A stretch of DNA of 64,000 nucleotides from an uncultured Gammaproteobacteria bacterium (GTDB lineage: Bacteria; Patescibacteriota; Microgenomatia; Levybacterales; UBA12049): positions 53,610 to 117,609 of the forward strand of contig CAYYSJ010000002.1 of assembly GCA_964474445.1 (NCBI GenBank). Reading direction: 5' to 3'. Positions 1 through 64,000 of the stretch are shown here, piece by piece. The position numbers were made by a program, and so were the translations under genes. The notes under the pieces are model-generated. The model searched no databases. It was not told the DNA's origin and saw only the letters and a list, made by a program, of their open reading frames with translations. Numbering within the stretch: position 1 is the stretch's first letter; each line of letters opens with the position of its first letter.

Positions 1-487
1 AAAACATTGTGATAAATGCGGTCAGTAATGGATCAACAACATAAAAATGAGCTGTTTGAATTGGTAATGTAGAAAGTCCATAGAGTGCACATCCTAACAG
101 CGCAATATTGGAAGAAAACATTCTTTTTCCCAGTAAGTAAATAAAAAGAATTGTTATGACTTCTGCAAAAATGGAGATATATCTTCCAACAAAACTCATG
201 CCACTATAGAGTCCAAGATCTGGAGACCATACTGAAGCAATGCTACTAATACTTTTTAAGAGATAAAGAGGGAAAGACCCATATGCAAAAAAATGTGGGT
301 TGAAAGAACTCATTGGAGAGAAAAATTCTGATAAAGAATGAGGGAGGCTAATTGGTTGAGAAAAGAGAATAATTGCTCTTTCATCAGGGTGAAGATGAAA
401 GTTTGCGTCCCAATTCATGCCATAAAACCTTATGCAAAAAGAAAAGAAAAGAATAAAGGCAAGTAGTATTCTGGCAATATATTTCAT
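1..487 (-). CDS. GT-C fold glycosyltransferase (PMT/ArnT-like, GT39/GT83-type). This is the N-terminal part; the C-terminus lies beyond the window edge. Not in the ORF table because it is truncated.
   Basis: The reverse-strand translation from ATG at 487 reads MKYIARILLAFILFFSFCIRFYGMNWDANFHLHPDERAII.., polytopic membrane. The N-terminus and the HPDE motif parallel the adjacent paralog at 484..2091. Confidence 0.55.
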   Translation of the reverse strand, partial: MKYIARILLAFILFFSFCIRFYGMNWDANFHLHPDERAIILFSQPISLPHSLSEFFSPMSSFNPHFFAYGSFPLYLLKSISSIASVWSPDLGLYSGMSFVGRYISIFAEVITILFIYLLGKRMFSSNIALLGCALYGLSTLPIQTAHFYVVDPLLTAFITMF

Positions 488-2091
488 AACTTTTTCTCAA
501 ATATCATAACAGTCGGTCTGTCAAAAACATTTGCAGTTTCTTCTACATGATAAAGAGGATTACCTATATATGTTAACGTACAAAAGATATCACAGGGAGT
601 TTCATAGATTTTTCTGTAGTTGGTGTTGTTGGATAGTAGATTTGTATAAAATGTTGCTCCAAGAGGGAATACGGTCTTATTTATTAATCTACTGTGAATA
701 AGTCGTTGGCTTGGAAGCACAAAAACATGTGCAATAGAAAAGTTCTGTTCAACTGTTGTAAATGCTTGTGGATTTTGATCCACCTCATACATGGGAAGTT
801 GAGTAATGGTAGGGAACATGTTATTAAATGGAAGAATTCCTAAATCATACGGTTCCGTTACAAGCATAGTAGTATTTGCAATATGATCCTGTGCCCATTG
901 TGCTGCGACAACTCGTGTATCAGGAGAAAAATAAACAGTTTTGATAAAAGAGTAGGTAAAGGCAAGTGAAACAAGAGCTATTGTTACATAGAGAAACCGT
1001 TTCACTTGAAGTGGTATGTATTCTAGCCACACAGAAATAATAATATACACAAATCCAAGTGTGGGGACCATATACCGTGCCCATTTTACAAATAAGAATG
1101 CTTGGGATACGAATATTATTAAGTAGTATATCGTAAGTAAAACCAATACAAGGTTTTTATGTTTTATTCCTTTTATCACAAGGAAAAGAAAAGCAGGAAT
1201 TAAAAGAACAGTTAGCAATGGATTCAATAAGAATGGGTATACCATTATAAACTGGAAAATAACAGGGATAGTGTTAAAAAAACTTCCTGTATAAAAAACA
1301 GGTAATGACCCGAGTGCTACTGAAGACTCATACTGCATACTCCCTAAGAAATCTTTTGTATCAAGTATTGCGAAAGGATTCGTTATAAGATAGATTGACC
1401 CAATGCAAAAAAAGTAAAGGAGAAAAGAAGAAAATACTTTAGGAATTACTATTGATTTTGTTTTAAAAAAGTAAAGAAAACTACAAAGAAGAGGAAAAAC
1501 GATGAGGGTAAGGTTTGAAATCTTTATTGATACTAAAATTCCCATAACTATCCCTGCAAAAAGTATATGTTTCACAGAGCTATTTCGTAGGAGAAGTAGT
1601 GAAGCATAAAACAGCCAAAGAGCAAAAAATGTTGTCCATATCTCAAATGTTCCAAAATGTGCATATTGAATAAACCCAGTACTAATGACTGCGAGAAAAG
1701 CACTAAATAACCCGATGCGTTTATTCCATAGTTTTGTGCCAATAAAAAAAAGGGAAAGTATTGTAAGAGATGATAACAATGCAGAGAAAAAGCGTAGCCA
1801 AAAAATCATAAAAGCAAAATCATTTTGTTTATTTGCTATATAGGAAAAAAGAGTACTTGCAAGGTAGATAAAATAGATAGGCAAAGATCCATATGCGAAA
1901 AAATGTGGATTCATCTGTGAAGGAAAAGAAAGTTGGCTTATCGCGTAGATGATATTTCTCTCATCAGGATGAAAGAAATATGGTGCCCCCCAGAGAAGAT
2001 TATAAAACCGGAGGAATGCTCCTATGAGAATAAGTATACCTATCAGAAACCAATAATTTTTGAGAGCAAAAAAACGATTTGAAAAATTCAT
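484..2091 (-). CDS. GT-C fold glycosyltransferase, dolichyl/undecaprenyl-phosphate-sugar dependent (PMT/ArnT-like, COG1807-type)
   Basis: 535 aa with more than 10 predicted TM helices and the N-terminal motif FYNLLWGAPYFFHPDERN typical of the PMT_2/ArnT family. A tandem paralog lies downstream. Confidence 0.7.
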   Translation of the reverse strand: MNFSNRFFALKNYWFLIGILILIGAFLRFYNLLWGAPYFFHPDERNIIYAISQLSFPSQMNPHFFAYGSLPIYFIYLASTLFSYIANKQNDFAFMIFWLRFFSALLSSLTILSLFFIGTKLWNKRIGLFSAFLAVISTGFIQYAHFGTFEIWTTFFALWLFYASLLLLRNSSVKHILFAGIVMGILVSIKISNLTLIVFPLLCSFLYFFKTKSIVIPKVFSSFLLYFFCIGSIYLITNPFAILDTKDFLGSMQYESSVALGSLPVFYTGSFFNTIPVIFQFIMVYPFLLNPLLTVLLIPAFLFLVIKGIKHKNLVLVLLTIYYLIIFVSQAFLFVKWARYMVPTLGFVYIIISVWLEYIPLQVKRFLYVTIALVSLAFTYSFIKTVYFSPDTRVVAAQWAQDHIANTTMLVTEPYDLGILPFNNMFPTITQLPMYEVDQNPQAFTTVEQNFSIAHVFVLPSQRLIHSRLINKTVFPLGATFYTNLLSNNTNYRKIYETPCDIFCTLTYIGNPLYHVEETANVFDRPTVMIFEKKL

Positions 2092-2147
2092 TATTTCATA
2101 ATTTCACTATCTCATTACCAAAAAATAACAATGGGACAATGTCGAAA

Positions 2148-3416
2148 TTATCTTGTTATGCGGCTTGCAATTTTTTGTCCAAGTTCTATCGCATAATTTG
2201 TCCCTCTATCCCATGGGTATACCTGTTGGATGTTCGCAAGATAAATATTTGCAAGTGGCGTATCAAAAGGAGGCATAATCTTTGAGTAATTAACTGGAAT
2301 AATTGGTTGTGCAAAAGGGGTTTTAAAAATATCAACACCAACCAAATCTTTTTCGTACCCTGGATGAAGAACTTGGAGGATATGATCAAATTCTTTCAGA
2401 ATTTCTTTTTCCGACATTGCAAAGTATGGGTGATTATGGGGAAGATAATTCCCAAGATAGACAAGATGTTCATTATTGTAATGTCTTTTATTCATAAAAT
2501 TTGTATGTTCGACAACAGCCATAACAGGTGAAGCAGGGTCACATATACTCAACCAATATGTATTATCTGTTAAAAATTGTTTTTTAAGACGCAGAACAAC
2601 AGTCATAGCCCCAAGTCCTTCTAATTTTTGTAATTTCTCTTTATAGTCCTGTGGGAGAGAAGGACATAGTTTAAGAAATGGGAAAGAAGGAAGTGTCACA
2701 ATCACTTTATCAAATTCATATTTTTCTTTTCCAACAACAACATAGGGTCTATCTTTTCCAGGTTTTATTTCTGTAACTCCTGCACTGTAGAGAAATGTAC
2801 CACCTTTTTCTTTAATTGCTTTTTCCAACTGTTTAGCAAATAGTAAAAAGCCTCCTCGTGGGTAAGCAAGAGAGGGAGTTCTTTTAACAATACGTGCCCA
2901 AAACCAAGCCAGGGAAATCCTATCTGCAAAGCTACCAAATTTATTTGTTAATTGTGGTTCCCAAATTAACTTATATGCCTTTTCCCCCATTGCTTTAGGA
3001 AGATATTCTGAAGCTTTTACCCTCTCCATCGGTTTCCAGAAAGGGTTAATACGAAGCAATCCAAGTGTTTCAACCATTCTCAGCCTATCCCAAATAGGTA
3101 GTTTTGGAAAAGTCAGAAATGCTGAAGGAGAATCAAGTTGATATATTTTCCCGTCTATAAATACAGATGTTTTTGGACGTTTTATCGTAACAGGGAAATG
3201 AATTTCTTTAGCAAGCGATAGGACTATATTGTCGTTAGTAAACCAGTGGTGGTAGTAACTTTCAAGCGTCCATTCCCATTCTTTTTTTGTGTATCCTATG
3301 GCAAGTCCTCCTGGATTCTGGTCTTTCTCAAATACGGTAACAGAATGTCCCTCTTTACTGAGTGCATATGCTGCTGCGAGTCCTGTAAACCCTGCTCCAA
3401 TAATTCCTATTTTCAT
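2148..3416 (-). CDS. FAD-dependent oxidoreductase (amine-oxidase / UDP-galactopyranose-mutase-like Rossmann fold)
   Basis: N-terminal MKIGIIGAGFTGLAAAYAL..VFEKDQNPGG dinucleotide-binding motif. HHWFTND resembles the Glf HIFHTND motif. 422 aa. Confidence 0.6.
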   Translation of the reverse strand: MKIGIIGAGFTGLAAAYALSKEGHSVTVFEKDQNPGGLAIGYTKKEWEWTLESYYHHWFTNDNIVLSLAKEIHFPVTIKRPKTSVFIDGKIYQLDSPSAFLTFPKLPIWDRLRMVETLGLLRINPFWKPMERVKASEYLPKAMGEKAYKLIWEPQLTNKFGSFADRISLAWFWARIVKRTPSLAYPRGGFLLFAKQLEKAIKEKGGTFLYSAGVTEIKPGKDRPYVVVGKEKYEFDKVIVTLPSFPFLKLCPSLPQDYKEKLQKLEGLGAMTVVLRLKKQFLTDNTYWLSICDPASPVMAVVEHTNFMNKRHYNNEHLVYLGNYLPHNHPYFAMSEKEILKEFDHILQVLHPGYEKDLVGVDIFKTPFAQPIIPVNYSKIMPPFDTPLANIYLANIQQVYPWDRGTNYAIELGQKIASRITR

Positions 3417-4771
3417 AATGCTGTTCCACGGCTTATCAAGAATAATACAATACCAATAACCGTTGTGACAATACCGGTTGTTCCTGCAACGACAATGGTA
3501 TTACTTCCTGTTGGTGGAAGTGTAGGGCGAGGTGTGACTGATGGAGTGGTCTTGATAGCCAATGTTGGCTGTAAGGTTGGTGTTAGAGATGAGGGTTGGA
3601 TAGTTGGAGTGGGAGTTGGGATTGCTATGGTTATGGTTGGTTGTGCAGAGGGTGTTGCTGACTGGTCTACCTGGGATCCTGCTGCAAAAACAGTAAATGA
3701 TTGTTCTATGGTGTGTAAAATACCGTTTGCGTCTTTTGTCATAACAGTTAATGTATGGTTACCGGGAGACAATTGCTGTGTTGGGCGATATGTCCAATTA
3801 CCAGCAGTATCTGTTGTAACAGTGCCAGTAATGACTTGGGATGAATGTATCTCTATCGTTACCGTTTGGTTAGGAAGAGCTTTTCCACTAAATCGAGGTT
3901 GTGCATCGGTAAAAGCTTCGTTCTTTTTTGGAGTAATAATAACTGGGGTTGCTGCCAGTGTATTAGAGGATGAAAATGCCGGAAAACCGATAGATGCTGC
4001 TGCAGAATCTGATGCCAAAGGCTGCAATGATGTAGTGAAGTTGTATGTCTGAGAAAGTGTGATAAGAGGGATAGGGTTACTTCCCGATAGTAAAACAGTT
4101 GCTTGAGATGTTGACGTCCCATCGGTTGCTAAAATATGAAGAGGGGTTGCATTTTGGAATACAAAAGGAGTCTTCCCATCAGCTGTTTTGTACGTATTGA
4201 GTGGAATAGTATAGATCCCTGAGGCTTTGGTAAGTGTTGATAATAGTTCTCCTTTATCAGCAGTAACATAAACCAGGGCTTCTCCTGGGATGTTTCCATC
4301 TGCAGTAACCAATTTACCACTCACTGGGTTTTGAGAAGACGGATTGTTATTAAGTTTTGGTGCTGTTTGGAGAGTGAAATATGCGTCGTGATTAAGGTAT
4401 GTTGTTGTCCCCGATGTTATTGAAAAAATATACGCTGTTCCTGGTAGAAGATTTTTGATACTGATACTGTGTACTCTGTAAAGCTGTGGGTTTCCTGACT
4501 GTTGATCTCTCTCATCAAGAATTGTTTTGAGGGAGTTTTTATCTTGTCCCATAGAGATTGTTCCGATAACTTTTGCATCTGTTGTATAAGTAATTGTTGC
4601 ATTAGTATCAGAGATATTGGTTACTCGGACGTTTTGTGGGTTTTCTGAAGGTGCAGCGCCACTAAAAAAAATAACGCCTGATTGCACTAAAAATGTTGTA
4701 CCTAAAACAGTTGCGGTAATAAAAACTAATGCCAAGATTGTAGGAACTTTCCTATTCCAGATGTTTCTCAT
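3413..4771 (-). CDS. Secreted cell-surface protein with Fn3/Ig-like repeats, a Thr/Pro-rich linker and a C-terminal LPPTG sortase-type sorting signal
   Basis: Signal-peptide-like N-terminus. The C-terminus reads ..PTPTPTIQPSSLTPTLQPTLAIKTTPSVTPRPTLPPTGSNTIVVAGTTGIVTTVIGIVLFLISRGTAL (LPxTG + hydrophobic + R). The start overlaps the upstream gene stop by 4 nt. Confidence 0.6.
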   Translation of the reverse strand: MRNIWNRKVPTILALVFITATVLGTTFLVQSGVIFFSGAAPSENPQNVRVTNISDTNATITYTTDAKVIGTISMGQDKNSLKTILDERDQQSGNPQLYRVHSISIKNLLPGTAYIFSITSGTTTYLNHDAYFTLQTAPKLNNNPSSQNPVSGKLVTADGNIPGEALVYVTADKGELLSTLTKASGIYTIPLNTYKTADGKTPFVFQNATPLHILATDGTSTSQATVLLSGSNPIPLITLSQTYNFTTSLQPLASDSAAASIGFPAFSSSNTLAATPVIITPKKNEAFTDAQPRFSGKALPNQTVTIEIHSSQVITGTVTTDTAGNWTYRPTQQLSPGNHTLTVMTKDANGILHTIEQSFTVFAAGSQVDQSATPSAQPTITIAIPTPTPTIQPSSLTPTLQPTLAIKTTPSVTPRPTLPPTGSNTIVVAGTTGIVTTVIGIVLFLISRGTAL

Positions 4772-5088
4772 TGCAGTGAACCTCCTTGAGATGCTACCTT
4801 TGCAGACGCAGTAGCAACATAAAGCGGTGGAAGTGGTGTAGGCGTTGGACTTGGTGTCAGGGAAATCGTTGGTATAGGAGAGATAGTAAAGGCAGGATTG
4901 ACGACAAGACGTTTAGCCATCTTTGCTAGCGTTGCAGTATCAAAGCTTGCTTCAATCGGAGCAATAGCTTCACTTGTTGTTGTGCTGATTGTTGAGGTCT
5001 GTGAGTTGTGAACAATAGTAAATGCGATCCACGCAAAGACAACCACACAGGCTGATGCTAATAAAAATAATACATCTCGTTGTTTCAT
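4768..5088 (-). CDS. Small membrane-anchored protein (possible pilus-assembly accessory)
   Basis: One N-terminal TM helix (LFLLASACVVVFAWIAFTIV) and a Thr/Pro-rich tail. Translationally coupled between the PilO-like and LPPTG genes. Confidence 0.4.
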   Translation of the reverse strand: MKQRDVLFLLASACVVVFAWIAFTIVHNSQTSTISTTTSEAIAPIEASFDTATLAKMAKRLVVNPAFTISPIPTISLTPSPTPTPLPPLYVATASAKVASQGGSLQ

Positions 5089-5090
5089 AC

Positions 5091-5726
5091 TTATGCTTTA
5101 AAATATGTTTTCCCTCGTATTTGCATTCTGAATGTTGTGTCTATCTTACCCACATGGGTAATACTTATTGTTTCAAGGGTGATAAGTCTATTCAAGTTGG
5201 CAAGATTGGTGACATATTTGATCAAATTTGCATAATCTCCTTGTATTTCAATAGAAAATTCATACGTTGTATATTTTGCAGCAGCAGTTTTTTGCGTGAT
5301 ATCAACTGGAAGCGTCTGGACACGGGTTAGCTGTACATTAGAAGTTCCAGCAAGAGTATGAATTTGTCCCATGAATATGTCAATTGATAAATTGGTTGGA
5401 ATTGCATCATAAAGGGGTGGCAATGTGTTTTGTAGATTAGAATAAAGCTGCTGAAGCGTAGTGAGATTAGCTATTTTTTTTTGCAAGCTTTGATGAGTAA
5501 AATTGTCATCGTCTAACTGTTTTTGCAAATCAGCAATAGTACCTAATGTTGGGTTAATTGCAAAAAGACCAAAAAAGGCGATAGTGAGAAGGGTCAGAGT
5601 AAGTGTTGTAAACTGTTTAGCTCGTTTCTCTTTCATACCAGGAATAATTGAAAGGAATAATTTGCTTTCTTTTGGGTTACCAATGCCAAGATTTTTTATA
5701 CTGGGTAAAGATATTTTCAGATTCAT
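5091..5726 (-). CDS. PilO-like type IV pilus assembly protein
   Basis: A single TM helix (TLTLTLLTIAFFGLFAI) followed by a coiled-coil (IADLQKQLDDDN..LQQLYSNLQ) and an alpha/beta C-terminal domain. Adjacent to the PilN-like gene with ATGA overlap. Confidence 0.45.
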   Translation of the reverse strand: MNLKISLPSIKNLGIGNPKESKLFLSIIPGMKEKRAKQFTTLTLTLLTIAFFGLFAINPTLGTIADLQKQLDDDNFTHQSLQKKIANLTTLQQLYSNLQNTLPPLYDAIPTNLSIDIFMGQIHTLAGTSNVQLTRVQTLPVDITQKTAAAKYTTYEFSIEIQGDYANLIKYVTNLANLNRLITLETISITHVGKIDTTFRMQIRGKTYFKA

Positions 5727-6280
5727 AATAGTGTTTTTTGTTTTGTTGTTTTAAAAGTTGCTGTTAATCCAATAGTATACTCTCCTGTTGCTGATTTATT
5801 CTCTAGCTTATCAATACTTACTTTTGCAATTGAAGTATATGCTTTAAGTTTTTTGACAAATGTTGAAAGAGAAACAACAGAACCAACAGAGGCATCAATA
5901 TGAATATCCGTTGTTGAGTAAAAAATATTTTGTACAACCATATCTGATGGGAAAAAGCTGGTAAGATCGAGGAGCGTTTTTAGTTGTGTTGTCGTATCTG
6001 CATCAATAGTTTTTGCAAGTAAAAGCCTATCTTGCACATTGTGATATGTTGTCTCATTGTTTTTGAGTAAACCAACAATAACTTTTTCCTGATTAATCCG
6101 GTCATTAAGGTCAAGAATTTGTCTATCAAGACCAAATCGGAAAAGAAATGCTCCAAGGGCAATCGCCTCAGTTGCTATCACTAATACTCTTCCGATAGAA
6201 AGCGCCCACGAAAAAAAACGGTCAATAAAGTGTTCCCCTCTATTTTTTGCAAGATTAATTGTAGGAGAAGATTTTTCCAT
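5723..6280 (-). CDS. PilN-like fimbrial assembly protein
   Basis: N-terminal INLAKNRGEH.. resembles the PilN INLLP motif. One TM helix, then a coiled-coil/periplasmic domain. 185 aa. Confidence 0.45.
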   Translation of the reverse strand: MEKSSPTINLAKNRGEHFIDRFFSWALSIGRVLVIATEAIALGAFLFRFGLDRQILDLNDRINQEKVIVGLLKNNETTYHNVQDRLLLAKTIDADTTTQLKTLLDLTSFFPSDMVVQNIFYSTTDIHIDASVGSVVSLSTFVKKLKAYTSIAKVSIDKLENKSATGEYTIGLTATFKTTKQKTLL

Positions 6281-6380
6281 ACTACTATTAGTCTAGGAAG
6301 TATGGGCTAAATTGTCAAAGGAAAAATCATGTAAGTGAAGGATTGCTTGTATAAGTTTTAGATGAAGTGAAACAACAGGT

Positions 6381-6698
6381 TTATTTTTTCTTTGGAGCTG
6401 CTTTTCTAACCACTTTTTTCTCTGATTTTGCAGTCACTTTTGCTGATGCAGTTTCTCCTTTTCCACCGCCAATAAGCTTGGAAAGGGCTGATTTGATACG
6501 TGCAGCTTTATTTTTATGAAGAATATGTTTTTTTGCAGCTTTATCTGTCAAACTTGTTGCTTTTTTAACCGTTGCAAGAGTTGGACTTTTCTTTGCTGCT
6601 TTAATAGCATCTTTTAATGCATCTTCTTTCTTTGCATTTCGGACCGTTCGCTTTTTGTCCTGGCGAAGTTTCTTTTTTGCTGATTTTATAACTGGCAT
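6381..6698 (-). CDS. rpsT: 30S ribosomal protein S20 with a Lys-rich C-terminal extension
   Basis: MPVIKSAKKKLRQDKKRTVRNAKK...HKNKAARIKSALSKL matches the S20 family. Start chosen at MPVIK inside the 6381..6704 ORF. Confidence 0.85.
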   Translation of the reverse strand: MPVIKSAKKKLRQDKKRTVRNAKKEDALKDAIKAAKKSPTLATVKKATSLTDKAAKKHILHKNKAARIKSALSKLIGGGKGETASAKVTAKSEKKVVRKAAPKKK

Positions 6699-6746
6699 GA
6701 GCATATTTTATCATGCTATACTGAAGATCGCAACTATAAACATCAT

Positions 6747-8405
6747 ATGGTAAAGAATTTCTTTCAAAAAAGCCTTTCTATCCTCTTCAAACAGCAAACA
6801 AATATCCTTTCTGCGGCCTTCATTATCATGGCAACGGTTATTCTCTCCCAATTTTTAGGTCTTATTAGACAGCGTTTCTTAGTAGGTATTTTTGGTGCAT
6901 CTAATACCCTTGGAGTTTATTTAGCATCGTCTCGTTTACCTGACTTTCTATTTCAACTCATTATCGCTGGAGCATTGTCGAGTGCCTTTATCCCTGTTTT
7001 TTCTGATTATCTTGCTCGAGGAAAAGAGAAGGAAGGGCATGAATTTGCCTCAACGCTCCTTGCCCTTGGTCTTGGTATCTTTTTTGTTATTTCTCTTATT
7101 CTTTTTGTGTTTGCTGAATATTTTTCCTATCTTGTTGCTCCCGGCTTTAGCCATTCCCAGCTTACTCTTATGGCTAACCTCATGCGAGTTATTATCGTTG
7201 GGGAAATGTTTTTTATTATTGCAAGTTTCCTTTCAGCAATTCTTCAATCATACAGTCATTTTTTTATTCCAGGGATTGCTGCTGCTTTATATAATTTAGG
7301 AATTATTCTTGGTATCGTGACATTGTGGCCATGGCTTGGAATTTATGCTCCAGCAGTTGGTGTTATCGTAGGTGCTCTTATTTTTGTACTTCTCCAGATA
7401 CCACTGGTGAGAAGTGTTGGATTTCGTTTTCATCCAACATCTTTAAAAAATGTGAGCGGTATAAAAGAAGTCTTTCATCTTATGTGGCCACGAACTATCT
7501 CTTTGGGAATTTTTCAAATAGGGACATTGCTTACTGTCACGCTTATTTCATTTTTATCAGACCCTGGAAGAAGTTATGTGATTTTTGATTATGCTCAAAC
7601 CTTAGCATTTGCGCCTGTTGCTCTCTTTGGTCAGACTATTGCTCAGGCTGCATTCCCGGTCCTTTCCAGACAGAGGGAGAAGCTAGATGATTTTAAGGTA
7701 ACATTTTTAACAAGTCTTTCACAAATGCTCTATCTTGTTTTGCCAATCTCCATTTTATTCTTAGTGCTTCGTATTCCAATCGTTCGTCTTGTTTACGGTG
7801 CATCACAGTTTGACTGGCCTGCGACGGTCATGACAGGAAGAATTTTGGCACTTTTTACTATTTCACTTTTTGCACAAGCGCTAACCTATCTTGTTTCTCG
7901 AGCCTTTTATGCATTACATGACACTGTCATCCCTCTTGTTGTTGGTGCTGTCTCAACAGCTGTTATGCTTGGGATTGCTGCAATTATGGTCTTTGGGCTG
8001 CATGCTGGCATATCAAGCATTGCCATCTCATATTCCTTTGGGAGTATTTTTCAATTTATTGTGTTGTTTGTATTACTTTCCTATAAAACAGGAGGCTTTG
8101 AAAGGTCATATCTATTCTTTTCATTTTCAAAAATTATTATCGCAACCTTTTTCACCGGATTTGCTCTCTATATTCCTCTCAAACTCTTAGATCAGCTTGT
8201 TTTTGATACAACTCACACCATTAACCTTATTCTTCTGACTGGTATTACCAGTCTTATTGGATTATCACTCTACCTTTTCCTCACATGGATTTTTCAAGTA
8301 AAAGAAGCACAAACCTATGTTGTTATGTTTAAGAGTCTTGGAAATTGGAAAGAAATTCTTACTAAAATTCAGGAGCTTCTCGAAGGGACCAGTCCAAAAG
8401 TGTAA
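6747..8405 (+). CDS. murJ: Lipid II flippase MurJ/MviN
   Basis: 552 aa, 14 TM-type protein. N-terminus LSAAFIIMATVILSQFLGLIRQRFLVGIFGAS..YLASSRLPDF is typical of MurJ. Confidence 0.85.
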   Translation: MVKNFFQKSLSILFKQQTNILSAAFIIMATVILSQFLGLIRQRFLVGIFGASNTLGVYLASSRLPDFLFQLIIAGALSSAFIPVFSDYLARGKEKEGHEFASTLLALGLGIFFVISLILFVFAEYFSYLVAPGFSHSQLTLMANLMRVIIVGEMFFIIASFLSAILQSYSHFFIPGIAAALYNLGIILGIVTLWPWLGIYAPAVGVIVGALIFVLLQIPLVRSVGFRFHPTSLKNVSGIKEVFHLMWPRTISLGIFQIGTLLTVTLISFLSDPGRSYVIFDYAQTLAFAPVALFGQTIAQAAFPVLSRQREKLDDFKVTFLTSLSQMLYLVLPISILFLVLRIPIVRLVYGASQFDWPATVMTGRILALFTISLFAQALTYLVSRAFYALHDTVIPLVVGAVSTAVMLGIAAIMVFGLHAGISSIAISYSFGSIFQFIVLFVLLSYKTGGFERSYLFFSFSKIIIATFFTGFALYIPLKLLDQLVFDTTHTINLILLTGITSLIGLSLYLFLTWIFQVKEAQTYVVMFKSLGNWKEILTKIQELLEGTSPKV

Positions 8406-8659
8406 TTATGGCGTTTTTTAAAACGAAAACAATTTACTGCAAGTACCCCTACCTATTACCACAAAAACAACTCCAAAGAAACAATTGGAAAGTTGTTGAA
8501 ATAATGATAGGTGAAATTACTTTTTAAACAAAAAGACCCTTTTTCGGCTTCTTTCCTTTCCCTTAGCCTCGTTTTCTGATAAAATAAACCGGTTAAGGTG
8601 TTTCGGTTCGATACATATGATCTATGGCATGACCAATGGCACCGTAACAGTAATAAAGT

Positions 8660-10453
8660 ATGCATGACCAAACACTAGTTAGAAATTTTGCAATAATAGC
8701 TCATATAGACCATGGTAAATCTACTCTGTCCGATCGGTTTTTAGAAATTACCGGTACGGTCAGAAAAGATATTCTTGGTAAACAAGAGCAATTTTTGGAT
8801 CAAAATCCAATTTCGAGAGAACGTGGTATTACCATCAAATTGGCTCCAGTAAGGATGTTTTATACTCCAAAAGAAATCCTGAAACAAACTCAGGATGAAA
8901 AGCTGAGTGCTTTGGGAATTAATTCAACATATATGTTGAATTTAATTGATACGCCTGGTCATGTAGATTTTTCTTACGAAGTCTCGCGCACCTTAGCTGC
9001 GTGTGAAGGAGTTATTCTTTTGGTTGACGCAACAAAAGGTGTACAAGCGCAGACAGTGGCTCATTTGCGTGCAGCACAAAAGCAAAATCTAGTCATTGTT
9101 CCCGCCATTAACAAAATTGATATGGACGGTGCAGAAGTCGAAAAGACGCTTAAGCAACTTGAGGTTTTGGGATTTGAGCCAACTACTATTCTTAAAATTT
9201 CTGCAAAGACAGGACAAGGAGTTGAAGAACTGTTGCAAAAAGCGATTATGAAGATTCCTTCTCCCCATGGATCTGCAGATAAAAATCTTCGTGCCCTTAT
9301 CTTTGATGCTGTATACGATGAACATCGGGGAGTTGTTGCTTTTGTGCGATTAATGGACGGAAAGGTAAAAACAAATGACAGTATAGCACTCGTCCAGACT
9401 GCAACCAAAACAAATGCGATTGATGTTGGACATTTTACGCCACAGCTTGTTAGTTCAGGTAATTTATCAGCAGGGGAAATTGGATACGTTGTGACAGGAG
9501 TCAAAGATATCCGTTTCGTTCGAGTAGGAGATACGATTGAACTCAACAATTTTCCTGTTGAACCACTTCCTGGATATACGACACCAAAGCCTATGGTTTT
9601 CTTTGGTGTGTATCCAAAGTCAACGGATGAGTTAGTACCTCTTCGGGAGGCACTGGGGAAATTGGCGCTCATTGATGCATCGTTAACATTTAATGAGGAA
9701 TATTCATCTTTTTTAGGGAGTGGATTTCGTGTTGGCTTTTTGGGATTATTGCATGCAGATATTTTTAAGCAGCGATTACAAAGGGAATATAACCTTGATC
9801 CATTATTTACCTTGCCACATGTAAATTATGAAAAAGAGGGTGTTGGGCAAGAAGTTCGTTATAAAGAGCCATACATGCATTTATCTGTTTTTGTTCCAGC
9901 AGAATATTTAGGTGGAGTCATGACAGTGTGCCAGAAAAGGAGGGGGGAAATGACACACATGGAATATCAGGACACCAATGTTATTCTAGAATATGATATG
10001 CCATATGCAATGTTTATTCGTGGATTGTCCAATGATTTAAAAACAGTTTCTAGCGGGTTTGCAAGTGTTGATTACGAGCTGACAGAATATAGAGACGCAG
10101 AGCTAGTAGAAGTAGGTGTTCAGATAAATGAAATACCAATTGATGTTCTCTCAGAGCTGACATACAGGGAAGATGCTGAATATTTGGCACGACTGAAAGC
10201 AGAAAAGCTTAAAGAAAGTCTCCCTCGTCAACAGTATCGTCAAGTTATTCAGTGTTTCGTTGGTGGACGCATTTTAGCGAGAGAAGAAATTGCACCATAC
10301 AGAAAAGATGTGCTTGCAAAGATGAGTGGCGGAGATAGAACGAGAAAAGATAAATTATTAGAAGCACAGAAAAAAGGGAAAAAGAAAATGTTTGGTATTT
10401 CAAAAGTGGAAGTTCCTCAAGAAGCTCTTTTTGAAATGATGAAAGGAAGCTAA
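8660..10453 (+). CDS. lepA: Elongation factor 4 (LepA)
   Basis: NFAIIAHIDHGKSTLSDR, DTPGHVDF, NKID and the C-terminal GGDRTRKDKLLEAQKKGKKKM signature. Confidence 0.95.
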   Translation: MHDQTLVRNFAIIAHIDHGKSTLSDRFLEITGTVRKDILGKQEQFLDQNPISRERGITIKLAPVRMFYTPKEILKQTQDEKLSALGINSTYMLNLIDTPGHVDFSYEVSRTLAACEGVILLVDATKGVQAQTVAHLRAAQKQNLVIVPAINKIDMDGAEVEKTLKQLEVLGFEPTTILKISAKTGQGVEELLQKAIMKIPSPHGSADKNLRALIFDAVYDEHRGVVAFVRLMDGKVKTNDSIALVQTATKTNAIDVGHFTPQLVSSGNLSAGEIGYVVTGVKDIRFVRVGDTIELNNFPVEPLPGYTTPKPMVFFGVYPKSTDELVPLREALGKLALIDASLTFNEEYSSFLGSGFRVGFLGLLHADIFKQRLQREYNLDPLFTLPHVNYEKEGVGQEVRYKEPYMHLSVFVPAEYLGGVMTVCQKRRGEMTHMEYQDTNVILEYDMPYAMFIRGLSNDLKTVSSGFASVDYELTEYRDAELVEVGVQINEIPIDVLSELTYREDAEYLARLKAEKLKESLPRQQYRQVIQCFVGGRILAREEIAPYRKDVLAKMSGGDRTRKDKLLEAQKKGKKKMFGISKVEVPQEALFEMMKGS

Positions 10454-10459
10454 ACTTCG

Positions 10460-11587
10460 TTACAACCCTACTACCAGTGCTACTCCCAAGACCGTTAAAA
10501 CTGCTCCGCCAATCCCTACAAAAAGAATCGTTTGGCCAGGGCCTGTTGGAGGGAGATTTCCATTTACTCCGCTGCCGACAGTAATCGTTTGCGAACAAGA
10601 AGCAGGATTACTTACATTGCCCGAGGATGTTGTGAGTGTAGCGGTTGCTGTAAAAGTACCATTCCCGCTGTAGGTATGGGGCGTTTGAGCATTGACATTA
10701 CCAGTACCAATTCCAGAACCGCTTGCAACAGTGTCAACAAGCCCATCACCATAGTTAAGAGCAATTTTTGTAATGCTGTCGTTGGTTGCATTTCCTGTCG
10801 TGGTAAAGGTAACATTCAGTGGTGCATTTCCTTTGGTTACACTTGCCGCAAGACTACTGCAGGTAACAGAAATATTTGCACCATTTGTGGTGGACCCACC
10901 GCCAGTCCCTCCTGATCCACCTGAACTTCCCGACCCACCACCAGTCCCTCCTCCGCCACCCGATGTTCCTCCGCTACCAGGTGTTGGTGTTGCAGTTCCA
11001 CCGCCTGCAGATGCTGTCCCTATGGTTATTAATCCGTCTTGTCCTGCTTGGAAGACATTTTCTGCTGCTTGATCTCCTGCTGCTGTTGAGAGTGCTTGGT
11101 TTTGGCCATTAACAAAACTTATTTTCGTTGGGGTTCCTGGATCAGTGTTTGCTTTTGCAGTGAGTTTGATACTTGCTATCTTTGCACGCGATTTAATAAT
11201 GGCATTATCGTTCTGACCAACAGAAAGAGTAAAGCTTACCTGACAAAGACTGCTATCGTTGCAGGTAATGGTTGGTTTTTCAAGTACGGTATACGTTGTA
11301 CTGTCAATGGTAACTGGGTTATCGCTTGCTTTCGTTAACTTCGTTCCGTCATATGTAAAAGTAGCTTTGACGAAAGATACTGCATTGACTCCTTGTGGGT
11401 CAACAATAATGGGAATGTCCATACTGTCTCCAACATTGACAGGACTTGCAGGTACGGTAAAGGAAAATTTGGTTGAAGCTGCAGCACCACTTTTAGTTTG
11501 AGTTTGATTTTGGAGAACAAAAATAGCAAGGGGAAGGCCAACAAGGAGTGTTAATCCAAGTCCCAGTAATATAAGTTTCTTAATCAT
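10460..11587 (-). CDS. Secreted surface protein with a Gly/Ser/Thr-rich linker, a PKD-like domain and a C-terminal LPPTG sorting signal
   Basis: Probable start at MIKKLILLGLGLTLLVGL (signal peptide). It carries a GGGTATPTPGSGGTSGGGGGTGGGSGSSGG.. linker. A PKD-like segment reads NVTFTTTGNATNDS..YGDG..HTYSGNGTFTATATL. The C-terminus is NLPPTGPGQTILFVGIGGAVLTVLGVALVVGL. Confidence 0.55.
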   Translation of the reverse strand: MIKKLILLGLGLTLLVGLPLAIFVLQNQTQTKSGAAASTKFSFTVPASPVNVGDSMDIPIIVDPQGVNAVSFVKATFTYDGTKLTKASDNPVTIDSTTYTVLEKPTITCNDSSLCQVSFTLSVGQNDNAIIKSRAKIASIKLTAKANTDPGTPTKISFVNGQNQALSTAAGDQAAENVFQAGQDGLITIGTASAGGGTATPTPGSGGTSGGGGGTGGGSGSSGGSGGTGGGSTTNGANISVTCSSLAASVTKGNAPLNVTFTTTGNATNDSITKIALNYGDGLVDTVASGSGIGTGNVNAQTPHTYSGNGTFTATATLTTSSGNVSNPASCSQTITVGSGVNGNLPPTGPGQTILFVGIGGAVLTVLGVALVVGL

Positions 11588-11666
11588 AATACTAGCATAC
11601 AACGATAAGAAACAAATACGCAAATAATTAAATAATAAAAAATGAATAGCAATCAAGAAAGGGGGC

Positions 11667-11724
11667 TTGACAAAAAATATCAAAGTCTGGTATAAAATTA
11701 GCAGTCACTCACCCTGAGTGATTT
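11667..11724 (+). promoter_or_regulatory. groESL promoter (TTGACA-18-TATAAA) with an overlapping degenerate CIRCE-like HrcA operator (TTAGCAGTC-N9-GAGTGATTT)
   Basis: The inverted repeat at 11698..11724 lies 54 nt upstream of the groES ATG. It matches the CIRCE consensus TTAGCACTC-N9-GAGTGCTAA at 14/18 positions. Confidence 0.6.
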
Positions 11725-11777
11725 CAAGGTTCTTGCTCTGAGTTTAATTAGAGCTGCCCCAGAATCTGAAAATAACT

Positions 11778-12068
11778 ATGAACGTAAAACCTTTATTTGA
11801 TAATGTCCTTATTGAGCCTTTAGAAGCAGAAGAAAAAACAGCAAGTGGCATTATTTTACCAGAGACAGCAAAAGAGAAGCCACAAATGGGTAAAGTTGTT
11901 GCAGTTGGTGAAGGAAAGTTTGATGAGGATGGAAAGCATATAAAGGTGTCTGTCAAAGTTGGTGACACTGTTATGTACAAAAAATGGGGTGGAGAAGACG
12001 TTGTTGTTGAAGGAAAAGATATGGTAATGGTTGAAGAAAAAAATATTTTAGCAGTTGTTTCAAAATAA
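11778..12068 (+). CDS. groES: Co-chaperonin GroES
   Basis: 96 aa. KPLFDNVLIEPLEAEEKTASGIILPE...GDTVMYKKWGG is canonical Cpn10. Confidence 0.95.
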   Translation: MNVKPLFDNVLIEPLEAEEKTASGIILPETAKEKPQMGKVVAVGEGKFDEDGKHIKVSVKVGDTVMYKKWGGEDVVVEGKDMVMVEEKNILAVVSK

Positions 12069-13715
<1,647 letters not shown>

Positions 13716-13753
13716 AGCAACGTAAAGCTAAAAAAGGCAGCTTTGAAAATTAT

Positions 13754-13773
13754 CCGCCATCAGGCGGTTTTTT
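13754..13773 (+). terminator. Intrinsic terminator after groEL
   Basis: CCGCC-atca-GGCGG hairpin followed by TTTTTT. Confidence 0.6.
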
Positions 13774-13790
13774 GATGGAAATCTAAGGCC

Positions 13791-14177
13791 TTAATGCAAG
13801 ACAATTGAGTAAGTTTTTATCAATTTTATTTTTGCATGTTTGCTGTGACTGTTGAATGTATACATGTTGCAAAAAGCAACCGATCCGCCATCTTCAAATT
13901 TCAATATTCCATTAGCTGCTACACGATCACCATGACTAACAATATTTTCAAAAGCTAATTCTGTAACTTTTGATCTCTTAGCATCTTCTGTCAAAAGACG
14001 TTCTACTGCTTCCTGCCCTTGTACTGTCTTATATCCTGGTATCTCCAGGCAAATATCATCTGTAAGCATATCCATAACAGTTTTTATATCTCCATGTACA
14101 TTTGCAACACAGAAATCTTTTATAAATCGTCTTTTGGGAGCATTATCACAATCTGCAGGAACAGTAATTTTGACCAT
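13791..14177 (-). CDS. NTF2/SnoaL-like fold hypothetical protein
   Basis: 128 aa soluble protein. The pattern resembles SnoaL/ketosteroid-isomerase-like small cone-fold proteins. Weak call. Confidence 0.35.
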   Translation of the reverse strand: MVKITVPADCDNAPKRRFIKDFCVANVHGDIKTVMDMLTDDICLEIPGYKTVQGQEAVERLLTEDAKRSKVTELAFENIVSHGDRVAANGILKFEDGGSVAFCNMYTFNSHSKHAKIKLIKTYSIVLH

Positions 14178-14286
14178 ACATCCATCATATCAAATTTTTG
14201 TATAGGGATATTCAGAATGAAAATGGTTTTGAGGTGTTACACATGAATGATTCAGACCTAAAATGAATACAAATTATTTGTAAATG

Positions 14287-14673
14287 CTAAATGACCTGTA
14301 TTTCTATATCTCTTTTTCTTGGACCATCCAGCTCCACTAACACTACTCTTTGCCAAACACCAAGTGTTAATTGCTGTTGTTGAAAAGGAATTGTCAAAGA
14401 GGGACCAATAATAGATGAAAGAATATGATCAGGAGCATGAGATGGATCATGGGGATGACGATATTGCATTTGTGGCAACATGCCTCTTAGTGCATCTAAA
14501 AAATCCAAATCAGTTCCTGGATCTAAATCAGCAGTAGTGACAGCGCATGTTGTATGTTTTATAAAAATTGTTACTACACCGCTTTCTTTTGCTTCTTTTT
14601 CCAAAACTTCTTCTATGTCATCCGTTATATCAATAATTTCGTCTTTTTGAGTTGTTTGGATAGTTATCTGCAT
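14287..14673 (-). CDS. YjbQ/UPF0047 family protein
   Basis: VTIFIKHTTCAVTTADLDPGTD...YRHP...HILSSIIGPSLTIPF..LTLGVWQRVVLVELDGPRKRDIEI matches the YjbQ family signature. Confidence 0.75.
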   Translation of the reverse strand: MQITIQTTQKDEIIDITDDIEEVLEKEAKESGVVTIFIKHTTCAVTTADLDPGTDLDFLDALRGMLPQMQYRHPHDPSHAPDHILSSIIGPSLTIPFQQQQLTLGVWQRVVLVELDGPRKRDIEIQVI

Positions 14674-14675
14674 GT

Positions 14676-15152
14676 CTATCTATTCCAATTATCCATAACT
14701 TGCCTCATGATTGCAAATTCTCCAACATGGTAAGCAGTATGATCAGCTACCAGCAAAAACTCTCTCATATATGTTTGTCCTGTCCCATGAGGAATTCTTT
14801 CTGTAAGATTCATATGAGGATCCATGACCATAATGGTGAGTTGTTGTAAATCGTCAAAATATTGCTTGAGAGTATTTTCCCAAATTTCCCTTGTTGCTTT
14901 CTCATCTTTTGTTGGCCAGTAATCTGTTGGCCATTCCATCTCAACATAATGCGGATTAATTATAAAATCCAAAATATCATGTTGAGTCCGACGAATATGT
15001 TCTAGTACATGCCAGGGAGTATAGGTTCCTTGAGGGAAGACAATGTTCATAGCACTTTCAGGAAAATCTTTCGTTGCATCAACAATAGTCATATGTGCTT
15101 GTCCCTTTGTGAGAAGATCAGTTATTTGTTCTCTCACCACACCCTCATCCAT
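14676..15152 (-). CDS. DinB-like four-helix-bundle protein (DinB_2/YfiT-like, uncertain)
   Basis: 158 aa, His-rich (HVLEHIRRTQHD, ADHTAYHVGEF). Stop-start adjacent with the YjbQ gene. Confidence 0.35.
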   Translation of the reverse strand: MDEGVVREQITDLLTKGQAHMTIVDATKDFPESAMNIVFPQGTYTPWHVLEHIRRTQHDILDFIINPHYVEMEWPTDYWPTKDEKATREIWENTLKQYFDDLQQLTIMVMDPHMNLTERIPHGTGQTYMREFLLVADHTAYHVGEFAIMRQVMDNWNR

Positions 15153-15240
15153 ATGTTCTTTCTACTCTTTCAATGTAATAAATGCAAGTGGAGTCAATCG
15201 GTCGGTTGACATTTATTACCAATACTGAAATACTTAAAGA

Positions 15241-16203
15241 ATGGATGGACAAAATACTAATCCACAAACCCCACAAGCAAATACACCAACGAATCCAGAA
15301 GTATCTGAGACACAAACCTCTGCAGTAGCTCAACCTGCTCAAAATCAAGAGCAGCTTTCTGTTGCATCACAATCTCCTGCAGAATCAAGCACCGGATCAA
15401 CTTCCACTGAACAGAATACCACTACACCTGTAAGCCCAACTCCTTCCTCTGGATCTGAACCAGTGCAAGCTTCTACTCCACAAAGCCAAACCCCTCAAGA
15501 AACACCCGCTTCGGCAACACAACCAGAACCAACACCTGTTGCAGTAACTCCAATGACCCAACAGCCTGTCGTGGGAACACCGGATTCTCTGCAACAGGCA
15601 GCTGGAGTACCAGCTGTTCCTCCAACTCCAAAAAAGGGCATTAGCATTTGGCTTGTGTTGTCATTTATCGTTCTGCTTTTTGCAGGAATAGGAGGCCTTT
15701 ATTTTTATATGGTAAATAATATGCAGTCAATTCCAACAGTACCTAGACTTGCTTACCCAAACAAAGCCACCAAACCCACAGTTGCTGTTAATTTGTCTCC
15801 TTCTCCTTCCAGTACACAAAGCGCTGTAGGACAGGGAAGTGTGAGTGGCACGCTCTGTTATCCATCAAGCACTATCCCAGCTGGGACAATTACTGCAAAA
15901 GATATGACAACAAATAAATTGTATACGCAAGCATATGCAGGATCCGGGGCAGCAGGAAGTACAACATATACGTTTTCATTGCCAATCGGTATGTATTATC
16001 TCAAATTTACTCCAACACAGAATCAAACTGTTGTGGGATATTATACAGATTATTCAAGCTGTGTTGGCAATTCAACAAATCCAAATTGCTCAGGGCAAAA
16101 GTTGCGACCTCTTCTCGCTGCCACGGTCTCAGCAAATATGACAGTACAAAACATAAATTTGTGTGATTATTATTATCCAACGAACACTCCTCCACAATTC
16201 TAG
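15241..16203 (+). CDS. Membrane-anchored protein with a T/P/Q-rich disordered N-terminus and a Cys-containing extracytoplasmic C-terminal domain
   Basis: The N-terminal 140 aa are low-complexity (TPQANTPTNPEVSETQTS...). One TM helix (ISIWLVLSFIVLLFAGIGGLYFYMV). The C-terminal domain has 6 Cys. Confidence 0.45.
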   Translation: MDGQNTNPQTPQANTPTNPEVSETQTSAVAQPAQNQEQLSVASQSPAESSTGSTSTEQNTTTPVSPTPSSGSEPVQASTPQSQTPQETPASATQPEPTPVAVTPMTQQPVVGTPDSLQQAAGVPAVPPTPKKGISIWLVLSFIVLLFAGIGGLYFYMVNNMQSIPTVPRLAYPNKATKPTVAVNLSPSPSSTQSAVGQGSVSGTLCYPSSTIPAGTITAKDMTTNKLYTQAYAGSGAAGSTTYTFSLPIGMYYLKFTPTQNQTVVGYYTDYSSCVGNSTNPNCSGQKLRPLLAATVSANMTVQNINLCDYYYPTNTPPQF

Positions 16204-16292
16204 AACATTTGAATTGATGGACATGTTTTATTCCATTCTTAAGCACTGTATCTAGCTTCCAATTTCCAATATCTAATTTCAAAACTTTTTTA

Positions 16293-16301
16293 TGCTATAA
16301 T
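16293..16301 (+). promoter_or_regulatory. Extended -10 promoter element TGCTATAAT, 6 nt upstream of the trhO ATG (near-leaderless)
   Basis: TGcTATAAT at 16293..16301, ATG at 16308. The same 9-mer recurs upstream of other genes at 17301 and 55520, and as TGCTATACT at 6714. Confidence 0.5.
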
Positions 16302-16307
16302 TTCCCC

Positions 16308-17246
16308 ATGTTACAACAAGATTTTCAAGTACTTCTGTATTACAAATATGTAGATATCAAAAATCCAGAAGAAGTCAGAGACGAGCAGAAAAAAATCTGC
16401 AATCTATTAGGCCTGAAAGGTCGTATTATTGTCGCATATGAAGGGATTAATGGCACTTTGGAAGGGACAATTGAAGCAACTGAAAAATACATCGAGGAAA
16501 TGGAAAAAAGCATATATTTTCAGGGTATTACCTATAAAAAGAGTGTCAGTATAGGAAATGCATTTCCCAAGCTATCTATTAAAGTAAGACCAGAAGTTGT
16601 AACAGCGCGGATGCCAGGACTCAATCCGAACTACGTAACTGGCAAACATTTGCCAGCAGAAGAATTGCATAAGTGGTTTGAGGGAAAACGGGAGTTCTAT
16701 ATTGTTGACATGCGGAATGATTATGAATACGCTTCGGGATATTTTGAAGGAAGTATTTTTTCAGGGATGCATAATTTCTATGATTTAGCGGAGGTGCTTC
16801 CAAGACTAGAACACTTAAAAAATAAAACAATAGTAACGGTATGTACTGGAGGAATCAGATGTGAGAAAGCATCAGGATTTTTAGTTGATAATGGATTTGC
16901 TGATGTGTATCAGCTCCAAGATGGTATTCAAACGTATATGGAAAAATACCCCAATGAGCATTTTAAAGGAAAGCTTTATGTATTTGATGGGAGAATTACC
17001 ATAGGATTTAATACTGATAGTGTAGATCATGAAATTGTTGGGACATGTATGCATTGTGGGGTAATTTGTGACAGTTATGTCAATTGTGAATATGATGTCT
17101 GTCATCGTCACTACATTTGTTGTGAGAATTGCAAGGATAGTGAGAGTGGGTTTGCTTTTTGTAACAGTGATTGTAAAGAAAAATATCTTTCGAGCAAACA
17201 GGTAAGAAAAAATTCTTCTGCAAAAACTTCTCCACTATCTCTATAA
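16308..17246 (+). CDS. trhO: tRNA uridine(34) hydroxylase TrhO (rhodanese-domain protein YceA/UPF0176) with a Cys-rich C-terminal tail
   Basis: LLYYKYVDIKNPEEV..KGRIIVAYEGINGTL.. and a rhodanese active-site loop CTGGIRCEKAS. The C-terminus contains CMHCGVICDSYVNCEYDVCHRHYICCENCKDS. Confidence 0.8.
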   Translation: MLQQDFQVLLYYKYVDIKNPEEVRDEQKKICNLLGLKGRIIVAYEGINGTLEGTIEATEKYIEEMEKSIYFQGITYKKSVSIGNAFPKLSIKVRPEVVTARMPGLNPNYVTGKHLPAEELHKWFEGKREFYIVDMRNDYEYASGYFEGSIFSGMHNFYDLAEVLPRLEHLKNKTIVTVCTGGIRCEKASGFLVDNGFADVYQLQDGIQTYMEKYPNEHFKGKLYVFDGRITIGFNTDSVDHEIVGTCMHCGVICDSYVNCEYDVCHRHYICCENCKDSESGFAFCNSDCKEKYLSSKQVRKNSSAKTSPLSL

Positions 17247-17332
17247 AGTTTGTCGTCTCTGATTTTTATCACTGACATAATTCATTCTAAATTTTATCTT
17301 TGCTATAATACATGCAGGTATATGAGATAATT

Positions 17333-18475
17333 ATGAAATTATATCCTTTTATTGCATTCCTACTCCTTTTTCTCCTTCTTCCATTTTCTGTTTTTGCTGC
17401 TGATCAGCAAACAGTTATTCTTTCTAAGAATGAAACAGTAAATCATGATTATTTTGCTACAGGAGGAAGTGTTGATATTGCAGGAACAGTCAATGGTGAT
17501 GTCTATGCTGGAGGAGGTAATGTGTTAATTGATGGGACAGTGAATGGTGATGTCCTTGCTGCAGGTGGACAAGTAACAGTAAGGGGAACTGTTCAGAATA
17601 TACGAGTAGCCGGAGGACAAATTGTTATTGACGGCAAGGTCAATGGAAATGTGACTGCTCTTGGAGGGAACATAACGACAACAGACACATCCACTATTAG
17701 CGGAGGCCTTGTTGGTGCAGGGGGACAATATAATTTACTTGGGCCTGTTGGTAAAACCGTCTCCATTGCATCTGGTCAAATAACTCTTGGAAGTATGATC
17801 GGAAGCGATGTCTGGCTGAATAGTCAAACTATTATCCTTACTCCCCAGGCAAAAGTAAATGGAAATGTTTCTTATGTCAGTCCACAGAATGCCCAGATCG
17901 CAAATGGTGCTATTATCAGTGGAAAAGTAAGTCACTCTTTTCCTCCTCAAAAACAGGAAAGACATGCGCGTGGTCTTATTGCAGCACTGGCAGGGCTTCG
18001 AATAGGTGTATCTATCGTGAGCTTTTTAGTAAGTCTTGTCTTTGGACTTTTATTGTTTCTCCTGATTCCTGTATATTCTGAAAGGATAACAGAACATATT
18101 TCACGCCATCCCTGGCAATCACTTCTTGTAGGAATTGTTGGTTGGGTACTCACACCTCTCGCCATTATTCTCCTTACAATAACACTTATTGGTATTCCAT
18201 TTGCAGTGGTTGTAGGCATTGCGATAGGTATCCTTTCCTATATTGGAAAAATCCTTGCGGCGGTTGTTATTGGACAATGGATAGTAGCACGGTTTGATAA
18301 ACGGAAAAATAATATTGTTGCACTCTTGGTTGGACTAATCGCAGTTGAGATAGTTGGACTTATTCCTGTCCTGGGTTGGTTATTTGCGTTTATCGTTGCA
18401 GCCATCGGATTTGGTGCAGTACTTTTTATGGAGAGAATATACTATACAGAATTTCGAGCGAAAAAACTCATTTAA
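17333..18475 (+). CDS. Signal-peptide protein with bactofilin-like beta-helical repeats and a C-terminal multi-TM domain
   Basis: MKLYPFIAFLLLFLLLPFSVFA-AD signal peptide, then repeated (G)TVNGDV.. / AGG.V.I.G.VNGNV motifs, then 4 or more TM helices. Start taken at the second ATG because the TGCTATAAT -10 box ends 2 nt before the first ATG. Confidence 0.5.
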   Translation: MKLYPFIAFLLLFLLLPFSVFAADQQTVILSKNETVNHDYFATGGSVDIAGTVNGDVYAGGGNVLIDGTVNGDVLAAGGQVTVRGTVQNIRVAGGQIVIDGKVNGNVTALGGNITTTDTSTISGGLVGAGGQYNLLGPVGKTVSIASGQITLGSMIGSDVWLNSQTIILTPQAKVNGNVSYVSPQNAQIANGAIISGKVSHSFPPQKQERHARGLIAALAGLRIGVSIVSFLVSLVFGLLLFLLIPVYSERITEHISRHPWQSLLVGIVGWVLTPLAIILLTITLIGIPFAVVVGIAIGILSYIGKILAAVVIGQWIVARFDKRKNNIVALLVGLIAVEIVGLIPVLGWLFAFIVAAIGFGAVLFMERIYYTEFRAKKLI

Positions 18476-19571
18476 CAATTTGTTCCCAGGGAAATCCTTT
18501 TCGTCCAAAGTGGCCATACGCAGCAGTCTTTTTATATAGAGGTTTTCGTAAATCAAGTCGTTTAAGAATACCACTTACAGATGTGTCTAAAAGTTCTTTC
18601 ATAAAATGTTTGATAACCTTGTCGCTCTTTTTAGCAGTTCCAAACGTCTCGATGTCTTGCATAACAGGATGTTTGACTCCAATACAGTAAGCAAGTCTCA
18701 CCTCACATTTTTCAGCCAACTTATGGGCAACGATATTTTTTGCTAAAAACCGTGCAGCATATGCTGCAGACCTATCTACTTTTGTTGGGTCTTTTCCAGA
18801 AAAGGCACCACCACCAATTCGTGCATAGCCTCCATATGTGTCAACAACAATTTTTCTGCCAGTTACCCCAGTATCGCTTGCAGGTCCTCCAATGTGCCAT
18901 ACGCTTGTTCCATTGACAATCAGTTGGTCTTTTTTAATAGCAAATCCATATTTTTTGAGAAGTGGTGAAACTACTTTTTGGTACAAATCATGCTCTACTT
19001 CAGGAAGTGTGACTTTCTCATCATGAGGAACGGCAATAACAACTGTAGTAACTCCTATTGGTTTGCCATTGTTATACTCAACAGTTACTTGTGTTTTGCC
19101 ATCTGGTCGAAGATAAGGTATTTTTTTTGATGTTCGTGCTGTATCCAGTTTTTCAGCAAGTCGATGCGCAAGGGTGATGGGGAGAGGCATCAGCTCTGGT
19201 GTCTCGTTACAAGCAAATCCAAACATCATTCCTTGATCTCCTGCCCCTTCATTATCAACACCAACTGCTATTTCAGGAGATTGCTCATGGATATATACCT
19301 CAACAGAAGATTTATAGGTAAAACGGAAAAGAGGATTGGTATATCCCAAGTCCTTTATGACATTTCGTGCGACTTTCTCAAAGTGTACTTTTGCATTAGC
19401 TGTAACTTCTCCGGCCAACACAATTTTTTCTTCAGTCACCAATGTCTCAACAGCAACTCGTCCTTTAGAATCTTCTCTCAGTACAGCATCCACTATCGCA
19501 TCGCTGACCTGATCACAAATCTTATCAGGGTGTCCACTACAAACTGACTCTGATGTAAAAATACTGCTCAT
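18468..19571 (-). CDS. metK: S-adenosylmethionine synthetase
   Basis: MSSIFTSESVCSGHPDKICDQVSDAIVDA..GAGDQGMMFGFA..GGGAFSGKDPTKVDRSAAYAAR. Start at the internal Met, because the upstream 67 codons of the table ORF are the riboswitch leader. Confidence 0.93.
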   Translation of the reverse strand: MSSIFTSESVCSGHPDKICDQVSDAIVDAVLREDSKGRVAVETLVTEEKIVLAGEVTANAKVHFEKVARNVIKDLGYTNPLFRFTYKSSVEVYIHEQSPEIAVGVDNEGAGDQGMMFGFACNETPELMPLPITLAHRLAEKLDTARTSKKIPYLRPDGKTQVTVEYNNGKPIGVTTVVIAVPHDEKVTLPEVEHDLYQKVVSPLLKKYGFAIKKDQLIVNGTSVWHIGGPASDTGVTGRKIVVDTYGGYARIGGGAFSGKDPTKVDRSAAYAARFLAKNIVAHKLAEKCEVRLAYCIGVKHPVMQDIETFGTAKKSDKVIKHFMKELLDTSVSGILKRLDLRKPLYKKTAAYGHFGRKGFPWEQIVK

Positions 19572-19607
19572 ATGCTTAGACTCCTTTTTCGTCTTCCTTT
19601 TGATTAC

Positions 19608-19745
19608 AAAAAAACCTCTCTTTCGAGAGGTACATGTTTGTTCTACATCTGGAACCACATTTTCCTCTCGGATTCTGGGCACCGTGTCAATAAGGTCGGT
19701 TGCCGGATAGGTCTGGCCTATCTCTCTGAATGTTCTAGGATAAAG
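19608..19745 (-). ncRNA. S-box/SAM-I-like riboswitch leader with an intrinsic terminator upstream of metK
   Basis: The minus-strand RNA contains a hairpin GATAGG-CCAGA-CCTATC, then GGCAACC..(14 nt)..GGUGCC, then AAUCC and GAGAGG. The terminator is CCUCUC-GAAA-GAGAGG + U7 (plus coordinates 19608..19630). The aptamer GAGAGG can pair alternatively with the terminator strand CCUCUC. Confidence 0.5.
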
Positions 19746-19840
19746 TAAAGCAGAAATGTAAAAAGATTGCAAGAGACTAAATGAAAAATACTAAATGTGT
19801 TTCAGGTGTTAGGGAGTCGTATGCTTCACCAAAAAATATT

Positions 19841-20137
19841 CTACTCCTGCTTAGTTTTTCTTCCTCTGAGAATATCAGCAAACTTATCAAGAGCACTACT
19901 CGCTGCCGCAGCTCCCAAATCAGATGCTGCTTCTTTTGGGTGTTTTATAAAAGTACGTAGATCATCAAGCCTCTCTTCAATTTTCTTTTGGATAGCAACA
20001 AATTTCTTCCATATATAAATAAGGAGAACAACGATGGCAATCAGAAGAATTGTATACAACGTCATGCAAATAATTCCAACAATATAAAATGTGTTTGCAA
20101 GATTCATACTACATTTTTTTAGCAAGAAGGTATGCAA
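19841..20137 (-). CDS. Small membrane protein (hypothetical)
   Basis: One TM helix (FYIVGIICMTLYTILLIAIVVLLIYIW) and a charged C-terminal tail. Confidence 0.3.
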   Translation of the reverse strand: MHTFLLKKCSMNLANTFYIVGIICMTLYTILLIAIVVLLIYIWKKFVAIQKKIEERLDDLRTFIKHPKEAASDLGAAAASSALDKFADILRGRKTKQE

Positions 20138-20193
20138 ACGGATTGAAAAGAAAGTAAGAATAACGGAAGAAGGTAGTCTGCTATAATAATTTT

Positions 20194-21174
20194 ATGGAAA
20201 TTTTAGATAAGATCTATGGAGCAATTGAGGTGACAGAACCGGTGATTGTTGATATTATTCATTCCAAACCTATGCAGCGATTGAAAAATATCAACCAGTA
20301 TGGTGTAACCGTATATCTTCAACCACTGTTTAGGACAACAACTCGGTACGACCATAGTATTGGAGCATGGTATCTTTCGAAAAAATATGGACGGTCAATG
20401 GAAGAACAAATCGCTTCACTTCTGCACGATATTCCCCATACAGCTTTTTCACACGTGGCAGACTTTGTTATGCAGGATGCGAATCACGAATACCATGATA
20501 AATTTCTTGAGAAAGTACTTATGCATTCTGAAATTCCTGAGATACTACAAAATCACAACATAAATGTTAAAGAAGTGCTCAAAAAAGAAAACTACCCACT
20601 TCTTGATAACAGATTACCTGATATTTCTGTTGATAGGTGGGATTATTTTTTGAGAGATGGTTATACATTTGGCATTATCCCAAAAGAAGTAGTCACGTTA
20701 CTTTTTCATAGCCTTAAAGAGAGAGGTAACGTGTTTTATTTTGAAGACACAAAAGTAGCAACACTTGCGGCAGTTCTTTTTCTCAATTGTTCTCGGCTTA
20801 TTTGGCTTGATCCGACTTCACATGGTGCTTTTTTCCTTCTCTCTGAGGCAATAAAGATTGCTATGAAAGAACGTTTACTTGCAGAAGAGGATTTATTTGG
20901 AGTTGATGATGAAATCATGAATAAACTAACGAGTTTTGGTAATCAAGAAATTGATACATTGCTTGGGCATCTTCACTCAGGTAAGCAATTTCACTATGCC
21001 TCAAAGAACGAGGCAGAATTTTATGGCCCCAACAAGCCTCGGTTTATTGATCCATTTGTAAAGGTGAGTGATGAACTAAAAAGAGTGAGTGATGTAGTGC
21101 CTGGTATGAATGAGTATTTCCAAGAGTTCGTCACGAATCATACCACTCTTGGTGTTAGCCAGAATAAGGAGTAG
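20194..21174 (+). CDS. HD-domain phosphohydrolase
   Basis: H..(28)..LLHDIPHTAFSH motif. 326 aa. YhaM/dGTPase-like HD superfamily. Confidence 0.65.
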   Translation: MEILDKIYGAIEVTEPVIVDIIHSKPMQRLKNINQYGVTVYLQPLFRTTTRYDHSIGAWYLSKKYGRSMEEQIASLLHDIPHTAFSHVADFVMQDANHEYHDKFLEKVLMHSEIPEILQNHNINVKEVLKKENYPLLDNRLPDISVDRWDYFLRDGYTFGIIPKEVVTLLFHSLKERGNVFYFEDTKVATLAAVLFLNCSRLIWLDPTSHGAFFLLSEAIKIAMKERLLAEEDLFGVDDEIMNKLTSFGNQEIDTLLGHLHSGKQFHYASKNEAEFYGPNKPRFIDPFVKVSDELKRVSDVVPGMNEYFQEFVTNHTTLGVSQNKE

Positions 21175-21183
21175 AATACATGT

Positions 21184-21651
21184 ATGAAACTGACTGTTGG
21201 GCAAATTGCTCCAGAATTTTCTCTCCCTGATCAAAATGGTGAAATGCATTCTTTATCAGATTATAGAGGAAAGTGGGTTCTTGTCTATTTCTATCCAAAA
21301 GACGACACACCTGGATGTACAACGGAAGCATGTAGCTTTCGTGATAACCTGCCGCACTTTACCAGTCAAAGAGCTATTGTTTTAGGCGTTAGTGCAGATA
21401 CGGTAAAAAGTCATAAAAAATTCACAGAAAAATATACACTTCCATTCACATTACTTGCAGATGAAGAGAAAAAAGTGGTCAAAGATTACGATGTCTGGCA
21501 TGTGAAGAAATTTATGGGGAAAGAATTTTTTGGAATACTAAGAACATCTTTTCTCATAAATCCAGAAGGGAAAATTATAAAAATTTATGAAGGGGTAAAA
21601 CCAGCAGAACATGCGCAGCAAGTCCTCCAAGATTTAACAGCCCTCACATAA
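21184..21651 (+). CDS. bcp: Thiol peroxidase Bcp (peroxiredoxin)
   Basis: YFYPKDDTPGCTTEACSFRD peroxidatic-Cys motif. 155 aa. Confidence 0.85.
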   Translation: MKLTVGQIAPEFSLPDQNGEMHSLSDYRGKWVLVYFYPKDDTPGCTTEACSFRDNLPHFTSQRAIVLGVSADTVKSHKKFTEKYTLPFTLLADEEKKVVKDYDVWHVKKFMGKEFFGILRTSFLINPEGKIIKIYEGVKPAEHAQQVLQDLTALT

Positions 21652-21660
21652 AAGATCTTC

Positions 21661-21691
21661 TTGACTCTTACGTTTCGTCATAGTTTATACT
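21661..21691 (+). promoter_or_regulatory. MerR-type promoter with a 19-nt spacer (TTGACT-19-TATACT) abutting the regulator start codon
   Basis: -35 at 21661..21666 and -10 at 21686..21691. Over-long 19-bp spacers are characteristic of MerR-family controlled promoters. This implies leaderless or second-ATG (21698) initiation. Confidence 0.45.
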
Positions 21692-22459
21692 ATGGCTATG
21701 AAATATACAGTACATGAATTGGCACAATTTTCTGGTATGAGTATTCGTACCCTTCATTATTATGACGAAATTGGACTTCTTAGACCAGAAAGTATAGGCA
21801 AAAATGGCTATCGATATTATGGCGAAAAGGAGATGGTACAACTCCAACAAATTCTTTTTTATAAAGAATTAGACTTTTCTTTGGATGAGATACAAAGATT
21901 GGTAAATGATCTGAATTTTGATATTGAACAAGCATTGCAAGATCATAAAAAGTTACTAATTGCAAAGAAAAAACGTATTGATAGTTTACTGATAACTATA
22001 GATAAAACAGTAAAACATTTGAAAGGAGGTGAAAGAATGACTAACGATGACTTATATCAAGGTTTTTCTGATGAAGAGCTGAATAAATTACAAGAAGAAG
22101 CTAAAGAACGTTGGGGTCATACTGATGCATATAAACAGTCTATAGAAAGAACCAAAGGTTGGACAAAGACTGATTATGATAGAACAGCAAAAAAGCAAAC
22201 TGATATTACAAAAGATCTTGCCGATCTTATGAAAAAAGGAGTTAGTCTGGAGAGCCCAGAGGTTCAGGCGGTTGTTGAAAGACATTATCAATACATTAAC
22301 CAGTTCTATGATGCATCAAATGCAATGTATCGGAATTTAGGAGAAATGTACGTTATAGATCTACGGTTTACTGCATACTATGATAAATTTGCACATGGTC
22401 TTGCAGTATTTATGAGAGACGCCATTGCTTATTACTGTAAGAATCATGGAGAAAAATAA
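21692..22459 (+). CDS. MerR-family transcriptional regulator with a TipAS/Mta-like C-terminal effector domain
   Basis: MKYTVHELAQFSGMSIRTLHYYDEIGLLRPESIGKNGYRYYGEKEMVQLQQILFYKELDFSLDEIQ is a MerR HTH plus coiled-coil. The C-terminal about 140 aa are TipAS-like. Confidence 0.8.
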   Translation: MAMKYTVHELAQFSGMSIRTLHYYDEIGLLRPESIGKNGYRYYGEKEMVQLQQILFYKELDFSLDEIQRLVNDLNFDIEQALQDHKKLLIAKKKRIDSLLITIDKTVKHLKGGERMTNDDLYQGFSDEELNKLQEEAKERWGHTDAYKQSIERTKGWTKTDYDRTAKKQTDITKDLADLMKKGVSLESPEVQAVVERHYQYINQFYDASNAMYRNLGEMYVIDLRFTAYYDKFAHGLAVFMRDAIAYYCKNHGEK

Positions 22460-22575
22460 AGAGGAGGCAGTGGTACCCTGCCTCTCTTATTATTAATAGA
22501 AAAGGAGTTAAAAAATTTGAATTTTATAACGTTATTTGCTAGTATCAACCTGGCTCTCGTAGAGAGAGTTTTTTT

Positions 22576-23382
22576 ATGAAAGCACTTGTTATCAATAATA
22601 CCTTTGAAGATAAAAAGAAAAGTCAGCTGCGAAATTCTATCTATCGAAAGCAAAAAATTCTGGAAGAATGGACAGAAAAAGTAGAAGAACTGCGTATGGA
22701 ACTTGAGCTCATTAAACATGAGTATCATGTGAGAGTTGGAGGGTTATTGTTAAAAGATAATCAACTTGATCTAGAAATACTACAGCTGAAAAATCTAAAA
22801 GAAAAAATGGCACAAGGTATGAGTTATGGTGAAGCTATAAAAGAAGATGAAGACGCATTCTATAATGAAATTCTCCGAATGCAAAAAGAACAAGAAACAA
22901 TTGAAGAGGAAAAAGAAATGCTGCAGAAAAGAGAAATAGTTGATAGTACTGTTGCAGAAGAAGTGAAATCGCTCTGGAAAAAACTTATCAGAAAATTTCA
23001 TCCAGATTTAGTTACAGATACTGATGAAAAACTTCGAAGAGAAGAGATTATGAAAAAGATAAATTTAGCATACACTCATTATGATATAGAAACTCTTAAG
23101 GCATTTGAAAACAATGTGGACATTGAAGATATAGCTCAATCAACTGTAGAAAGGCTCGAAGTTATTCTTATAGAAATTGAGAATAATGTAGAAGATTTGA
23201 GACTAGAATGGCTTGAGCTAAAAAATTCAATATGGTATTCATGGAAAATAAAAAAACAAAAAACCGCGAAACAAGAGGATGTTTTTGCTGATCTTGAAAA
23301 AACACTCTTGGATGATGTTGTAAAGAAGATAAAAATTCTTCAAGAGCTCCGTCGAGAAGTTATTCCAGATTACCCAATGTAA
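22576..23382 (+). CDS. Coiled-coil protein with an internal J-domain (HPD motif)
   Basis: LWKKLIRKFHPDLVTDTDEKLRREEIMKKINLAYTHY is J-domain helices II-III with HPD. The rest is a charged coiled-coil. Confidence 0.55.
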   Translation: MKALVINNTFEDKKKSQLRNSIYRKQKILEEWTEKVEELRMELELIKHEYHVRVGGLLLKDNQLDLEILQLKNLKEKMAQGMSYGEAIKEDEDAFYNEILRMQKEQETIEEEKEMLQKREIVDSTVAEEVKSLWKKLIRKFHPDLVTDTDEKLRREEIMKKINLAYTHYDIETLKAFENNVDIEDIAQSTVERLEVILIEIENNVEDLRLEWLELKNSIWYSWKIKKQKTAKQEDVFADLEKTLLDDVVKKIKILQELRREVIPDYPM

Positions 23383-23477
23383 ATAGTAAAAGAATGCCTG
23401 TGCCTTTATCGCTAATCACGCAATGGATTTAGAGGAATAGACAAAAAAACTACAATAAGTCTCATCTGTTTGTTATC

Positions 23478-23506
23478 AACTTTTCACCAGAATTTTACCT
23501 TGCAAG
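23478..23506 (+). promoter_or_regulatory. Sigma70-like promoter TTGCAA-17-TATAGT upstream of hsp20
   Basis: cTTGCAAgtacattattgTATAGTatgg immediately upstream of the Hsp20 start. Confidence 0.4.
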
Positions 23507-23513
23507 TACATTA

Positions 23514-23978
23514 TTGTATAGTATGGCAGTTATCAGATGGAATCCATGGAGCATAGAAAATTTCTTTGACGATGAGGGATTAGATATGCCAACAATACCA
23601 GGACTTTCTAGACTGGGACAAGGATTGAATTTGTATGAAACAAATGATGGAGTGTTTGCTGAGGTTGCATTGCCTGGTGTTTCTTCTGACAAGATTGATA
23701 TAACAGTTGAGGATGGATTAGTTCGAATAACAGGTGAACAAGAACAGAAAAGAGAAAAAAAAGAGAACACACGTTACTTTATGAATTCACTTTCTGCTTC
23801 ATATAATTATGCATTCCGATTGCCAAAAGATGTTGATCAAAATGCAGAGCCCGAGGCAACATGGGATAATGGCATTCTCCGGTTAATGTTCACCAAAGTG
23901 CAAAAAACACAGCCTAAAAGAATTTCAGTAAAAACGAAAGAAAAGGAAAATAAAAGTAAAGAGAAGGAGATAAAGTGA
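23514..23978 (+). CDS. Small heat shock protein (Hsp20/alpha-crystallin family)
   Basis: Alpha-crystallin domain: YETNDGVFAEVALPGVSSDKIDITVEDGLVRITGE...ASYNYAFRLP..ATWDNGILRLMF. Confidence 0.85.
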   Translation: MYSMAVIRWNPWSIENFFDDEGLDMPTIPGLSRLGQGLNLYETNDGVFAEVALPGVSSDKIDITVEDGLVRITGEQEQKREKKENTRYFMNSLSASYNYAFRLPKDVDQNAEPEATWDNGILRLMFTKVQKTQPKRISVKTKEKENKSKEKEIK

Positions 23979-24102
23979 ATGTCACAAGGACATCTAAATC
24001 CTATTCAAGTCCAAAAAAACATGTAAGGGAATAGATTATACCTGTTCCTTACTAACCTCATTCTTGACAAGATTTTTTTATCCATAGATACTACTAATAC
24101 CT

Positions 24103-24486
24103 ATGGATTTTAATTCTCAACAGATACAAGAGATAAATGATATACAGGCAATAGAAAAGCAAATTGCTTCAGATGAACAGCCTCATATATTGACCGAAAA
24201 CGTTGAAGTAGATAGATCAACGCTGAAAAATTTACTTGCATCATTTGGGATTATTGTCGTTGGAGGAGCAGCAATACTCCTTATTTTTATTTCGTTTCCC
24301 TCTGTAAAGAAAAAATTAGCTACAGTTCCTTCTCCTAAGACGGTTGATACCACAATGACAATTCCAATAGCATCTGATTCTGCTATTACGGTTCAAACAG
24401 AATATACAAATCCTTTTGACGCAAAAACCCAATATGAAAATCCCTTCTTAGCATCCAGAAATCCATTTGACAATATAACACAATGA
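24103..24486 (+). CDS. Hypothetical single-pass membrane protein
   Basis: One TM helix (FGIIVVGGAAILLIFISF). Overlaps the downstream gene start by 4 nt. Confidence 0.35.
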   Translation: MDFNSQQIQEINDIQAIEKQIASDEQPHILTENVEVDRSTLKNLLASFGIIVVGGAAILLIFISFPSVKKKLATVPSPKTVDTTMTIPIASDSAITVQTEYTNPFDAKTQYENPFLASRNPFDNITQ

Positions 24487-25622
24487 AACAAATAGGAAGT
24501 ATTCTCAGTATCACAATAGCTTTTTTTGCTCTGTCGTTATTTCAGGTTTTTGCACAGACTCCAACAACTGTGGAACAACAAGTATCGAGTCAATACAATA
24601 TAACATTTCCAATTGTGGAATTAGGGAATTGCACAGATCTTTCAAGTTGTAAAGCGTATTGTAATGATTCATCTCATCAACAAGCTTGCGTCGACTTTGC
24701 TAAGAAAAAAGGATTTTATAAGGAGACAACACTTGATACACAGAAAACAACAGTTTTACAATCTGCTAAAACAGATTTAGGATGCGATTCTGAAGAGACA
24801 TGTAGACAAGCATGTGAAAAAAAAGAAAATTTTGAGAAATGTGCTCAGTTTGCAAAAAGATTTAATTTAAAGGGAGGCCAGCCTAGCAACACGTCGGATA
24901 CTACTATTTTGCAAAGAGCAAAAACCATGTTGGGATGTACATCTGTCGACTCATGTAAATTGTTTTGTCAGCAAGGCGAAAATCAACAAAAATGTTCGAA
25001 TTTCGCAAAACAGGTAGGGTTAAGGGGTGGAACAACACAAGTTGGTCCTGGTGGATGTTCCTCTATTGACTCATGCAGAGCATACTGCATTGATCCAAGT
25101 CATTCTCAAATTTGTAGGCAATTTGCTCCTAAGAGTGGGAATCCCTCAGGTGAACTAAGACCACAGGTGAAAGGGCCTGGAGGTTGTATGAGCGAAGAGT
25201 CATGCAGAGCATATTGTGCTAATCACCCAGAAGCTTGTCATCACGGAGATAACAGTGTCCCAAGCAATATAATGTCACCATCTCCATACCATTCTCAGAT
25301 AGTACCATCCTCTTCAAATCAGTCAGATGATTGTAAAATGTATCCTGATCATTGTCATATACAAACACCTCAAGGTGCTATTACTAATAATCCACCTGTT
25401 CATGTCGATGACCCTGCATCAAATTGCGCAAGAAATAATTGTATTTGGACAGGAGGCACCTGCGTTTGTCCAAGTAAACAGCCAATAGAATCTGGTAGCC
25501 CAATTCCAGCACAACCTTCAACACCTGTCGTTTCACCTTTTCCTACAGTGCAACAAGTGCATGCAGCAGCAACCCACAAAAATATTATGCAGTGGTTATG
25601 GGATTATTTTTTCCTCAAATAA
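24483..25622 (+). CDS. Secreted cysteine-rich tandem-repeat protein (five C-x5-C-x3-C-x7-C modules)
   Basis: Signal peptide MKQIGSILSITIAFFALSLFQVFAQT. Five repeats of about 45 aa follow, e.g. GCDSEETCRQACEKKENFEKCAQFAKRF, GCTSVDSCKLFCQQGENQQKCSNFAKQV, GCSSIDSCRAYCIDPSHSQICRQFAPKS. There are extra Cys and His in the C-terminal 100 aa. Confidence 0.55.
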   Translation: MKQIGSILSITIAFFALSLFQVFAQTPTTVEQQVSSQYNITFPIVELGNCTDLSSCKAYCNDSSHQQACVDFAKKKGFYKETTLDTQKTTVLQSAKTDLGCDSEETCRQACEKKENFEKCAQFAKRFNLKGGQPSNTSDTTILQRAKTMLGCTSVDSCKLFCQQGENQQKCSNFAKQVGLRGGTTQVGPGGCSSIDSCRAYCIDPSHSQICRQFAPKSGNPSGELRPQVKGPGGCMSEESCRAYCANHPEACHHGDNSVPSNIMSPSPYHSQIVPSSSNQSDDCKMYPDHCHIQTPQGAITNNPPVHVDDPASNCARNNCIWTGGTCVCPSKQPIESGSPIPAQPSTPVVSPFPTVQQVHAAATHKNIMQWLWDYFFLK

Positions 25623-25624
25623 AG

Positions 25625-25957
25625 TTATTTAATTTCCAGAAGTTCTATATCAAAAACAAGAGTTGCAAAGCCAGGGATATCTCCAGCACCGTATTTACCG
25701 TATCCATATTGATAAGGGATCGTTAATTTCCTTTTTCCTCCCACTCTCATGCCAGGAATTCCTACATCCCATCCCCTTATCACATATCCCGCGCCTATTT
25801 GGACTTCAAATGGCTCTTTTCTATCATACGAGCTATCAAATTGTTTGCCATCAGGGAAGTATCCTTTATAGTGAACGATAATAGTATCTCCTTCTTTTAC
25901 TTCTTGTCCTGTGCCTTTTGTAAGATCTTCAATATGTAATTTTTCTTCACTGTCCAT
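25625..25957 (-). CDS. FKBP-type peptidyl-prolyl cis-trans isomerase
   Basis: 110 aa. GDTIIVHYKGYFPDGKQFDSSYDRKEPFEVQIGAGYVIRGWDVGIPGMRVGGKRKLTIP is the canonical FKBP fold. Confidence 0.85.
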   Translation of the reverse strand: MDSEEKLHIEDLTKGTGQEVKEGDTIIVHYKGYFPDGKQFDSSYDRKEPFEVQIGAGYVIRGWDVGIPGMRVGGKRKLTIPYQYGYGKYGAGDIPGFATLVFDIELLEIK

Positions 25958-26029
25958 ATTACAAGTATAGCAAAAAGAGGAAGATAAAACAGAGGATTTT
26001 TAGCTTGACAACTCTGCTATACTGAATAT

Positions 26030-26443
26030 ATGGATATTACGAAAAAAGATGAGACAAACTCATTAAAAAATAAAGGGGAGGATTTTTGGAAAAAGAAATT
26101 AACTCCGGAGCAATATCATGTACTGCGGGAAAAAGGAACAGAAACACCATTTTCAGGGAAGTTTTATAAAAATTTTGAGAAAGGAATGTATGTTTGTGCT
26201 GCTTGTGGACAAGAACTATTTTCTTCAGACACGAAATTTGATAGCGATTGTGGTTGGCCAAGTTTTGATAAATCACTGGCAGGAAATGTTCAGTTGCGTG
26301 ATGATTATTCTTTTGGTATGCATCGTATTGAGGTAACCTGCAGTAAATGTGGGTCTCATTTGGGACACGTATTTGATGATGGTCCTACAGAAACAGGAAA
26401 GAGATTTTGCATTAACTCCGTCTCTTTAGATTTTAAAAAATAA
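26030..26443 (+). CDS. msrB: Peptide-methionine (R)-S-oxide reductase MsrB
   Basis: [24 protein letters not shown]...[16 protein letters not shown] SelR signature with two CxxC pairs. Confidence 0.9.
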
Positions 26444-26447
26444 TTCA

Positions 26448-27323
26448 ATGATAGGCATTGCTAGTTTTTTGCTTCTTGTTCTCGTGTCTATTATTTTTGG
26501 TTATTCTTGGTATAGACTTCATAAAGAAGTGCATATCCATGTACCTGGATATAAAGATACTCCTAAAAATAATGGTCTAGACTACAGAGAATTTACTGTT
26601 ACAACACGTGACAATGTAAAAATTTCAGGATGGTATATTCCCATTTCTTCGCCAAAAGCATTTGTTATCTTACTTCATGGAAGACTAACAAAGGATGGTG
26701 GGAGAGCAATGATGCTTTCTCATGCACAGTATTTGTATGCTCATGGATATGCAACATTGCTTTTTGATATGCGGGGAGTTGGAGAAAGTGAAGGGAATAC
26801 TATTACATTAGGAGTTGACGAATGGAAAGACGTTGAGGCGATCTACACATATGTTAAGAATTTACCTGAAGCAAAAAATAAAAAAGTTGGATTTTTAGGT
26901 ATTTCTATGGGGGCGGTAGTTGGTATTATTGCAGCAGGTAAAGAAAAAATTGGCGATTTTTACATTGGATCTGTTCCGTATAAAAGTTATGTCAGTCTAT
27001 TCTCCCAACAAGTCAAACGGGAGCATGTATTTCCTCGGACTATTTTCTCTTGGGCCCTTGCTGTTGCCGCACTGTTTGAACTGGGGCCATTGTATTACTT
27101 ATATAATCCTATTCGTTTGATTAAACGTATACACGCTCCTATACTTCTCATTAGTGCGAAAGATGACGATATGATCAACCCGAAAGATCCATGGGATCTC
27201 TACCAACAAGCAAATAAACCTAAAGAATTTTGGGAAGCGGACAGCAATCATCATGTTCATGGATCACTAAAAGAAGACTTTGAATCAAGAGTACTAAACT
27301 TTTTACAAGTTTACGCACAATAA
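26448..27323 (+). CDS. Alpha/beta-hydrolase with an N-terminal TM anchor
   Basis: N-terminal TM helix. Nucleophile elbow GISMGAVVG. LLHG.. and the DMRGVGESEG region. Confidence 0.6.
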   Translation: MIGIASFLLLVLVSIIFGYSWYRLHKEVHIHVPGYKDTPKNNGLDYREFTVTTRDNVKISGWYIPISSPKAFVILLHGRLTKDGGRAMMLSHAQYLYAHGYATLLFDMRGVGESEGNTITLGVDEWKDVEAIYTYVKNLPEAKNKKVGFLGISMGAVVGIIAAGKEKIGDFYIGSVPYKSYVSLFSQQVKREHVFPRTIFSWALAVAALFELGPLYYLYNPIRLIKRIHAPILLISAKDDDMINPKDPWDLYQQANKPKEFWEADSNHHVHGSLKEDFESRVLNFLQVYAQ

Positions 27324-27329
27324 GAAGCA

Positions 27330-27956
27330 CTATTTCTTTTCAAGAACATTTACAGTAAGTTCGTTATTGTGATAGTCAAATACAATATCAATTGGTTTAT
27401 CTTTGTTATTTTTAACATATAAATTTTGCAATGCATTGTTATTTGTTTGGCCAGGCATAAAGTAAATTGCGGTACCAAATTCTCTTGGAATTTCTGGGAT
27501 GACAGCGAAATCGTGATTAGTTGGAGAAACAACTTGTAACCCTGCTTTGAAAGCTGCTTCATGGATAAGAGAAGCTAAGTGACAGACTCCATCTGCAACC
27601 AGATAACCGTCTGATTTAAATCCTTCACTTGCCCCAAAATGAGCATTCGTTGTTTTTACAATTTTGCCCGCAAACTCTGGAAGAATGTCTTCATGGAATG
27701 CAAATACCTCACCAGGCTTAAGCGTAAATGAATAGGTGAATGGTTGCTCAACAATATTCCAGTTTGGATTATTTGTTATCGTCATACCACGCATGTATGC
27801 AAGCGTAAGGAGGATGTTATCTTTAAAAACATCATTCACAAACGTATTTGCATATCGTTTTTCAAGAGAAAACGCCTGGCTTCCCAACACAGATGGTGGT
27901 TGGGACATGCTTACTGCTGTAAACATACCGAGCGCAAAAAGTAAATTTAATAGCAT
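27330..27956 (-). CDS. VanW-like domain secreted protein
   Basis: Signal peptide. The segment DGVCHLASLIHEAAFKAGLQVV resembles the VanW core motif GGGVCQVSSTLYNAALLAGL. Weak. Confidence 0.4.
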   Translation of the reverse strand: MLLNLLFALGMFTAVSMSQPPSVLGSQAFSLEKRYANTFVNDVFKDNILLTLAYMRGMTITNNPNWNIVEQPFTYSFTLKPGEVFAFHEDILPEFAGKIVKTTNAHFGASEGFKSDGYLVADGVCHLASLIHEAAFKAGLQVVSPTNHDFAVIPEIPREFGTAIYFMPGQTNNNALQNLYVKNNKDKPIDIVFDYHNNELTVNVLEKK

Positions 27957-28145
27957 ATAGTATTCTTCAGTTCAATCCATATCTCTCTATAAGATTGTTT
28001 TAAGGCTGATTTTTATGGAGAGAATGAGGAAATTGAAGCTGAAGTGTTGGTGATTGTATCAAACTACAGGACAAAAGTCAAGCTTTAAGCATAGTGAGGG
28101 CTTATGCATTTTGGGAGGAAATAGGGACAAATATGGTAGGAAAAA

Positions 28146-28571
28146 CTATCTATCTTTTCGTCGAAATACGAATTTCAGTGCTGACCAATTTTCATTTACT
28201 GATACAACTTTTATGTCAACGAAATCTTGTGAGAGACCTATTCCTCGAACAATGTTTTCATTAACATTTGATCGTATATCACAATGTCCTTTTGGCCAAC
28301 TAATCCATATCATCCCCTGCACTTTTACTAGCTGTTTGAGATAAGGAAATAGTTCTTGGAGTCGTTCTTGAGATTGTATAAAAGCTTGAATAAGATCGTA
28401 CTCTCTTTGAGATGGAAGATCTTCATAATTGCAAGAGTCAATGGTCACTGTTTCAGGGAGATCGTAGAAGAGCTGTTGATATTCTTTCGGCTCATGAACA
28501 AGTAATACGTTCATGCCATGTTTTATTCCTAATTTTTGTACTAATGTACGGGAAGCATAACTTTTTTCCAT
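28146..28571 (-). CDS. Hypothetical protein (DUF3052-like)
   Basis: 141 aa soluble protein. The N-terminal LVQKLGIKHGMNVLLV resembles the DUF3052 family. Confidence 0.35.
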   Translation of the reverse strand: MEKSYASRTLVQKLGIKHGMNVLLVHEPKEYQQLFYDLPETVTIDSCNYEDLPSQREYDLIQAFIQSQERLQELFPYLKQLVKVQGMIWISWPKGHCDIRSNVNENIVRGIGLSQDFVDIKVVSVNENWSALKFVFRRKDR

Positions 28572-28592
28572 TGGATATAGTATACTTTAGGT

Positions 28593-28853
28593 ATGGAAAA
28601 GAAGCGATATTGGTTTCTTGCAAAAAAATTTGGACTAGGCTGGAGTCCAGCAACATGGGAGGGGTGGGTTATTACTCTTGTTTACATCTACGCACTTACC
28701 GTAGATATCATTGCACTCGTTCACAGCAGTGGCTATGCTTTTTTGAGATATTTGCTCAATGCATTGTTTCTTACCCTGTTTTATATTGCGGTCTGTTACG
28801 TCACAGGTGAAAAAATTACCTGGCGTTTTGGAAAGAAAAGAAAGTCGTTGTAA
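28593..28853 (+). CDS. Small membrane protein (hypothetical)
   Basis: Two TM helices, 86 aa. Confidence 0.3.
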   Translation: MEKKRYWFLAKKFGLGWSPATWEGWVITLVYIYALTVDIIALVHSSGYAFLRYLLNALFLTLFYIAVCYVTGEKITWRFGKKRKSL

Positions 28854-28920
28854 GAAAAATACAGCTAATTTTCTATCTTAGTTCTATCTTCTAGAAACGA
28901 CTTGACGAGAAAGCAATAAG

Positions 28921-29589
28921 TTGGTTATAGTAGTCTCCTGTATGTTTGTCTTTTCCACAATAGGAATTCCTGTCGTTTCGTTACTCCTTTCATTCCTTTA
29001 TCCTCAAGGCATTCAGGCCAAAAGTATACCACCTCTAGAACATCGTACTGTTCAAACACTCACTCGTCCAACACTTCCTGTCCTGCCAAGTCGTCCAGTT
29101 TTTAATGATAGATATACAACAACTTCATCAATCACACCCACAAAGGTAGCATCTATAACTAACCAGCCAACGACACAAACGCAATCAACCCCAACGCCAA
29201 CTGACTCAACTGTTCCAAGTGCCACTCCTGTCCAGACGGATGATAAAAAACACTTTATTATGAATGCAATTAACCAGTATCGTGCTTCCTATGGGTTACA
29301 ACCAGTCAGTATGAATGATACAACATGTAATTTTGCAAAAATCCGTGCAATAGAAATAACAAGTAACTTTAACCATGATGGGTTTAATCAGCGTATTCAA
29401 AACCATACCTTGCCATATCCAAGTTATTCACTCGTTACCGAAAATATTGCTGAGACGAGTAATTATCAGGAGGTTGTTACTATGTGGGCAAATTCTCCTG
29501 GTCATGCTGCAAATATGCGAGCCGACACTCCTTATGTCTGTGTTGAAAGCAATAATAATAACTACTACGCCTTTGAGGGATGGCGGTAA
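28921..29589 (+). CDS. CAP/SCP/PR1-like (YkwD-type) secreted protein
   Basis: Signal peptide and a Thr/Pro-rich linker. The CAP domain reads HFIMNAINQYRASYGLQPVSMNDTTCNFAKIRA...MWANSPGHAANM. Confidence 0.6.
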   Translation: MVIVVSCMFVFSTIGIPVVSLLLSFLYPQGIQAKSIPPLEHRTVQTLTRPTLPVLPSRPVFNDRYTTTSSITPTKVASITNQPTTQTQSTPTPTDSTVPSATPVQTDDKKHFIMNAINQYRASYGLQPVSMNDTTCNFAKIRAIEITSNFNHDGFNQRIQNHTLPYPSYSLVTENIAETSNYQEVVTMWANSPGHAANMRADTPYVCVESNNNNYYAFEGWR

Positions 29590-29687
29590 TAGAAGACGTT
29601 AACGAATCTTCATACAACATTGTACAAATGTGCTAATTTTTTACCTTAACGGGGCTCAATTTTTATGCTACAGTAATAGTACTTTGT

Positions 29688-30527
29688 ATGAAACGGTTGT
29701 TATTTCTTATTCTTCCAATACTACTTGCGATAGCAACATTTACCTCATTTTCTTTTATGCTTTCTCAAAGTACTTCAGGAAAAGGAGCACTGCAGGTAAC
29801 TTCAATTCCAGCAAGTAATGTCTATCTCAATGGAAAACTGGTAGGAAAGACACCTTTTTGCCAATGTGAAGGTAAAGACATGCTTGCTACTGGAGATTAT
29901 ACGTTAAAGTTAGTCCCTCTTGCGGGAGATAATCTTGATACCTACGAACAGAGGATCACTATTACAAAATCAATTCTTACAGTTGTTGATAGGACGTTTG
30001 GTGTAGGAGCTCTTTCAAGCGGATTTGTCATTAACCTTAGCCCTCTTTCAGACAATAATGCTGTACAATTGTTTATCTCCTCATTTCCTTCCGGTGCTCG
30101 TCTTAGTATTGATGGCAACGATTCAGGGCAAACACCATTGCTACTTAAAAATATCACATCATCCGACCACGATCTTGTTCTTGCAAAACCTGGATATAAA
30201 TCTAAGACTGTTCATGTTCAAACTCACCCTGGGTATCAGTTAAATGCAACTGTTTTTCTTGCTTTGCTCCCTCCTGATGCTAGTAGTGCAGCAATATTTG
30301 ATAACACAGGACTGACTCCCATACAAAAGCAAAAAGTGGTCATTTTAAATACTCCAACTGGATTTTTACGTGTGCGCTCTGACCCTTCTTTAGTAGGAAG
30401 CGAATCTGCACAAGTGAGACCTGGTGATATCTTTGAACTAGCCAGCGAACAGGATGGTTGGTATCAGATTAAACTTAAAGATGGAACGTTGGGGTGGGTT
30501 AGTGCTACCTATGCAAAGAAGCAGTAA
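29688..30527 (+). CDS. PEGA-domain protein with a C-terminal bacterial SH3 domain
   Basis: Signal/TM N-terminus. Two PEGA-like modules (VTSIPASNVYLNGKLVGKTP; ISSFPSGARLSIDGNDSGQTP). The C-terminal SH3b-like segment is FLRVRSDPSLVGSESAQVRPGDIFELASEQDGWYQIKLKDGTLGWV. Confidence 0.6.
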   Translation: MKRLLFLILPILLAIATFTSFSFMLSQSTSGKGALQVTSIPASNVYLNGKLVGKTPFCQCEGKDMLATGDYTLKLVPLAGDNLDTYEQRITITKSILTVVDRTFGVGALSSGFVINLSPLSDNNAVQLFISSFPSGARLSIDGNDSGQTPLLLKNITSSDHDLVLAKPGYKSKTVHVQTHPGYQLNATVFLALLPPDASSAAIFDNTGLTPIQKQKVVILNTPTGFLRVRSDPSLVGSESAQVRPGDIFELASEQDGWYQIKLKDGTLGWVSATYAKKQ

Positions 30528-30593
30528 TGAGAAAGACCTTAGGAAATCAGAACTATCAGTCTGAAGTAATTGCCGTGCTACAAGTATGTAAAC

Positions 30594-31538
30594 TTATCCT
30601 CCGAGGAAATAAATGATTCCTATTACAAGCATTGCCCATGCAATGACTGTTATAAGAAGAGGAGTGTCTGATAACAGTACCTTCTCAGGGCTTTCTCCTT
30701 CATGTTTTTCGTAAATGTCCTGCAAATACCGCATGAGGCCATAGACAACAGGAATAATAGTTATCATAAGCCACTTTCTCTGAAAGGATGCTGGAAGAAA
30801 GTCAGGAAGTAGAATGTTGGCCCCTATTTTCAGTCCCCCAGGATTCTCAAAAAATGTAAAGAGTGTATAGAAAATATATGTGGATGTTGCAAAAATAGAT
30901 GCATAAACATTCAGTAAGGATTCAGAATAATGAGAAAGTGTTTTTCGGGTTGCCTCAATTTGGGTTCCTGGCATATGAGAAATAAGAGTAAGTTCAGACT
31001 TTCTTTTTCCAATAGCAAGAAAAAGTGAGAGTGCTACTGTTGTAAGAACAAGCCACACTGAAATATGGTATCCTGTTGCCAATTCTCCTGCGTAGACTCG
31101 AAGCATATATCCAGCTGCCAGAGCGAGAATATCCAACACAGTAATATTTTTCAAAAACATGGAATAGGATAACTGTAATGACAGATAGACAAGGACAAGA
31201 AAAAGAAATGTAGGGCTCAATGAGACAGCAACAATAAGAGATAATGCGATAAGAATAAGAGCAAAGATAATTGCGTAGGAAACTGAAAGATCACCATGGG
31301 CAAGTGGACGAAATCGTTTGAATGGGTGAATTCTATCTTTTTCAATATCAAAAATATCATTAACGATATAAATTGCAGAGGAGAGACCACAGAACACGAG
31401 AAACCCTAGAACACTTCTTGAAAAAAGATTTGGATCAAAGAGACGTCCTGAAAAAATGAGAGCAGCAAAGATAGCAAAGTTTTTAATCCATTGCTTTGGA
31501 CGTAAGAGTTTTAATGTTTTAAAAAGTTTTTTCTTCAT
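30594..31538 (-). CDS. UbiA-family polyprenyl-phosphate phosphoribosyltransferase-like protein (resembles decaprenyl-phosphate 5-phosphoribosyltransferase, Rv3806c-type)
   Basis: LRPKQWIKNFAIFAALI, YIVNDIFDIEKDRIHPFKRFRPLAHG (NDxxDxxxD + KRFRP), YMLRVYAG, IGKRKSEL. 8-9 TM helices. Start at the internal MKKKL. Confidence 0.75.
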   Translation of the reverse strand: MKKKLFKTLKLLRPKQWIKNFAIFAALIFSGRLFDPNLFSRSVLGFLVFCGLSSAIYIVNDIFDIEKDRIHPFKRFRPLAHGDLSVSYAIIFALILIALSLIVAVSLSPTFLFLVLVYLSLQLSYSMFLKNITVLDILALAAGYMLRVYAGELATGYHISVWLVLTTVALSLFLAIGKRKSELTLISHMPGTQIEATRKTLSHYSESLLNVYASIFATSTYIFYTLFTFFENPGGLKIGANILLPDFLPASFQRKWLMITIIPVVYGLMRYLQDIYEKHEGESPEKVLLSDTPLLITVIAWAMLVIGIIYFLGG

Positions 31539-32598
31539 CGCTTTGGAGTGTTTTATATAAAAATACCAATCCTCCACCAGCAATTGCTAAAAGCATCAAG
31601 ATTGCAAAAAGCTTTCCTGTGCTCGACAATGTCAAAGATACTGCGCCTAATATAGCAGAAACAATATAGTAAAACAAGGCAATACTCCTTTGGGAATACC
31701 CGAGGCGGAGTAGTTGGTGATGAAGATGCAAATTGTCGTGCCAAAAAGGAGATTTCCCTGAAGCAATACGTCTTGTGATAGTAAATAAACCATCTGCCAT
31801 TGGGACTCCCATGACAAGAATTGCCGTTGCCAATTTTGCTCCTGATAAGATAGCCACAACACTTAAAAGAAGATAAATAGATGTTGCACCGTAGCCAGGG
31901 AATATTTTTGCTGGATGAAAGTTATAGAGTAAAAATCCTAAGGCTGCTCCTGCAATAAGAAAAGAAAGTTTAGCGGCAAGAAGAGTGTGCGGATCTGTCC
32001 ATGAGAACCTTAAACTGAGTATTCCTATGACAATTCCTGATATTGCGACAACACCTGGCATTTGTCCATCAACTCCTTTACTCCAGTTCAACATGTTCAT
32101 TGCCCATACAACCCATAACAGTGCGAGCATGTCGGACAAAGGATAAATTGTGTGTGTCCCAAAAAAAGAAAATGTTATTTTGAGAAAATCTAAATGAATA
32201 ATGCCACCAAAGGGATTCGTGACAAATGGTATACCAATTCCTGCACTGACAACAATAAGTGCACAAAGAAAATTAATACCTAACCGGAGATATCGAGAAA
32301 TGTCATATTTATCATCCAGTGTTCCAATAACGAGTGCAAGCAAAGACGCAATAAAAATAGATATTGTTGTTCGGTCAATAGGTAAAGAAAAGAGAGCTCC
32401 TATAAAAATTCCTAAAAATAGAGCAACTCCTCCACCTCGTGGTATTGGTTTGGTATGTAACATTGCTGGATGTTTATGTGTTTTTGGATCGTCGACGTAG
32501 CCAAAACGTTTAATAATTGGGATAAGGAGTGGTGTTGCAATAGCAGTTGAAAGGAAAGCAATAGCAAGTGGAATAATAATGAAAAGAGGAAAATTCAT
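31519..32598 (-). CDS. Polyprenyl-phosphate N-acetylhexosamine-1-phosphate transferase (MraY/WecA/TagO family, GT4-type PNPT)
   Basis: IIKRFGYVDDPKTHKHPAMLHTKPIPRGGGVALFLG and the DD/DK motifs. 10-11 TM helices. 359 aa. Confidence 0.8.
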   Translation of the reverse strand: MNFPLFIIIPLAIAFLSTAIATPLLIPIIKRFGYVDDPKTHKHPAMLHTKPIPRGGGVALFLGIFIGALFSLPIDRTTISIFIASLLALVIGTLDDKYDISRYLRLGINFLCALIVVSAGIGIPFVTNPFGGIIHLDFLKITFSFFGTHTIYPLSDMLALLWVVWAMNMLNWSKGVDGQMPGVVAISGIVIGILSLRFSWTDPHTLLAAKLSFLIAGAALGFLLYNFHPAKIFPGYGATSIYLLLSVVAILSGAKLATAILVMGVPMADGLFTITRRIASGKSPFWHDNLHLHHQLLRLGYSQRSIALFYYIVSAILGAVSLTLSSTGKLFAILMLLAIAGGGLVFLYKTLQSDEEKTF

Positions 32599-32966
32599 AG
32601 AATCACCTGAAAAATTCTCATTACAAAAATTAACACAAAGAAGGCAAGCGCTGCATTTGTGACAAAAACAAATCGGGCGAGAAGAGGATTTTTTTTGAGA
32701 AACTGAGTACCTAAAAAGAGATTGCTTAGTATGAGAATAAGTGAAAGCAATATTGGGACAAAAATTTCATATGTTCTTCCAAGTCTTTGATATCCCCATG
32801 GCTCGTGGTTATAGAGAGGCAAAAAAGGAGGTAGTTGTCGATATAAGAGAGCAACTCCTGCAACGACAAAAAGAAGAAGACTAAAGCTTATGATAAAGCT
32901 CCACCATGCAACATTGTCTGATTGTAATTGTTTAATAAGTCCTTTCATAGATAATAGCATTATCAA
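32595..32966 (-). CDS. Small membrane protein (3 TM helices)
   Basis: Hydrophobic 123 aa. Translationally coupled between the GT-C and WecA-like genes. Confidence 0.35.
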   Translation of the reverse strand: MIMLLSMKGLIKQLQSDNVAWWSFIISFSLLLFVVAGVALLYRQLPPFLPLYNHEPWGYQRLGRTYEIFVPILLSLILILSNLFLGTQFLKKNPLLARFVFVTNAALAFFVLIFVMRIFQVIL

Positions 32967-34407
32967 ATGTTATTTTCATTTTGTAATGTTTTAATTGATA
33001 TGGCATATTGCCTGCATTTTGAAGAATAATAACATACTTTGGCATTGTTTGTATAAGTGCAGTTTGTGTTTCCTTTATGGTTGTTCCATTTGCTGTAATA
33101 TGGTATGCAACAGTGTATTTCCCCGGAGGAAGGCTATTCGTTAATTTATAAATCTGAGCGCTATTCCCCCAAATGAAAATTTGCTCGTTATGTTTACGAA
33201 CAGTTTGTATATATGCTGCAACATCATAATCTTGGGGGGTCTGTTGATCAAAAAAAGTTTGATATGCCTCAGTTGTTTTTTTACCAGCAGCATAGGATAG
33301 GTAATTTGCGTAATACAAAAATGTTTTATTGTAGTACCAAAAGTTTTTGGCGATAAAAAAGACGATCACAATAAGAAGAATACTATGGAGCACTTTTTGC
33401 TTTTGTTGCTGTATAAGAAGTCCAATGAATAAAGAAAAACTTGCAATGAAAACTAAAAGATAATGTGTATATGGTCGTTGTGAGAAAAGCGCACTAAAAA
33501 GAGAAAAGGAAAGCCAAATATAAACAAAAAGTTGAGTAAGGGAAAAGACTTGTTTTTTCCATAAAAGTATAAGACATAGACCTCCCAAAATAAAAATTTT
33601 TCCAAGTAACAATCCTTGAGGGATAATAAATTGGTTGCCGTAATTTACATACCCCACATTACTAAAGAAGGCTGATTGGAGAAATATTTTAAGCGCTCCA
33701 TGTGTTACAAAAAAGACAATTGTTAGAATGAGTGGAACAAAAAATGCCGAGAGAAAAACTGCGCTATAGGTAAGAGTTTGTTTGATCAATTTGGTAAAGG
33801 AATGGAGTTGAAAATAACAAACAAAAAGGAAAAACCAAAACGCTGCTATATCAAAAATAGCTACAACTTTTATGAGAAATGATATTCCTAGGGCCATTCC
33901 TGCCAGACCTACAAGGATGTAATCTTTATTTACTGTTTGTTTCTTTTGTGCAACATAAAGTATCAGTAGAGCGCTTATTAACGAAGGTAAAACCATAAAA
34001 TTTTCTGCATTTGCAATATTCCCTTCAAGAAACGGAAGTCCTAGGAGAAGTGCAAACAGGAATGTACTAGCATAGTAAGCAGTTTTTTTAGCGAAGAGTT
34101 TTTTTGCAATGAAGAAAAAGAGAAGAACAGCAAGAAGACCAACAATACAAGAAAAAATCTTAACTGGCATTTGATCTCCCTGAAACAGTGAATAGATAAG
34201 ATACAAGAAAGGTGGTTTGTTATCCCAAATGTCCCTATAGAGAAATCTCCCGTGCCGTAGTCCAAGTCCGACCACTTCATAAATTCCTTCATCACCATAC
34301 CAATACGGTTCAAAAAAAGAAGGAAGTCTTAGGAAGAAAAAAAGAATACTTGTTGATAGGACAAACCAAAAGTCGAGGGATTGCTGAAGACGAGTAAGAA
34401 GTTTCAT
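32932..34407 (-). CDS. GT-C fold glycosyltransferase (PMT_2/ArnT-like)
   Basis: 491 aa polytopic protein. The N-terminal motif FFEPYWYGDEGIYEVVGLGLRHG (DE motif) precedes about 12 TM helices. Confidence 0.6.
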   Translation of the reverse strand: MKLLTRLQQSLDFWFVLSTSILFFFLRLPSFFEPYWYGDEGIYEVVGLGLRHGRFLYRDIWDNKPPFLYLIYSLFQGDQMPVKIFSCIVGLLAVLLFFFIAKKLFAKKTAYYASTFLFALLLGLPFLEGNIANAENFMVLPSLISALLILYVAQKKQTVNKDYILVGLAGMALGISFLIKVVAIFDIAAFWFFLFVCYFQLHSFTKLIKQTLTYSAVFLSAFFVPLILTIVFFVTHGALKIFLQSAFFSNVGYVNYGNQFIIPQGLLLGKIFILGGLCLILLWKKQVFSLTQLFVYIWLSFSLFSALFSQRPYTHYLLVFIASFSLFIGLLIQQQKQKVLHSILLIVIVFFIAKNFWYYNKTFLYYANYLSYAAGKKTTEAYQTFFDQQTPQDYDVAAYIQTVRKHNEQIFIWGNSAQIYKLTNSLPPGKYTVAYHITANGTTIKETQTALIQTMPKYVIILQNAGNMPYQLKHYKMKITFDNAIIYERTY

Positions 34408-34452
34408 ATAACTGCTATTGTTATTATAACAATTATATCAGTTATAGCTAGT

Positions 34453-35946
34453 TTATATTTTCTCTGTTACTTTGTACTCAATCCGTTTACCAAGCATAAG
34501 CTGCGTATGGGAGATCAACGCTGGGAGTGTTGAAAGGAAGAATCCAGCAATGGGGAGAAGCATAAACTCAAGAGGGAATAAGAAGTACTTTATTTTTGAA
34601 ACATGTTTTGTATGTGGACGGTTTCTAAAGTCAATGCCTATCATGATCAGTGTTGAGAAAAGACAGAATGTAAGAATGAGTCCTGCAAGACTTGGTAATT
34701 TATATCCAAGAGTAGTACGGGCAAAAATAGGATTGACAAATGGAATAATATTGGCCGCAACAGTAATAATAAACCAGTTAACTGGCCAAAGAAAATGATC
34801 GAGCAATACGTGATATAACATAAGTGTTTTTCTTACAAAAGGCACACCAGGGACGGTAAACCACCATTTAATAAACAGTGGATCATCAGACACTCCCCAA
34901 GACCAACGTCTTTCTTGCTCATATTTATTCATCAAACTATTCCAATACCCATTTGAAAGAGGAGCATCCATGGAAGTTTTGAGAAAAATTGGTTCAACCC
35001 ATACTTGCCCTTGTAACTTATAAAAGGCTTTAAAGAAAATTCTATAATCTTCAGGTATCACATCAGTATCCCAAAAACCTATTTGATGAAGCATCTTTAA
35101 AGAGAGCGAGTATGTTGAGTTAGAAACAAGTCTATCCCCTTGGATAAGAAGTGCTGTTCTCCACAAGGAACCAAAGAATGACAGAATTCGGATTGGTGCT
35201 GGAACACTCCAGAAATTATTATAATTCACGTTTGCTGACTGCCAGAATTTATTAAATGGCTTTGGGTCAGTTAAAAATTTGTAAGAAAGGTATGCAAAGT
35301 ATTGTTTATCAAAAATAGAATCGGCGTCTACTGATGAAATCGTTGCGTAGTTAACATCAATTTTTTTGTTTTCAACTAACTGTTTATATGCAAGTTGTGC
35401 TCCGAAACTTTCATTGGATGACTTTCCTTTCACCTCTCCTGGAATATCAGGATGATAGCTCGCAAAAATGTCTCCAAAGACCGGTTTAAATTCTTTGATA
35501 AGGCTTTCTGCTTTTTCTTTCGCGTCGGCTTCCCGTTCTTCCATTGCTAAAACAACATAGATTCGTTTGGTTGGAAAAGTTTGATGTGCAATTGATTGAA
35601 TTGTCTCTCGTAGTTTGTGGACTCTTTCTCTATAGTTAGGAATAACTAATATATGAGTCATTTTGTTAAATTGTGGCAAAGTGTGTGTTTTTTCTAACCA
35701 GTTTTCCTTTTCCGCAGTTCGAATTTTTCCTGAGGAAATAAAAGCAGTTGTTGTAAGAGAGAGTGATTTATACAGCCAGTAGACATCAAAGAATAAAATA
35801 AAGTATGCAAGAGCAGCAGGAAAGAAAAGGCCACCCCACAGCGGAAAAAGGATAAGGGTCCAGGATAATACGCCTGGTACTAGTTCTAATGCTCTTCTTG
35901 TTTTTACAGGATATCGAGAAAAGAGTATTTGAAAAAATTTATTCAT
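34453..35946 (-). CDS. Processive family-2 glycosyltransferase (membrane-integrated synthase, cellulose/chitin/hyaluronan-synthase-like)
   Basis: ISSVDADS (DxD), QERRWSWG (the QxxRW processivity motif), and N- and C-terminal TM bundles. 497 aa. Confidence 0.7.
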   Translation of the reverse strand: MNKFFQILFSRYPVKTRRALELVPGVLSWTLILFPLWGGLFFPAALAYFILFFDVYWLYKSLSLTTTAFISSGKIRTAEKENWLEKTHTLPQFNKMTHILVIPNYRERVHKLRETIQSIAHQTFPTKRIYVVLAMEEREADAKEKAESLIKEFKPVFGDIFASYHPDIPGEVKGKSSNESFGAQLAYKQLVENKKIDVNYATISSVDADSIFDKQYFAYLSYKFLTDPKPFNKFWQSANVNYNNFWSVPAPIRILSFFGSLWRTALLIQGDRLVSNSTYSLSLKMLHQIGFWDTDVIPEDYRIFFKAFYKLQGQVWVEPIFLKTSMDAPLSNGYWNSLMNKYEQERRWSWGVSDDPLFIKWWFTVPGVPFVRKTLMLYHVLLDHFLWPVNWFIITVAANIIPFVNPIFARTTLGYKLPSLAGLILTFCLFSTLIMIGIDFRNRPHTKHVSKIKYFLFPLEFMLLPIAGFFLSTLPALISHTQLMLGKRIEYKVTEKI

Positions 35947-36011
35947 ACGTTTGGTTCATTGTCTTATTGCTTCATTGTAAAACAACGGAACAGTGGAACA
36001 ATGGGACAATG

Positions 36012-36818
36012 TTAAGAAATGTGAAATAATTTTTTGGCATTTTGCTCAGTTTGTAGATTTATTTCTTCAAACGATAAGCCTTTCACTTTTGCTAGAAATT
36101 CACCCACTATTATAACATAGCTCGGTTTATTTTGAGTTCCACGGAAAGGAATTGGGGTAAGAAACGGGCTATCTGTCTCAGTAACTATCCTCTCGAGAGG
36201 AGTTGCTTTTGCAATGTCGGCCAATGCCACTGTTTCACCAGGGGCAAGGCCTGGATAGGTACTGTTTCCATCAAATCCTATCATAAAACCCAAATCAAGT
36301 GCTCCCTTAAGAATATTCATGTCACCTGCAAAACAGTGAAACATTCCAGGATAATCACTTCTGAGTAAATTCTTGTGGTGAGTAAGAATTTCCAGAATAT
36401 CTTTTCCTGCATGACGATTATGAATTTGAAGAGGCAGGTTAAGTTTGTGAGCAAGTTCTATTTGTGCTTCAAAGAATTCTTTTTGGAGGTCTGAGTCAAC
36501 AATACCATTGGATTGATATCGATAATAATCAAGACCTATTTCTCCAATACCAACGACTTTTGGTTTTTTGGCGAGGGTTTCAAGTTCTTCAATCCAATTC
36601 GATGAAACATCTTGCTTGTCAGCATGGTGTGGATGGACACCAACAATTGCATATAAATGCTCATACTGTTGTGCTAACTCGACAGCTTTTTCGCTTGAGT
36701 CAATTTTTGTACCTGTATTAATGATGTAGGTGACTCCTTCATCATACGCTTCTTTGATAAGCTCATTATAGTTGCTCTCAAAAGCATGAAAATTTAGATG
36801 GCAATGAACATCAATCAT
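36012..36818 (-). CDS. tatD: TatD-family metal-dependent hydrolase/DNase
   Basis: MIDVHCHLNFHAF.. and GVHPHHA.. motifs. 268 aa. Confidence 0.85.
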   Translation of the reverse strand: MIDVHCHLNFHAFESNYNELIKEAYDEGVTYIINTGTKIDSSEKAVELAQQYEHLYAIVGVHPHHADKQDVSSNWIEELETLAKKPKVVGIGEIGLDYYRYQSNGIVDSDLQKEFFEAQIELAHKLNLPLQIHNRHAGKDILEILTHHKNLLRSDYPGMFHCFAGDMNILKGALDLGFMIGFDGNSTYPGLAPGETVALADIAKATPLERIVTETDSPFLTPIPFRGTQNKPSYVIIVGEFLAKVKGLSFEEINLQTEQNAKKLFHIS

Positions 36819-36888
36819 ACGCTAAGTATACTATATACAACTATTTTTCTGTTACTATCATTATATGCTTTTTGTTTTGTAAATTTCA

Positions 36889-37827
36889 TTGCGTTATATC
36901 GTACTTGTTTTTTTGTTTTGCGCCTCATTGTGTCTTTCTATGGATTTCTCCGGGCAGATAGCAATCATGTATAGTTATAGATATACTATTGCTATGGGGA
37001 ATCAGAAAATTGTTGAAAAACAAACTTCCTCTGGTGAAAAGATTGCGTACTATCTAGAAGGAGATGAAAAAAACGCTCCCATTGTTCTTATCTCTGGATT
37101 TACCGGCACTCATGGAGATCTATTAGAATTAGCGCGTCAATTAAAAGATAAGTACTTTATTATTATTCCTGAGTTTCCGGGATGGGGTGATAGTCCAGAA
37201 GGTCATTCCCACCTTACTATTGTTTCCTATGCAAATGTTATTCGAAAAGTGTTAGATGATCTTTCCCTTCGTAAGGCAACTCTTGTTGCTCATTGTATGG
37301 GTGCAACAGTGGCACTTGAAGCAGCGTATCGATTTCCTGAAAGAATAAAAGGACTTATTTTAATAAGTACTCCCTATCAAGATGGTACTGCAGGACAAGT
37401 ATTCTTTCGTTTTATGACTAAGCTCAGTGAAAAGACACCTGAACGTATAAGACCATTATTCTTTTTCTGGCGAAGCAGAATAATAACAATTCCAATAAGT
37501 TTCTTTGTCTTACAAACACGAACCCTAGGAAAAAAACTAAAACTTGTCGAAAAGACATTAACCCAGCAAGCACATCAAGATGAGCATGTCCTCGAAATGA
37601 ATTGGAACAGCTTAGTTCATTATGATTACCAGAAATTAAAAAAGTTATCTGTGCCTGTTCATTTGTTGCATGGGGAGAAGGATCTTCTTGTTCCAATAAC
37701 TCAGGCAGAAAAACTTTCTCATATTCTTCCGCATACAACACTTGATGTCCTCTCTCATGCAGGTCATTTACCTCCTATAGAGACTCCAGAGACGGTAGCA
37801 CATACAATAGAAAAATATTTGGCTTAG
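36889..37827 (+). CDS. Alpha/beta-hydrolase
   Basis: HCMGATVA nucleophile elbow, and HG/GH near the C-terminus. Possible true start at MGNQK (36994). Confidence 0.6.
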   Translation: MRYIVLVFLFCASLCLSMDFSGQIAIMYSYRYTIAMGNQKIVEKQTSSGEKIAYYLEGDEKNAPIVLISGFTGTHGDLLELARQLKDKYFIIIPEFPGWGDSPEGHSHLTIVSYANVIRKVLDDLSLRKATLVAHCMGATVALEAAYRFPERIKGLILISTPYQDGTAGQVFFRFMTKLSEKTPERIRPLFFFWRSRIITIPISFFVLQTRTLGKKLKLVEKTLTQQAHQDEHVLEMNWNSLVHYDYQKLKKLSVPVHLLHGEKDLLVPITQAEKLSHILPHTTLDVLSHAGHLPPIETPETVAHTIEKYLA

Positions 37828-37860
37828 TCTTCTTGTTCTCATGAAGACGGACCACCTAAC

Positions 37861-39312
37861 TTATACGATTCGTGGGAAAAGAGGTGTTTGTGCTTTTATT
37901 TCTGGTCCCTTGAACTGTTCTTCGATGGCCTTTGCTGTTGCAGGTAAAAATGGTTCAAGAAGTCCTGCAATTTCTTGCAACCCATCAACAGCATGAGCAA
38001 GCACTGGTTTTACTTGCTTATCTTGATTCTTAACCAACTCCCATGGCTTTTGGGTATCAATAAATTGATTTAATTCTGCTACTTTTCTCCATATAAAAGC
38101 TAGTGCATCATGAAATCTAAATTCATTAATAGCACTTGTATATTCTTCGACCTCTACTAGATGAGCGGAGATTCGATCCTCTGATCCCATTTGGATATAT
38201 CCTGCAGATTCACATAATTTGGCAACTCGGGAAATAAGATTACCAAGTCCATTTGCAAGATCAGCATTGTATACTTCCCGAAGTCGTGTCTCAGAGAAAT
38301 CTCCATCACTAGTCGTTGGAATATCCCGAAGAACATAGTAACGGAATGCATCTACTCCATATTTTTCAACGACTTCGATTGGGTCAACGACATTTCCGAG
38401 TGTTTTACTCATCTTTTGTCCATTGACAGTAAAGTATCCATGAACGAAGAGGGATTTTGGTAATGGCAATTTTGCAGAAAGCAAGAAAGCTGGCCAGTAA
38501 ATAGCGTGGAATCTGAGAATTCCTTTCCCAATAACATGAACATCTGCAGGCCACCACTTCTTATATTTCTCCTCGTTCCATCCAAAGCCAACGCCACTTT
38601 GATAAATATTTAATGCGTCAAACCATACGTACATACGTTGACTATTATCTCCAGGAACTGGTACCCCCCAACCTTTTGCTCGTTCATTAGATCGTGAGAT
38701 GCTAATATCCTGAAGTGTATTCCTTTTTAAGAAGGAGAGCGCCTCATTTTTTCGTGTTGTTGGGACAATTCTCAACTCATCAGACTCCAACAGTTTGATT
38801 AACTCGTCTTGATATTTTGAAAGTCTAAAAAAATAATTTTCTTCAGAAACTTTCTCAAGAGGTTTTCCAGGGTGTTCAAAACACTCTCCATTCTCATTTA
38901 ACTCTTCTGGTTCATAAAATTGTTCACATCCCACGCAGTAAAGACCAGTATAGGTTTTCTTGTAAATATCGCCGTTGGCTACACATAATTCCCATAGCTT
39001 TTGCGATGATTCATGATGCTGCTTACTACTACCTTTTTGAAAAACATCAAATTGGACATTTAATCTTTTTGCAAGCTCTGCAAAAAGATTACTATTAAGG
39101 TCAATAAATTCCTGAACAGGGAGCCCTGCTTTTTCTGCAGCTTGTACATTTTTTAGGGCATTTTCATCTCCACCAGATAGAAGCGTTACTTCCTCACCTA
39201 AAATACGATGAAACCGTGCCAACACATCAGCCTGAACAAATTCAAGCGCATGACCAACGTGCGGCTTGGCATTTACATACGGAATTGCTGTTGTAATATA
39301 AAATTTTATCAT
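37861..39312 (-). CDS. metG: Methionyl-tRNA synthetase (short form, no C-terminal tRNA-binding domain)
   Basis: PYVNAKPHVGHALE (HIGH-type) and QKMSKTLGNVVDP (KMSKS). 483 aa. Confidence 0.93.
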   Translation of the reverse strand: MIKFYITTAIPYVNAKPHVGHALEFVQADVLARFHRILGEEVTLLSGGDENALKNVQAAEKAGLPVQEFIDLNSNLFAELAKRLNVQFDVFQKGSSKQHHESSQKLWELCVANGDIYKKTYTGLYCVGCEQFYEPEELNENGECFEHPGKPLEKVSEENYFFRLSKYQDELIKLLESDELRIVPTTRKNEALSFLKRNTLQDISISRSNERAKGWGVPVPGDNSQRMYVWFDALNIYQSGVGFGWNEEKYKKWWPADVHVIGKGILRFHAIYWPAFLLSAKLPLPKSLFVHGYFTVNGQKMSKTLGNVVDPIEVVEKYGVDAFRYYVLRDIPTTSDGDFSETRLREVYNADLANGLGNLISRVAKLCESAGYIQMGSEDRISAHLVEVEEYTSAINEFRFHDALAFIWRKVAELNQFIDTQKPWELVKNQDKQVKPVLAHAVDGLQEIAGLLEPFLPATAKAIEEQFKGPEIKAQTPLFPRIV

Positions 39313-39349
39313 GCTCAGATTGTATCAAAGTAGTCAAGGCCAAACAAGG

Positions 39350-39703
39350 TTATTTCTTTTTGTAGAGAGCAAATTCAAGACTGACAACAATGGCTAAAAG
39401 TAGTAAACCAAAGAGAATATGGGTGATGCCAAAGTAACGCAAAAGCAAATAGGCAATGGTCGCTCCTGCTAGTAGAACCCCCTGTAAAAAACTTATTGTG
39501 AAGTATGCGGCTAGTGTATAGACACCTAAGAATAAACCAACAAAGAAGGGGATTAAAAGAGAGATCTTGAGTGATCCAAGAGAAATTATATAATCTGGAG
39601 GAAAGTTGAGAACCAAATATCCAACTATTCCAAAAAAAATGACGCTAAAAATAAGCAGAGGCCAGGGGTGTTTTTTTACTGTTTTTTCTGGTTGGTGCTC
39701 CAT
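39350..39703 (-). CDS. Small membrane protein (hypothetical)
   Basis: 117 aa, four hydrophobic helices. Confidence 0.3.
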   Translation of the reverse strand: MEHQPEKTVKKHPWPLLIFSVIFFGIVGYLVLNFPPDYIISLGSLKISLLIPFFVGLFLGVYTLAAYFTISFLQGVLLAGATIAYLLLRYFGITHILFGLLLLAIVVSLEFALYKKK

Positions 39704-39738
39704 TTCTTGAGTATACCATTCATGCTAAAATACATGCT

Positions 39739-40101
39739 ATGCATATCTTTTGGGGAAAAGTACGAAGTGGTGATAAAAGGGGACGAGAGTTAGGATATCC
39801 AACTGCAAATATGTTTCTTCATAAACATTTGGGAGAAGGAGTCTTTGTCTCAGAAGTACAGGTTGATGGAGAGTGGTATCCTGCGTTGACTTTCGTTGGT
39901 AAAGCCAGGACGTTCGATAAGACTGATTATAAAGCAGAGAGTTGGCTTATTGATTTCGAAGAAGATCTTTATGGGAAAATGCTTACTGTAAAACTCTTAA
40001 AAAAACTACGAGGAAATAAAAAATTTGGTTCTGCTAACGATCTAATTGTACAGATGAAACAAGATGAAAAAGACGCACGAGAGTATTTTAGAAATTGTTA
40101 G
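39739..40101 (+). CDS. Monofunctional riboflavin kinase (RibF C-terminal-domain homolog only)
   Basis: GKVRSGDKRGRELGYPTANM ... E.WL.DF is the RFK domain signature. Only 120 aa, with no FAD-synthetase domain. Confidence 0.7.
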   Translation: MHIFWGKVRSGDKRGRELGYPTANMFLHKHLGEGVFVSEVQVDGEWYPALTFVGKARTFDKTDYKAESWLIDFEEDLYGKMLTVKLLKKLRGNKKFGSANDLIVQMKQDEKDAREYFRNC

Positions 40102-41039
40102 ACTCTCACTGCTTCAACAGCTAATGCTTCCGACTCTTTCTTCAGTGGCCTGGTAATTTGATAAATAGCAAAGAGGAGTATTACCACACCCAAAATTTGT
40201 GTTGGAGAAAGCACCTTGTGATACAAGAAGTAATCAATAAAAATAGCAGAAGCTGGCCATACTAATTCACATAGTGTTGTAATTCGTGCTGGAGTACGCT
40301 TAAGACCATAATAATAAAAACTAAGTGCGACCAAGCCAGTTGAGAAGGTAATAAGAAGAAGAGTAATAAATTGTTGAGGGTTAATTGCAAAGAGCGCTTT
40401 ACCTTGATGACCAGCAAACACAAACCCAAGTGCAAAGATTGGTGCGAAGAAATATCTCATAGCAACTCCAGTAAGAAAGGTAACTTTATTTAATACATAT
40501 TTACTCAAGGCGGTACTGGACCCCCACATAAGTCCTGCTCCAATTGCCAAAAGTCCTGCGAAAAGTGTCCCACTCCCTGTTGCAAGGTTAACACGAAGGT
40601 TAGGGAACGTGATAAGGTATGCTGCAGTAAGAGCAACTACCGCCCACCAAATGAAATTCTTGGTGATTTTTTCTTTCAGAAGTAGAGCTGCTGTTGCAAT
40701 AGCCCAAAGAGGTTGTAGTTGCTGCTGAAGCAACACGACAACAGAATAGGAAGAGTAGTTAATTTGCTGGAGTGCACTGGTATACAGAATTGTTCCAAGA
40801 GCACCGGAAAAGAGAGAGACAGTGCCTATTGCTAGCCATTCTTTTCTGGACATTTTCTTCACATCTTTTATCCAGGCAAAAGCGACAAATAACAGAATAA
40901 CTGCACCGAGTGCGTGTTCGTAGAAGACGATAACTGAAGGAGGGAGGCTGTAGAGACTGATACGTAAAAGTCCATCAAAACTCCACAAAAGAGCAGTGAT
41001 GATAATAAATAGTGGTCCAAAGGCTAAAAGTCTTTTCAT
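40098..41039 (-). CDS. EamA/DMT-family transporter
   Basis: 313 aa with 10 TM helices, duplicated EamA-like halves. Confidence 0.7.
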   Translation of the reverse strand: MKRLLAFGPLFIIITALLWSFDGLLRISLYSLPPSVIVFYEHALGAVILLFVAFAWIKDVKKMSRKEWLAIGTVSLFSGALGTILYTSALQQINYSSYSVVVLLQQQLQPLWAIATAALLLKEKITKNFIWWAVVALTAAYLITFPNLRVNLATGSGTLFAGLLAIGAGLMWGSSTALSKYVLNKVTFLTGVAMRYFFAPIFALGFVFAGHQGKALFAINPQQFITLLLITFSTGLVALSFYYYGLKRTPARITTLCELVWPASAIFIDYFLYHKVLSPTQILGVVILLFAIYQITRPLKKESEALAVEAVRV

Positions 41040-41056
41040 GATTAGTTTTGTCTACA

Positions 41057-41079
41057 AAAAATACCCCTCGTCGGGGTAT
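41057..41079 (-). terminator. Intrinsic terminator (minus strand) ending the 41422..41634 transcript
   Basis: The minus-strand RNA reads ..CAUACCCC-GACGA-GGGGUAUUUUUU. The plus-strand sequence is aaaaaatacccctcgtcggggtatg. Confidence 0.5.
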
Positions 41080-41421
41080 GTCAAAAAACTCAAAATAGTC
41101 AGTATTTCAGAGAATCAGACATACTGAAACTCCAGTTTACTGAATATTTTGGATTATCTTTCTTACTCTTCTTAAAAGGAAAAACATTTGACGTTTTTAT
41201 CGATTTAAAAAGTCGCATTTAATGCGATTCCGACTATACGGCCGCTACCAGAATTACACTGGTTCTTCCTGCAAATTCAAGAACTTTTATCCTGAGCTTG
41301 TCGAAGGATCGTGGAGTTTATCATGTACCGTTCTGGTATAGATTTCACCACCGATAAGGATTTTCACCTAACCCCGAAAGATATATTGAGAATACACCAT
41401 GAAAAATGCAATAGCAATAGG

Positions 41422-41634
41422 TTATCCTCTTCGTAATGATGATTTCCTTGGGTTTGCTCCAATTGCATTAATTGCTGCTATATCCTCCTCGCCGAGACGT
41501 ATTTCATTAAGACTTTCAGGTGGTATTATTCCAAAGGGGACCAAAACAGTTCTAATTGGAAGCAAAATGAGCGCTCTAACACCAACTTTCAATCTTCTCC
41601 AATTAGTCAATTGTTCTACTTGTTCTGTTGTCAT
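41422..41634 (-). CDS. Small hypothetical protein (70 aa) with a strong SD
   Basis: AAGGTGG lies 7 nt upstream of the ATG. The protein is MTTEQVEQLTNWRRLKVGVRALILLPIRTVLVPFGIIPPESLNEIRLGEEDIAAINAIGANPRKSSLRRG. It is preferred over the overlapping + ORF 41399..41665, which lacks an RBS. Confidence 0.4.
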   Translation of the reverse strand: MTTEQVEQLTNWRRLKVGVRALILLPIRTVLVPFGIIPPESLNEIRLGEEDIAAINAIGANPRKSSLRRG

Positions 41635-41785
41635 ACATTTTCACCCACCTTTCAATGTCCAATAGTTTTTTATTTACACCTATATTATACTCTTATTGTT
41701 AAACTTGTAGGCATAGTTTTTCCTTTAGTCTCATAAGAGAAAAATGAATCTTTTATTCTCCTTAAGGTTTTTGTTAAATCAGGTC

Positions 41786-41822
41786 TTGACAATTGTTAGC
41801 AGTGTTGTTATATTAGTGCTAA
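41786..41822 (+). promoter_or_regulatory. hrcA operon promoter (TTGACA-17-TATATT) with a near-perfect CIRCE operator TTAGCAGTG-N9-TAGTGCTAA
   Basis: -35 at 41786..41791, -10 at 41809..41814. The CIRCE inverted repeat at 41796..41822 lies 20 nt upstream of the hrcA ATG. Confidence 0.85.
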
Positions 41823-41841
41823 TCCTGCCATTTGTAGATTT

Positions 41842-42573
41842 ATGAATGACCTAACTCAAAGACAAATTCAAATCCTCAAAAGTCTTATTGAAGAATATAT
41901 CGAAACAGCTGATCCCGTTGGCTCCGAAACTCTTGAAAAAAAGCATAATTTATCAGCAAGTCCAGCAACTATTAGAAATGAAATGGTTCGATTGACAGAC
42001 CTTGGCTATCTCAAAAAACCTCATACATCTGCGGGTCGCATTCCAACTCCTCAAGGCATGAAATTTTATGTCAAACAACTTATGAAGGAAAAAGAATTAT
42101 CAGTTGCAGAAGAAGTTGCACTGAAAGAGAGAGTGTGGGATTATCGTGAACAAGAAGCAAGATTCTTAAAAGAAGCAGTAAAATCTTTAGCTGAAAAAAC
42201 ACGAGCACTGGCTGTTGCAACCACTCAAGGAGGAGATGTCTTTGCAGCAGGATATGCAAATATTTTGGACATGCCAGAATTTTATGATATCGATATAACC
42301 AAAAATTTACTAACAGCACTTGATGAATTTGAAACTTTCCGTGCAATCTGTTCTATTCCACAAGATGAAGAAGAAATTCATGTCTTGGTTGGTGAAGATT
42401 TAGCACCAAGACTGCAAGGCCCTTACGGATTTGTTTTTACCAGGTATCACACACCGTTAAATGAAACTGGTGAAATTGGCGTCTTAGGGCCAACACGGCT
42501 TGCTTACACGTCTGTTGTACCAGTTGTCAGATATTTTGGCGATTTAATTGAAGAAATTGCCAAGGGATGGTAA
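41842..42573 (+). CDS. hrcA: Heat-inducible transcription repressor HrcA (short, 243 aa)
   Basis: LTQRQIQILKSLIEEYIETADPVGSETL..SPATIRNEMVRLTDLGYLKKPHTSAGRIPT is the HrcA winged-helix N-terminus. Confidence 0.9.
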   Translation: MNDLTQRQIQILKSLIEEYIETADPVGSETLEKKHNLSASPATIRNEMVRLTDLGYLKKPHTSAGRIPTPQGMKFYVKQLMKEKELSVAEEVALKERVWDYREQEARFLKEAVKSLAEKTRALAVATTQGGDVFAAGYANILDMPEFYDIDITKNLLTALDEFETFRAICSIPQDEEEIHVLVGEDLAPRLQGPYGFVFTRYHTPLNETGEIGVLGPTRLAYTSVVPVVRYFGDLIEEIAKGW

Positions 42574-42602
42574 GGGCAGAGCTGCAGTGCAGTTGCAGAT
42601 AG

Positions 42603-43127
42603 TTGGTAATATATGATATGGATGAAAAAAGAAGAGACAAAGAAAATCACATAGAAGAAGAGAATATTGTTGAGAGCGAAGTAAAGCATTCTCAAGAAAT
42701 TAAAACAGAGAAAAAAGAAGAAAATGATCTTTTACAAAAAGTTCAGGAATTAGAGGATAAATACAGAAGAGCCTTGGCAGACTATCAAAATCTGCAGAGA
42801 AGAACTCAGGACGAGAAACGAGAATGGGCACGATTTTCAAATAAAGATTTGATCTTGAAACTCTTGCCGATTCTCGATACACTAATGCTTGCAGAGAAGC
42901 ATACAAAAGATCAGAATTTTGTCTTGACTGTACAGCAATTCTTGCAAGCATTAGAGCAAGAAGGAGTAAAAAGAATCAAGACCATTGGTGAGGAATTTAA
43001 TCCTCATACAATGGAAGCAGTCTCAACAGCAGAAGGTGATAGAGGCAAAGTTGTTGAGGAGCTGCGAGCAGGATACATGTTGTTTGACATGGTCCTGCGA
43101 CCAGCACAAGTAATAGTTGGGGAATAA
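42603..43127 (+). CDS. grpE: Nucleotide exchange factor GrpE
   Basis: [21 protein letters not shown]...LLPILDTL..A.. GrpE signature. 174 aa. Confidence 0.9.
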
Positions 43128-43132
43128 ACATT

Positions 43133-45040
43133 ATGGCACAAAGTAAAATTATTGGTATTGATTTAGGAACAACAAATTCGTGTGTTGCAGTCATGGAAGG
43201 TGGGCAACCAAAAGTTATCCACTCTGCAGAAGGACGCAATGTCATCCCATCTGTTGTAGATCCAAAAACACACGTTGTTGGAGATGTGGCAAAGCGTCAA
43301 TTAGTTCTTAAGCCAAGAGAAACCATCTTCTCAGTCAAGCGCATCATGGGTCGAAAATATCATGATGAATCTGTTCAATATGATATTAAATGGCTTCCAT
43401 ATACCGTCAAAGCGGGGCGAGACGATATGGCAGATGTTGAAGTAGGTGGAAAAATGTATACTCCTCAGGAAATTTCAGCAATGGTGCTGCAAAAAATTAA
43501 AACTGACGCAGAGGCATATCTTGGAGATAAAGTAACCCAAGCTGTTATTACCGTTCCAGCATATTTTGATGATGCACAAAGGCAAGCAACTAAGCAAGCT
43601 GGGGAAATTGCAGGTTTGGAAGTTTTGAGAATTATCAACGAGCCAACTGCAGCAGCACTTGCTTACGGCTTGGATAAGAAGAATGCACATACCATCGCTG
43701 TCTATGATTTGGGAGGCGGAACATTTGATATTTCAATTCTCGAGCTTGGTGAAGGTGTTTATGAAGTGAAATCAACCAATGGTGATACTCACCTTGGTGG
43801 AGATGATTTTGACCAGAAGATTGTTGATTATTTAGCAGATGAATTTAAAAAGGAAAATAATATAGATCTTCGAAAAGATCCGCAAGCATTGCAAAGACTT
43901 CGAGAGTCAGCAGAAAAAGCAAAGATTGAATTGTCATCCTCTCAGGAAGCACAAATTAACCAGCCATTTATTACCGTTGGACCAAATGGGCCACTTCATT
44001 TAACAATGACCCTTACCCGAGCAAAGCTTGAGGCAATTGTTGATGATCTTATTCAAAAATCACTTGAGCCAGTAAAGAAAGCGCTTTCTGATGCAAAAAA
44101 GAGTATCTCTGATATTGATGAGGTTGTGCTGGTTGGTGGTATGACTAGAATGCCAAAAGTGATAGAGACAGTGACCAAATTCTTTGGAAAAGAGCCAAAT
44201 AAGTCAGTTAATCCAGATGAAGTAGTTGCAATTGGAGCAGCAGTACAGGGTGGTGTGTTGGCTGGAGAAGTTACAGATGTCCTCCTTTTGGATGTAACAC
44301 CTTTAACGCTTGGTCTTGAGACTTTAGGCAGTGTCAGTACACCACTTATTCAACGAAACACAACCATTCCAACCAGTAAATCTCAAGTTTTTTCAACAGC
44401 AGCAGACAATCAAACGCAAGTTGAAATCAATGTTCTGCAAGGAGAACGTCCAATGGCAGCAGACAATAAATCACTTGGAAGGTTTATTCTTGATGGTATT
44501 CCACCAGCTCCTAGAGGTGTTCCACAAGTGGAAGTGACCTTTGATATTGATGCGTCAGGAATTTTGTCTGTGAAGGCTAAAGATAAAGCATCTGGCAAAG
44601 AGCAGTCTATTAAGATTACTGGCTCAACAGGCCTTTCTAAAGATGAAGTCGAGAAAATGACCAAAGAAGCGGAGCTTCATGCAAAGGAAGATGAAGAGAA
44701 GAAGGCAAAGATAGAAGCACGAAATCATGCAGACTCTCTTATCTTTACTGCTGAAAAAGCACTGAAAGACGGTGGAGATAAAGTTCCTGCTGATGTAAAG
44801 AGTGAAGTAGAAGGTAAGATCAAAGATTTGAAAGACATTTTAGATACTGGGAGTAAAGAAGATTTGGAAGCAAAGACAAAAGATTTGTCTGAGACCCTCT
44901 CAAAGATTGGACAAGCAGCATACCAACAAGGTCAGCAAGCAACGACAGAACCTGAAGTTGAAGCAAAAGAAGAAGATGGTTCGACAGGCTCATCAAAAAG
45001 TGGTAAGGATGAGGCACAAGAAGGAGAAGTGATTAGTTAA
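43133..45040 (+). CDS. dnaK: Chaperone DnaK (Hsp70)
   Basis: [41 protein letters not shown]. 635 aa. Confidence 0.98.
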
Positions 45041-45076
45041 GATTGCGATTTAAGAATTAAGATAGAGGAATAATTG

Positions 45077-45097
45077 TGCGCGCGTGAGCGCATTTTT
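45077..45097 (+). terminator. Hairpin plus T-run between dnaK and dnaJ (partial terminator/attenuator), followed by a TATAAT box
   Basis: TGCGC-gcgtga-GCGCA followed by TTTTT, then agTATAATtagc at 45099..45106. Confidence 0.45.
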
Positions 45098-45142
45098 AGT
45101 ATAATTAGCACGTACTACAAAGGATAAGAAAGGACTAAACCT

Positions 45143-46018
45143 ATGCCGACAGCAAAAGATTATTATGAAATTATGGGAGTCTCAAAATCTGCGACAGATC
45201 AAGAGATAAAATCCGCGTATCGAAAACTTGCTTTGCAATATCATCCTGACCGCAACAAAACAAAAGAAGCAGAGGAGAAATTTAAGGAAGTTACAAAAGC
45301 ATACGAAGTATTATCGGATTCTCAAAAAAGACAAACTTACGACCAATTTGGTGCAGCAGCTTTTGAGCAAGGTGGCATGGGTGGAGGCAATCCTTTTGCT
45401 GGAGGGTTTGGCGGGCAGCAAGGACCATTTACATATACATACACAACTAATGGAGGTGGGTTTGATTTCGGTGGATTCAATGATCCTTTTGACATCTTTG
45501 AACAATTTTTCGGAGGGGCATCCCCTTTTGGTAGACAACAACGCCGTCCAATATACTCTGTTACGATAGACTTTATGGAATCTGTTAAAGGAATAACGAA
45601 AAAGGTAACGATTAATGGCAAGCAGCAATCAATTAAAATCCCAGCAGGTGTTGATAGCGGATCTCGCATTCGTTTTCAGGATTATGATGTCGTTATAGAA
45701 GTCCTCCAGCATAATCGGTATAAAAGAGAAGGATATGACATTGTGACAGATGAAGAAATCTCTTTTCCACAGGCGGCTTTGGGAACAGAGTATACAGTAG
45801 AGACTATTGATGAAAAGGTGACTGTTCGAATCCCTGCCGGTACACAACCCAATGCTCTTATCAGACTTCGTGGCAAAGGGGTACCTCATCTCCAAGGATC
45901 TGGAAGAGGGGATCACTATATGCATGTGAAAGTCGTTGTACCTAAAAATTTAACTTCTCGCCAGAAAGAGCTTCTCAAAGAGTTTGATGGGGAAAAAAGC
46001 AAAAAAGGTTGGTTTTAA
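45143..46018 (+). CDS. dnaJ: DnaJ-family co-chaperone lacking the CxxCxGxG zinc-finger domain (CbpA/type II-like)
   Basis: J-domain DYYEIMGVSKSATDQEIKSAYRKLALQYHPDRNK and a G/F-rich linker GGMGGGNPFAGGFGG. The C-terminal beta-sandwich domains are present, but no Cys-rich repeats. Confidence 0.85.
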   Translation: MPTAKDYYEIMGVSKSATDQEIKSAYRKLALQYHPDRNKTKEAEEKFKEVTKAYEVLSDSQKRQTYDQFGAAAFEQGGMGGGNPFAGGFGGQQGPFTYTYTTNGGGFDFGGFNDPFDIFEQFFGGASPFGRQQRRPIYSVTIDFMESVKGITKKVTINGKQQSIKIPAGVDSGSRIRFQDYDVVIEVLQHNRYKREGYDIVTDEEISFPQAALGTEYTVETIDEKVTVRIPAGTQPNALIRLRGKGVPHLQGSGRGDHYMHVKVVVPKNLTSRQKELLKEFDGEKSKKGWF

Positions 46019-46234
46019 AAATGGTTCCACGAAATATTGTCGTTCTGTATGTGGGTTGCAAAAAAGCTCTATATTCCACATGTGAGTCTTGCTCGTTCAG
46101 TTGATGCAACACAATGTATGCAGGCATTAGAACTGCTTCCCGACGATATTGCTTATACAACTCTTGTTAGGGAAATTGTTCTTGTTGAGAGAGGACCTCA
46201 TGGGACATGTAAAAAAGTGTTAGAAAAATTTCCT

Positions 46235-46480
46235 CTAAATAATTTGAAGCAATAGCCAGAGGGTTAAGACCAAAGAACAAATTGTTATTCCAAACGCCAG
46301 TTTTACAAATAGCATTGCAAATCTTGGAAGATCTAGGGTAAAGGCTTCTTTTGCTTTATGAAGGCGAATTGTATAGAAGATATCATAAACAGTCATAAGA
46401 AAAAGAAGGAGACAGAATCCTAAGAGTAAGGATATTTTTGTGACAAGAAGAACATTAGGTATAAGAAATTCTCCTTCCAA
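46235..46480 (-). CDS. Small membrane protein (hypothetical; the start codon may be internal)
   Basis: 81 aa, two TM helices. Overlaps the upstream gene end by 26 nt, so the true start is probably a downstream Met. Confidence 0.25.
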   Translation of the reverse strand: MEGEFLIPNVLLVTKISLLLGFCLLLFLMTVYDIFYTIRLHKAKEAFTLDLPRFAMLFVKLAFGITICSLVLTLWLLLQII

Positions 46481-47063
46481 AAAAGATGGGATTTGGAGAT
46501 TGGTTTACATGAATGTATTCTAGTTCCTCATTGTGTGTTAAAAAGTTGCGAAGCTTTGCTGCAATAGCAGTTGGACGGGAGATATGGTACAACACAAATT
46601 CTTCTGAGTGTGTTGGTCTATCAAATGTCAGTGTAATATTACCAAAATCAAATATTTCCTCAAAAATACCGTTTTTATTCTCATCAATTTCAGTACAGCG
46701 GACTTGGTCAAGAAGAATGGTATTGGTCTTGTGAATAAAAAATGGTGAATATGAAACTTCAACTAATTTATGTGTCGTAACAACATACAAATGGAAATAC
46801 CAATCAACAATAATTTTTGTCACAGAGCTGAGAAAAAATGCAATAAGACAGAAGAGAAGCGGGATAAGAAAGTATAGAACATGAGTCATGCTCAAAATAG
46901 CAAGGGAAAGAGAGAAAAAGATGCTCATAGACAGAGTCAATAAAAAAAGAGGGGGGATAAGGAGTAGATAATGTTGCCTTGTATAGAGAATTACTCTTTC
47001 TTCCGGCAATTCAAGAAAATGCTGAAGTTTTTCTCTAAGAAAGGAATTATTTGTGCCTGCCAT
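46455..47063 (-). CDS. Membrane protein with a bacterial PH (bPH_2/YdbT-like) domain
   Basis: The N-terminal soluble segment is followed by two TM helices, then a C-terminal beta-rich domain (HKLVEVSYSPFFIHKTNTILLDQV..). Confidence 0.45.
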   Translation of the reverse strand: MAGTNNSFLREKLQHFLELPEERVILYTRQHYLLLIPPLFLLTLSMSIFFSLSLAILSMTHVLYFLIPLLFCLIAFFLSSVTKIIVDWYFHLYVVTTHKLVEVSYSPFFIHKTNTILLDQVRCTEIDENKNGIFEEIFDFGNITLTFDRPTHSEEFVLYHISRPTAIAAKLRNFLTHNEELEYIHVNQSPNPIFFGRRISYT

Positions 47064-47164
47064 AGTTGTCTACTTGTCAAGATACACTAGATGTAAGGTA
47101 AAGGCTGTAATCTTGCTTACAAAGTTTGGTAAGTAAATAGTAAGAAAAAGGTAAGAAGGAATGA

Positions 47165-47803
47165 TTATAATAATCTTTTAAATAACTTATCTGAAATTAG
47201 TAACCCTCTACTAATTTTTTGAACCGAACCTTCTTTCTGTAATTTGTCCATTTCTAACGTGACTGTTTCTCTACTTAGTCCAGCCATGTCCGCAACTTCT
47301 TGGTGGGTAAAGGTAAAATCAACAACAGCAAAACCATTTTCCCATTTTCCAAGATTGTTGGCAACAAAAAATAACACATTGATAACTCTTTCAGAAGCGC
47401 TTCCTAATAATGTTGCCTCAAACCGTGATGCAACTCCTTCTAATCGATTAATGACTCTCTTTACCGTATATTGAAAAATGCGGGAATCCTCTTGTGTTAA
47501 TGCTAAATAATCTTCTTTTGGAGCACATTTTACTTCTATATTTGTAAGGGCTTGAAAAGTGTGTTGTGGCATTTTGTCAAAGAGTACCCATAAAATAGGG
47601 AAAAGATCGTGTGGTCCAAGAAGTGTATTGGTTAATTCACGCCCCTCCTTTGTTAAAAAAATGGTTCTAACAACCCCTTTTACTATATAGTAGACGTTTG
47701 TAGGTTCTTTCTCCCCAAAGAGAATATTTTCTCGTTTTTTATATCTATATGATTTATAACGAGAAAAGAAGTTCTCAAGTATTGCGATGACCTCTTCGTT
47801 CAA
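47165..47803 (-). CDS. Crp/Fnr-family transcriptional regulator
   Basis: N-terminal cNMP-binding beta-barrel and a C-terminal HTH (THQEVADMAGLSRETVTLEMDKLQKEGSV). Confidence 0.75.
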   Translation of the reverse strand: MNEEVIAILENFFSRYKSYRYKKRENILFGEKEPTNVYYIVKGVVRTIFLTKEGRELTNTLLGPHDLFPILWVLFDKMPQHTFQALTNIEVKCAPKEDYLALTQEDSRIFQYTVKRVINRLEGVASRFEATLLGSASERVINVLFFVANNLGKWENGFAVVDFTFTHQEVADMAGLSRETVTLEMDKLQKEGSVQKISRGLLISDKLFKRLL

Positions 47804-47851
47804 GATACCTGTAGTATAAAGCTCAAAAGTTTAAATAGCAAATAAGGAGTT

Positions 47852-48739
47852 CTATTGTTGTAATAACTTTAATGTTTTTGAATATAAATTAAATGAGGGT
47901 TTATCCATCATTTCGCTTTGTTGACTTCCAATAACAAAAGTTCCATCTTTCAACGAATCGAACTCTTTGAGGACTTGTTCTGCTCTCTCTCTTAATTTTT
48001 CTTTATTAAAAATACTGTTGATAATTTTGATCTGAGTTGGATGAATTGCTACTTTACTCCCAAATCCCATCTGAAAAGAAAGCTGGCATTCTTCTTTAAA
48101 ATCTCTTAGATTTTTGAGTGATCCGTATTTTCTTGATGGTCCATCTTTGAGAATAACCCTATTTTTTTTTGCAGATATAATGCATTCATTTAGAATGTGA
48201 ACAAGTGGATTTGGTTGAGTCAAATCTGAAGGTTTTTCAATTCCTAGCTCGGAAGATAAGTCTTCATATCCAATTGCTAAGATGTCATAAGGCCGTAATG
48301 CTTTCGTAATTGCGTCACGGTTTTCGTACCCAGTGAGTGTCTCTATAATAACACAAAGTTGTGTATTCAAAAATATATTCTGGTATTCAATGACTTCTTG
48401 AGTAGTTTCAATCTTAGGAATGATTACAAAGTTGGGATTGATTTTCTTTACTGCTTCTATGTCACATTGTGTGTAGGGAGAATTATGGTTATTTATTCTT
48501 ATTCCTATACAAAACATTGAATAGAATTGTTGTCTCAAGTGTCTACTATGAAGAAGATATGTAATAAGTTGCTCTCTCGCTTTAGTTTTTGTCTCAAAAG
48601 TATCCGCTACTGAGTCTTCAAGATCAAAAATAATAACATCTGGCTTATTTTCATCAATTAACGTAAGAGTTTTTCGTATAAATCTTTCTTTAATAGCAGG
48701 GAAAATAAGCCATGAACGTATTAAGTATGGATTTACCAT
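47852..48739 (-). CDS. HpcH/HpaI-family lyase, citrate lyase beta / citryl- or malyl-CoA lyase-like (CitE-like)
   Basis: RSWLIFPA...DVIIFDLEDSV, VIIPKIETTQEV, LAIGYEDLSSELG, GFGSKVAIHPTQI parallel the CitE motifs. Confidence 0.65.
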   Translation of the reverse strand: MVNPYLIRSWLIFPAIKERFIRKTLTLIDENKPDVIIFDLEDSVADTFETKTKAREQLITYLLHSRHLRQQFYSMFCIGIRINNHNSPYTQCDIEAVKKINPNFVIIPKIETTQEVIEYQNIFLNTQLCVIIETLTGYENRDAITKALRPYDILAIGYEDLSSELGIEKPSDLTQPNPLVHILNECIISAKKNRVILKDGPSRKYGSLKNLRDFKEECQLSFQMGFGSKVAIHPTQIKIINSIFNKEKLRERAEQVLKEFDSLKDGTFVIGSQQSEMMDKPSFNLYSKTLKLLQQ

Positions 48740-48992
48740 ATTGTTGTAATCTGCTTTGTAAGTACCAAAAAATAATCAAAAAAATGTATGAAGCTCGTAT
48801 CTGATGGGTGATAGTTATTTTCAATTTTGCAATCTGACTCTTTGTTTAAAAATTGTACTTATGGCCATTGGGGTATTGACCCTGATACCATCCGTGCATC
48901 ACACTGGCCATATCTTTGCAAAAATATACTTACCTATATTTACACAATTACTGAGTTGAAGAGACTTACTTAATCTGCTTTACTAAAAGTAT

Positions 48993-49310
48993 ATGCAGTA
49001 TCCAGTACTTCTATTACAATTCTGGTATTTTACCGCACCAAAAGGTATTCTTGCCTATTTTGCATCGCTCAATGCCTCGTTTTTCCAACTGTTTTCAATA
49101 CCCCTTCTTTTACAAACATTCTTTAAACCATGGAAAAATGAGTATCGTGAGGGTTTGGTCGGTTTTTCTATTGCAATGGGAATTGTCGTAAAGTCTTGTG
49201 TTATCTTTGCTGGACTTGTCTTATTTGGTCTAGTACTTCTAGCTGAAACGAGTTTATTCATTGGTTTTCTACTTTGGCCTATTGCAACAGTCTATTTATT
49301 ATTTTTGTAA
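48993..49310 (+). CDS. Small membrane protein immediately upstream of the ClpB-like gene
   Basis: 105 aa, three TM helices. Its stop is 3 nt before the ClpB-like start. Confidence 0.35.
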   Translation: MQYPVLLLQFWYFTAPKGILAYFASLNASFFQLFSIPLLLQTFFKPWKNEYREGLVGFSIAMGIVVKSCVIFAGLVLFGLVLLAETSLFIGFLLWPIATVYLLFL

Positions 49311-49313
49311 TGT

Positions 49314-51674
49314 ATGGAATATTTTGCATCTTTGCACTATTTATATCGACAGTCCTGGGTAAGAATGGTAAGACTTCTTGTTCTGCTTGGGCTTAGTGGA
49401 TTTGTTTTACTTCATATACAAAACTTTGCATCAGTGAAACTTCTTCTTTTTATACTCTCACTATTTTTTATCAATGAAGTCTTCATTTCTTTTTCTCTCT
49501 CGCGAAAAATGCCCCTCTATAAAATTTCAGAAGAAAAAGATACTCTTCACAGTATAACGCTTGAGGCAATGGAAACATTGCTTCCCTCATCCACAAAAGT
49601 ATCTCTTACTAGGCTTTTAAAATACCCTCAAATCGAGTTTTTGTTGGGAAAAGCAATAATACAGAAAGAAGAAATACCCCTTACGGATATTGACAAAAAT
49701 GTACTTCTTGCAGAAGCGCGAAAACATGCAGAAACAGTGAAAGGAGCGTACGTTACAACAATAGATCTTGTTATTGCATATCTGCTTCTCACAGAAGACA
49801 AAACAAAGGTCTTGTTTAACAAGAAGATAAAAAAAGAAGATTTAGAAAATATAGCGTATTGGACGCATCTTCATTTTCCAGAGGAAGAACAAGAGAAGAA
49901 AACTCGAGTCACTTTTTGGGGTGAAGGTATAGGGCAATCCTTTGTATCAGGCTGGACTCTTGAAACAAAGAGGTACACCCAGGACTTTAGTAGTCTGGCA
50001 CTTCATAAGAAGCCTCTGCATGTAGAAAGAGAGAAAGAATATCGATTTCTTACAGAAACGCTTTCAAAAAAGGAGAATAACAATGTTATTTTAACTGGTG
50101 AAGTAGGAGCAGGAAAAGAAAGTTTGGTAGAAGCACTCGCAGTTGATAGCTTTATGGGGAGACTCAATCCTTCTCTGAACTATAAAAGAGTATTAGAGTT
50201 GTTGGTAGGATCACTCCTTGCGGGAGTTATGACCAAAGGAGAATTGCAAGAGCGGCTTGAGGCAATTTTACAGGAAGTATCTCATGCAGGAAATATTATT
50301 TTATATATTCCAGAGTTTCAAAGTGTTTTGGGATCATCATCTTTTGGAGTTGATATTTCAGATGTTTTAATACAATATCTTCGCAATGGCAAAATACCTA
50401 TTATCGGGACAATGACAGCAGCAAATTATAAATCATTCATGGAAAAAAGTACTCTGAGAGAGATGTTTGAGGTTATTACTCTTCCCGAACCCGATAAAAA
50501 ACAAGCAATGCAGATGCTCCTTCAGAAAGTATTTGAAATTGAAGAAAAATATCAGGTACACATTAGCTACCAAGCTGTTGTCACAGCTGTTGATTTGGCG
50601 GGCAAATATGTTGTGGACACAGTATTACCAGGGAATGCCGTTATCCTTTTAGAAGATACGGCGAATGCTATCGTCAATAAGAGAAAGGCAATGGTTGCTT
50701 CAGAGGATGTTATCGAAAAAGTAGAAAGTAAAACCAATATCCATGTGGGTGTACCCAAAAAAGCAGAAAAAGACCTCCTTCTTCATTTGGAAGAAAAAAT
50801 GCATGAGCGGGTTATTGGGCAGGATGGGGCAATTATTGCAGTTGCAGAAGCACTTCGTCGGCTTCGTGCAGGTATCGCGACGACAAACAAGCCTATCTCA
50901 TTTCTTTTCTTAGGTCCGACTGGTGTAGGTAAAACAGAAACTGCAAAAGCATTAGCTGCTTTGTATTTTGGGAAAGAGCAATCAATGCTTCGGTTTGATA
51001 TGAGTGAGTATAGTGATCCAACTGCGGTGATGAAGCTGTTAGGAGCTCCTGGGACAAGTCAGCGAGGAGAACTGACAGAGGCAGTACATGATAATCCTTT
51101 TTCCTTAATTTTACTTGATGAATTTGAAAAGGCAAATGAAGAAGTACTCAATCTTTTCTTGCAGGTTTTAGAGGATGGAAGACTCACAGATGGTCAAGGT
51201 AAGACTGTCTCATTTGCCAGTACGATTATTATTGCAACGTCAAATGCGGCGTCAGAGCTTATTCGTGAGGCTGTTAAGAAAGGAATAACAATCGATCACA
51301 CTTTTCAAAGCAAACTTCTTGAATTTTTACAACAAAAAGCTGTCTTCAAGCCTGAGTTGCTCAATAGATTTGATGCCATTGTCGCTTTTAGAAATTTGGA
51401 AGAGAAAGAAATAGAACAAGTGGTAAATCTGTTGTTAGCAGAGACGGTGAAAAAACTTGCCCAACAAGATATTACTCTTACCTATACGAGTGCAGTAGTA
51501 GATGCAGTGGCTACACAAGGGTATGATCCATCTTTTGGAGCTCGTCCTCTCAGACGATTTATTCAAGATAAAATAGAAGATATGCTTGCGAAAAAAATGC
51601 TCCAAGAATCTCTTTCGCGTGGTGCGAGAGTTACCCTCTCTGTGAATTCTTCAGGATCTATTATTGTAGGTTGA
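49314..51674 (+). CDS. ClpB/ClpC-like AAA+ chaperone with an N-terminal TM anchor and a degenerate first nucleotide-binding domain
   Basis: N-terminal two TM helices, then a Clp_N-like repeat. NBD1 Walker A reads GEVGAGKES and its Walker B reads ILYIPEF. NBD2 is canonical: FLFLGPTGVGKTETAKALA, LILLDEFEKAN, GARPLRR. No IGF/LGF ClpP loop was seen. Confidence 0.8.
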   Translation: MEYFASLHYLYRQSWVRMVRLLVLLGLSGFVLLHIQNFASVKLLLFILSLFFINEVFISFSLSRKMPLYKISEEKDTLHSITLEAMETLLPSSTKVSLTRLLKYPQIEFLLGKAIIQKEEIPLTDIDKNVLLAEARKHAETVKGAYVTTIDLVIAYLLLTEDKTKVLFNKKIKKEDLENIAYWTHLHFPEEEQEKKTRVTFWGEGIGQSFVSGWTLETKRYTQDFSSLALHKKPLHVEREKEYRFLTETLSKKENNNVILTGEVGAGKESLVEALAVDSFMGRLNPSLNYKRVLELLVGSLLAGVMTKGELQERLEAILQEVSHAGNIILYIPEFQSVLGSSSFGVDISDVLIQYLRNGKIPIIGTMTAANYKSFMEKSTLREMFEVITLPEPDKKQAMQMLLQKVFEIEEKYQVHISYQAVVTAVDLAGKYVVDTVLPGNAVILLEDTANAIVNKRKAMVASEDVIEKVESKTNIHVGVPKKAEKDLLLHLEEKMHERVIGQDGAIIAVAEALRRLRAGIATTNKPISFLFLGPTGVGKTETAKALAALYFGKEQSMLRFDMSEYSDPTAVMKLLGAPGTSQRGELTEAVHDNPFSLILLDEFEKANEEVLNLFLQVLEDGRLTDGQGKTVSFASTIIIATSNAASELIREAVKKGITIDHTFQSKLLEFLQQKAVFKPELLNRFDAIVAFRNLEEKEIEQVVNLLLAETVKKLAQQDITLTYTSAVVDAVATQGYDPSFGARPLRRFIQDKIEDMLAKKMLQESLSRGARVTLSVNSSGSIIVG

Positions 51675-51744
51675 TAGATAATGCTGAATCTGGTATACTG
51701 AACTGAGAAATTTAGGAATACAAAAGATCTTAAATCTTACTATT

Positions 51745-52755
51745 ATGCCAGCAGTACAACGAAGTGAATTCTATTTAGCACTTAACCAAGTCGCTACTGA
51801 GCGAGGGGTAAGTATTGACGTTATTCTTGAGACAGTTGAAGGAGCAATCCTTGCAGCATACAGAAAAGATCATCCTGGAATTGAAGCAGAAGAATATTCA
51901 GTCAAGCTTAATCCAAGCAGTGGAGAAGCACATGTCTATCACAATGGCAGTGATGTCACCCCTCCAGGTTTTGGTCGAATTGCAGCCCAGACAGCAAAAC
52001 AAGTTATTCTCCAAAAAGTGCGAGAAAAAGAGAAAGAAGCAATTTTAACAGACTTTTCAACCAAAATTGGTACTATTATGAATGGAACAGTTCTTAGATT
52101 TGCTGGACCTAATGTTATTGTTGACTTAGGTAAGACTGAAGCAATTATGCCTCCTCAAGAACAAATTTCTGCTGAAAGATATCACCAAAACCAAAGACTT
52201 TCTGTCTACATTGTTGAAATTCGAGAAGGTGTTCGAGGTCAAGAACTCGTTGTTTCACGATCTCATACTGGTCTTTTGGAAGGACTTTTCAAACGTGAAG
52301 TTCCTGAAATAGCGCAAGGAACAGTTGTTATTAAGGGAATTGCTCGAGAAGCAGGAAGTCGATCAAAAGTTGCCGTTGCATCCACACAAGCAGGTATTGA
52401 TCCAGTTGGAAGTTGTGTTGGACAGAAAGGTGTCAGAGTTCAGGCAATCATTCAGGAGTTTGGCGGTCTTGAGAAAATTGATATTATTCAATGGCAAGAA
52501 GATACTAAGGCATTTATCGCAGCTGCATTGTCTCCAGCAAAAGATTTAACAATTACCCTTGATTCTGATAATAGAACAGCATTTGTGGTTGCTCCAAAAG
52601 ACCAATTGTCAATTGCCATTGGAAAAGAGGGACAAAATGCACGTCTTGCATCAAAATTAACGGGTTGGAGAATTGAAATACGAGAAAATGAAAGTATAGG
52701 AGAAGAAGCAAAGGAAGAACATACAGAAGAAGTTGAAGAAGCAACGGTTGCATAA
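51745..52755 (+). CDS. nusA: Transcription termination/antitermination factor NusA (no C-terminal AR repeats)
   Basis: The N-terminal domain, S1 and two KH-like domains (VAVASTQAGIDPVGSCVGQKGVRVQAI; QLSIAIGKEGQNARLASKLTGWRIEI). 336 aa. Confidence 0.9.
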   Translation: MPAVQRSEFYLALNQVATERGVSIDVILETVEGAILAAYRKDHPGIEAEEYSVKLNPSSGEAHVYHNGSDVTPPGFGRIAAQTAKQVILQKVREKEKEAILTDFSTKIGTIMNGTVLRFAGPNVIVDLGKTEAIMPPQEQISAERYHQNQRLSVYIVEIREGVRGQELVVSRSHTGLLEGLFKREVPEIAQGTVVIKGIAREAGSRSKVAVASTQAGIDPVGSCVGQKGVRVQAIIQEFGGLEKIDIIQWQEDTKAFIAAALSPAKDLTITLDSDNRTAFVVAPKDQLSIAIGKEGQNARLASKLTGWRIEIRENESIGEEAKEEHTEEVEEATVA

Positions 52756-52850
52756 ATATGAGAAGTCTTAGTCTATTCACATTAGTCTTCTAATAATTCT
52801 TCTGTCGAAAAGGTACTAAAGTGACGTAAGTCACGTGTTTTCAAAAAATT

Positions 52851-54302
52851 ATGACAAATTTCCCACCAGTTGTATCAGTATTAGGCCATGTAGATCATGG
52901 GAAAACTACTCTTTTGGATGCTATCAGAAAAAGTAATATCGCCAATCGTGAACATGGGGGTATTACACAAAAAATTGGTGCATCCACTGTTGAAATAGTT
53001 CACGATGGAGAGAAAAGACTCATTACTTTTATTGATACTCCTGGTCATGAAGCATTTTCCTCAATGCGTAGTCGGGGTGCTCGAGTTGCAGATATTGGTA
53101 TTTTAGTTATTGCTGCTAATGACGGTGTGATGCCTCAAACAAAAGAGTCTATACAGCTTCTTAAAAATGCCCAAATTCCTTTTATTGTTGCCTTTACGAA
53201 GTCAGATCTACCAGAAGCTCAAGTCGAAAAAGTAAAACAACAGCTTTTAAAAGAGGATATTATCGTGGATAGTATGGGAGGGGAAGTCCCGTCTCTTGAA
53301 GTTTCTGCAAAGTCTGGTCACAATATAAAAGAACTCCTTGACCTTATTCTCTTAGTGTTTGAAATGAATTATACACTGGAACGTGAAACAGGAAATGTAG
53401 CCTCCAACAAGCCACTAGAAGCTGTCGTTATTGAATCCCGCCTTGATCCAAAGTCAGGAGCGAGAGCAACAATAGTGATAAAAAATGGCACCCTTTCAGT
53501 AAAAGATATGGTGGTTGCGAAGTCGACGACAACGTCAGGGCAAGCAACGGGTAAAGTGAGATCTCTTGTGACCGATACAGGTGCGATGGTGCAGTCAGCA
53601 ACTATTGGAGATGCAGTTGAAGTGTTGGGTTTTGAGGAAGTACCACCTGTTGGAAGTATTGTTAGAAAACAAGGAGAAGCAGCGGTTGGGTTGGTTGAGG
53701 CTCCTCATGTTACAAAAGCGAAAAAAGCAGAAGAAGAAAGTTTGTTGTCTCTTATTCTTGTTGCTGACACTCAAGGATCTCTCGAGGCTATTTTATATTC
53801 ACTTCCTGAAGGAGTAAATGTTATCTTGTCAAAGACAGGAGATGTGTCTGAAGCGGACGTCCTTATGGCTAAATCGGTAGGAGCGATTATCCTCACATTC
53901 AACCTCAAGCTCAAACCGGATCTTCAAAAATTTGCGTTGACTGAAAAAGTCTTACTCAAAAATTACACTATTATTTATGAATTACTGGATGAATTGCGAG
54001 ATGTTATGGAAGGGAAAGCATTAGCAGGTATGGAGCAGCTCTACGGTGCTGCACGTATTTTAGCCACATTTCCTTTTGAAAAGACTCAGGTTTTGGGAGT
54101 CAAAGTCCTTGAAGGAAGAATTGCAAAAGGTGATAAGATTCGTATCATGAGAGATGATATAGTAATTGGTGAAAGTAGTATTGTTTCTCTAAGACAAGGC
54201 AAAAACCCAACCTCAAAAGTGGAGAAAAATCAAGAAGCGGGTATTCTCATTTCTCCTTTTCTTGACTTTTCTGTAGGAGATGTGATACTATCTCATAGTT
54301 AG
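52851..54302 (+). CDS. infB: Translation initiation factor IF-2, minimal form starting at the G domain
   Basis: The start MTNFPPVVSVLGHVDHGKTTLLD is the P-loop at residue about 10. DTPGHEAF. FTKSDL in place of NKxD. The C-terminal beta-barrels are present. 483 aa. Confidence 0.9.
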   Translation: MTNFPPVVSVLGHVDHGKTTLLDAIRKSNIANREHGGITQKIGASTVEIVHDGEKRLITFIDTPGHEAFSSMRSRGARVADIGILVIAANDGVMPQTKESIQLLKNAQIPFIVAFTKSDLPEAQVEKVKQQLLKEDIIVDSMGGEVPSLEVSAKSGHNIKELLDLILLVFEMNYTLERETGNVASNKPLEAVVIESRLDPKSGARATIVIKNGTLSVKDMVVAKSTTTSGQATGKVRSLVTDTGAMVQSATIGDAVEVLGFEEVPPVGSIVRKQGEAAVGLVEAPHVTKAKKAEEESLLSLILVADTQGSLEAILYSLPEGVNVILSKTGDVSEADVLMAKSVGAIILTFNLKLKPDLQKFALTEKVLLKNYTIIYELLDELRDVMEGKALAGMEQLYGAARILATFPFEKTQVLGVKVLEGRIAKGDKIRIMRDDIVIGESSIVSLRQGKNPTSKVEKNQEAGILISPFLDFSVGDVILSHS

Positions 54303-54304
54303 TT

Positions 54305-55372
54305 ATGGATAATAACATGTTCCAGCGTCTTAAAGACCTGGTAACTCAACATCAGTCAATAGGTATCATTGTCCCTCCAAACCCAACCCATGATGAAATG
54401 GCCGCAGGTCTCGGTATGTATTTAGCGCTCAAACAAATGGATAAAAATGTGAGCGTTGCATGCCCAACAGATCCAACCGTTGCTATTTCATCCCTTGTTG
54501 GTATCGATAAGGTACAAAGAGCCTTATCAGGTGCAGGAGGAGATTTGGTTGTCACATTTCCTTATCGAGAAGGAGAAATTGAAAAAGTTTCTTATACTGT
54601 TGACAATGGACAGCTCAATATTGTTGTAAAAGCTGGTCAAAATGGCCTATCTTTCAGTCAGTCAGATGTCCAATTTCGACAAGGTGGAGCAATTCCTACA
54701 CTCATTTTTATGATGGGAATTACTGATCTGAATCAAATAGCAGGTGTTGTAAATCCAGCAGAAATGAGTGGAACAACAGTGGTAAATATAGATAACAAGC
54801 CAAGTAATACTGGATTTGGAGATGTCGTTCATGTTTCTCCAAGGTTCAGTTCCATTTCAGAAATGGTTGCAGATTTCTTGACCCTTCTTGAGCCACAAAT
54901 TGAATTAGATGTTGATACTTCCCAAAATCTTCTTTCTGGTATCCTATCTTCTACTGCTGATTTTCAAAATGGTAAAGGGAGTTATTTAGCGTTTGAAATG
55001 GCAGGTATCTTGATGAAAAAGGGTGCAGTTAGATCAGTGAATGGTAATTTTGCAAGTCCAACAACAACACAAATGCCAACAAATAACTATTTCCCACAAC
55101 AGCAGCCAGCGCCTGTTCAACCAGCTGTTCAACAATCAGTACAGCAACCCGTTCAGCAACCTCAACCGATGGCAATGCCTCAACAACCTGTGGCGCCAAT
55201 ACAACAGGCAACTGAGCCAATGCAACCTTTTGGTACAGTTCAGGGTGCTCAACCAGTTCAAAATGCACAACCTCAACAGCCAACTCAACCATTCGATCAA
55301 TCCCAGAATCAACAACAGCCTCCAGCTGATTGGTTAACTCCAAAAGTATATAAAGGAAGCACAGTAATCTAA
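54305..55372 (+). CDS. DHH/DHHA1-family (NrnA-like) protein with degenerate catalytic motifs and a Gln/Pro-rich C-terminal tail
   Basis: NrnA-like fold. The DHH motif is replaced by NIDNKPSN and GDTGRF by SSTADF. The C-terminal 110 aa are Q/P-rich low complexity (QQPAPVQPAVQQSVQQPVQQPQP...). Confidence 0.55.
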   Translation: MDNNMFQRLKDLVTQHQSIGIIVPPNPTHDEMAAGLGMYLALKQMDKNVSVACPTDPTVAISSLVGIDKVQRALSGAGGDLVVTFPYREGEIEKVSYTVDNGQLNIVVKAGQNGLSFSQSDVQFRQGGAIPTLIFMMGITDLNQIAGVVNPAEMSGTTVVNIDNKPSNTGFGDVVHVSPRFSSISEMVADFLTLLEPQIELDVDTSQNLLSGILSSTADFQNGKGSYLAFEMAGILMKKGAVRSVNGNFASPTTTQMPTNNYFPQQQPAPVQPAVQQSVQQPVQQPQPMAMPQQPVAPIQQATEPMQPFGTVQGAQPVQNAQPQQPTQPFDQSQNQQQPPADWLTPKVYKGSTVI

Positions 55373-55519
55373 ACTTCTCATCACCCTCATTTCTAACAGA
55401 GTCCCTATTTTGTTGTAACAATTTGTACCTAGCTCATTTTTGAGGTTTATCAAAAGAAATGAGATCAATAGATGCTATGAAACAGATAAAGTTCTAGGAT
55501 TGCGGATAGGAAGAAAACC

Positions 55520-55528
55520 TGCTATAAT
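55520..55528 (+). promoter_or_regulatory. Extended -10 promoter TGCTATAAT upstream of rpsO (11-nt leader)
   Basis: The same 9-mer as at 16293 and 17301. The ATG follows at 55540 with no SD. Confidence 0.45.
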
Positions 55529-55539
55529 ACATACACTTT

Positions 55540-55809
55540 ATGGTTCTCAATACAGTTCAAAAGCAAGATATTATTAAGCAATTCCGAACTCAAGACGGAG
55601 ATACAGGGAGTCCTGAGGTACAAATTGCACTCTTAACTCACAGAATTAAAGCTCTTATCGCACATTTACAAGGTCATGCACATGATAATCACAGTAGACG
55701 TGGTCTTTTGTCCATGATTGCAAAAAGAAGAAGACTTCTCAATTTCTTGGAGAAAGTTGATAAAGTACGTGCAAAAGATATTATTGAAAAGCTTGGTCTT
55801 CGAAGTTAA
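55540..55809 (+). CDS. rpsO: 30S ribosomal protein S15
   Basis: 89 aa. GDTGSPEVQIALLTHRIKALIAHL..HDNHSRRGLL S15 signature. Confidence 0.95.
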   Translation: MVLNTVQKQDIIKQFRTQDGDTGSPEVQIALLTHRIKALIAHLQGHAHDNHSRRGLLSMIAKRRRLLNFLEKVDKVRAKDIIEKLGLRS

Positions 55810-55906
55810 CATCGAATTTGCTTCTGTGTTGATAGTAGAAAAAAAAGAAAAAGTATTTTATAATTAAAAAGTTTTATAAAGAATAAAAGAACGAAAGATA
55901 TATATA

Positions 55907-58207
55907 ATGAAAGTTACCTCAAAATCAATTGAATTCGCCGGAAAAACACTCACATTTGAAACCGGAAAATGGGCACAACAGGCAACAGCAGCTGTGAGAG
56001 CACAGCTTGGTGACACTGTTGTGTTAGCAACTGTTGTTGAAGGAAAAGATAGAGAAGATTTAGGCTATTTCCCTCTTTCTATTGAATACGTAGAACGTCT
56101 TTATGCTGGTGGAAAAATTAAAGGAAGTCGTTGGGTAAAAAGAGAAGGACGACCCTCAGATGGAGCAGTATTATCTGGAAGATTGATTGATAGATCTATT
56201 CGACCACTATTCCCTAAAGAATTCAAAAAAGAAGTTCAGGTTGTTGTGACTGTCTTGTCCGTTGATGGAGAAAATGAACCAGATATTTTAGGACTCAATG
56301 CAGTCTCTGCAGCACTTGCCATGTCTCGGATTCCTTGGAAAGGCCCAGTTGGTGCTGTAAGAATGGGATATGTTCAAGCAGGTGACTCAGAAGATGCAGG
56401 GTTTTTGGTAAATCCTGGTGGAGCAGAACTCGATCTTTCAGAGTTAGACTTAGTTGTTTCACAGACACGAGAAAAGACGCTCATGATTGAAGCAGGAGCC
56501 TTACAGGTTCCAGAAGATGTCATGCTTGAAGCAGTAAAAAGAAGTCACAGTGAAACTACAAAGCTTCTTAACTTTATTGAGGAATTTGCAAAAGAAGCAG
56601 CTACGGGGACAAAACCAGTTATTGAAAAAGATCCAGCATTTGTCGAGTTGTGCCATCGCATCGATGAAAAATACAAATCAGACGTTCAAAACCTGATTAA
56701 ACAACAAGCTGCAAAAGAAGGTGGTCCGTCAACAGAAAGAGATGCCTTGATTGATAGGATTTTTGCAGATGAACAAGCAGCAAATCCTGAAGCTCCAACT
56801 GATAAAAAGACAATCAGTAAAGCAGTTGAATATGTCTTTTTCCAAACCATTCGAAGTAATGTATTGGACAAAGATGAGCGTGCAGATGGGAGAAAGTTAG
56901 ATGAAATTCGTCCACTTAGTGTTGAAGTTGGAGTCCTTCCAAGAACCCACGGTTCTGCAGTATTCCAAAGAGGCCAGACACAAGTTCTTACAGTTGCAAC
57001 TCTTGGCTCTGCTCGAATGGAACAGCTTATTGAGTCAGCAGAAGGAGAAGAGCGAAAAAGATATATTCATCATTACTCATTTCCTCCTTACTCTGTGGGA
57101 GAAGCAGGAAAAATTGGAATGCTTTCACGACGAGAAATTGGTCATGGGGCACTTGCAGAACGTGCACTCTTGGCAGTTATCCCATCTGCAGATGTTTTTC
57201 CCTATACGATGAGATTAGTCTCTGAAACACTTTCATCGAATGGATCTACATCAATGGCATCTACCTGTGGTTCAACGCTTGCTCTTATGGATGCTGGAGT
57301 ACCAATTCTAAAGCCCGTTGCTGGTATATCAGTTGGAAAGATGTCTTATGTTGATGAGAAAGGCAAAGTTACAAAATACAAACTGCTCACTGATATTATC
57401 GGACTTGAGGATTTTTCAGGAGATATGGATTTTAAAGTCGCTGGGACAACTGATGGAATCACTGCAATTCAGCTTGATGTGAAAGATGCAGGGCTAACCG
57501 TTGAACAAATTGAAGAAGTATTCCAAAGAGCAAGAGAAGCAAGACTGAAGATTTTGGATGTCATGCTTACAGCAATTACAGAGCCTCGTTCTACAGTAAG
57601 TGAGTACGCACCTAAAGTAGCAGTTGTTCATATCCCAGTTGAGAAGATTGGTGAACTCATTGGACCTGGAGGCAGAGTTATTAAAAATATCATTGCAACA
57701 ACAGGTGCAGATGTTGAGGTGCAAGATGATGGCACAGTGAGTATCTCAGCAGTGTCTGAGGATCAGTTACAAGCAGCTGTCTCATGGGTACAGGGGCTAA
57801 CACGAGAAGTCAAAGTTGGAGAGGTATTTGAGGATGCAGAAGTAAAAAGAATTTTACCATTTGGTGCATTTGTAGAATTTTTACCAGGGAAAGAAGGAAT
57901 GGTTCACGTTTCAAAGATGGCAGATCATTTTGTTCAAAATCCTGCAGAAGTTGTGAATATTGGAGATCGGGTTAAAATATGGGTTCAAGAAATTGATGAT
58001 CAGGGAAGAATTAATCTTTCAATGATTGATCCATCACAGCTTCCAGCACGTCAACCACGAGAAGATAGAGGTCCACGTGAACATCGAGAGTTTCGAGGGA
58101 ATGACCGAGGTGTAGAGAGACCAAAACATCCATTAGCAATGCAATTTGAACGAGAAAAACGACAACAAAAAAGACAATATGGTCCAAAGCGAAACTTCGA
58201 TAGGTAA
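55907..58207 (+). CDS. pnp: Polyribonucleotide nucleotidyltransferase (PNPase) with an Arg/Glu-rich C-terminal tail
   Basis: Two RNase PH domains, KH (GPGGRVIKNII) and S1 (GEVFEDAEVKRILPFGAFVEF). 766 aa. Confidence 0.97.
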   Translation: MKVTSKSIEFAGKTLTFETGKWAQQATAAVRAQLGDTVVLATVVEGKDREDLGYFPLSIEYVERLYAGGKIKGSRWVKREGRPSDGAVLSGRLIDRSIRPLFPKEFKKEVQVVVTVLSVDGENEPDILGLNAVSAALAMSRIPWKGPVGAVRMGYVQAGDSEDAGFLVNPGGAELDLSELDLVVSQTREKTLMIEAGALQVPEDVMLEAVKRSHSETTKLLNFIEEFAKEAATGTKPVIEKDPAFVELCHRIDEKYKSDVQNLIKQQAAKEGGPSTERDALIDRIFADEQAANPEAPTDKKTISKAVEYVFFQTIRSNVLDKDERADGRKLDEIRPLSVEVGVLPRTHGSAVFQRGQTQVLTVATLGSARMEQLIESAEGEERKRYIHHYSFPPYSVGEAGKIGMLSRREIGHGALAERALLAVIPSADVFPYTMRLVSETLSSNGSTSMASTCGSTLALMDAGVPILKPVAGISVGKMSYVDEKGKVTKYKLLTDIIGLEDFSGDMDFKVAGTTDGITAIQLDVKDAGLTVEQIEEVFQRAREARLKILDVMLTAITEPRSTVSEYAPKVAVVHIPVEKIGELIGPGGRVIKNIIATTGADVEVQDDGTVSISAVSEDQLQAAVSWVQGLTREVKVGEVFEDAEVKRILPFGAFVEFLPGKEGMVHVSKMADHFVQNPAEVVNIGDRVKIWVQEIDDQGRINLSMIDPSQLPARQPREDRGPREHREFRGNDRGVERPKHPLAMQFEREKRQQKRQYGPKRNFDR

Positions 58208-58327
58208 CCGCAATTTTCAATTTTTAGTTCTCAATTTCCATTTGATGTTCATTGCTTCAGTTTCAAAGAGTTCGATTGATGTCCTGTGAGATTTGATTAA
58301 AAATGGTAAATTGAAGATTGGAAATTT

Positions 58328-60013
58328 ATGTATAATAAAGATATGAACCAAGAGCAAGTACGTATTATCCCCCTCGGTGGGACAGGTGTTGTGACTCGTA
58401 ATATGTATGTCTATGAGTATCAAGACCAAATGCTGCTTGTCGATTGTGGGCTTGGGTTTGCAGATGAAACAATGCTTGGAGTAGATTTACTGCTCCCGGA
58501 TATATCCTATCTGCAAAAATCTCTTCAAAACGGTAAAAAAATTGTTGGGATGCTTATTACACATGGTCATGAAGATCATATGGGAGCACTTCCGTTTATT
58601 CTTCCAGAATTACCCGATTTTCCCATTTTTGCTACTCCTTTGACGGCAGCTTTAGCTGAGGAAAAATTAAAAAACTTTGGTATTGCCAGAAAAGTTCAAC
58701 CTATTCCATTTGAATCAGATCACCAGTTGCAACTTGGACCCTTCTCTGCAAATTTTATACGGGTCACTCACTCTGTTCCGGATACATCTCATATTTTTAT
58801 TCGTACTCCTATTGGAAATATTTACCACGGAAGTGATTTTAAATTTGATCTTACACCATTTGATAAGAAAAAAACTGATTTTGCAAGAATTGCCAAGTGT
58901 GGAGAATTAGGTGTTTTATTCTTACTATCTGACTGTCTTGGATCTGAAAGACCTGGGACAACTGGTTCTGAGGATAAATTAACAGATACAATTTATCGGG
59001 AAATGGAAAATGTGAAGGGGAAGTTTATTCTCACCACGTATTCATCTCACATTAATCGTATTAATCAGACATTACTTGCCGCTGAGAAGTTACACAAACG
59101 TGTTTGTTTTATTGGTCGGTCTCTTATCAAGACTGTCGATGTTGCAAAAAGACTTGGGTTAATCAGAATACCAAAAGGAATGGAGGTTCGAATGGATCAG
59201 CTACGGCAATATAAGGATGACCAACTCGTACTGTTAGTTGCAGGGTCTCAAGGACAAGAAAATTCCGCACTCACCCGGATTGCGACTGGAGAGCACAAAG
59301 AGGTCAAAATTACTCAACAAGATACCATTGTTTTTTCATCAGATCCAATTCCTGGGAACGAAATAATGGTCAATGCGCTTGTTGATAGCCTTTCTAAGAT
59401 AGGCGCACGAGTTATGTATTCTGATGTTTCTTCAGACTTCCATGTATCAGGACACGGCTCAGCAGACGAACTGATGTTGCTCATGGAGCTTGTAAGACCA
59501 AGAAAAATTTTACCTATTGGTGGAACACCAAAGCATATGCTTGCATATAGAAAGCTTGCACAAAAAGTAGGATTTGCTCCTCAGGATGTGTTACTTCCCG
59601 ACAGTGGACAGGAAATTGTTATAACAAGACAAGGTGCAACATTTGGACAGAGATACTCAATGAAAAATGTGTATGTAGACGAAATAAGTGGTGAAGAGAT
59701 AGAGGGATATGTATTGCGGGACAGGCAAAGACTTTCTCAGGATGGTGTTATTGCAATTATGGTTGAGGTAGATGCGGCAGCAGGTTCATTGGCTGACAAG
59801 CCTGATATTGTTGTGAGAGGATTTTCAGAAAAAGATGCAGAGGAGATGAGACAGGCGATCTCCCAAGAATTACAGAAAGTGCTTTCAGGCAAACAAGGAC
59901 AAGTAACAAATTGGATATACTTACGAAAAATGATAGGTGAAGTAACAGAAAAGCGAATTTTTAGAGATTTTAGACGCCGTCCCCTTATTCTTCCAGTAGT
60001 GATAGAGGTATAG
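58328..60013 (+). CDS. rnj: Ribonuclease J
   Basis: The metallo-beta-lactamase motif LITHGHEDHMGALP, a beta-CASP domain and a C-terminal domain. 561 aa. Confidence 0.9.
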   Translation: MYNKDMNQEQVRIIPLGGTGVVTRNMYVYEYQDQMLLVDCGLGFADETMLGVDLLLPDISYLQKSLQNGKKIVGMLITHGHEDHMGALPFILPELPDFPIFATPLTAALAEEKLKNFGIARKVQPIPFESDHQLQLGPFSANFIRVTHSVPDTSHIFIRTPIGNIYHGSDFKFDLTPFDKKKTDFARIAKCGELGVLFLLSDCLGSERPGTTGSEDKLTDTIYREMENVKGKFILTTYSSHINRINQTLLAAEKLHKRVCFIGRSLIKTVDVAKRLGLIRIPKGMEVRMDQLRQYKDDQLVLLVAGSQGQENSALTRIATGEHKEVKITQQDTIVFSSDPIPGNEIMVNALVDSLSKIGARVMYSDVSSDFHVSGHGSADELMLLMELVRPRKILPIGGTPKHMLAYRKLAQKVGFAPQDVLLPDSGQEIVITRQGATFGQRYSMKNVYVDEISGEEIEGYVLRDRQRLSQDGVIAIMVEVDAAAGSLADKPDIVVRGFSEKDAEEMRQAISQELQKVLSGKQGQVTNWIYLRKMIGEVTEKRIFRDFRRRPLILPVVIEV

Positions 60014-60059
60014 CCGTAGATATCACTGCTTCATCGGTGATCCTTCGCTTGCATTAGCT

Positions 60060-62237
60060 TTGAGATTCTTTATAATAAGAAGTATGGCCAAAAAACGTGG
60101 TGGAGGTCGTCGTAAAAAAGTACAACTTCGCAAAGAAACAATTTACACACTTTTTGCATTAGGACTTGTTGTTGTTGGTATTTTGCAATTTCTTTCTTTT
60201 TCAAGGCAAGGAGATGTTTTAATGACGGTTCAGCAAATGCTGGAGCAAAATTTTTCTTCAATGCAGTATCTTTTCCCATTTGTTTTTATTTTCATAGGAT
60301 TTCTCTTTTTCAGGTTTAAATTTTTCCTCTCCAAGCCGCATGTCACAATAGGATATATCATTACCTTTTTTTCTCTTGTTGGCATTCTCAAATCAGGTGC
60401 TGTAGGACGACATATGTTTCAGATTCTATCTGATATTTTAGGGAATGTTGGTTCAGATTTAGTATATATTGCTGGAGTATTTGTTGGACTTGTTGTTTTC
60501 TTTGATACCTCAATTGACGAATTGTTACAAGGATTTGTTGCTGTTCTCAATACCGTCCCAAAATTTATCCCATCAGGAGCTGTTTCTCTTTTCAAAAGCA
60601 AAAAGCCTGTCAAAGGGAAGGAATTAACTATTAAACAAGCAGGCCTTACGAATGAAGAGCCAAAGATTAATGGAAAAGATAAAACCATTTTCCCATCCTC
60701 CAAAATGGAAGATAAACCAGACTTGGTGGTGAAGAAAAAAGAGCAGGCGGAACTTATCTCAGATAAATTGGTAACGAATGTGTTGGAAAATGGTATGTGG
60801 GAAAATCCCCCGCTTTCATTATTGTCAGATAGTTCTGGTGCAAAAGCAGAAAGAGGTGACGTAAAGCGCATTGCACAAATTATTGAAAAAACGCTTGAAT
60901 CATTTGGTATTGCTGCACGAGTTGCTGAAGTAAATTTAGGCCCCTCCGTTACCCAGTATGCTTTAGAAATTGCTCTTGGGACAAAAGTAAGTAAAATTAC
61001 CTCTCTTGCTAACGATTTGGCGCTTGCAACTGAAGCACCTTCTGGACAAATTCGTATTGAAGCGCCTATTCCTGGACGATCTTTGGTAGGGATAGAAATT
61101 CCAAACAGATCCTTGGAAGTTGTACCGCTTCGTACTATGCTTTCTTCTCAAACAATGCAAAAAGCAAAGTCCAAACTCACAGTTGCTATGGGACTTGATG
61201 TGTCAGGCAATCCAGTTGTTGCGGACATTGCAAAAATGCCTCATGTTCTCATTGCAGGTACCACAGGATCAGGAAAATCATATCTTATGAATGCGTTTAT
61301 TTGTTCTATGCTTTTCAGAGCTTCTCCTCAAGAAGTAAAGATGATTTTAGTTGACCCGAAACGAGTTGAATTTACCCAGTATAACGGCATTCCTCATTTG
61401 TTAACACCTGTTATTGTTGAGCCAGAGAAAATTCTTTCAGCACTCAAGTGGGCGATGGGTGAAATGGACAGAAGATACAAGCTATTCGCTGAAAGAGGAG
61501 TGAGAAATATTGACTCATATAATGAGCTATCAGGCTTTCAAGCACTACCATACGTTGTTATCGTTGTCGATGAATTGGCAGATTTAATGATGCTTGCTCC
61601 TGTTGAGGTTGAAGATGCTATTGCGCGTTTAGCACAAATGGCACGCGCAACAGGAATTCACTTGGTTATTGCAACACAAAGACCTTCTGTCAATGTCATT
61701 ACTGGCCTTATTAAAGCAAATATTCCAACGCGTATTGCTCTGAATGTCTCTTCTCAAATTGATTCTCGTGTTATCTTAGATGGGCCAGGCGCGGAAAAAT
61801 TATTAGGTAGAGGAGATATGTTATATGTTCCACCAGATGCTGCAAAGCCGTACCGTATTCAAGGATCATATGTTTCTGAAAAAGAGGTGCAACGGCTCGT
61901 AGGCTACTTGAAGGAAAAAGCTCCTGAAGTTAACTATACCGAGGAAGTTACTCAACAACAGGTGAGTATTAAAGGGAAAAATGGTGGGGGTATATCAAGC
62001 GGTGGTGGAGAAGGCTTAGACAATTTGTTTGATGATGCTGTACGAATCGTATGTCAATATGATAAAGCATCAGCATCACTTTTGCAGAGAAAATTGTCTG
62101 TTGGCTATTCGCGTGCAGCAAAACTTTTGGATCAGCTCGAAGAAAATGGTATTATTGGACCGGCTGAAGGAAGTAAGCCACGAGATGTTTTAAGTAAGAA
62201 TGCTGATGAAGTACTGGCACAAATACACGGAGAATGA
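60060..62237 (+). CDS. ftsK: DNA translocase FtsK/SpoIIIE
   Basis: N-terminal 4 TM helices. The motor has Walker A GTTGSGKS and Walker B VVIVVDELADLMM. The C-terminal gamma winged-helix reads LFDDAVRIVCQYDKASASLLQRKLSVGYSRAAKLLDQLEENGIIG. It ends with TGA. Confidence 0.9.
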   Translation: MRFFIIRSMAKKRGGGRRKKVQLRKETIYTLFALGLVVVGILQFLSFSRQGDVLMTVQQMLEQNFSSMQYLFPFVFIFIGFLFFRFKFFLSKPHVTIGYIITFFSLVGILKSGAVGRHMFQILSDILGNVGSDLVYIAGVFVGLVVFFDTSIDELLQGFVAVLNTVPKFIPSGAVSLFKSKKPVKGKELTIKQAGLTNEEPKINGKDKTIFPSSKMEDKPDLVVKKKEQAELISDKLVTNVLENGMWENPPLSLLSDSSGAKAERGDVKRIAQIIEKTLESFGIAARVAEVNLGPSVTQYALEIALGTKVSKITSLANDLALATEAPSGQIRIEAPIPGRSLVGIEIPNRSLEVVPLRTMLSSQTMQKAKSKLTVAMGLDVSGNPVVADIAKMPHVLIAGTTGSGKSYLMNAFICSMLFRASPQEVKMILVDPKRVEFTQYNGIPHLLTPVIVEPEKILSALKWAMGEMDRRYKLFAERGVRNIDSYNELSGFQALPYVVIVVDELADLMMLAPVEVEDAIARLAQMARATGIHLVIATQRPSVNVITGLIKANIPTRIALNVSSQIDSRVILDGPGAEKLLGRGDMLYVPPDAAKPYRIQGSYVSEKEVQRLVGYLKEKAPEVNYTEEVTQQQVSIKGKNGGGISSGGGEGLDNLFDDAVRIVCQYDKASASLLQRKLSVGYSRAAKLLDQLEENGIIGPAEGSKPRDVLSKNADEVLAQIHGE

Positions 62238-62330
62238 AATAAAATTTCTAATTACTAATTTCTAAAGAATTCCTCAGGGCTACATTCCCAAATTGGTCAT
62301 TAGAAATTAAGTCAACGAGGTATTCCATCT

Positions 62331-62972
62331 ATGATTAAAATTGGTGATAGACTAAAACAAGAGAGAAAACAGCAAGGGTATACGATTGATGAAATTGCAA
62401 AGGCAACAAAAATACGTCCTCAATTTATTGTTGCGATTGAAGCAGGCGACTACACTCGCCTTCCAGGAAGTAGTTATACACAAGGATTTGTAAAAAATTA
62501 TATCGAATTTTTAGGACTACCTATGAGGGAATCACTGGCGATGTTTAGAAGAGAATTCGATGAGAAACAGTATGTTGATGTAGTTCCGGAGAGTTTTGTT
62601 GGTAAAGAAGATATTCCTTTAAAAACAATACGGTTAAATAGAGCAATTGGTATAGTGAGTCTTATTGTACTCATTGTCATGTTATATCTTTTCTCTCAAT
62701 ACAGATCTGCATTCTTCTCGCCGCAATTATCAGTAGATGTCCCTGCTGAAAGGGCTCCCATTGCTTCTCAAACAGTTGTTGTTACAGGAACGACCGATCC
62801 AAGTAGCACAGTAACTGTTAATGGTCTTCCTGCATATGTTGATGCAAATGGGAAATTTAGAAAAGAAATTCCGGTATTCCCTGGCGTTGCAACAATTTCT
62901 ATAAAATCGGTTAATAATTTTGGTAGGATAAGCTCTGTAGAGAGACACGTTGTTGTAACGGTTGCACAATAA
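62331..62972 (+). CDS. rodZ: RodZ-like cytoskeleton protein (XRE HTH + TM + periplasmic C-terminal domain)
   Basis: IGDRLKQERKQQGYTIDEIAKATKIRPQFIVAIEAGDYTRLPG (HTH_25-like), then one TM helix (IGIVSLIVLIVMLYLF), then a beta-rich C-terminal domain. Confidence 0.6.
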   Translation: MIKIGDRLKQERKQQGYTIDEIAKATKIRPQFIVAIEAGDYTRLPGSSYTQGFVKNYIEFLGLPMRESLAMFRREFDEKQYVDVVPESFVGKEDIPLKTIRLNRAIGIVSLIVLIVMLYLFSQYRSAFFSPQLSVDVPAERAPIASQTVVVTGTTDPSSTVTVNGLPAYVDANGKFRKEIPVFPGVATISIKSVNNFGRISSVERHVVVTVAQ

Positions 62973-63045
62973 TGTTATATAACTTGGAGCGAAGAGCATA
63001 CCCAAAAGGCTTGACTTCTTTTGTATCAGTTGGTACGCTAAATAT

Positions 63046-63339
63046 ATGGACGTCACCCAAATTCTTCTTATTACTGTGGTTGGAGTTTTGACACTATTAT
63101 TATTACTATTAGGTATTCAGGTCTTCTTTATTCTTCGTGAAGTAAAAAACACCCTCTCTAAAGCGAATAAAGTATTGGATGATGCAGGTGTTATTAGTGG
63201 CAGTATTTCTCGCCCTGTTGAATCACTCTCAACAATTATGTCAGGGGTCAAATTAGGGTCTTTAGTTGCATCCTTTCTTTCCAAAACAATGGATAAGCAT
63301 GAGAAACATCCAAAGGAGGAAAAAAATGGATCACGATAA
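63046..63339 (+). CDS. DUF948/YtxG-like small membrane-anchored protein
   Basis: N-terminal TM helix (ILLITVVGVLTLLLLLLGIQVFFIL) followed by an amphipathic helical region. Confidence 0.4.
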   Translation: MDVTQILLITVVGVLTLLLLLLGIQVFFILREVKNTLSKANKVLDDAGVISGSISRPVESLSTIMSGVKLGSLVASFLSKTMDKHEKHPKEEKNGSR

Positions 63340-63694
63340 TAGACAACATAGTAGTGGAGGGTTTTTCAATGGGTTTATCTTAGGCCTTCTCGTTGGAGCA
63401 GGACTTGTCTTCTTGTTTGGTACTTCAAAAGGAAAGAGAGTGTTGCAAATGCTTCTTGAACAAGTTGAAGAGAACACTGAACTCTCTGAATTGCTTGAAA
63501 TTCCTGAGGGAGAAGAAGATGAATATTTTGATGCAATAGAAGAAGAGCCTGAAATGAGAATGGAAGAAGAGCCAAAAGATGAGATAAGACATGTATTTCA
63601 AAATGGTCATCACCATGATGATGAAAAATCCCACAAACCAGTTGCAAAAGTGAAGCGTTTCTTCAGAGGTCCTTCTAAAAAGCTAGTAAGTTAA
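63326..63694 (+). CDS. YtxH-like membrane-anchored acidic protein
   Basis: GGFFNGFILGLLVGAGLVFLFGTSKGKRVLQML resembles the YtxH N-terminal motif. Very acidic C-terminus. Start taken at the internal MDHDN. Confidence 0.4.
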   Translation: MDHDNRQHSSGGFFNGFILGLLVGAGLVFLFGTSKGKRVLQMLLEQVEENTELSELLEIPEGEEDEYFDAIEEEPEMRMEEEPKDEIRHVFQNGHHHDDEKSHKPVAKVKRFFRGPSKKLVS

Positions 63695-63727
63695 ATATCC
63701 TTATAAAGTTAGCTTAATCTATCTCAG

Positions 63728-64000
63728 TTATAATCCAAACTTTTGAATGTTTGCATTTTGTTCACCCAAAGTCCTTGCAAAGTGTAGGAGTCCCTTATTA
63801 TCTGAAATATAGTAAAAATAACTTGTACTTGTTGGGTGATAGACAGCATTGAGTGCATCAAAACCAGGATTTGCAATTGGCGTGGGTGGAAGACCAGGAT
63901 TGAGATACGTATTATACGGTGAATCAATTTTCAGATTTTTGGCAGTTGGAGTTGGCCACCAATTGATTGAACTGCCTAGGACATACTGAATCGTTGAGTC
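63728..64000 (-). CDS. mltG: Endolytic murein transglycosylase MltG/YceG. This is the C-terminal 90 aa; the N-terminus lies beyond the window.
   Basis: The reverse-strand translation ..DSPYNTYLNPGLPPTPIANPGFDALNAVYHPTSTSYFYYISDNKGLLHFARTLGEQNANIQKFGL* matches the YceG C-terminus (SPYNTY..GLPPGPI..PG). Confidence 0.7.
   Translation of the reverse strand, partial: DSTIQYVLGSSINWWPTPTAKNLKIDSPYNTYLNPGLPPTPIANPGFDALNAVYHPTSTSYFYYISDNKGLLHFARTLGEQNANIQKFGL

What the first reader, a model, noticed from the sequence alone, without database searches (positions are those of the whole stretch)
1..6280. A coupled minus-strand operon links pilus-assembly-like proteins, an LPPTG surface protein with a Thr/Pro linker, an FAD oxidoreductase and two PMT/ArnT-like GT-C glycosyltransferases
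Seven consecutive minus-strand genes have 4-nt ATGA overlaps or zero gaps: 5723/5726, 5088/5091, 4768/4771, 3413/3416 and 484/487. That implies one translationally coupled transcript. The secreted protein at 3413..4771 carries a Thr/Pro-rich linker (PTPTPTIQPSSLTPTLQPTLAIKTTPSVTPRPT). Such linkers are the classical targets of protein O-mannosyltransferases (GT39, PMT family) in Actinobacteria. Two PMT/ArnT-like polyprenyl-phosphate-sugar-dependent GT-C enzymes and a Glf-like FAD enzyme sit directly downstream. A dedicated surface-protein O-glycosylation module attached to a pilus-like assembly system is a plausible reading. It is an unusual combination in a minimal genome.
Basis: partly seen in the sequence, partly recalled or inferred. 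Interest (0 to 1): 0.7.

Follow-up and report, generated by a model that had tools for sequence, protein, structure and literature searches.

The report
Conserved envelope glycosylation operon in Levybacteria
Tiny candidate-phyla bacteria keep one tightly packed operon that joins two pilus-type membrane proteins and a stalked surface protein to a flavoenzyme and membrane glycosyltransferases; it probably decorates the cell surface with sugars, but no member has been studied experimentally.

Summary
Seven minus-strand genes lie at 1-6280: PilN-like, PilO, a 106-aa bitopic protein, a 452-aa Ig-domain surface protein, a flavoenzyme and two GT-C glycosyltransferases. Four of the six junctions are ATGA overlaps, against 2 of 41 same-strand pairs elsewhere in the window.

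The core order PilN-PilO-small-Ig protein-flavoenzyme is kept in 69 of 70 Levybacteria species genomes. It persists in relatives whose flavoenzyme is only 40-44% identical.

- The flavoenzyme is not Glf-like. It belongs to NCBIfam PRK07233 and has a protoporphyrinogen-oxidase/phytoene-desaturase fold.
- LPPTG is present here but in only 20 of 80 orthologues. The Thr/Pro stalk and C-terminal anchor are what is conserved.
- No pilM, pilin or pilus ATPase gene lies nearby.
- The GT-Cs have the GT-C-A fold. Yeast Pmt4 is the nearest structure, narrowly ahead of AglB, ALG12 and ArnT. Their number varies between species.

The two halves are separable. The flavoenzyme occurs with GT-Cs in glycan loci lacking the PilN/PilO block, and that block occurs without the flavoenzyme.

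Best reading: an extracytoplasmic glycosylation module fed by lipid-linked sugar, co-expressed with a stalked surface scaffold. O-glycosylation of the stalk is plausible but unproven. Cell-wall polymer synthesis is the main rival.

The parts
6290..6318 (-). Promoter-like site TTGACA-17 nt-TAGACT, ending 9 nt before the PilN-like start codon
   Evidence: 10 of 12 consensus matches. Sites of this kind are not enriched over shuffles in the region, so this is only a candidate. The upstream rpsT gene (6381-6704) may be co-transcribed; the rpsT>PilN order holds in 33 of 35 and 49 loci.
5723..6280 (-). PilN-like bitopic membrane protein (185 aa). It has the N-terminal S-I-N-L motif (6245-6259), one TM helix, a coiled coil and a C-terminal alpha/beta domain.
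   Evidence: The window copy itself has no Pfam hit. Of 41 orthologues, 32 hit PF05137 PilN (best E 1.1e-9). The best PDB profile hit is PilN 3jc8 (E 0.02). I8, N9 and L10 are invariant or nearly so.
5091..5726 (-). PilO-family bitopic membrane protein (211 aa)
   Evidence: PF04350 PilO, E 2.6e-14, 54 bits against a cut-off of 22. Weak GspM hit. ATGA overlap with the upstream gene.
4768..5088 (-). Small bitopic protein (106 aa): a conserved N-terminal TM segment, then a Pro/Thr-rich tail (4822-4884)
   Evidence: No family in Pfam or NCBIfam, for the window copy or for 36 orthologues. Always found between PilO and the Ig-domain protein.
3413..4771 (-). Stalked surface protein (452 aa). In order: N-terminal hydrophobic segment (4685-4747), fn3-like domain, middle beta-sandwich, Big_13 Ig-like domain, Thr/Pro stalk (3521-3661), LPPTG (3506-3520), C-terminal TM (3434-3505), short tail.
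   Evidence: Big_13 E 1.4e-11. Among 40 orthologues Big_13 hits 40, Pur_ac_phosph_N/fn3 38 and 34, and Big_6 22. The best PDB profile hit is 2yn3 ('putative inner membrane protein'), which I recognise from memory as Ig domains of the SiiE adhesin. The stalk and TM are conserved; LPxTG occurs in only 20 of 80.
2148..3416 (-). Soluble or monotopic FAD oxidoreductase (422 aa) of NCBIfam family PRK07233, with the GxGxxG motif at 3381-3398
   Evidence: NF005560: 391 bits against a cut-off of 252. Amino_oxidase E 3.5e-25. AlphaFold model pLDDT 91. Nearest folds are protoporphyrinogen oxidase, phytoene desaturase (TM 0.83) and archaeal proteins of unknown function. Identity is at least 57% across the Levybacteria sampled.
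484..2091 (-). GT-C glycosyltransferase 1 (535 aa). Invariant H-P-D-E-R-N in the first outer loop (1954-1971), about 13 helices, and a C-terminal soluble domain with a conserved Cys pair.
1..487 (-). GT-C glycosyltransferase 2, first 162 aa only (cut by the window edge), with the same H-P-D-E-R motif (377-391)
   Evidence: PMT_2: 27.2 bits. Full-length orthologues of 548-595 aa follow GT-C1 in related loci. It falls in one superfamily with GT-C1 by iterated HMM search (129 paralogues).
6381..8405 (.). Conserved neighbours: rpsT (6381-6704, minus strand) and the divergent MurJ flippase gene (6747-8405, plus strand)
   Evidence: The order MurJ< rpsT> PilN> recurs in nearly all related loci that have enough flank.

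Best explanation
This is a lineage-wide cell-envelope operon of Levybacteria and related Microgenomates. It is built from two separable modules that are transcribed and translated together.

Module A is an extracytoplasmic scaffold anchored in the membrane. It comprises a PilN/PilO pair (bitopic proteins that normally heterodimerise), a small bitopic protein with a Pro/Thr tail, and a surface protein with three beta-sandwich domains. That surface protein sits on a Thr/Pro stalk of about 50 residues above a C-terminal membrane anchor.

Module B is a glycosylation module fed by lipid-linked sugar. A flavoenzyme on the cytoplasmic side (PRK07233, protoporphyrinogen-oxidase/phytoene-desaturase fold) makes or modifies a polyprenyl-phosphate-linked donor. 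GT-C enzymes, with an invariant Asp-Glu in their first outer loop, then transfer the sugar to an acceptor outside the membrane.

I commit to Ser/Thr residues of the co-encoded Thr/Pro stalks (the 452-aa and 106-aa proteins) as the most likely acceptor. This would be PMT-like protein O-glycosylation, with the extra, species-variable GT-Cs extending the glycan.

Shown: gene content, coupling, synteny, folds, and the flavoenzyme-GT-C linkage. Inferred: the lipid-linked donor, the flavoenzyme's substrate, and the acceptor. I put about 0.75 on the general two-module reading and about 0.4 on the stalk as acceptor.
For: - Coupled operon, above chance.
- The core order PilN-PilO-small-Big13-FAD holds in 69 of 70 species genomes. 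It also holds in loci with FAD identity of only 40-44% (L094, L092) and in most of 80 divergent metagenome loci.
- The Big13/FAD junction is a -4 overlap in 38 of 80 species.
- A GT-C-type gene lies within 300 nt after the FAD gene in 44 of 71 loci. Most of the rest have a large membrane protein there.
- The FAD-GT-C linkage is independent of lineage. Distant FAD homologues (37-40% identity) sit among PMT_2, PMT or AftD-type GT-Cs, GT2s and epimerases (L090, L091, L093).
- One homologue is fused to a multi-TM GT-C-like domain (P0327; HMM i-E 1e-7).
- In L093 the order is PMT (with PMT_4TMC)-GT2-FAD, and the GT2 gene overlaps the FAD start.
- GT-C1 has the GT-C-A fold. Its two nearest structures, Pmt4 and AglB, are both protein glycosyltransferases. 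H41-P-D-E-R-N46 is invariant.
- The Thr/Pro/Ser-rich stalk (0.43-0.67 of the 70 residues before the motif, measured in the 19 orthologues whose LPxTG lies near the C-terminus) is kept in composition, though not in sequence; the other orthologues are visibly Thr/Pro-rich but were not scored.
- The flavoenzyme's nearest folds act on hydrophobic, isoprenoid-type substrates.
Against: - No experiment exists for any member, and no paper was found on PRK07233 or DUF2298 function.
- Stalk Thr/Pro content does not correlate with the number of adjacent GT-Cs (p = 0.16). The stalk is retained in three species with no GT-C next to the FAD gene (L019, L024, L057).
- GT-C copy number and type vary (0-3 of the PMT_2 type, plus GT87-like, a 545-aa family and DUF2298). 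A convergent LCP ligase closes the cluster. This pattern is typical of polysaccharide assembly.
- Distant FAD/GT-C loci lack the stalked protein altogether.
- Module A occurs without the FAD gene in 4 of 18 divergent loci.
- The structural preference for PMT over AglB, ALG12 and ArnT is small. The window proteins do not reach the Pfam PMT (PF02366) model.
- No polyprenyl-phosphate-sugar synthase is encoded in the operon itself.
Confidence: 0.45

Rival explanations
1. Cell-wall glycopolymer synthesis. The flavoenzyme, the GT-C array, the SDR epimerase, the small HAD-like protein and DUF2298 would build an arabinan-, pentofuranan- or teichoic-acid-like polymer outside the membrane from polyprenyl-phosphate sugars. 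The LCP enzyme would then ligate it to peptidoglycan. On this view the PilN/PilO/Ig-protein block is merely a conserved neighbour in an envelope supercluster (MurJ ... LCP) and is not the acceptor.
For: - A convergent LCP gene closes the cluster in 51 loci, and MurJ opens it.
- The GT-C complement is multiple and variable.
- An SDR epimerase is present in 34 loci. A roughly 180-aa protein with HAD-type DxD...S...K...DDD motifs is present in 44.
- The genome encodes a decaprenyl-phosphate phosphoribosyltransferase-family UbiA (227 bits against a cut-off of 207) next to a WecA-like GT4, a GT-C and a GT2 at 30594-35946.
- A UbiA gene follows the FAD gene directly in L092 and lies in the cluster in L003.
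- An AftD-type GT-C neighbours a distant FAD homologue.
- Published three-component pentofuranose systems combine PPPRS, a HAD phosphatase, GT-C and epimerases. Some have several GT-Cs and, according to the commentary, FAD oxidoreductases (PMC11127046, PMC11194591).
Against: - The FAD gene is translationally coupled to the stalked-protein gene, not to LCP. LCP is on the opposite strand.
- The nearest structural matches of GT-C1 are protein glycosyltransferases.
- No DprE1/DprE2-type pair was seen, and the UbiA gene is 27 kb away in this genome.
- The HAD assignment of the 180-aa protein is weak (3 of 30 members).
- That protein, the SDR, DUF2298 and LCP lie beyond the window edge and are inferred from relatives.
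Confidence: 0.3
2. Type IV pilus accessory locus. PilN, PilO, the small protein and the Ig-domain protein would be the alignment and wall-spanning part of the type IV pilus machine of a monoderm cell, taking the positions of PilN-O-P-Q. The GT-Cs would glycosylate pilins, as TfpW does in Pseudomonas aeruginosa.
For: - Genuine PilN and PilO homologues. The PilN N-terminal I-N-L motif, of the kind that binds PilM, is nearly invariant.
- The gene order mimics pilN-pilO-pilP-pilQ.
- Type IV pili are widespread in candidate-phyla bacteria and no PilQ is known there (PMC6744442).
- There is precedent for a GT-C that arabinosylates pilins from a polyprenyl-phosphate donor (bioRxiv 10.1101/2020.04.19.049825; PMC11194591).
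Against: - No pilM precedes pilN in any locus examined. rpsT is upstream in 33 of 35 metagenome loci, and in every one of the 49 species loci where the upstream gene was identified.
- The 64-kb window has no recognisable PilB, PilT or PilC and no pilin-type class III signal motif.
- In candidate-phyla genomes PilM/N/O usually co-localise with PilB/T/C, which is not the case here.
- The small protein shows no similarity to PilN and has no family hit, PilP included.
Confidence: 0.15
3. No functional link. Genome compaction and vertical inheritance froze an arbitrary gene order, and the two modules work independently.
For: - The modules are separable in both directions.
- The whole region from GroEL to UvrD is syntenic in this lineage.
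- Short gaps are common in this genome: 12 of 41 other same-strand pairs have gaps of 10 nt or less.
Against: - The order persists down to 40% identity of a protein that is otherwise at least 57% conserved, even though the flanks change.
- -4 overlaps are 20-fold enriched in the operon.
- GT-C-type genes remain next to module A even where the FAD gene is missing (3 of 4 such loci).
Confidence: 0.1

Closest known systems
PilM-PilN-PilO(-PilP-PilQ) alignment subcomplex of type IV pili; GspL/GspM of type II secretion
   Same: The PilO and PilN families are present. Both are bitopic with a coiled coil and an alpha/beta domain. The PilN N-terminal I-N-L motif is conserved. The genes are adjacent and coupled, and are followed by a small membrane protein and a large envelope protein.
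   Different: No pilM, pilB/T/C, pilD or pilin lies nearby. The block always sits after rpsT. The fourth and fifth genes are unrelated to PilP and PilQ: one is a Pro/Thr-tailed bitopic protein and the other an Ig-domain protein on a Thr/Pro stalk.
Actinobacterial and eukaryotic protein O-mannosylation (GT39 PMT plus polyprenyl/dolichyl-phosphate-mannose synthase)
   Different: The window proteins do not reach Pfam PMT. They have no PMT_4TMC or MIR domain. There are two to three paralogues rather than one. A flavoenzyme partner is unknown in PMT pathways. No donor synthase lies in the operon.
Polyprenyl-phosphate pentofuranose pathways: mycobacterial decaprenyl-phosphate-arabinose (UbiA/DPPRS, phosphatase, DprE1 FAD oxidase, DprE2 reductase, GT-C Aft/Emb, Lcp1), three-component O-antigen systems (Kelly et al. 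2024), and TfpW pilin arabinosylation
   Same: The parts list matches: a UbiA of the DPPRS family in the genome, an FAD oxidoreductase, an SDR, a HAD-like protein, several GT-Cs and an LCP ligase. The glycosylation step is extracytoplasmic.
   Different: The flavoenzyme has a different fold from DprE1, which belongs to the vanillyl-alcohol-oxidase type. UbiA is not in the operon here. There is no MATE or SMR flippase in the operon. Membership of the GT-Cs in GT136, Aft or Emb was not shown.
Protoporphyrinogen oxidase, phytoene desaturase (CrtI/PDS), HpnE and amine oxidase flavoenzymes
   Same: Same three-domain fold (TM-score 0.77-0.83), an FAD-binding GxGxxG motif, and a helical lobe of the kind that serves as the membrane-binding lobe in protoporphyrinogen oxidase and phytoene desaturase.
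   Different: Identity is only 14-19%. The protein belongs to its own family, PRK07233, annotated 'hypothetical'. Its genomic partners are glycosyltransferases, not haem, carotenoid or hopanoid genes.

Membership tests
Type IV pilus alignment subcomplex (PilMNO) | PilO-family protein | tested here: met
   PF04350, E 2.6e-14, 54 bits against a cut-off of 22.
Type IV pilus alignment subcomplex (PilMNO) | PilN-family protein with the N-terminal PilM-binding type motif (I-N-L-L) | tested here: met
   32 of 41 orthologues hit PF05137 (best E 1.1e-9). The top PDB profile hit is PilN 3jc8. I8, N9 and L10 are invariant or nearly so. The window copy alone has no Pfam hit.
Type IV pilus alignment subcomplex (PilMNO) | pilM encoded with pilN/pilO | tested here: not met
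   The gene upstream of pilN is rpsT in this window, in all 49 species loci where the upstream gene was identified, and in 33 of 35 metagenome loci. No PilM family appears in any Pfam-annotated neighbourhood.
Type IV pilus alignment subcomplex (PilMNO) | Co-localisation with pilB/pilT/pilC and pilins | tested here: not met
   None is recognisable among the ORFs of the 64-kb window. There is no class III signal motif. The rest of the genome could not be read.
GT39 protein O-mannosyltransferase (PMT) | GT-C-A fold with an acidic Asp-Glu pair in the first extracytoplasmic loop | tested here: met
GT39 protein O-mannosyltransferase (PMT) | Match to Pfam PMT (PF02366) and the PMT_4TMC C-terminal module | tested here: not met
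   Only PMT_2 is hit (29.5 and 27.2 bits, cut-off 26.1). PF02366 is hit by 2 of 38 homologues. There is no PMT_4TMC or MIR hit.
GT39 protein O-mannosyltransferase (PMT) | Transfer of mannose from polyprenyl-phosphate-mannose to Ser/Thr of secreted proteins | not testable with these tools
   Needs biochemistry or glycoproteomics.
ArnT (GT83) lipid A aminoarabinose transferase | Match to the ArnT equivalog model | tested here: not met
UDP-galactopyranose mutase (Glf) | GLF domain and mutase fold | tested here: not met
   No GLF hit at E <= 0.1. No mutase among the 50 best Foldseek PDB matches.
NCBIfam PRK07233 (NF005560) FAD oxidoreductase of unknown function | Full-length score above the curated cut-off | tested here: met
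   391 bits against a cut-off of 252, covering residues 1-421.
Sortase-dependent LPXTG surface protein | LPXTG, hydrophobic segment and basic tail at the C-terminus | tested here: met
   LPPTG at 418-422, hydrophobic segment at 423-446, tail SRGTAL with a single Arg.
Sortase-dependent LPXTG surface protein | Signal conserved among orthologues, and a sortase available | tested here: not met
   LPxTG occurs in 20 of 80 orthologues. The others carry P-x-[TPS]-G-[SN]-like variants. Gram_pos_anchor hits 1 of 40. No TLxTC-motif ORF is in the window. The literature reports sortase as near-ubiquitous in Microgenomates (PMC6744442), so processing in this species remains possible.
Three-component polyprenyl-phosphate pentofuranose glycosylation system | PPPRS (DPPRS-type UbiA with a phosphoribose phosphatase), a flippase and a GT-C encoded together | tested here: inconclusive
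   A DPPRS-family UbiA is present (227 bits against 207) but lies at 30594-31535, 27 kb away. UbiA is adjacent to the FAD gene in L092 and lies in the cluster in L003. The HAD-like 180-aa protein is only weakly assigned. MurJ is the only MOP-family protein nearby.

The most novel reading that the evidence does not exclude
The PRK07233 flavoenzyme would be a new, widespread enzyme of lipid-linked glycosylation, in one of two forms. It could be a non-homologous functional analogue of DprE1 that oxidises a polyprenyl-phosphate sugar. Or it could be an isoprenoid saturase/desaturase that tailors the polyprenyl-phosphate carrier into a dolichol-like lipid. In addition, in Microgenomates a PilM-less PilN/PilO pair would have been recruited as a scaffold. 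That scaffold would couple the donor pathway and the PMT-like GT-Cs to the assembly of a heavily O-glycosylated stalked surface protein. The result would be a dedicated surface-glycoprotein assembly line unrelated to pilus biogenesis.
Probability: 0.15. Interest if true: 0.8.

Novelty: new variant of a known kind. Interest (0 to 1): 0.55.

Why it matters
Candidate-phyla bacteria live attached to other cells, yet their surface chemistry is almost unknown. This operon is one of the most rigidly conserved envelope loci in a whole class of them. It links an orphan PilN/PilO pair, a stalked Ig-domain protein and a glycosylation module.

It also exposes a flavoenzyme family annotated only as 'hypothetical' (762 clusters at 50% identity with E <= 1e-30). 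Members of that family repeatedly sit beside GT-C glycosyltransferases in distant lineages and in one case are fused to a GT-C-like domain. That points to an undescribed step in making or tailoring lipid-linked sugar donors.

All of this can be tested with glycoproteomics on existing enrichments and with in-vitro assays.

Tried and rejected
- Glf/UDP-galactopyranose mutase reading of the flavoenzyme: rejected.
- ArnT reading of the GT-Cs: rejected.
- LPXTG as a conserved sortase signal: rejected as a family feature.
- Correlation of stalk Thr/Pro content with GT-C copy number: no significant signal (Mann-Whitney p = 0.16, Spearman rho 0.25 with p = 0.08). The species are not phylogenetically independent.
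- Profile-profile comparison of the 545-aa family and of DUF2298 with the PMT_2-type GT-Cs: no similarity. I therefore do not call those proteins GT-C on my own evidence.
- The small 106-aa protein: no family by Pfam on 36 orthologues and no similarity to PilN.
- The 180-aa protein: no PDB or NCBIfam match and only 3 of 30 weak HAD hits.
- Sequence search of GT-C1 against PDB: nothing.
- Literature searches for PRK07233, for DUF2298 function, for a polyprenol reductase of the phytoene-desaturase type, and for GT39 in Patescibacteria: nothing relevant.
- Look-up of the source contig: only a 4-kb fragment was returned, so the genes beyond the window edge were inferred from the 86%-identical relative L002/L010.
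- Motif search for sortase and pilin genes in the window: none found.
- Not used: the third homologue search.

Full report
**1. The observation.** The minus strand of 1-6280 carries seven consecutive ORFs.

| Coordinates | Length | Identity |
|---|---|---|
| 5723-6280 | 185 aa | PilN-like |
| 5091-5726 | 211 aa | PilO |
| 4768-5088 | 106 aa | small bitopic protein |
| 3413-4771 | 452 aa | stalked Ig-domain protein |
| 2148-3416 | 422 aa | FAD oxidoreductase |
| 484-2091 | 535 aa | GT-C1 |
| 1-487 | first 162 aa | GT-C2, cut by the window edge |

ATGA overlaps are present at 5726/5723, 4771/4768, 3416/3413 and 487/484. The PilO->106-aa junction is a 2-nt spacer. Four of six junctions with a -4 overlap compares with 2 of 41 same-strand pairs elsewhere in the window (Fisher p = 0.0012).

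The starts are not artefacts. N-termini are conserved in orthologues. In 80 related species -4 is the commonest spacing at each core junction except PilO->small protein, whose median is +1. No terminator-like site separates the genes. A promoter-like TTGACA-17-TAGACT lies 9 nt before the first start codon, but such sites are not enriched over shuffles here.

**2. What the proteins are.**
- PilO is a clear Pfam member (E 2.6e-14).
- The first gene has no hit by itself. However, 32 of 41 orthologues hit Pfam PilN (best E 1.1e-9), and the orthologue profile's best PDB hit is Myxococcus PilN. The N-terminal S-I-N-L motif, the type that binds PilM in characterised systems (my knowledge), is nearly invariant.
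- The 106-aa protein has a conserved TM segment and a Pro/Thr tail, and no family.
- The 452-aa protein has, in order, an N-terminal hydrophobic segment, an fn3-like domain, a middle beta-sandwich, a Big_13 Ig-like domain, a Thr/Pro stalk (371-417), LPPTG (418-422) and a C-terminal TM helix. Its orthologue profile's best PDB match is entry 2yn3, listed as a 'putative inner membrane protein'. I recognise this entry from memory as Ig domains of the SiiE adhesin.
- The FAD enzyme scores 391 bits against NCBIfam PRK07233, a 'hypothetical protein' (cut-off 252), and matches Pfam Amino_oxidase. Its model (pLDDT 91) is closest to protoporphyrinogen oxidase, phytoene desaturase (TM 0.83), two archaeal structural-genomics proteins and amine oxidases. 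No UDP-galactopyranose mutase is in the top 50, and no GLF domain is hit.
- H41-P-D-E-R-N46, just after the first helix, is invariant. The ArnT equivalog model is far below its cut-off.

**3. Synteny.** The nearest species-representative genomes are labelled Candidatus Levybacteria/Levyibacteriota. At least 588 loci in GTDB representatives encode a relative of the flavoenzyme.

In the 80 best loci, PilN-PilO-small-Big13-FAD is intact in 69 of 70 with enough upstream flank. rpsT and a divergent MurJ gene lie upstream. Downstream of the FAD gene the content varies:
- 0-3 GT-Cs of the PMT_2 type. The 129 paralogues form one superfamily by iterated HMM search.
- Alternatively, an unassigned ~545-aa membrane protein, with or without a GT87-like ~420-aa protein.
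- An SDR epimerase (34 loci).
- A ~180-aa protein with HAD-type motifs (44 loci).
- DUF2298/Chlor_Arch_YYY (62 ORFs).
- A convergent LCP ligase (51 loci).

In the closest relative (86% FAD identity) the order after the FAD gene is GT-C fragment, GT-C2, SDR, 180-aa, DUF2298, LCP. That is probably what lies beyond this window's edge.

**4. Are the two halves one system?** I used representatives at 50% identity to reach distant flavoenzyme homologues.

| Locus | FAD identity | Arrangement |
|---|---|---|
| L094 | 44% | Same operon |
| L092 | 40% | PilN-PilO-small-Big13, two extra genes, FAD, then UbiA and PMT_2 |
| L093 | ~40% | No PilN/PilO/Big13. Order TIM-PMT(+PMT_4TMC)-GT2-FAD, then a 581-aa protein, a 180-aa-like protein, GT4, a methyltransferase, PMT and DUF2298. 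The GT2 gene overlaps the FAD start. |
| L090 | 40% | FAD fused to a SAM methyltransferase, among GT2s, DegT, SDR and three PMT_2 GT-Cs |
| L091 | 37% | FAD fused to a ~400-aa multi-TM domain that matches the GT-C HMM (i-E 1e-7), beside an AftD-type GT-C |

Conversely, 80 metagenome loci found with a divergent PilO profile nearly all read MurJ< rpsT> PilN> PilO> small> Big13>. Fourteen of the 18 with enough flank have the FAD gene. Four lack it, and three of those still have GT-C-type genes next door.

The flavoenzyme-GT-C link is therefore the broader, lineage-independent one. The PilN/PilO/stalked-protein block is a distinct module that is joined to it across Microgenomates-type lineages. 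No locus has pilM.

**5.
- 'Glf-like' fails.
- LPPTG is real here but occurs in only 20 of 80 orthologues. The rest carry P-x-[TPS]-G-[SN]-like variants, and Pfam Gram_pos_anchor hits 1 of 40. The conserved features are the Thr/Pro/Ser-rich stalk and the C-terminal anchor. Among the 19 orthologues whose LPxTG lies near the C-terminus, Thr/Pro/Ser make up 0.43-0.67 of the preceding 70 residues.
- The combination is the norm for this lineage, not an oddity.
- No pilus ATPase, platform protein or pilin gene, and no sortase-like motif, is in the 64-kb window. In candidate-phyla genomes PilM/N/O normally co-localise with PilB/T/C (PMC6744442).

**6. Mechanism.**

Shown:
- A coupled operon.
- A PilN/PilO pair.
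- A stalked Ig-domain protein.
- A flavoenzyme with the protoporphyrinogen-oxidase/phytoene-desaturase fold.
- GT-C-A transferases with an invariant outer-loop Asp-Glu.
- A recurrent flavoenzyme-GT-C association, including a fusion.

Inferred:
- GT-C enzymes use polyprenyl-phosphate-linked donors and act outside the membrane (established for the superfamily).
- The flavoenzyme has no signal peptide and is linked variously to GT2- or UbiA-type donor synthases. It most likely acts on the lipid-linked donor at the cytoplasmic face, on either the sugar or the polyprenyl chain. The variety of associated synthases and the isoprenoid-type fold lean slightly toward the lipid.
- The acceptor is unresolved.

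I favour O-glycosylation of the co-encoded Thr/Pro stalks (about 0.4). The nearest structures of GT-C1 are protein glycosyltransferases. The FAD gene is translationally coupled to the stalked-protein gene. L093 shows a PMT-GT2-FAD trio.

The main rival is a wall glycopolymer (0.3). It is supported by the variable GT-C array, the SDR, the HAD-like protein and LCP. It is also supported by a DPPRS-family UbiA in this genome (30594-31535; 227 bits against a cut-off of 207) and by the published three-component pentofuranose systems (PMC11127046, PMC11194591).

A test of the stalk hypothesis, stalk Thr/Pro content against GT-C number, gave no significant signal.

**7. Comparison and novelty.**
- The block works like, and partly belongs to, the PilN/PilO family, but it fails the pilM and co-localisation criteria for a pilus locus.
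- The GT-Cs resemble PMTs but fail the Pfam PMT and PMT_4TMC criteria.
- The parts list resembles decaprenyl-phosphate-arabinose and three-component systems, but the flavoenzyme has a different fold from DprE1 and UbiA is not in the operon.

No paper in the searchable library addresses PRK07233 or DUF2298 function. I rate it a new variant of known kinds: a conserved but uncharacterised pairing of an orphan PilN/PilO-stalked-protein scaffold with a flavoenzyme-dependent GT-C glycosylation module. Interest is moderate (0.55). It would be higher if the flavoenzyme proves to be a new donor-pathway enzyme.

Noticed in passing
window 30594-35946 (minus strand): A second glycosylation cluster. It holds a UbiA-family protein that passes the decaprenyl-phosphate phosphoribosyltransferase model (227 bits against a cut-off of 207), a WecA/MraY-like GT4, a 491-aa GT-C that hits both PMT and PMT_2, and a 497-aa GT2-like protein. 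It suggests that this organism makes a polyprenyl-phosphate pentose donor.
   Followed up: partly
window 10460-11683 (minus strand): A second LPPTG protein (cohesin/PKD-like) with no basic tail after its C-terminal helix. Among 25 orthologues only 10 keep LPxTG; most of the others carry degenerate x-[TP]-G-[PS]-type variants. This parallels the stalked protein and hints at a lineage-specific, non-canonical C-terminal sorting signal.
   Followed up: partly
window 19624-19738 (minus strand): A SAM-I/IV riboswitch (47.8 bits against a gathering score of 41.1) lies upstream of the methionine adenosyltransferase gene. The mechanical ORF 18468-19772 therefore over-extends the true start.
   Followed up: no
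P0251, P0384, P0327 (loci L090, L091): Natural fusions of the PRK07233-type flavoenzyme. Two carry a C-terminal SAM methyltransferase. One carries an N-terminal multi-pass domain of about 400 aa that matches the GT-C profile.
   Followed up: partly
L031:11280-12917 and 18 other species loci (alignment A6): An unassigned ~545-aa membrane protein family (invariant K-x-W-S-D-F ... I-P-x-I-R-S-F) takes the place of GT-C1 directly after the FAD gene in about 20 species. It is often followed by a ~420-aa GT87-like protein. It has no Pfam or NCBIfam hit and no profile similarity to the PMT_2 GT-Cs.
   Followed up: partly
L010-L089 record titles: Many species-representative genomes with this Levybacteria-type locus are titled 'uncultured Gammaproteobacteria bacterium'. 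This looks like a placeholder or a mislabel in the deposited records.
   Followed up: no
window 15241-16203 (+) and 28921-29589 (+): Two further proteins have Thr/Pro-rich segments (at least 0.47 Thr+Pro over 30 residues). Such linkers are therefore not unique to the operon.
   Followed up: no
window 1-64000: ARAGORN found no tRNA or tmRNA gene in 64 kb.
   Followed up: no
window 6280-6318 (minus strand): The candidate -10 hexamer ends only 9 nt before the PilN-like ATG, and no Shine-Dalgarno-like sequence lies between them. If this promoter is used, the transcript would be nearly leaderless.
   Followed up: no

Follow-up and report, generated by a model that had tools for sequence, protein, structure and literature searches.

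Gram-positive bacteria use LPxTG-type signals for stapling proteins to the cell wall, and two proteins encoded in the 64-kb stretch of DNA analysed here (the window, by which we mean the whole of that stretch) carry such a signal close to their C-termini. This raises the question of whether the two are sortase substrates, membrane-anchored proteins in which the motif has another role, or bearers of a signal that some other enzyme reads. By sequence comparison we assign the source genome of the window to the Levybacteria (Microgenomates, Patescibacteria/CPR). Every one of the 385 homologues of the first protein, a 452-aa surface protein that we call FN3BIG, is from Patescibacteria/Levybacteria, and the 49 syntenic loci, recovered by a profile search with the surface-protein family, are all Levybacteria; the window's own genome is not among these 49.

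Of the six-frame stop-to-stop ORFs in the window with 50 aa or more (437 in all), only two contain LP.TG, namely ORF 3413..4771(-), which encodes FN3BIG, and ORF 10460..11587(-). The pentapeptide is LPPTG in both, as the sequence-only reading had it, at aa 418-422 and aa 345-349 respectively, and in both it lies 26-30 residues from the C-terminus with a hydrophobic helix behind it. When the residues of the 69 predicted proteins are shuffled, 0.36 LPxTG motifs are expected anywhere and 0.033 in the correct C-terminal zone. Both observed motifs (2/2) fall in that zone, which held two or more in 1 of 2000 shuffles. The FN3BIG C-terminus (..TLPPTGSNTIVVAGTTGIVTTVIGIVLFLISRGTAL) has the tripartite layout ascribed to it, LPPTG, a hydrophobic span and a tail, SRGTAL, with a single Arg as its only basic residue, and the segment after LPPTG comprises 22 uncharged residues in FN3BIG and ~22 in the second protein. 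The features of the FN3BIG gene are as follows.

3413..4771 (-), gene for the 452-aa surface protein FN3BIG (ORF translation; Pfam Big_13 1.4e-11, fn3 2.4e-4; AF2 model)
4655..4771 (-), N-terminal leader, aa 1-39 (alignment and AF2 helix 3-30)
4367..4639 (-), domain 1, a fibronectin type III-like beta-sandwich, aa 45-135 (Pfam fn3/Pur_ac_phosph_N; AF2 strands with pLDDT >90)
4037..4324 (-), domain 2, a beta-sandwich, aa 150-245 (AF2 strands, pLDDT 85-93)
3689..3943 (-), domain 3, a bacterial Ig-like Big_13 domain, aa 277-361 (Pfam Big_13 in 28/28 members)
3521..3676 (-), disordered Pro/Thr/Ser-rich linker, aa 366-417 (pLDDT <50 over 371-425; gappy alignment columns 420-520)
3506..3520 (-), LPPTG pentapeptide, aa 418-422 (translation; family alignment)
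3416..3499 (-), C-terminal hydrophobic helix, aa 425-446 (hydrophobic span 3434-3499), and tail SRGTAL with one Arg (translation; AF2 helix 424-449)

The description of this protein as Fn3-like is borne out, for besides the fn3 match in the window protein (E=2.4e-4), 27 of the 28 family members match (best 7e-8), and the AlphaFold2 model (mean pLDDT 76.5; domains ~90) contains three beta-sandwich domains. No Pfam family was placed on domain 2 (aa 150-245), while a CarboxypepD_reg match at aa 295-351 falls in domain 3. The latter has a conserved GNWxYRP..L.PG.H pattern in which W326, R329, P330, G337 and H339 are invariant in the alignment. Foldseek searches against the PDB returned generic FN3/Ig tandems only (contactins, SiiE, ice adhesin). 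The leader begins with a conserved W-N-K-R-I-P-T basic n-region, followed by a 19-aa hydrophobic helix and a long c-region; A39 is invariant in the leader alignment (..SGA/AP..) and P10 and P41 are nearly so. From its conservation, Ala39 may be the signal-peptidase site. The N-terminal helix may also be an uncleaved anchor, which would count against processing by a sortase.

The second LPPTG protein has a different body behind a similar leader.

10460..11587 (-), second LPPTG protein, 375 aa, with LPPTG at nt 10541-10555 (translation; Pfam; synteny)

Its layout is an FN3BIG-like leader, a cohesin-like domain, a Gly/Ser or Pro/Thr linker, a PKD domain, LPPTG and the hydrophobic helix; of 26 family members, Pfam finds PKD in 25 and Cohesin in 7. 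The C-terminus is NLPPTGPGQTILFVGIGGAVLTVLGVALVVGL, and the basic tail that it was said to lack is indeed missing, with no basic residue behind the helix. An upstream TTG start at 11683 is probably spurious, since homologues begin at a MIKK-like position, and the ATG at 11587 was used. In 34 related loci the gene sits between groES and lepA. Both this cohesin-PKD protein and FN3BIG are lineage-specific envelope proteins.

How the signal is conserved bears directly on what it might do. In the ~55 closest homologue clusters of FN3BIG, LPPTG[SN] is almost invariant amid a Pro/Thr linker that is hypervariable in both length and sequence, and from these sequences we judge the tripartite C-terminal architecture to be real, non-random and under selection. 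One alternative to sortase processing is that the protein is simply bitopic, or anchored in the membrane by its C-terminus; [LI]Px[TP]G[NS] would then be a juxtamembrane helix-capping or packing motif that stays uncleaved. Such a role would suit the fact that the motif Gly alone (Gly422) is invariant, both in 28 aligned and in ~90 representative sequences, the Thr often being replaced by Pro, Ala or Ser. It would also suit a basic tail that is minimal or missing, as it is in many FN3BIG homologues, which end ..TSGATL, and the failure of LPXTG-anchor HMMs to pick out the window proteins. TIGR01167, which the sequence-only reading had put forward as a check on both proteins, matches neither at E<=1, nor does PF00746 (Gram_pos_anchor) at that threshold; the only match among the window proteins is a weak one to EF0750_LPXTG (E 0.005, 17 bits vs a cut-off of 47). 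Some family members do reach PF00746 at E<0.01, a point for sortase processing, but only 3/28 in the FN3BIG family and 1/26 in the cohesin-PKD family. The lack of a sortase near any of the 49 loci (see below) likewise suits an uncleaved anchor. However, an uncleaved anchor sits poorly with a pentapeptide kept almost invariant in the clade despite the hypervariable linker, with a gap between motif and helix that is always 2-3 polar residues, as in sortase signals, and with sortases having been reported for the lineage. The same signal, moreover, stands on two unrelated proteins (FN3BIG and cohesin-PKD) in the same genomes, where its variants co-vary. We consider an uncleaved anchor possible, if on the whole doubtful.

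The co-variation concerns the residue before the Gly. LPxTG is kept in the window's own clade and is not conserved as such family-wide: in 90 representatives the pre-Gly residue is T in 37 (41%), P in 32 (36%), A in 6 (7%) and S in 4 (4%), and [NS] comes after the invariant Gly across the family. This residue agrees between the two proteins in 18/29 genomes vs 10.0 in shuffles (p=0.0006), and an NJ tree contains several independent T/P switches, concerted in both proteins. Judged from these alignments, the pattern fits one common recognising enzyme. The two proteins disagree in some genomes, with IPPPG in one and VPPTG in the other in locus L003, and likewise Pro in one and Thr in the other in L025 and L033, so that one enzyme would have to accept both residues. 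We know of no characterised sortase that accepts Pro before the scissile bond.

These observations invite a second alternative, a lineage-specific signal with the core P-x-[T/P]-G-[N/S], of which the window's LPPTG would be one state, recognised by a Pro-tolerant sortase or by an enzyme that is not a sortase. The residue counts around the invariant Gly, the repeated joint switching of the two proteins and the placement of CPR sortases outside classes A-F (see below) all speak for it, whereas the mixing of Pro and Thr in L003, L025 and L033 speaks against it, as does the result of Pfam scans of the window and the loci, in which exosortase, archaeosortase and rhombosortase-like genes were not seen. 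We regard it as unlikely. There is a likeness to the PGF-CTERM/archaeosortase and PEP-CTERM/exosortase systems, in which, too, several unrelated proteins of a genome carry a short Pro/Gly motif immediately ahead of their C-terminal helix, and many family members do have ..PG[NS]. Unlike in those systems, 2-3 polar residues part the motif from the helix here, as in LPXTG signals, the window motif is a canonical LPxTG, and an archaeosortase or exosortase gene was not seen. An exosortase-type signal was considered and rejected.

Where, then, is the sortase? The window was said to contain none, and this holds: a TLxTC-type motif is absent from plausible ORFs, Pfam scans of ~55 ORFs showed no sortase, and a profile HMM made with 120 CPR sortases and run on all six-frame ORFs of at least 60 aa gave a best E of 0.78. 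An HMM search of 1.03 Mb covering +-10 kb around the FN3BIG gene in 49 related genomes likewise found no sortase. A wider search seeded with synthetic CPR-style sortase sequences recovered 3658 CPR sortases as PF04203 matches, in which the His (GHSS) and Cys (TL[MI]TC) motifs are conserved; none lies on the same contig as an FN3BIG-family member and none was traced directly to a Levybacteria genome. CPR sortases are single stand-alone genes beside PEGA, murA or mreB and not beside LPxTG substrates, and 80 metagenomic sortase loci (789 kb) are almost without LPxTG-type ORFs (3 weak ones) and have no Levybacteria-level similarity to the window. The two NCBI-sourced sortases examined in context were from non-Levybacteria assemblies. 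Thus the absence of a sortase from the 64 kb is real and carries no information, being what stand-alone genes would lead one to expect. CPR sortases score below every class A-F cut-off and form a clade outside these classes, so their specificity is unreadable from class membership.

The sequence-only reading had further held that covalent wall anchoring would be notable in a lineage like this. It is instead expected, because over half the CPR genomes carry a sortase family that is near-ubiquitous in Microgenomates, with 1903 sortase proteins across 1020 CPR genomes (Meheust et al. 2019, PMC6744442). An LPPTG signal is therefore to be expected here, in a lineage already known to carry sortases. 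A wall for anchoring exists as well, with murJ and yceG within the window and an LCP gene downstream in relatives.

The neighbours of FN3BIG connect it to a different envelope system.

5723..6280 (-), pilN, with an invariant N-terminal I-N-L (N9 and L10 invariant; PF05137 PilN in 14/17 orthologues, best 2.1e-7)
5091..5726 (-), pilO, type IV pilus alignment protein (Pfam PilO, PF04350, 2.6e-14)
4768..5088 (-), gene for a membrane-anchored protein of 106 aa, present in 48 loci; its tail is rich in Pro/Thr and GG[ST]L is conserved at the C-terminus
2148..3416 (-), FAD-dependent amine-oxidase-family oxidoreductase (Pfam Amino_oxidase 3.5e-25), its position conserved in most of the 49 loci
2..2091 (-), two genes for membrane glycosyltransferases of the GT-C (PMT_2) type, immediately downstream (Pfam PMT_2), in conserved position

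FN3BIG stands fourth in a translationally coupled operon, pilN-pilO-106-aa-FN3BIG, the order of which is kept in nearly all of the 49 Levybacteria loci. Overlaps of 4 nt join pilN to pilO, the 106-aa gene to FN3BIG and FN3BIG to the oxidoreductase, and pilO lies 2 nt from the 106-aa gene; since the oxidoreductase start overlaps the FN3BIG stop, this gene belongs to the same operon. Promoter and terminator scans gave results at or below shuffle expectation. No known family was found for the 106-aa protein. FN3BIG has no type IV pilus matches in Pfam or NCBIfam and no homology to PilP, PilQ or pilin, and it was rejected as a type IV pilin, the prepilin G/FTLxE motif being absent.

Pili of another kind also come to mind. 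SpaA/RrgB-type pilins have a signal peptide, tandem Ig-like domains and LPxTG, a combination that FN3BIG, at 452 aa, superficially recalls, and it could on that basis be a subunit of a Gram-positive-type pilus polymerised by a pilus-specific sortase. The details run the other way: the YPKN pilin motif and the E-box are absent from its sequence, neither a class C sortase nor another pilin gene adjoins it in any of the 49 loci, Foldseek gave no CnaA/CnaB pilin matches, and its neighbours belong to the type IV pilus instead. This reading is largely refuted, and we consider it highly improbable.

We consider a sortase substrate the best reading of FN3BIG, and favour it with modest confidence, because its C-terminus is real, non-random and selected, with LPPTG[SN] kept in a hypervariable linker. 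FN3BIG would be exported through Sec by means of its N-terminal leader and be held at first in the membrane by the C-terminal helix, projecting a stalk made of the three beta-sandwich domains and the flexible Pro/Thr linker. We infer that a lone housekeeping sortase of the CPR type, encoded elsewhere in the genome, would cut LPPTG, most likely between Thr and Gly in the window's clade, and would join the Thr carboxyl to peptidoglycan (lipid II), which would leave the protein anchored in the wall; the cohesin-PKD protein (10460..11587) would be handled likewise. The closest parallel is Staphylococcus aureus protein A and SrtA, with which FN3BIG shares the leader, a beta-sandwich ectodomain, the Pro/Thr linker, LPPTG ~30 residues from the end, the helix and the Arg. 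In contrast to that system, the tail of the window proteins has one Arg or none, anchor HMMs miss them, a third of the family has drifted from the motif to xxxPG, and the presumed enzyme is from a CPR-specific clade below the class A-F cut-offs.

The Pro/Thr/Ser linker is in addition a candidate O-glycosylation stalk, and the PMT_2 glycosyltransferases are candidate enzymes for glycosylating it or envelope polymers. In Actinomyces oris, the LPXTG glycoprotein GspA reportedly receives its glycans from an LCP enzyme before the housekeeping sortase anchors it. Here, too, membrane glycosyltransferases share a conserved envelope locus with the gene for an LPxTG protein, relatives have a LytR-CpsA-Psr gene 8-9 kb downstream, and the Pro/Thr stalk of FN3BIG could plausibly accept glycans. 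Unlike in A. oris, the adjoining transferases are of the GT-C/PMT_2 type, and the proteins have no sequence relationship.

As the fourth cistron of the pilN-pilO operon, FN3BIG probably partners the type IV pilus alignment proteins from the side of the wall and is not a free-standing adhesin, a link to the pilus machine that we infer from gene order. The arrangement recalls the diderm PilM-PilN-PilO-PilP(-PilQ) set, in that two envelope proteins follow pilN-pilO at the positions of pilP and pilQ, the last of them being a beta-sandwich protein that would contact peptidoglycan. It differs in that there is no homology here to PilP or to secretins, PilQ is absent from CPR, and the window is without pilM, ATPase or pilin genes, the link to that set being one of operon structure only. 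A bolder proposal goes further: pilN-pilO-x-FN3BIG could be a monoderm replacement for PilP/PilQ, in which a beta-sandwich stalk, stapled by sortase, would couple PilN/PilO to the wall, and the signals of FN3BIG and of the second protein may co-evolve with a CPR-specific sortase that would have shifted repeatedly from ..TG to ..PG. We offer this as a speculation that is rather improbable as a whole.

That a Microgenomates genome encodes an LPxTG protein is by itself expected and adds little. If our reading of FN3BIG is true, these families would provide conserved candidate substrates for otherwise uncharacterised CPR sortases, one of them tied to genes of the type IV pilus, the presumed mediators of episymbiotic life in these organisms. 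Its practical value is a testable pair, the LPPTGSN peptide and a Levybacteria sortase, and the natural series of ..TG and ..PG variants would be useful for probing sortase specificity. Should the shift in specificity from ..TG to ..PG prove true, it would represent a sortase recognition class not yet described.

A scan of every six-frame ORF of 50 aa or longer in the window (437 in all) gave only two LP.TG matches, both of them LPPTG near a C-terminus:

3413..4771, minus strand: FN3BIG, 452 aa, ending ..TLPPTGSNTIVVAGTTGIVTTVIGIVLFLISRGTAL
10460..11587, minus strand: second LPPTG protein (cohesin-PKD), 375 aa, ending ..NLPPTGPGQTILFVGIGGAVLTVLGVALVVGL

In both, LPPTG stands 26–30 residues from the C-terminus and an uncharged stretch follows; behind the helix there is one Arg in FN3BIG and none in the second protein. 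The sequence-only reading had described LPPTG, a hydrophobic span and a basic residue in FN3BIG, with a second protein lacking the basic tail, and translations and the ORF scan showed this to be correct as written. When residues of the 69 predicted proteins were shuffled, 0.36 LPxTG matches were expected anywhere and 0.033 in the C-terminal zone, where two or more fell in 1 of 2000 shuffles. We put the chance that FN3BIG is a sortase substrate at somewhat better than even. A 387-aa protein (17312..18475, plus strand) with a signal peptide and a bactofilin-like segment (PF04519, 7e-7) also ends in a hydrophobic helix and basic tail (..ERIYYTEFRAKKLI), without LPxTG.

Across the ~55 closest FN3BIG homologue clusters, LPPTG followed by Ser or Asn is maintained (LPATG or LPSTG is rare) while the surrounding linker varies freely, and the Gly is invariant in a 28-sequence alignment of the family. 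Also in favour of a sortase signal, the unrelated cohesin-PKD protein of the same genomes bears it too, and Pfam Gram_pos_anchor is reached by 3/28 FN3BIG-family and 1/26 cohesin-PKD-family members. Against a signal of the textbook type, neither window protein matches TIGR01167, the check that had been proposed, or PF00746, and the basic tail is minimal in FN3BIG and absent from the second protein. Such a tail might suit a C-terminal helix that stays in the membrane for good behind a conserved juxtamembrane motif, a reading we find doubtful; it would have to accommodate the shared signal on two unrelated proteins.

A further departure from the textbook signal is the residue preceding the Gly: in 90 full-length representatives (50% identity) it was Thr 37 times, Pro 32 times, Ala six times and Ser four times, and only a minority carried canonical [LIV]PxTG. 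Both proteins shared the pre-Gly state in 18 of 29 genomes (10.0 by shuffles, p=0.0006, without phylogenetic correction). Thr and Pro states are interspersed on a neighbour-joining tree of the ectodomain, which implies several independent switches. The within-genome co-variation speaks for a single factor that recognises both proteins, and it makes LPPTG one form of a wider signal, [LI]-[PA]-x-[T/P]-G-[N/S/P]. A lineage-specific signal, with processing shifted or not by a sortase, could account for this variation and is improbable in our estimate. As a sortase substrate FN3BIG would work like a Gram-positive LPXTG protein. It belongs to that class in part only: it has the motif, the right position and the helix, its tail has a single basic residue and its signal peptide is putative, and there is neither an anchor-HMM match nor conservation of the motif across orthologues.

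AlphaFold2, run from the 28-sequence alignment, predicts the following architecture for FN3BIG:

aa 3-30: N-terminal helix
aa 45-135, 150-245 and 277-361: three beta-sandwich domains (pLDDT ~90)
aa 371-423: disordered Pro/Thr/Ser linker
aa 424-449: C-terminal helix

In Pfam, aa 284-361 match Big_13 (1.4e-11) and aa 44-122 weakly match fn3/Pur_ac_phosph_N; family-wide, Big_13 is found in 28/28 members and fn3 in 27/28. Because Foldseek against the PDB returned only generic tandem FN3/Ig proteins (contactins, SiiE, ice adhesin), the modelled ectodomain is taken as a stalk, with no recognisable enzyme or pilin. The aligned N-terminus begins with a conserved W-N-K-R-I-P-T; a hydrophobic helix follows, and then Ala39, invariant, in ..SGA|AP.., the putative cleavage point. 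In the second LPPTG protein a leader of like build ends AAPS/AAAS, behind which its family carries a cohesin-like domain (7/26 members) and then PKD (25/26). This long shared leader (4655..4771 and 11470..11587, both minus strand; K[KR]..LLG[LF], h-region, YLV/Q, ~8 residues, AAPS) is unlike the ordinary signal peptides on other secreted proteins of the window and may be a dedicated type, resembling YSIRK leaders in idea.

The earlier claim that the window holds no sortase was borne out by motif search, by Pfam on ~55 ORFs and by a CPR-specific HMM (best E 0.78), and across Levybacteria loci totalling 1.03 Mb the same HMM again gave no sortase. Most CPR genomes (over half) are reported to have a sortase family that is 'near ubiquitous in Microgenomates' and numbers 1903 proteins of ~231 aa with one TM helix from 1020 CPR genomes (Meheust et al., 2019, PMC6744442). 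There is one in a closed Microgenomates genome as well. This literature settles the question for the Microgenomates lineage and makes a sortase in Levybacteria probable; LPxTG proteins are expected in a CPR lineage that bears the enzyme, and wall anchoring is not, as had been supposed, notable there.

A search with a synthetic CPR-style query recovered 3658 CPR sortases, with conserved motifs GHSS..W and TL[MI]TC.P.GT. Three of these (P0242, P0245, P0319) scored above the general TIGR01076 cut-off and below every class A-F cut-off (70-83 bits; cut-offs 140-166), and the 'class D sortase' names that some CPR sortases bear in public records therefore lack class-model support. The CPR sortase gene occurs singly in the 80 metagenomic loci and the two genomes looked at, typically with murA, mreB and a membrane protein with a PEGA domain as neighbours: a TM-anchored PEGA-domain protein adjoins it in 35 of the 80 loci (L056-L139), and in the 39 loci of 8 kb or more murA (12/39) and mreB (17/39) often stand beside it. 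The adjacent PEGA proteins carry no C-terminal sorting signal, and LPxTG-type ORFs are almost absent nearby (three weak cases in 789 kb). Since CPR sortases thus stand alone, absence from the window is expected and uninformative. Sortase-PEGA-murA-mreB is a conserved cell-wall/shape neighbourhood, of which we know no description.

FN3BIG belongs to a tightly packed operon, all on the minus strand:

5723..6280: pilN (PF05137 in 14/17 orthologues; N-terminal I-N-L invariant)
5091..5726: pilO (PF04350, 2.6e-14)
4768..5088: 106-aa membrane protein with Pro/Thr tail
3413..4771: FN3BIG, fourth cistron
2148..3416: amine-oxidase-family flavoprotein
2..487 and 484..2091: two PMT_2 (GT-C) glycosyltransferases, last in the operon

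The window pilN itself has no Pfam match. Neighbouring genes overlap by 4 nt or stand a few nt apart, and the order S20-pilN-pilO-small-FN3BIG-oxidase-PMT_2 is the same in nearly all 49 Levybacteria loci, 34 of which have the cohesin-PKD gene between groES and lepA; relatives add a DUF2298 protein and a LytR-CpsA-Psr gene within 10 kb further on. The window holds no pilM, pilus ATPase or pilin genes. That FN3BIG is a sortase-assembled pilin is most improbable: its structural matches are generic FN3/Ig tandems, and its neighbours are type IV pilus genes. The 106-aa protein matches no known family; with its homologues in relatives' loci (L001-L055) it shares an N-terminal TM helix, a conserved STI..I.PI.P.FD block and, after the Pro/Thr tail, a GG[ST]L[QK] at the extreme C-terminus. 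'TKGG' occurs shortly upstream of the sorting motif in ~15/120 FN3BIG homologues.

Envelope glycosylation genes are dense in the window (2..2091 and 30594..35946, minus strand). They include a third PMT_2/GT-C transferase (32932..34407), a GT4 phospho-sugar transferase (31519..32598), a multi-pass membrane ORF of 329 aa (30594..31583), whose likeness to UbiA prenyltransferases is by eye only, and a protein of 497 aa and no family (34453..35946). With the DUF2298 and LCP genes that relatives add, the set points to a wall polymer made by way of polyprenyl-phosphate sugars. Secreted proteins associated with the wall follow one another in 27330..30527:

27330..27956: VanW-like protein
28921..29589: CAP/SCP domain protein
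29688..30527: PEGA+SH3 protein, without similarity to the sortase-adjacent PEGA proteins

FN3BIG has 385 homologues at E<=1e-3, one of them 100% identical, and every named one is assigned to Patescibacteria group, Microgenomates or Levybacteria. The 49 loci, from a scan of species-representative genomes, include the closed chromosome CP066685.1; nearly all lineage-named ones are Levybacteria/Levyibacteriota (placed by NCBI within the Microgenomates group of Patescibacteria) or 'Patescibacteria group', and a few have other titles. Of the MAG records that contain this Levybacteria-specific block of synteny, many bear the title 'uncultured Gammaproteobacteria bacterium' (TPA_asm) and others that of Eisenbacteria, Paceibacterota or Saccharimonadales (non-Levybacteria titles include L007, L009, L015, L016, L021, L024, L027 and L028); these are probably mislabelled. 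Homologues and loci thus place the window in Levybacteria; at ~38% G+C, it carries the housekeeping genes expected of a small genome, among them groESL, dnaK/J/grpE, lepA, infB, nusA, pnp, rnj, ftsK and murJ.

As a sortase substrate, FN3BIG would be exported by Sec, held transiently by its C-terminal helix, cut at LPPT/G by the housekeeping CPR sortase and passed to lipid II/peptidoglycan. The product would be a stalk of three domains, bound to the wall through a Pro/Thr linker that is probably glycosylated, and this stalk may act jointly with PilN/PilO. The constant association of FN3BIG with pilN-pilO in a lineage without PilP/PilQ, and the way the signals of two proteins drift together between Thr and Pro, are mildly new, and we offer both as leads rather than findings.

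Follow-up and report, generated by a model that had tools for sequence, protein, structure and literature searches.

A metK leader of SAM-I/IV type with a predicted transcription attenuator in a CPR bacterium

What lies in front of the S-adenosylmethionine synthetase gene metK in the 64 kb window analysed here (the whole stretch of 64,000 nucleotides): an N-terminal extension of the enzyme, as the gene call has it, or an RNA that senses S-adenosylmethionine (SAM), and if so, of which family and with which mode of control? The mechanical open reading frame (18468-19772, minus strand, 434 aa, TTG start) crosses the leader, and an identical product exists among public proteins (P0001). MetK homologues carry the Pfam domains PF00438, PF02772 and PF02773, and the close ones are 366-370 aa long. 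Their N-termini (MNSIFTSESV..., MNTTLFTSESV...) align with the ATG at 19571, which yields a metK of 367 aa (18468..19571, minus strand) preceded by a Shine-Dalgarno sequence, AAGGAG (19581..19586), 9 nt before the ATG and 27 nt past the U tract described below. Judged from this alignment, the 434-aa frame is over-extended and the real start is ATG 19571, in agreement with the initial annotation, which had called the start of the metK frame wrong. The public call is 67 codons too long because its frame continues across the riboswitch; the TTG taken as 'start' falls within a likely -35 box, TTGCAA (19767..19772, minus strand). A predicted extended -10 element, TGc-TTTACT (19744..19752), follows 17 nt after this box and ends 10 nt before P1. 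Nearly all of the CPR metK leaders gathered here have TGnTTTA(C/A)T some 10 nt ahead of P1, and a TTGnnn box recurs at equal distance in related leaders; a simple sigma-70 scan of the region did not call the predicted promoter. The nearest named MetK relatives derive from metagenome-assembled genomes of Levyibacteriota, Daviesbacteria, Roizmanbacteria and the 'Patescibacteria group', which places the host among CPR bacteria of Microgenomates type.

A cmscan search of the entire 64 kb window with Rfam 15 returned a single match at gathering level, RF01725 (SAM-I/IV), which reached 47.8 bits where 41.1 are required. The E-value was 1.1e-4 over the entire window and 5.3e-7 when only the leader was searched. 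The match is located on the minus strand (19738-19624), directly upstream of metK and on the same strand, and is full-length, spanning model positions 1-99 of 99. The models for SAM-I (RF00162) and SAM-IV (RF00634) both score below RF01725 on the leader. This comparison of three models had been proposed by the initial annotation, and its outcome bears out the SAM-clan riboswitch placed there before metK as well as the suggestion of a SAM-I/IV variant, whereas the label 'S-box/SAM-I' given to the region stands at clan level only, since RF00162 stays below threshold and the family is SAM-I/IV. The folding energy of the 146-nt leader is lower than that of all 200 dinucleotide shuffles (z = -2.79). 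We consider it highly probable that the leader senses SAM as an OFF riboswitch of the SAM clan, with SAM-I/IV as the closest family, and governs metK via transcription attenuation; most likely, high SAM brings transcription to a stop ahead of metK in this CPR bacterium. The initial interpretation is essentially right: the leader adds one more member to a riboswitch family already known, and the attenuation proposed for it is of the textbook kind. SAM-I, SAM-IV and SAM-I/IV have been classified as structural types within one general class (McCown et al. 2017, PMC5473149).

The aptamer with helices P1 to P5 occupies positions 19640..19733 of the minus strand and is supported by RF01725, by our own covariance model R1 and by covariation. 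Read 5' to 3', the leader begins with UAGA and the 5' strand of P1, ACAUU (19729..19733), which pairs with AAUGU (19657..19661); P1, which had first been described as not obvious, thus exists, and the AUGU of its 3' strand is also part of antiterminator helix 2. After CAGA follows P2 (19705..19724; G-A-GAUAGG, loop CCAGA, CCUAUC-C), which consists of the closing pair G19724-C19705, a bulged A and the stem GAUAGG/CCUAUC (19722-19706), that is 6+1 bp with a 5-nt loop. This helix is uninterrupted and has neither internal loop nor K-turn, the lack of a K-turn having been noted initially. P3 (19678..19704) is formed by GGC-AA-CCG, the 12-nt loop ACCUUAUUGACA and CGG-U-GCC, with GGC/GCC and CCG/CGG pairing around an AA bulge and a U bulge; read as GGCAACC-(14 nt)-GGUGCC (19704-19678), it contributes the GCAACC...GGUGCC core of the SAM pocket. 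J3/4 (CAGAA) and P4 (UCC-GAGA-GGA) together cover 19663..19677, P4 being a hairpin of 3 bp (19672-19663) predicted in the minimum free energy (MFE) structure. AAUCC (19674-19670) and GAGAGG (19669-19664) lie in J3/4 and P4; the 'GAGAGG segment' recorded earlier is present and can be refined to the loop and 3' strand of the P4 hairpin. A single A and the 3' strand of P1 come next, then one G and P5, GUUC-CAGAUGUA-GAAC (19640..19655), which starts 1 nt after P1. The linker AAACAUGU (19632..19639) has a conserved A-rich start and contains ACAU (19637-19634), which mimics the 5' strand of P1; ACCUCUC, GAAA, GAGAGGU and UUUUUU complete the leader. All sequence elements listed by the initial annotation were found at the minus-strand coordinates it gave.

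The pocket signature of the SAM clan is complete. It comprises AGAG in J1/2, the P3 bulge GCAACC...GGUGC and the tandem A-U/U-A pairs in P1, all of them at highly conserved consensus positions. The nucleotides contacting SAM are assigned from established SAM-I structures, and binding of SAM by the leader is what we infer.

Related metK leaders, designated here by locus numbers (L001 and so forth), were gathered in three ways: by a MetK-based contig scan, by exact-protein look-ups for the homologues closest to the MetK of the window and by one metagenome scan with the pattern AGAGAGATA-N(5-35)-TATCCGGCAACC. Among the matches listed from the contig scan, about 10 of 80 loci were CPR relatives, the others belonging to Firmicutes and other groups with ordinary S-boxes. 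The metagenome scan mainly returned the ordinary SAM-I leader of one unrelated organism together with chance matches in coding DNA, and its useful loci were only L092/L095, L106 and L113. Because MAFFT alignments with L001, L009 or L118 put P4 against P5, R1 was seeded on three clean leaders, those of the window, L083 and L119, with P5 of L119 off by one column in the seed.

R1 retrieves 20 related metK leaders at E <= 0.01. In their alignment, 95.8% of 452 cells pair. Shuffling the columns lowers this share to 75.9%, and sliding the partners by 1-3 columns lowers it to 34-48%. Fitting an alignment to a model favours the structure from the start, but the slid-partner control argues against an artefact. 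The covariation in orthologous metK leaders that had been suggested as a check is clearly positive: compensatory changes occur in 20 of the 25 pairs (P1 4/5, P2 7/7, P3 3/6 with the other three invariant, P4 2/3, P5 4/4), and none of 500 shuffles matched the observed value by any measure. The A-U and U-A pairs of P1 near the junction are kept in 19 and 20 of the 20 leaders, respectively, and the C-G pairs of P3 are invariant in all of them. Helix 4 is paired in 86% and takes the forms UCC-GGGA-GGA, UCC-CAAAA-GGA, UCCU-GAAG-AGGA and UCCGCC-AACU-GGCGGA in relatives.

Behind the linker, an intrinsic terminator is predicted, ACCUCUC-GAAA-GAGAGGU overlapping U7 (19608..19631, minus strand, -10.7 kcal/mol; CCUCUC-GAAA-GAGAGG-U7 at 19630-19608). 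Its hairpin comprises 7 pairs (four of them G-C) and a GAAA loop, and it ends 36 nt before the ATG. The terminator scan reported two sites, one per strand and both belonging to this hairpin, compared to a mean of 0.5 in shuffles. We know of no study of intrinsic termination in these uncultivated bacteria. Alternative pairing with the aptamer is mutually exclusive with both P1 and the terminator: helix 1 of the antiterminator joins CGAGAGG (19664..19670) to CCUCUCG (19630-19624), and helix 2 joins AUGU (19660-19657, P1 3' strand) to ACAU (19637-19634), with P5 residing in the enclosed loop. When the RNA is folded at increasing lengths, this antiterminator is the MFE structure of nascent transcripts ending at 19626-19620, once CCUCUC has emerged. 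A terminator/antiterminator platform had been recognised from the outset, and hairpin, U7 and alternative pairing are all recovered here; the logic of two GAGAGG copies competing for CCUCUC was correct but incomplete, as the antiterminator consists of CGAGAGG:CCUCUCG plus AUGU:ACAU and consumes the 3' strand of P1.

For a transcript ending before the terminator 3' strand, the calculated energies are -31.1 kcal/mol for the antiterminator and -18.6 kcal/mol for the ligand-free aptamer. At full length, they are -31.1 kcal/mol for the antiterminator and -29.8 kcal/mol for aptamer plus terminator, a difference of 1.3 kcal/mol before ligand or tertiary energy, both of which are left out of such secondary-structure energies. 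The two full-length states lie so close together that even a modest energy of ligand binding would decide the outcome. Within the folding model, this near-balance is the arrangement expected for an OFF attenuator. The terminator is kept in L083, L119, L118 and L106, and ACAU, ACAUU or ACA is also found at the linker position in L119, L118 and L083. Terminator and antiterminator hardly differ in sequence among the closest orthologues and are to be regarded as conserved, not as covarying. GAGAG in J1/2 was considered as an antiterminator partner of CUCUC and set aside for the window, where the MFE structure uses CGAGAGG and the J1/2 pairing is possible as a secondary one. The MFE structure of L106 does use GAGAG of J1/2 with CUCUC.

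We propose that the transcript probably begins with a few bases ahead of P1, driven by the putative promoter TTGCAA-N17-(TG)TTTACT. Upon binding of SAM, the four-way junction of P1, P2, P3 and the small P4 would be locked together with P5, and CGAGAGG...AUGU, the 3' half of P4 plus the 3' strand of P1, would become unavailable. ACCUCUC would then pair with the downstream GAGAGGU, and the hairpin with U7 would end transcription before metK. When SAM is absent, CGAGAGG:CCUCUCG and AUGU:ACAU would form as the bases emerge, enclosing P5, and with the antiterminator in place RNA polymerase would continue into metK.

SAM-I/IV riboswitches are usually described as translational, and the hairpin might accordingly act mainly on translation by hiding the ribosome-binding site. 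This is favoured by L106, L118 and L119, in which the AUG follows directly after the U tract, so that GAGAGG, the 3' strand of the terminator, also serves as Shine-Dalgarno sequence and control may be dual, transcriptional and translational. In the nearest relatives with translational control, moreover, the start codon is hidden within the pseudoknot PK-2. In the window, however, the hairpin with U7 has the form of a canonical intrinsic terminator, and the separate AAGGAG, 27 nt past the U tract, is unpaired with switch elements in the predicted folds. As the true Shine-Dalgarno sequence is thus situated beyond the U tract and outside the switch, transcriptional control is favoured, and we regard a mainly translational role of the hairpin as improbable.

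Another candidate is a canonical S-box riboswitch (SAM-I, RF00162), and the window shares several traits with this type: a four-way junction with P4, AAUCC in J3/4, the GCAACC/GGUGCC core and a terminator/antiterminator platform like that of Bacillus. In addition, other CPR metK leaders, namely L005, L006, L073 and L106, do match RF00162. Nevertheless, assignment of the window to the canonical S-box appears most unlikely. RF00162 ranks below RF01725 not only on the full leader. When the P1-P4 stretch was analysed alone (P5 removed), RF01725 was still best with 35.7 bits, from which it follows that RF00162 must stay below 35.7 bits on this junction, under its gathering score of 44.4. P2 is devoid of an internal loop or K-turn, P5 follows P1, and the complementarity between the P2 loop and J3/4 amounts to at most 2 bp, such that PK-1 is not seen in the window. 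It has to be kept in mind for PK-1 that the per-sequence shuffle test is powerless for helices of 4 bp; the canonical SAM-I leader L086 fails it as well.

PK-2 is a hallmark common to SAM-I/IV and SAM-IV (PMC6890682). We assessed it as the duplex energy between the P3 loop and the tail after P5, compared with 1000 shuffles of the loop. In this assay, the env87 RNA, serving as positive control, yielded a PK-2 of 6 bp with -8.1 kcal/mol. The window yielded 3 bp and -0.6 kcal/mol with the tail up to the terminator, equalled or bettered by 71% of the shuffles in a test that is insensitive to tertiary pairing of 3-4 bp, and -5.9 kcal/mol with the whole tail to the AUG, matched by 29% of the shuffles. 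L083 gave no PK-2 duplex in the same test, and L119 a possible one, UGUAU:AUACA, with a shuffle fraction of 0.02. In the translational relatives L082, L085, L120, L121 and L001, PK-2 comprises 5-6 bp with shuffle fractions of 0.005-0.08. The respective helices are CAUAUU:AAUAUG (L082, L085), UCAUAG:CUAUGA (L120), CAUAG:CUAUG (L121) and AAGCUU:AAGCUU (L001), and they covary; their place is constant, 2-3 nt behind P5 and over the start codon. In the terminator-type leaders, this position in the tail is taken by the P1 5'-strand mimic (ACAU, ACAUU, ACA) and the terminator 5' strand. In the solved SAM-I/IV structure, PK-2 packs against the pocket helix. That no PK-2 was detectable in the window slightly weakens its standing as a typical SAM-I/IV member and leaves the claim of a SAM-clan riboswitch intact. 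A displaced PK-2, in which ACCUU of the P3 loop would find its partner in P4 or in the GAGGU that belongs to the terminator 3' strand and create an ON switch, was rejected: the pairing is not above chance, is not conserved in L083, L119 and L118 and makes no regulatory sense for metK.

It could also be argued that the leader is decaying or ligand-independent, with no useful SAM binding and a terminator that is a constitutive or otherwise regulated attenuator, given that neither PK-1 nor PK-2 is detectable and that close relatives with other peripheries point to a fast-evolving leader, but this is very improbable in view of an intact core (42-43 of 44 positions identical to relatives that keep the pseudoknots), of three orthologues that retain the short-P2 architecture with compensatory changes and of a finely poised balance between antiterminator and terminator.

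A SAM-responsive attenuator in the window fits well with its closest orthologues. L083/L084 (MetK 80% identical) are syntenic, with genes for an HD protein, metK, DUF8173 and rhodanese, and have the same terminator stem with a GAGA loop. L119 (MetK 75% identical) has the P4 UCC-GGGA-GGA and the terminator CCCUCUC-GAAA-GAGAGG, and its antiterminator forms via GGGAGG with a G-U pair. In L118 (MetK 76% identical), P4 is without GAGAGG, and CCUCUCGG has its perfect complement in CCGAGAGG of P3. L083, L119 and L118 all reach 45-51 bits with RF01725, in each of them the terminator 5' strand has a complementary strand within the aptamer, and the MFE structure of the nascent transcript is an antiterminator that disrupts the aptamer.

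Other orthologous leaders are built differently. L081, L082, L085, L117, L120 and L121, whose MetK proteins are 73-83% identical to that of the window, possess a long P2 with internal loop, a P5 and a PK-2 over the AUG, and are without P4 and without terminator. The UCGG at their P2 tip is complementary to CCGA in J3/1, a PK-1-like pairing that is recurrent, not covarying, and too short to be assessed by shuffling. By their predicted pairing, these six leaders are of SAM-IV topology. L081 is syntenic with the window and shares 42 of 44 core nucleotides with it; L082 and L085 share 38 of 44. All six are missed by Rfam or remain under every gathering threshold, and are found by R1 at E = 1e-5 to 1e-8. 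In L106, finally, P2 and P4 are both long and a terminator is present; this leader matches RF00162 above threshold. The orthologous leader of one narrow lineage thus bears all three SAM-clan peripheries. A bolder interpretation built on this, possible but not established, which we put forward only tentatively and deem unlikely at present, is that the aptamer of the window is functional without PK-1 and PK-2, that the PK-2 tail has become a P1-strand mimic within the terminator/antiterminator platform and that SAM-clan families interconvert over short evolutionary distances. The lineage underlying this interpretation comprises syntenic metK leaders with MetK proteins that are 75-85% identical, with 42-43 of 44 core nucleotides identical, with SAM-I/IV-, SAM-IV- and SAM-I-like peripheries and with transcriptional or translational platforms. 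If it were true, a SAM-IV-like CPR form would be slipping under current Rfam thresholds.

The fitting annotation for the region is a SAM-I/IV riboswitch plus attenuator. A CPR bacterium with a reduced genome would thus still keep feedback control over SAM synthesis through a standard riboswitch. In the comparative set, nature has varied peripheral folds and expression platforms around one conserved SAM pocket; this compact series could be used to gauge the contribution of pseudoknots to SAM-clan function. For riboswitch specialists, the apparent loss of PK-2 and the plasticity of the periphery among orthologues offer modest leads.

Among the known systems, SAM-IV is characterised by an internal loop in P2, both PK-1 and PK-2, the lack of P4 and a hairpin after P1 that has been named P5 (cryo-EM, PMC6890682). 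The window shares the SAM-clan core and the hairpin after P1 with SAM-IV (RF00634) and is its opposite in the continuous P2, the lack of PK-1 and of a detectable PK-2 and the presence of the P4 hairpin. With SAM-I/S-box leaders (RF00162, Bacillus subtilis), it has in common the pocket signature, the four-way junction with P4 and the regulatory logic. In S-box leaders, as long as P1 is not locked by SAM, its 3' strand and adjacent bases of P4 pair with the terminator 5' strand to make the antiterminator. The window differs from these leaders in lacking the K-turn and PK-1, in a P4 of only 3 bp, in the extra P5 and in an RF00162 score below threshold.

SAM-I/IV itself, the 'SAM-I/SAM-IV variant' of Weinberg et al. 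2010 (PMC2864571), is defined in the supplement to that study and in PMC6890682 by an uninterrupted P2 and the lack of a pseudoknot at the P2 tip. The sequence of the crystallised SAM-I/IV RNA env87 (PDB 4L81) is quoted in PMC5393176. It folds into P1, P2, P3, P4 (ACCG-GAGA-CGGU) and P5 (GCCC-GAGA-GGGC), and its tail GUCCGU is complementary to ACGGAC in the P3 loop. The window departs from this RNA in that PK-2 is not detectable and the tail holds ACAU and the terminator 5' strand instead. In the characterised env87 switch, the 3' strand of PK-2 occludes the ribosome-binding site; the expression platform of the window is an intrinsic terminator. The hosts differ as well, a CPR bacterium (Patescibacteria) versus the marine metagenomes of the family's first description. 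On the other hand, the helices of the window follow in the same order as in 4L81, P1-P2-P3-P4-P1'-P5, and both have an uninterrupted P2 without PK-1, a P3 with GCAACC/GGUGC, a P4 with GAGA loop, an A-rich linker, a P5 that begins 1 nt after P1 and an association with genes of SAM metabolism.

The public metK product (P0001, 434 aa) carries 67 codons in excess at its 5' end (window 19571-19772, minus strand), and this extension spans the entire predicted riboswitch together with its terminator. As the initial annotation noted, the annotated start of the metK ORF is wrong. The TTG at which the public call begins (19772, minus strand) forms the opening triplet of TTGCAA, the predicted -35 box. 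The predicted promoter (19744-19772) combines an extended -10 motif, TGnTTTA(C/A)T, about 10 nt 5' of P1, the first aptamer helix, with a TTGnnn box that precedes this motif by 17 nt. The -10 motif, together with the TTGnnn box, is kept at this position in nearly all of the collected CPR metK leaders (L001-L121). This pattern may hint at a CPR promoter consensus.

At its other end, metK converges with a plus-strand gene for a DUF8173 membrane protein (387 aa, 17312-18475), the two 3' ends overlapping by 8 nt (18468-18475), an overlap also found in L081, L083, L085, L116 and L122. Rfam yields a single gathering-level match across the whole 64 kb window (1-64000), namely the SAM-I/IV leader, and ARAGORN reported no tRNA genes there. 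Among the matches listed, three loci (L003, L004 and L007) from MAGs labelled 'uncultured Gammaproteobacteria' or 'Pseudomonadales' encode MetK proteins 60-64% identical to that of the window CPR bacterium, and L003 in addition has a terminator-bearing SAM leader of the CPR type; these bins may be mislabelled or contaminated. A tandem array on a marine metagenome contig (L097, about 1100-1400; unit of about 47 nt containing GAUACACACAGUCCCUAACUAUCAGGCAACCCCUUAUAUAAGA) was rejected as a chance match to the search pattern with no relation to the riboswitch.

In three terminator-type relatives (L106:1400-1590, L118:484-620 and L119:472-605) the metK AUG comes immediately after the U tract, so that the terminator 3' strand GAGAGG doubles as a Shine-Dalgarno sequence. 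On this arrangement, a single hairpin could block transcription and translation alike.

Six closely orthologous leaders (L081:1389-1530, L082:1413-1530, L085:1384-1525, L117:461-603, L120:541-645 and L121:567-678) fell under every Rfam gathering threshold or received no score. Their SAM core is nearly identical to that of the window leader and their periphery is SAM-IV-like: P2 is long and contains an internal loop, the UCGG at its tip is complementary to CCGA in the junction strand J3/1, P5 is present and P4 absent, and a covarying PK-2, the pseudoknot between P3 loop and 3' tail, lies over the start codon.
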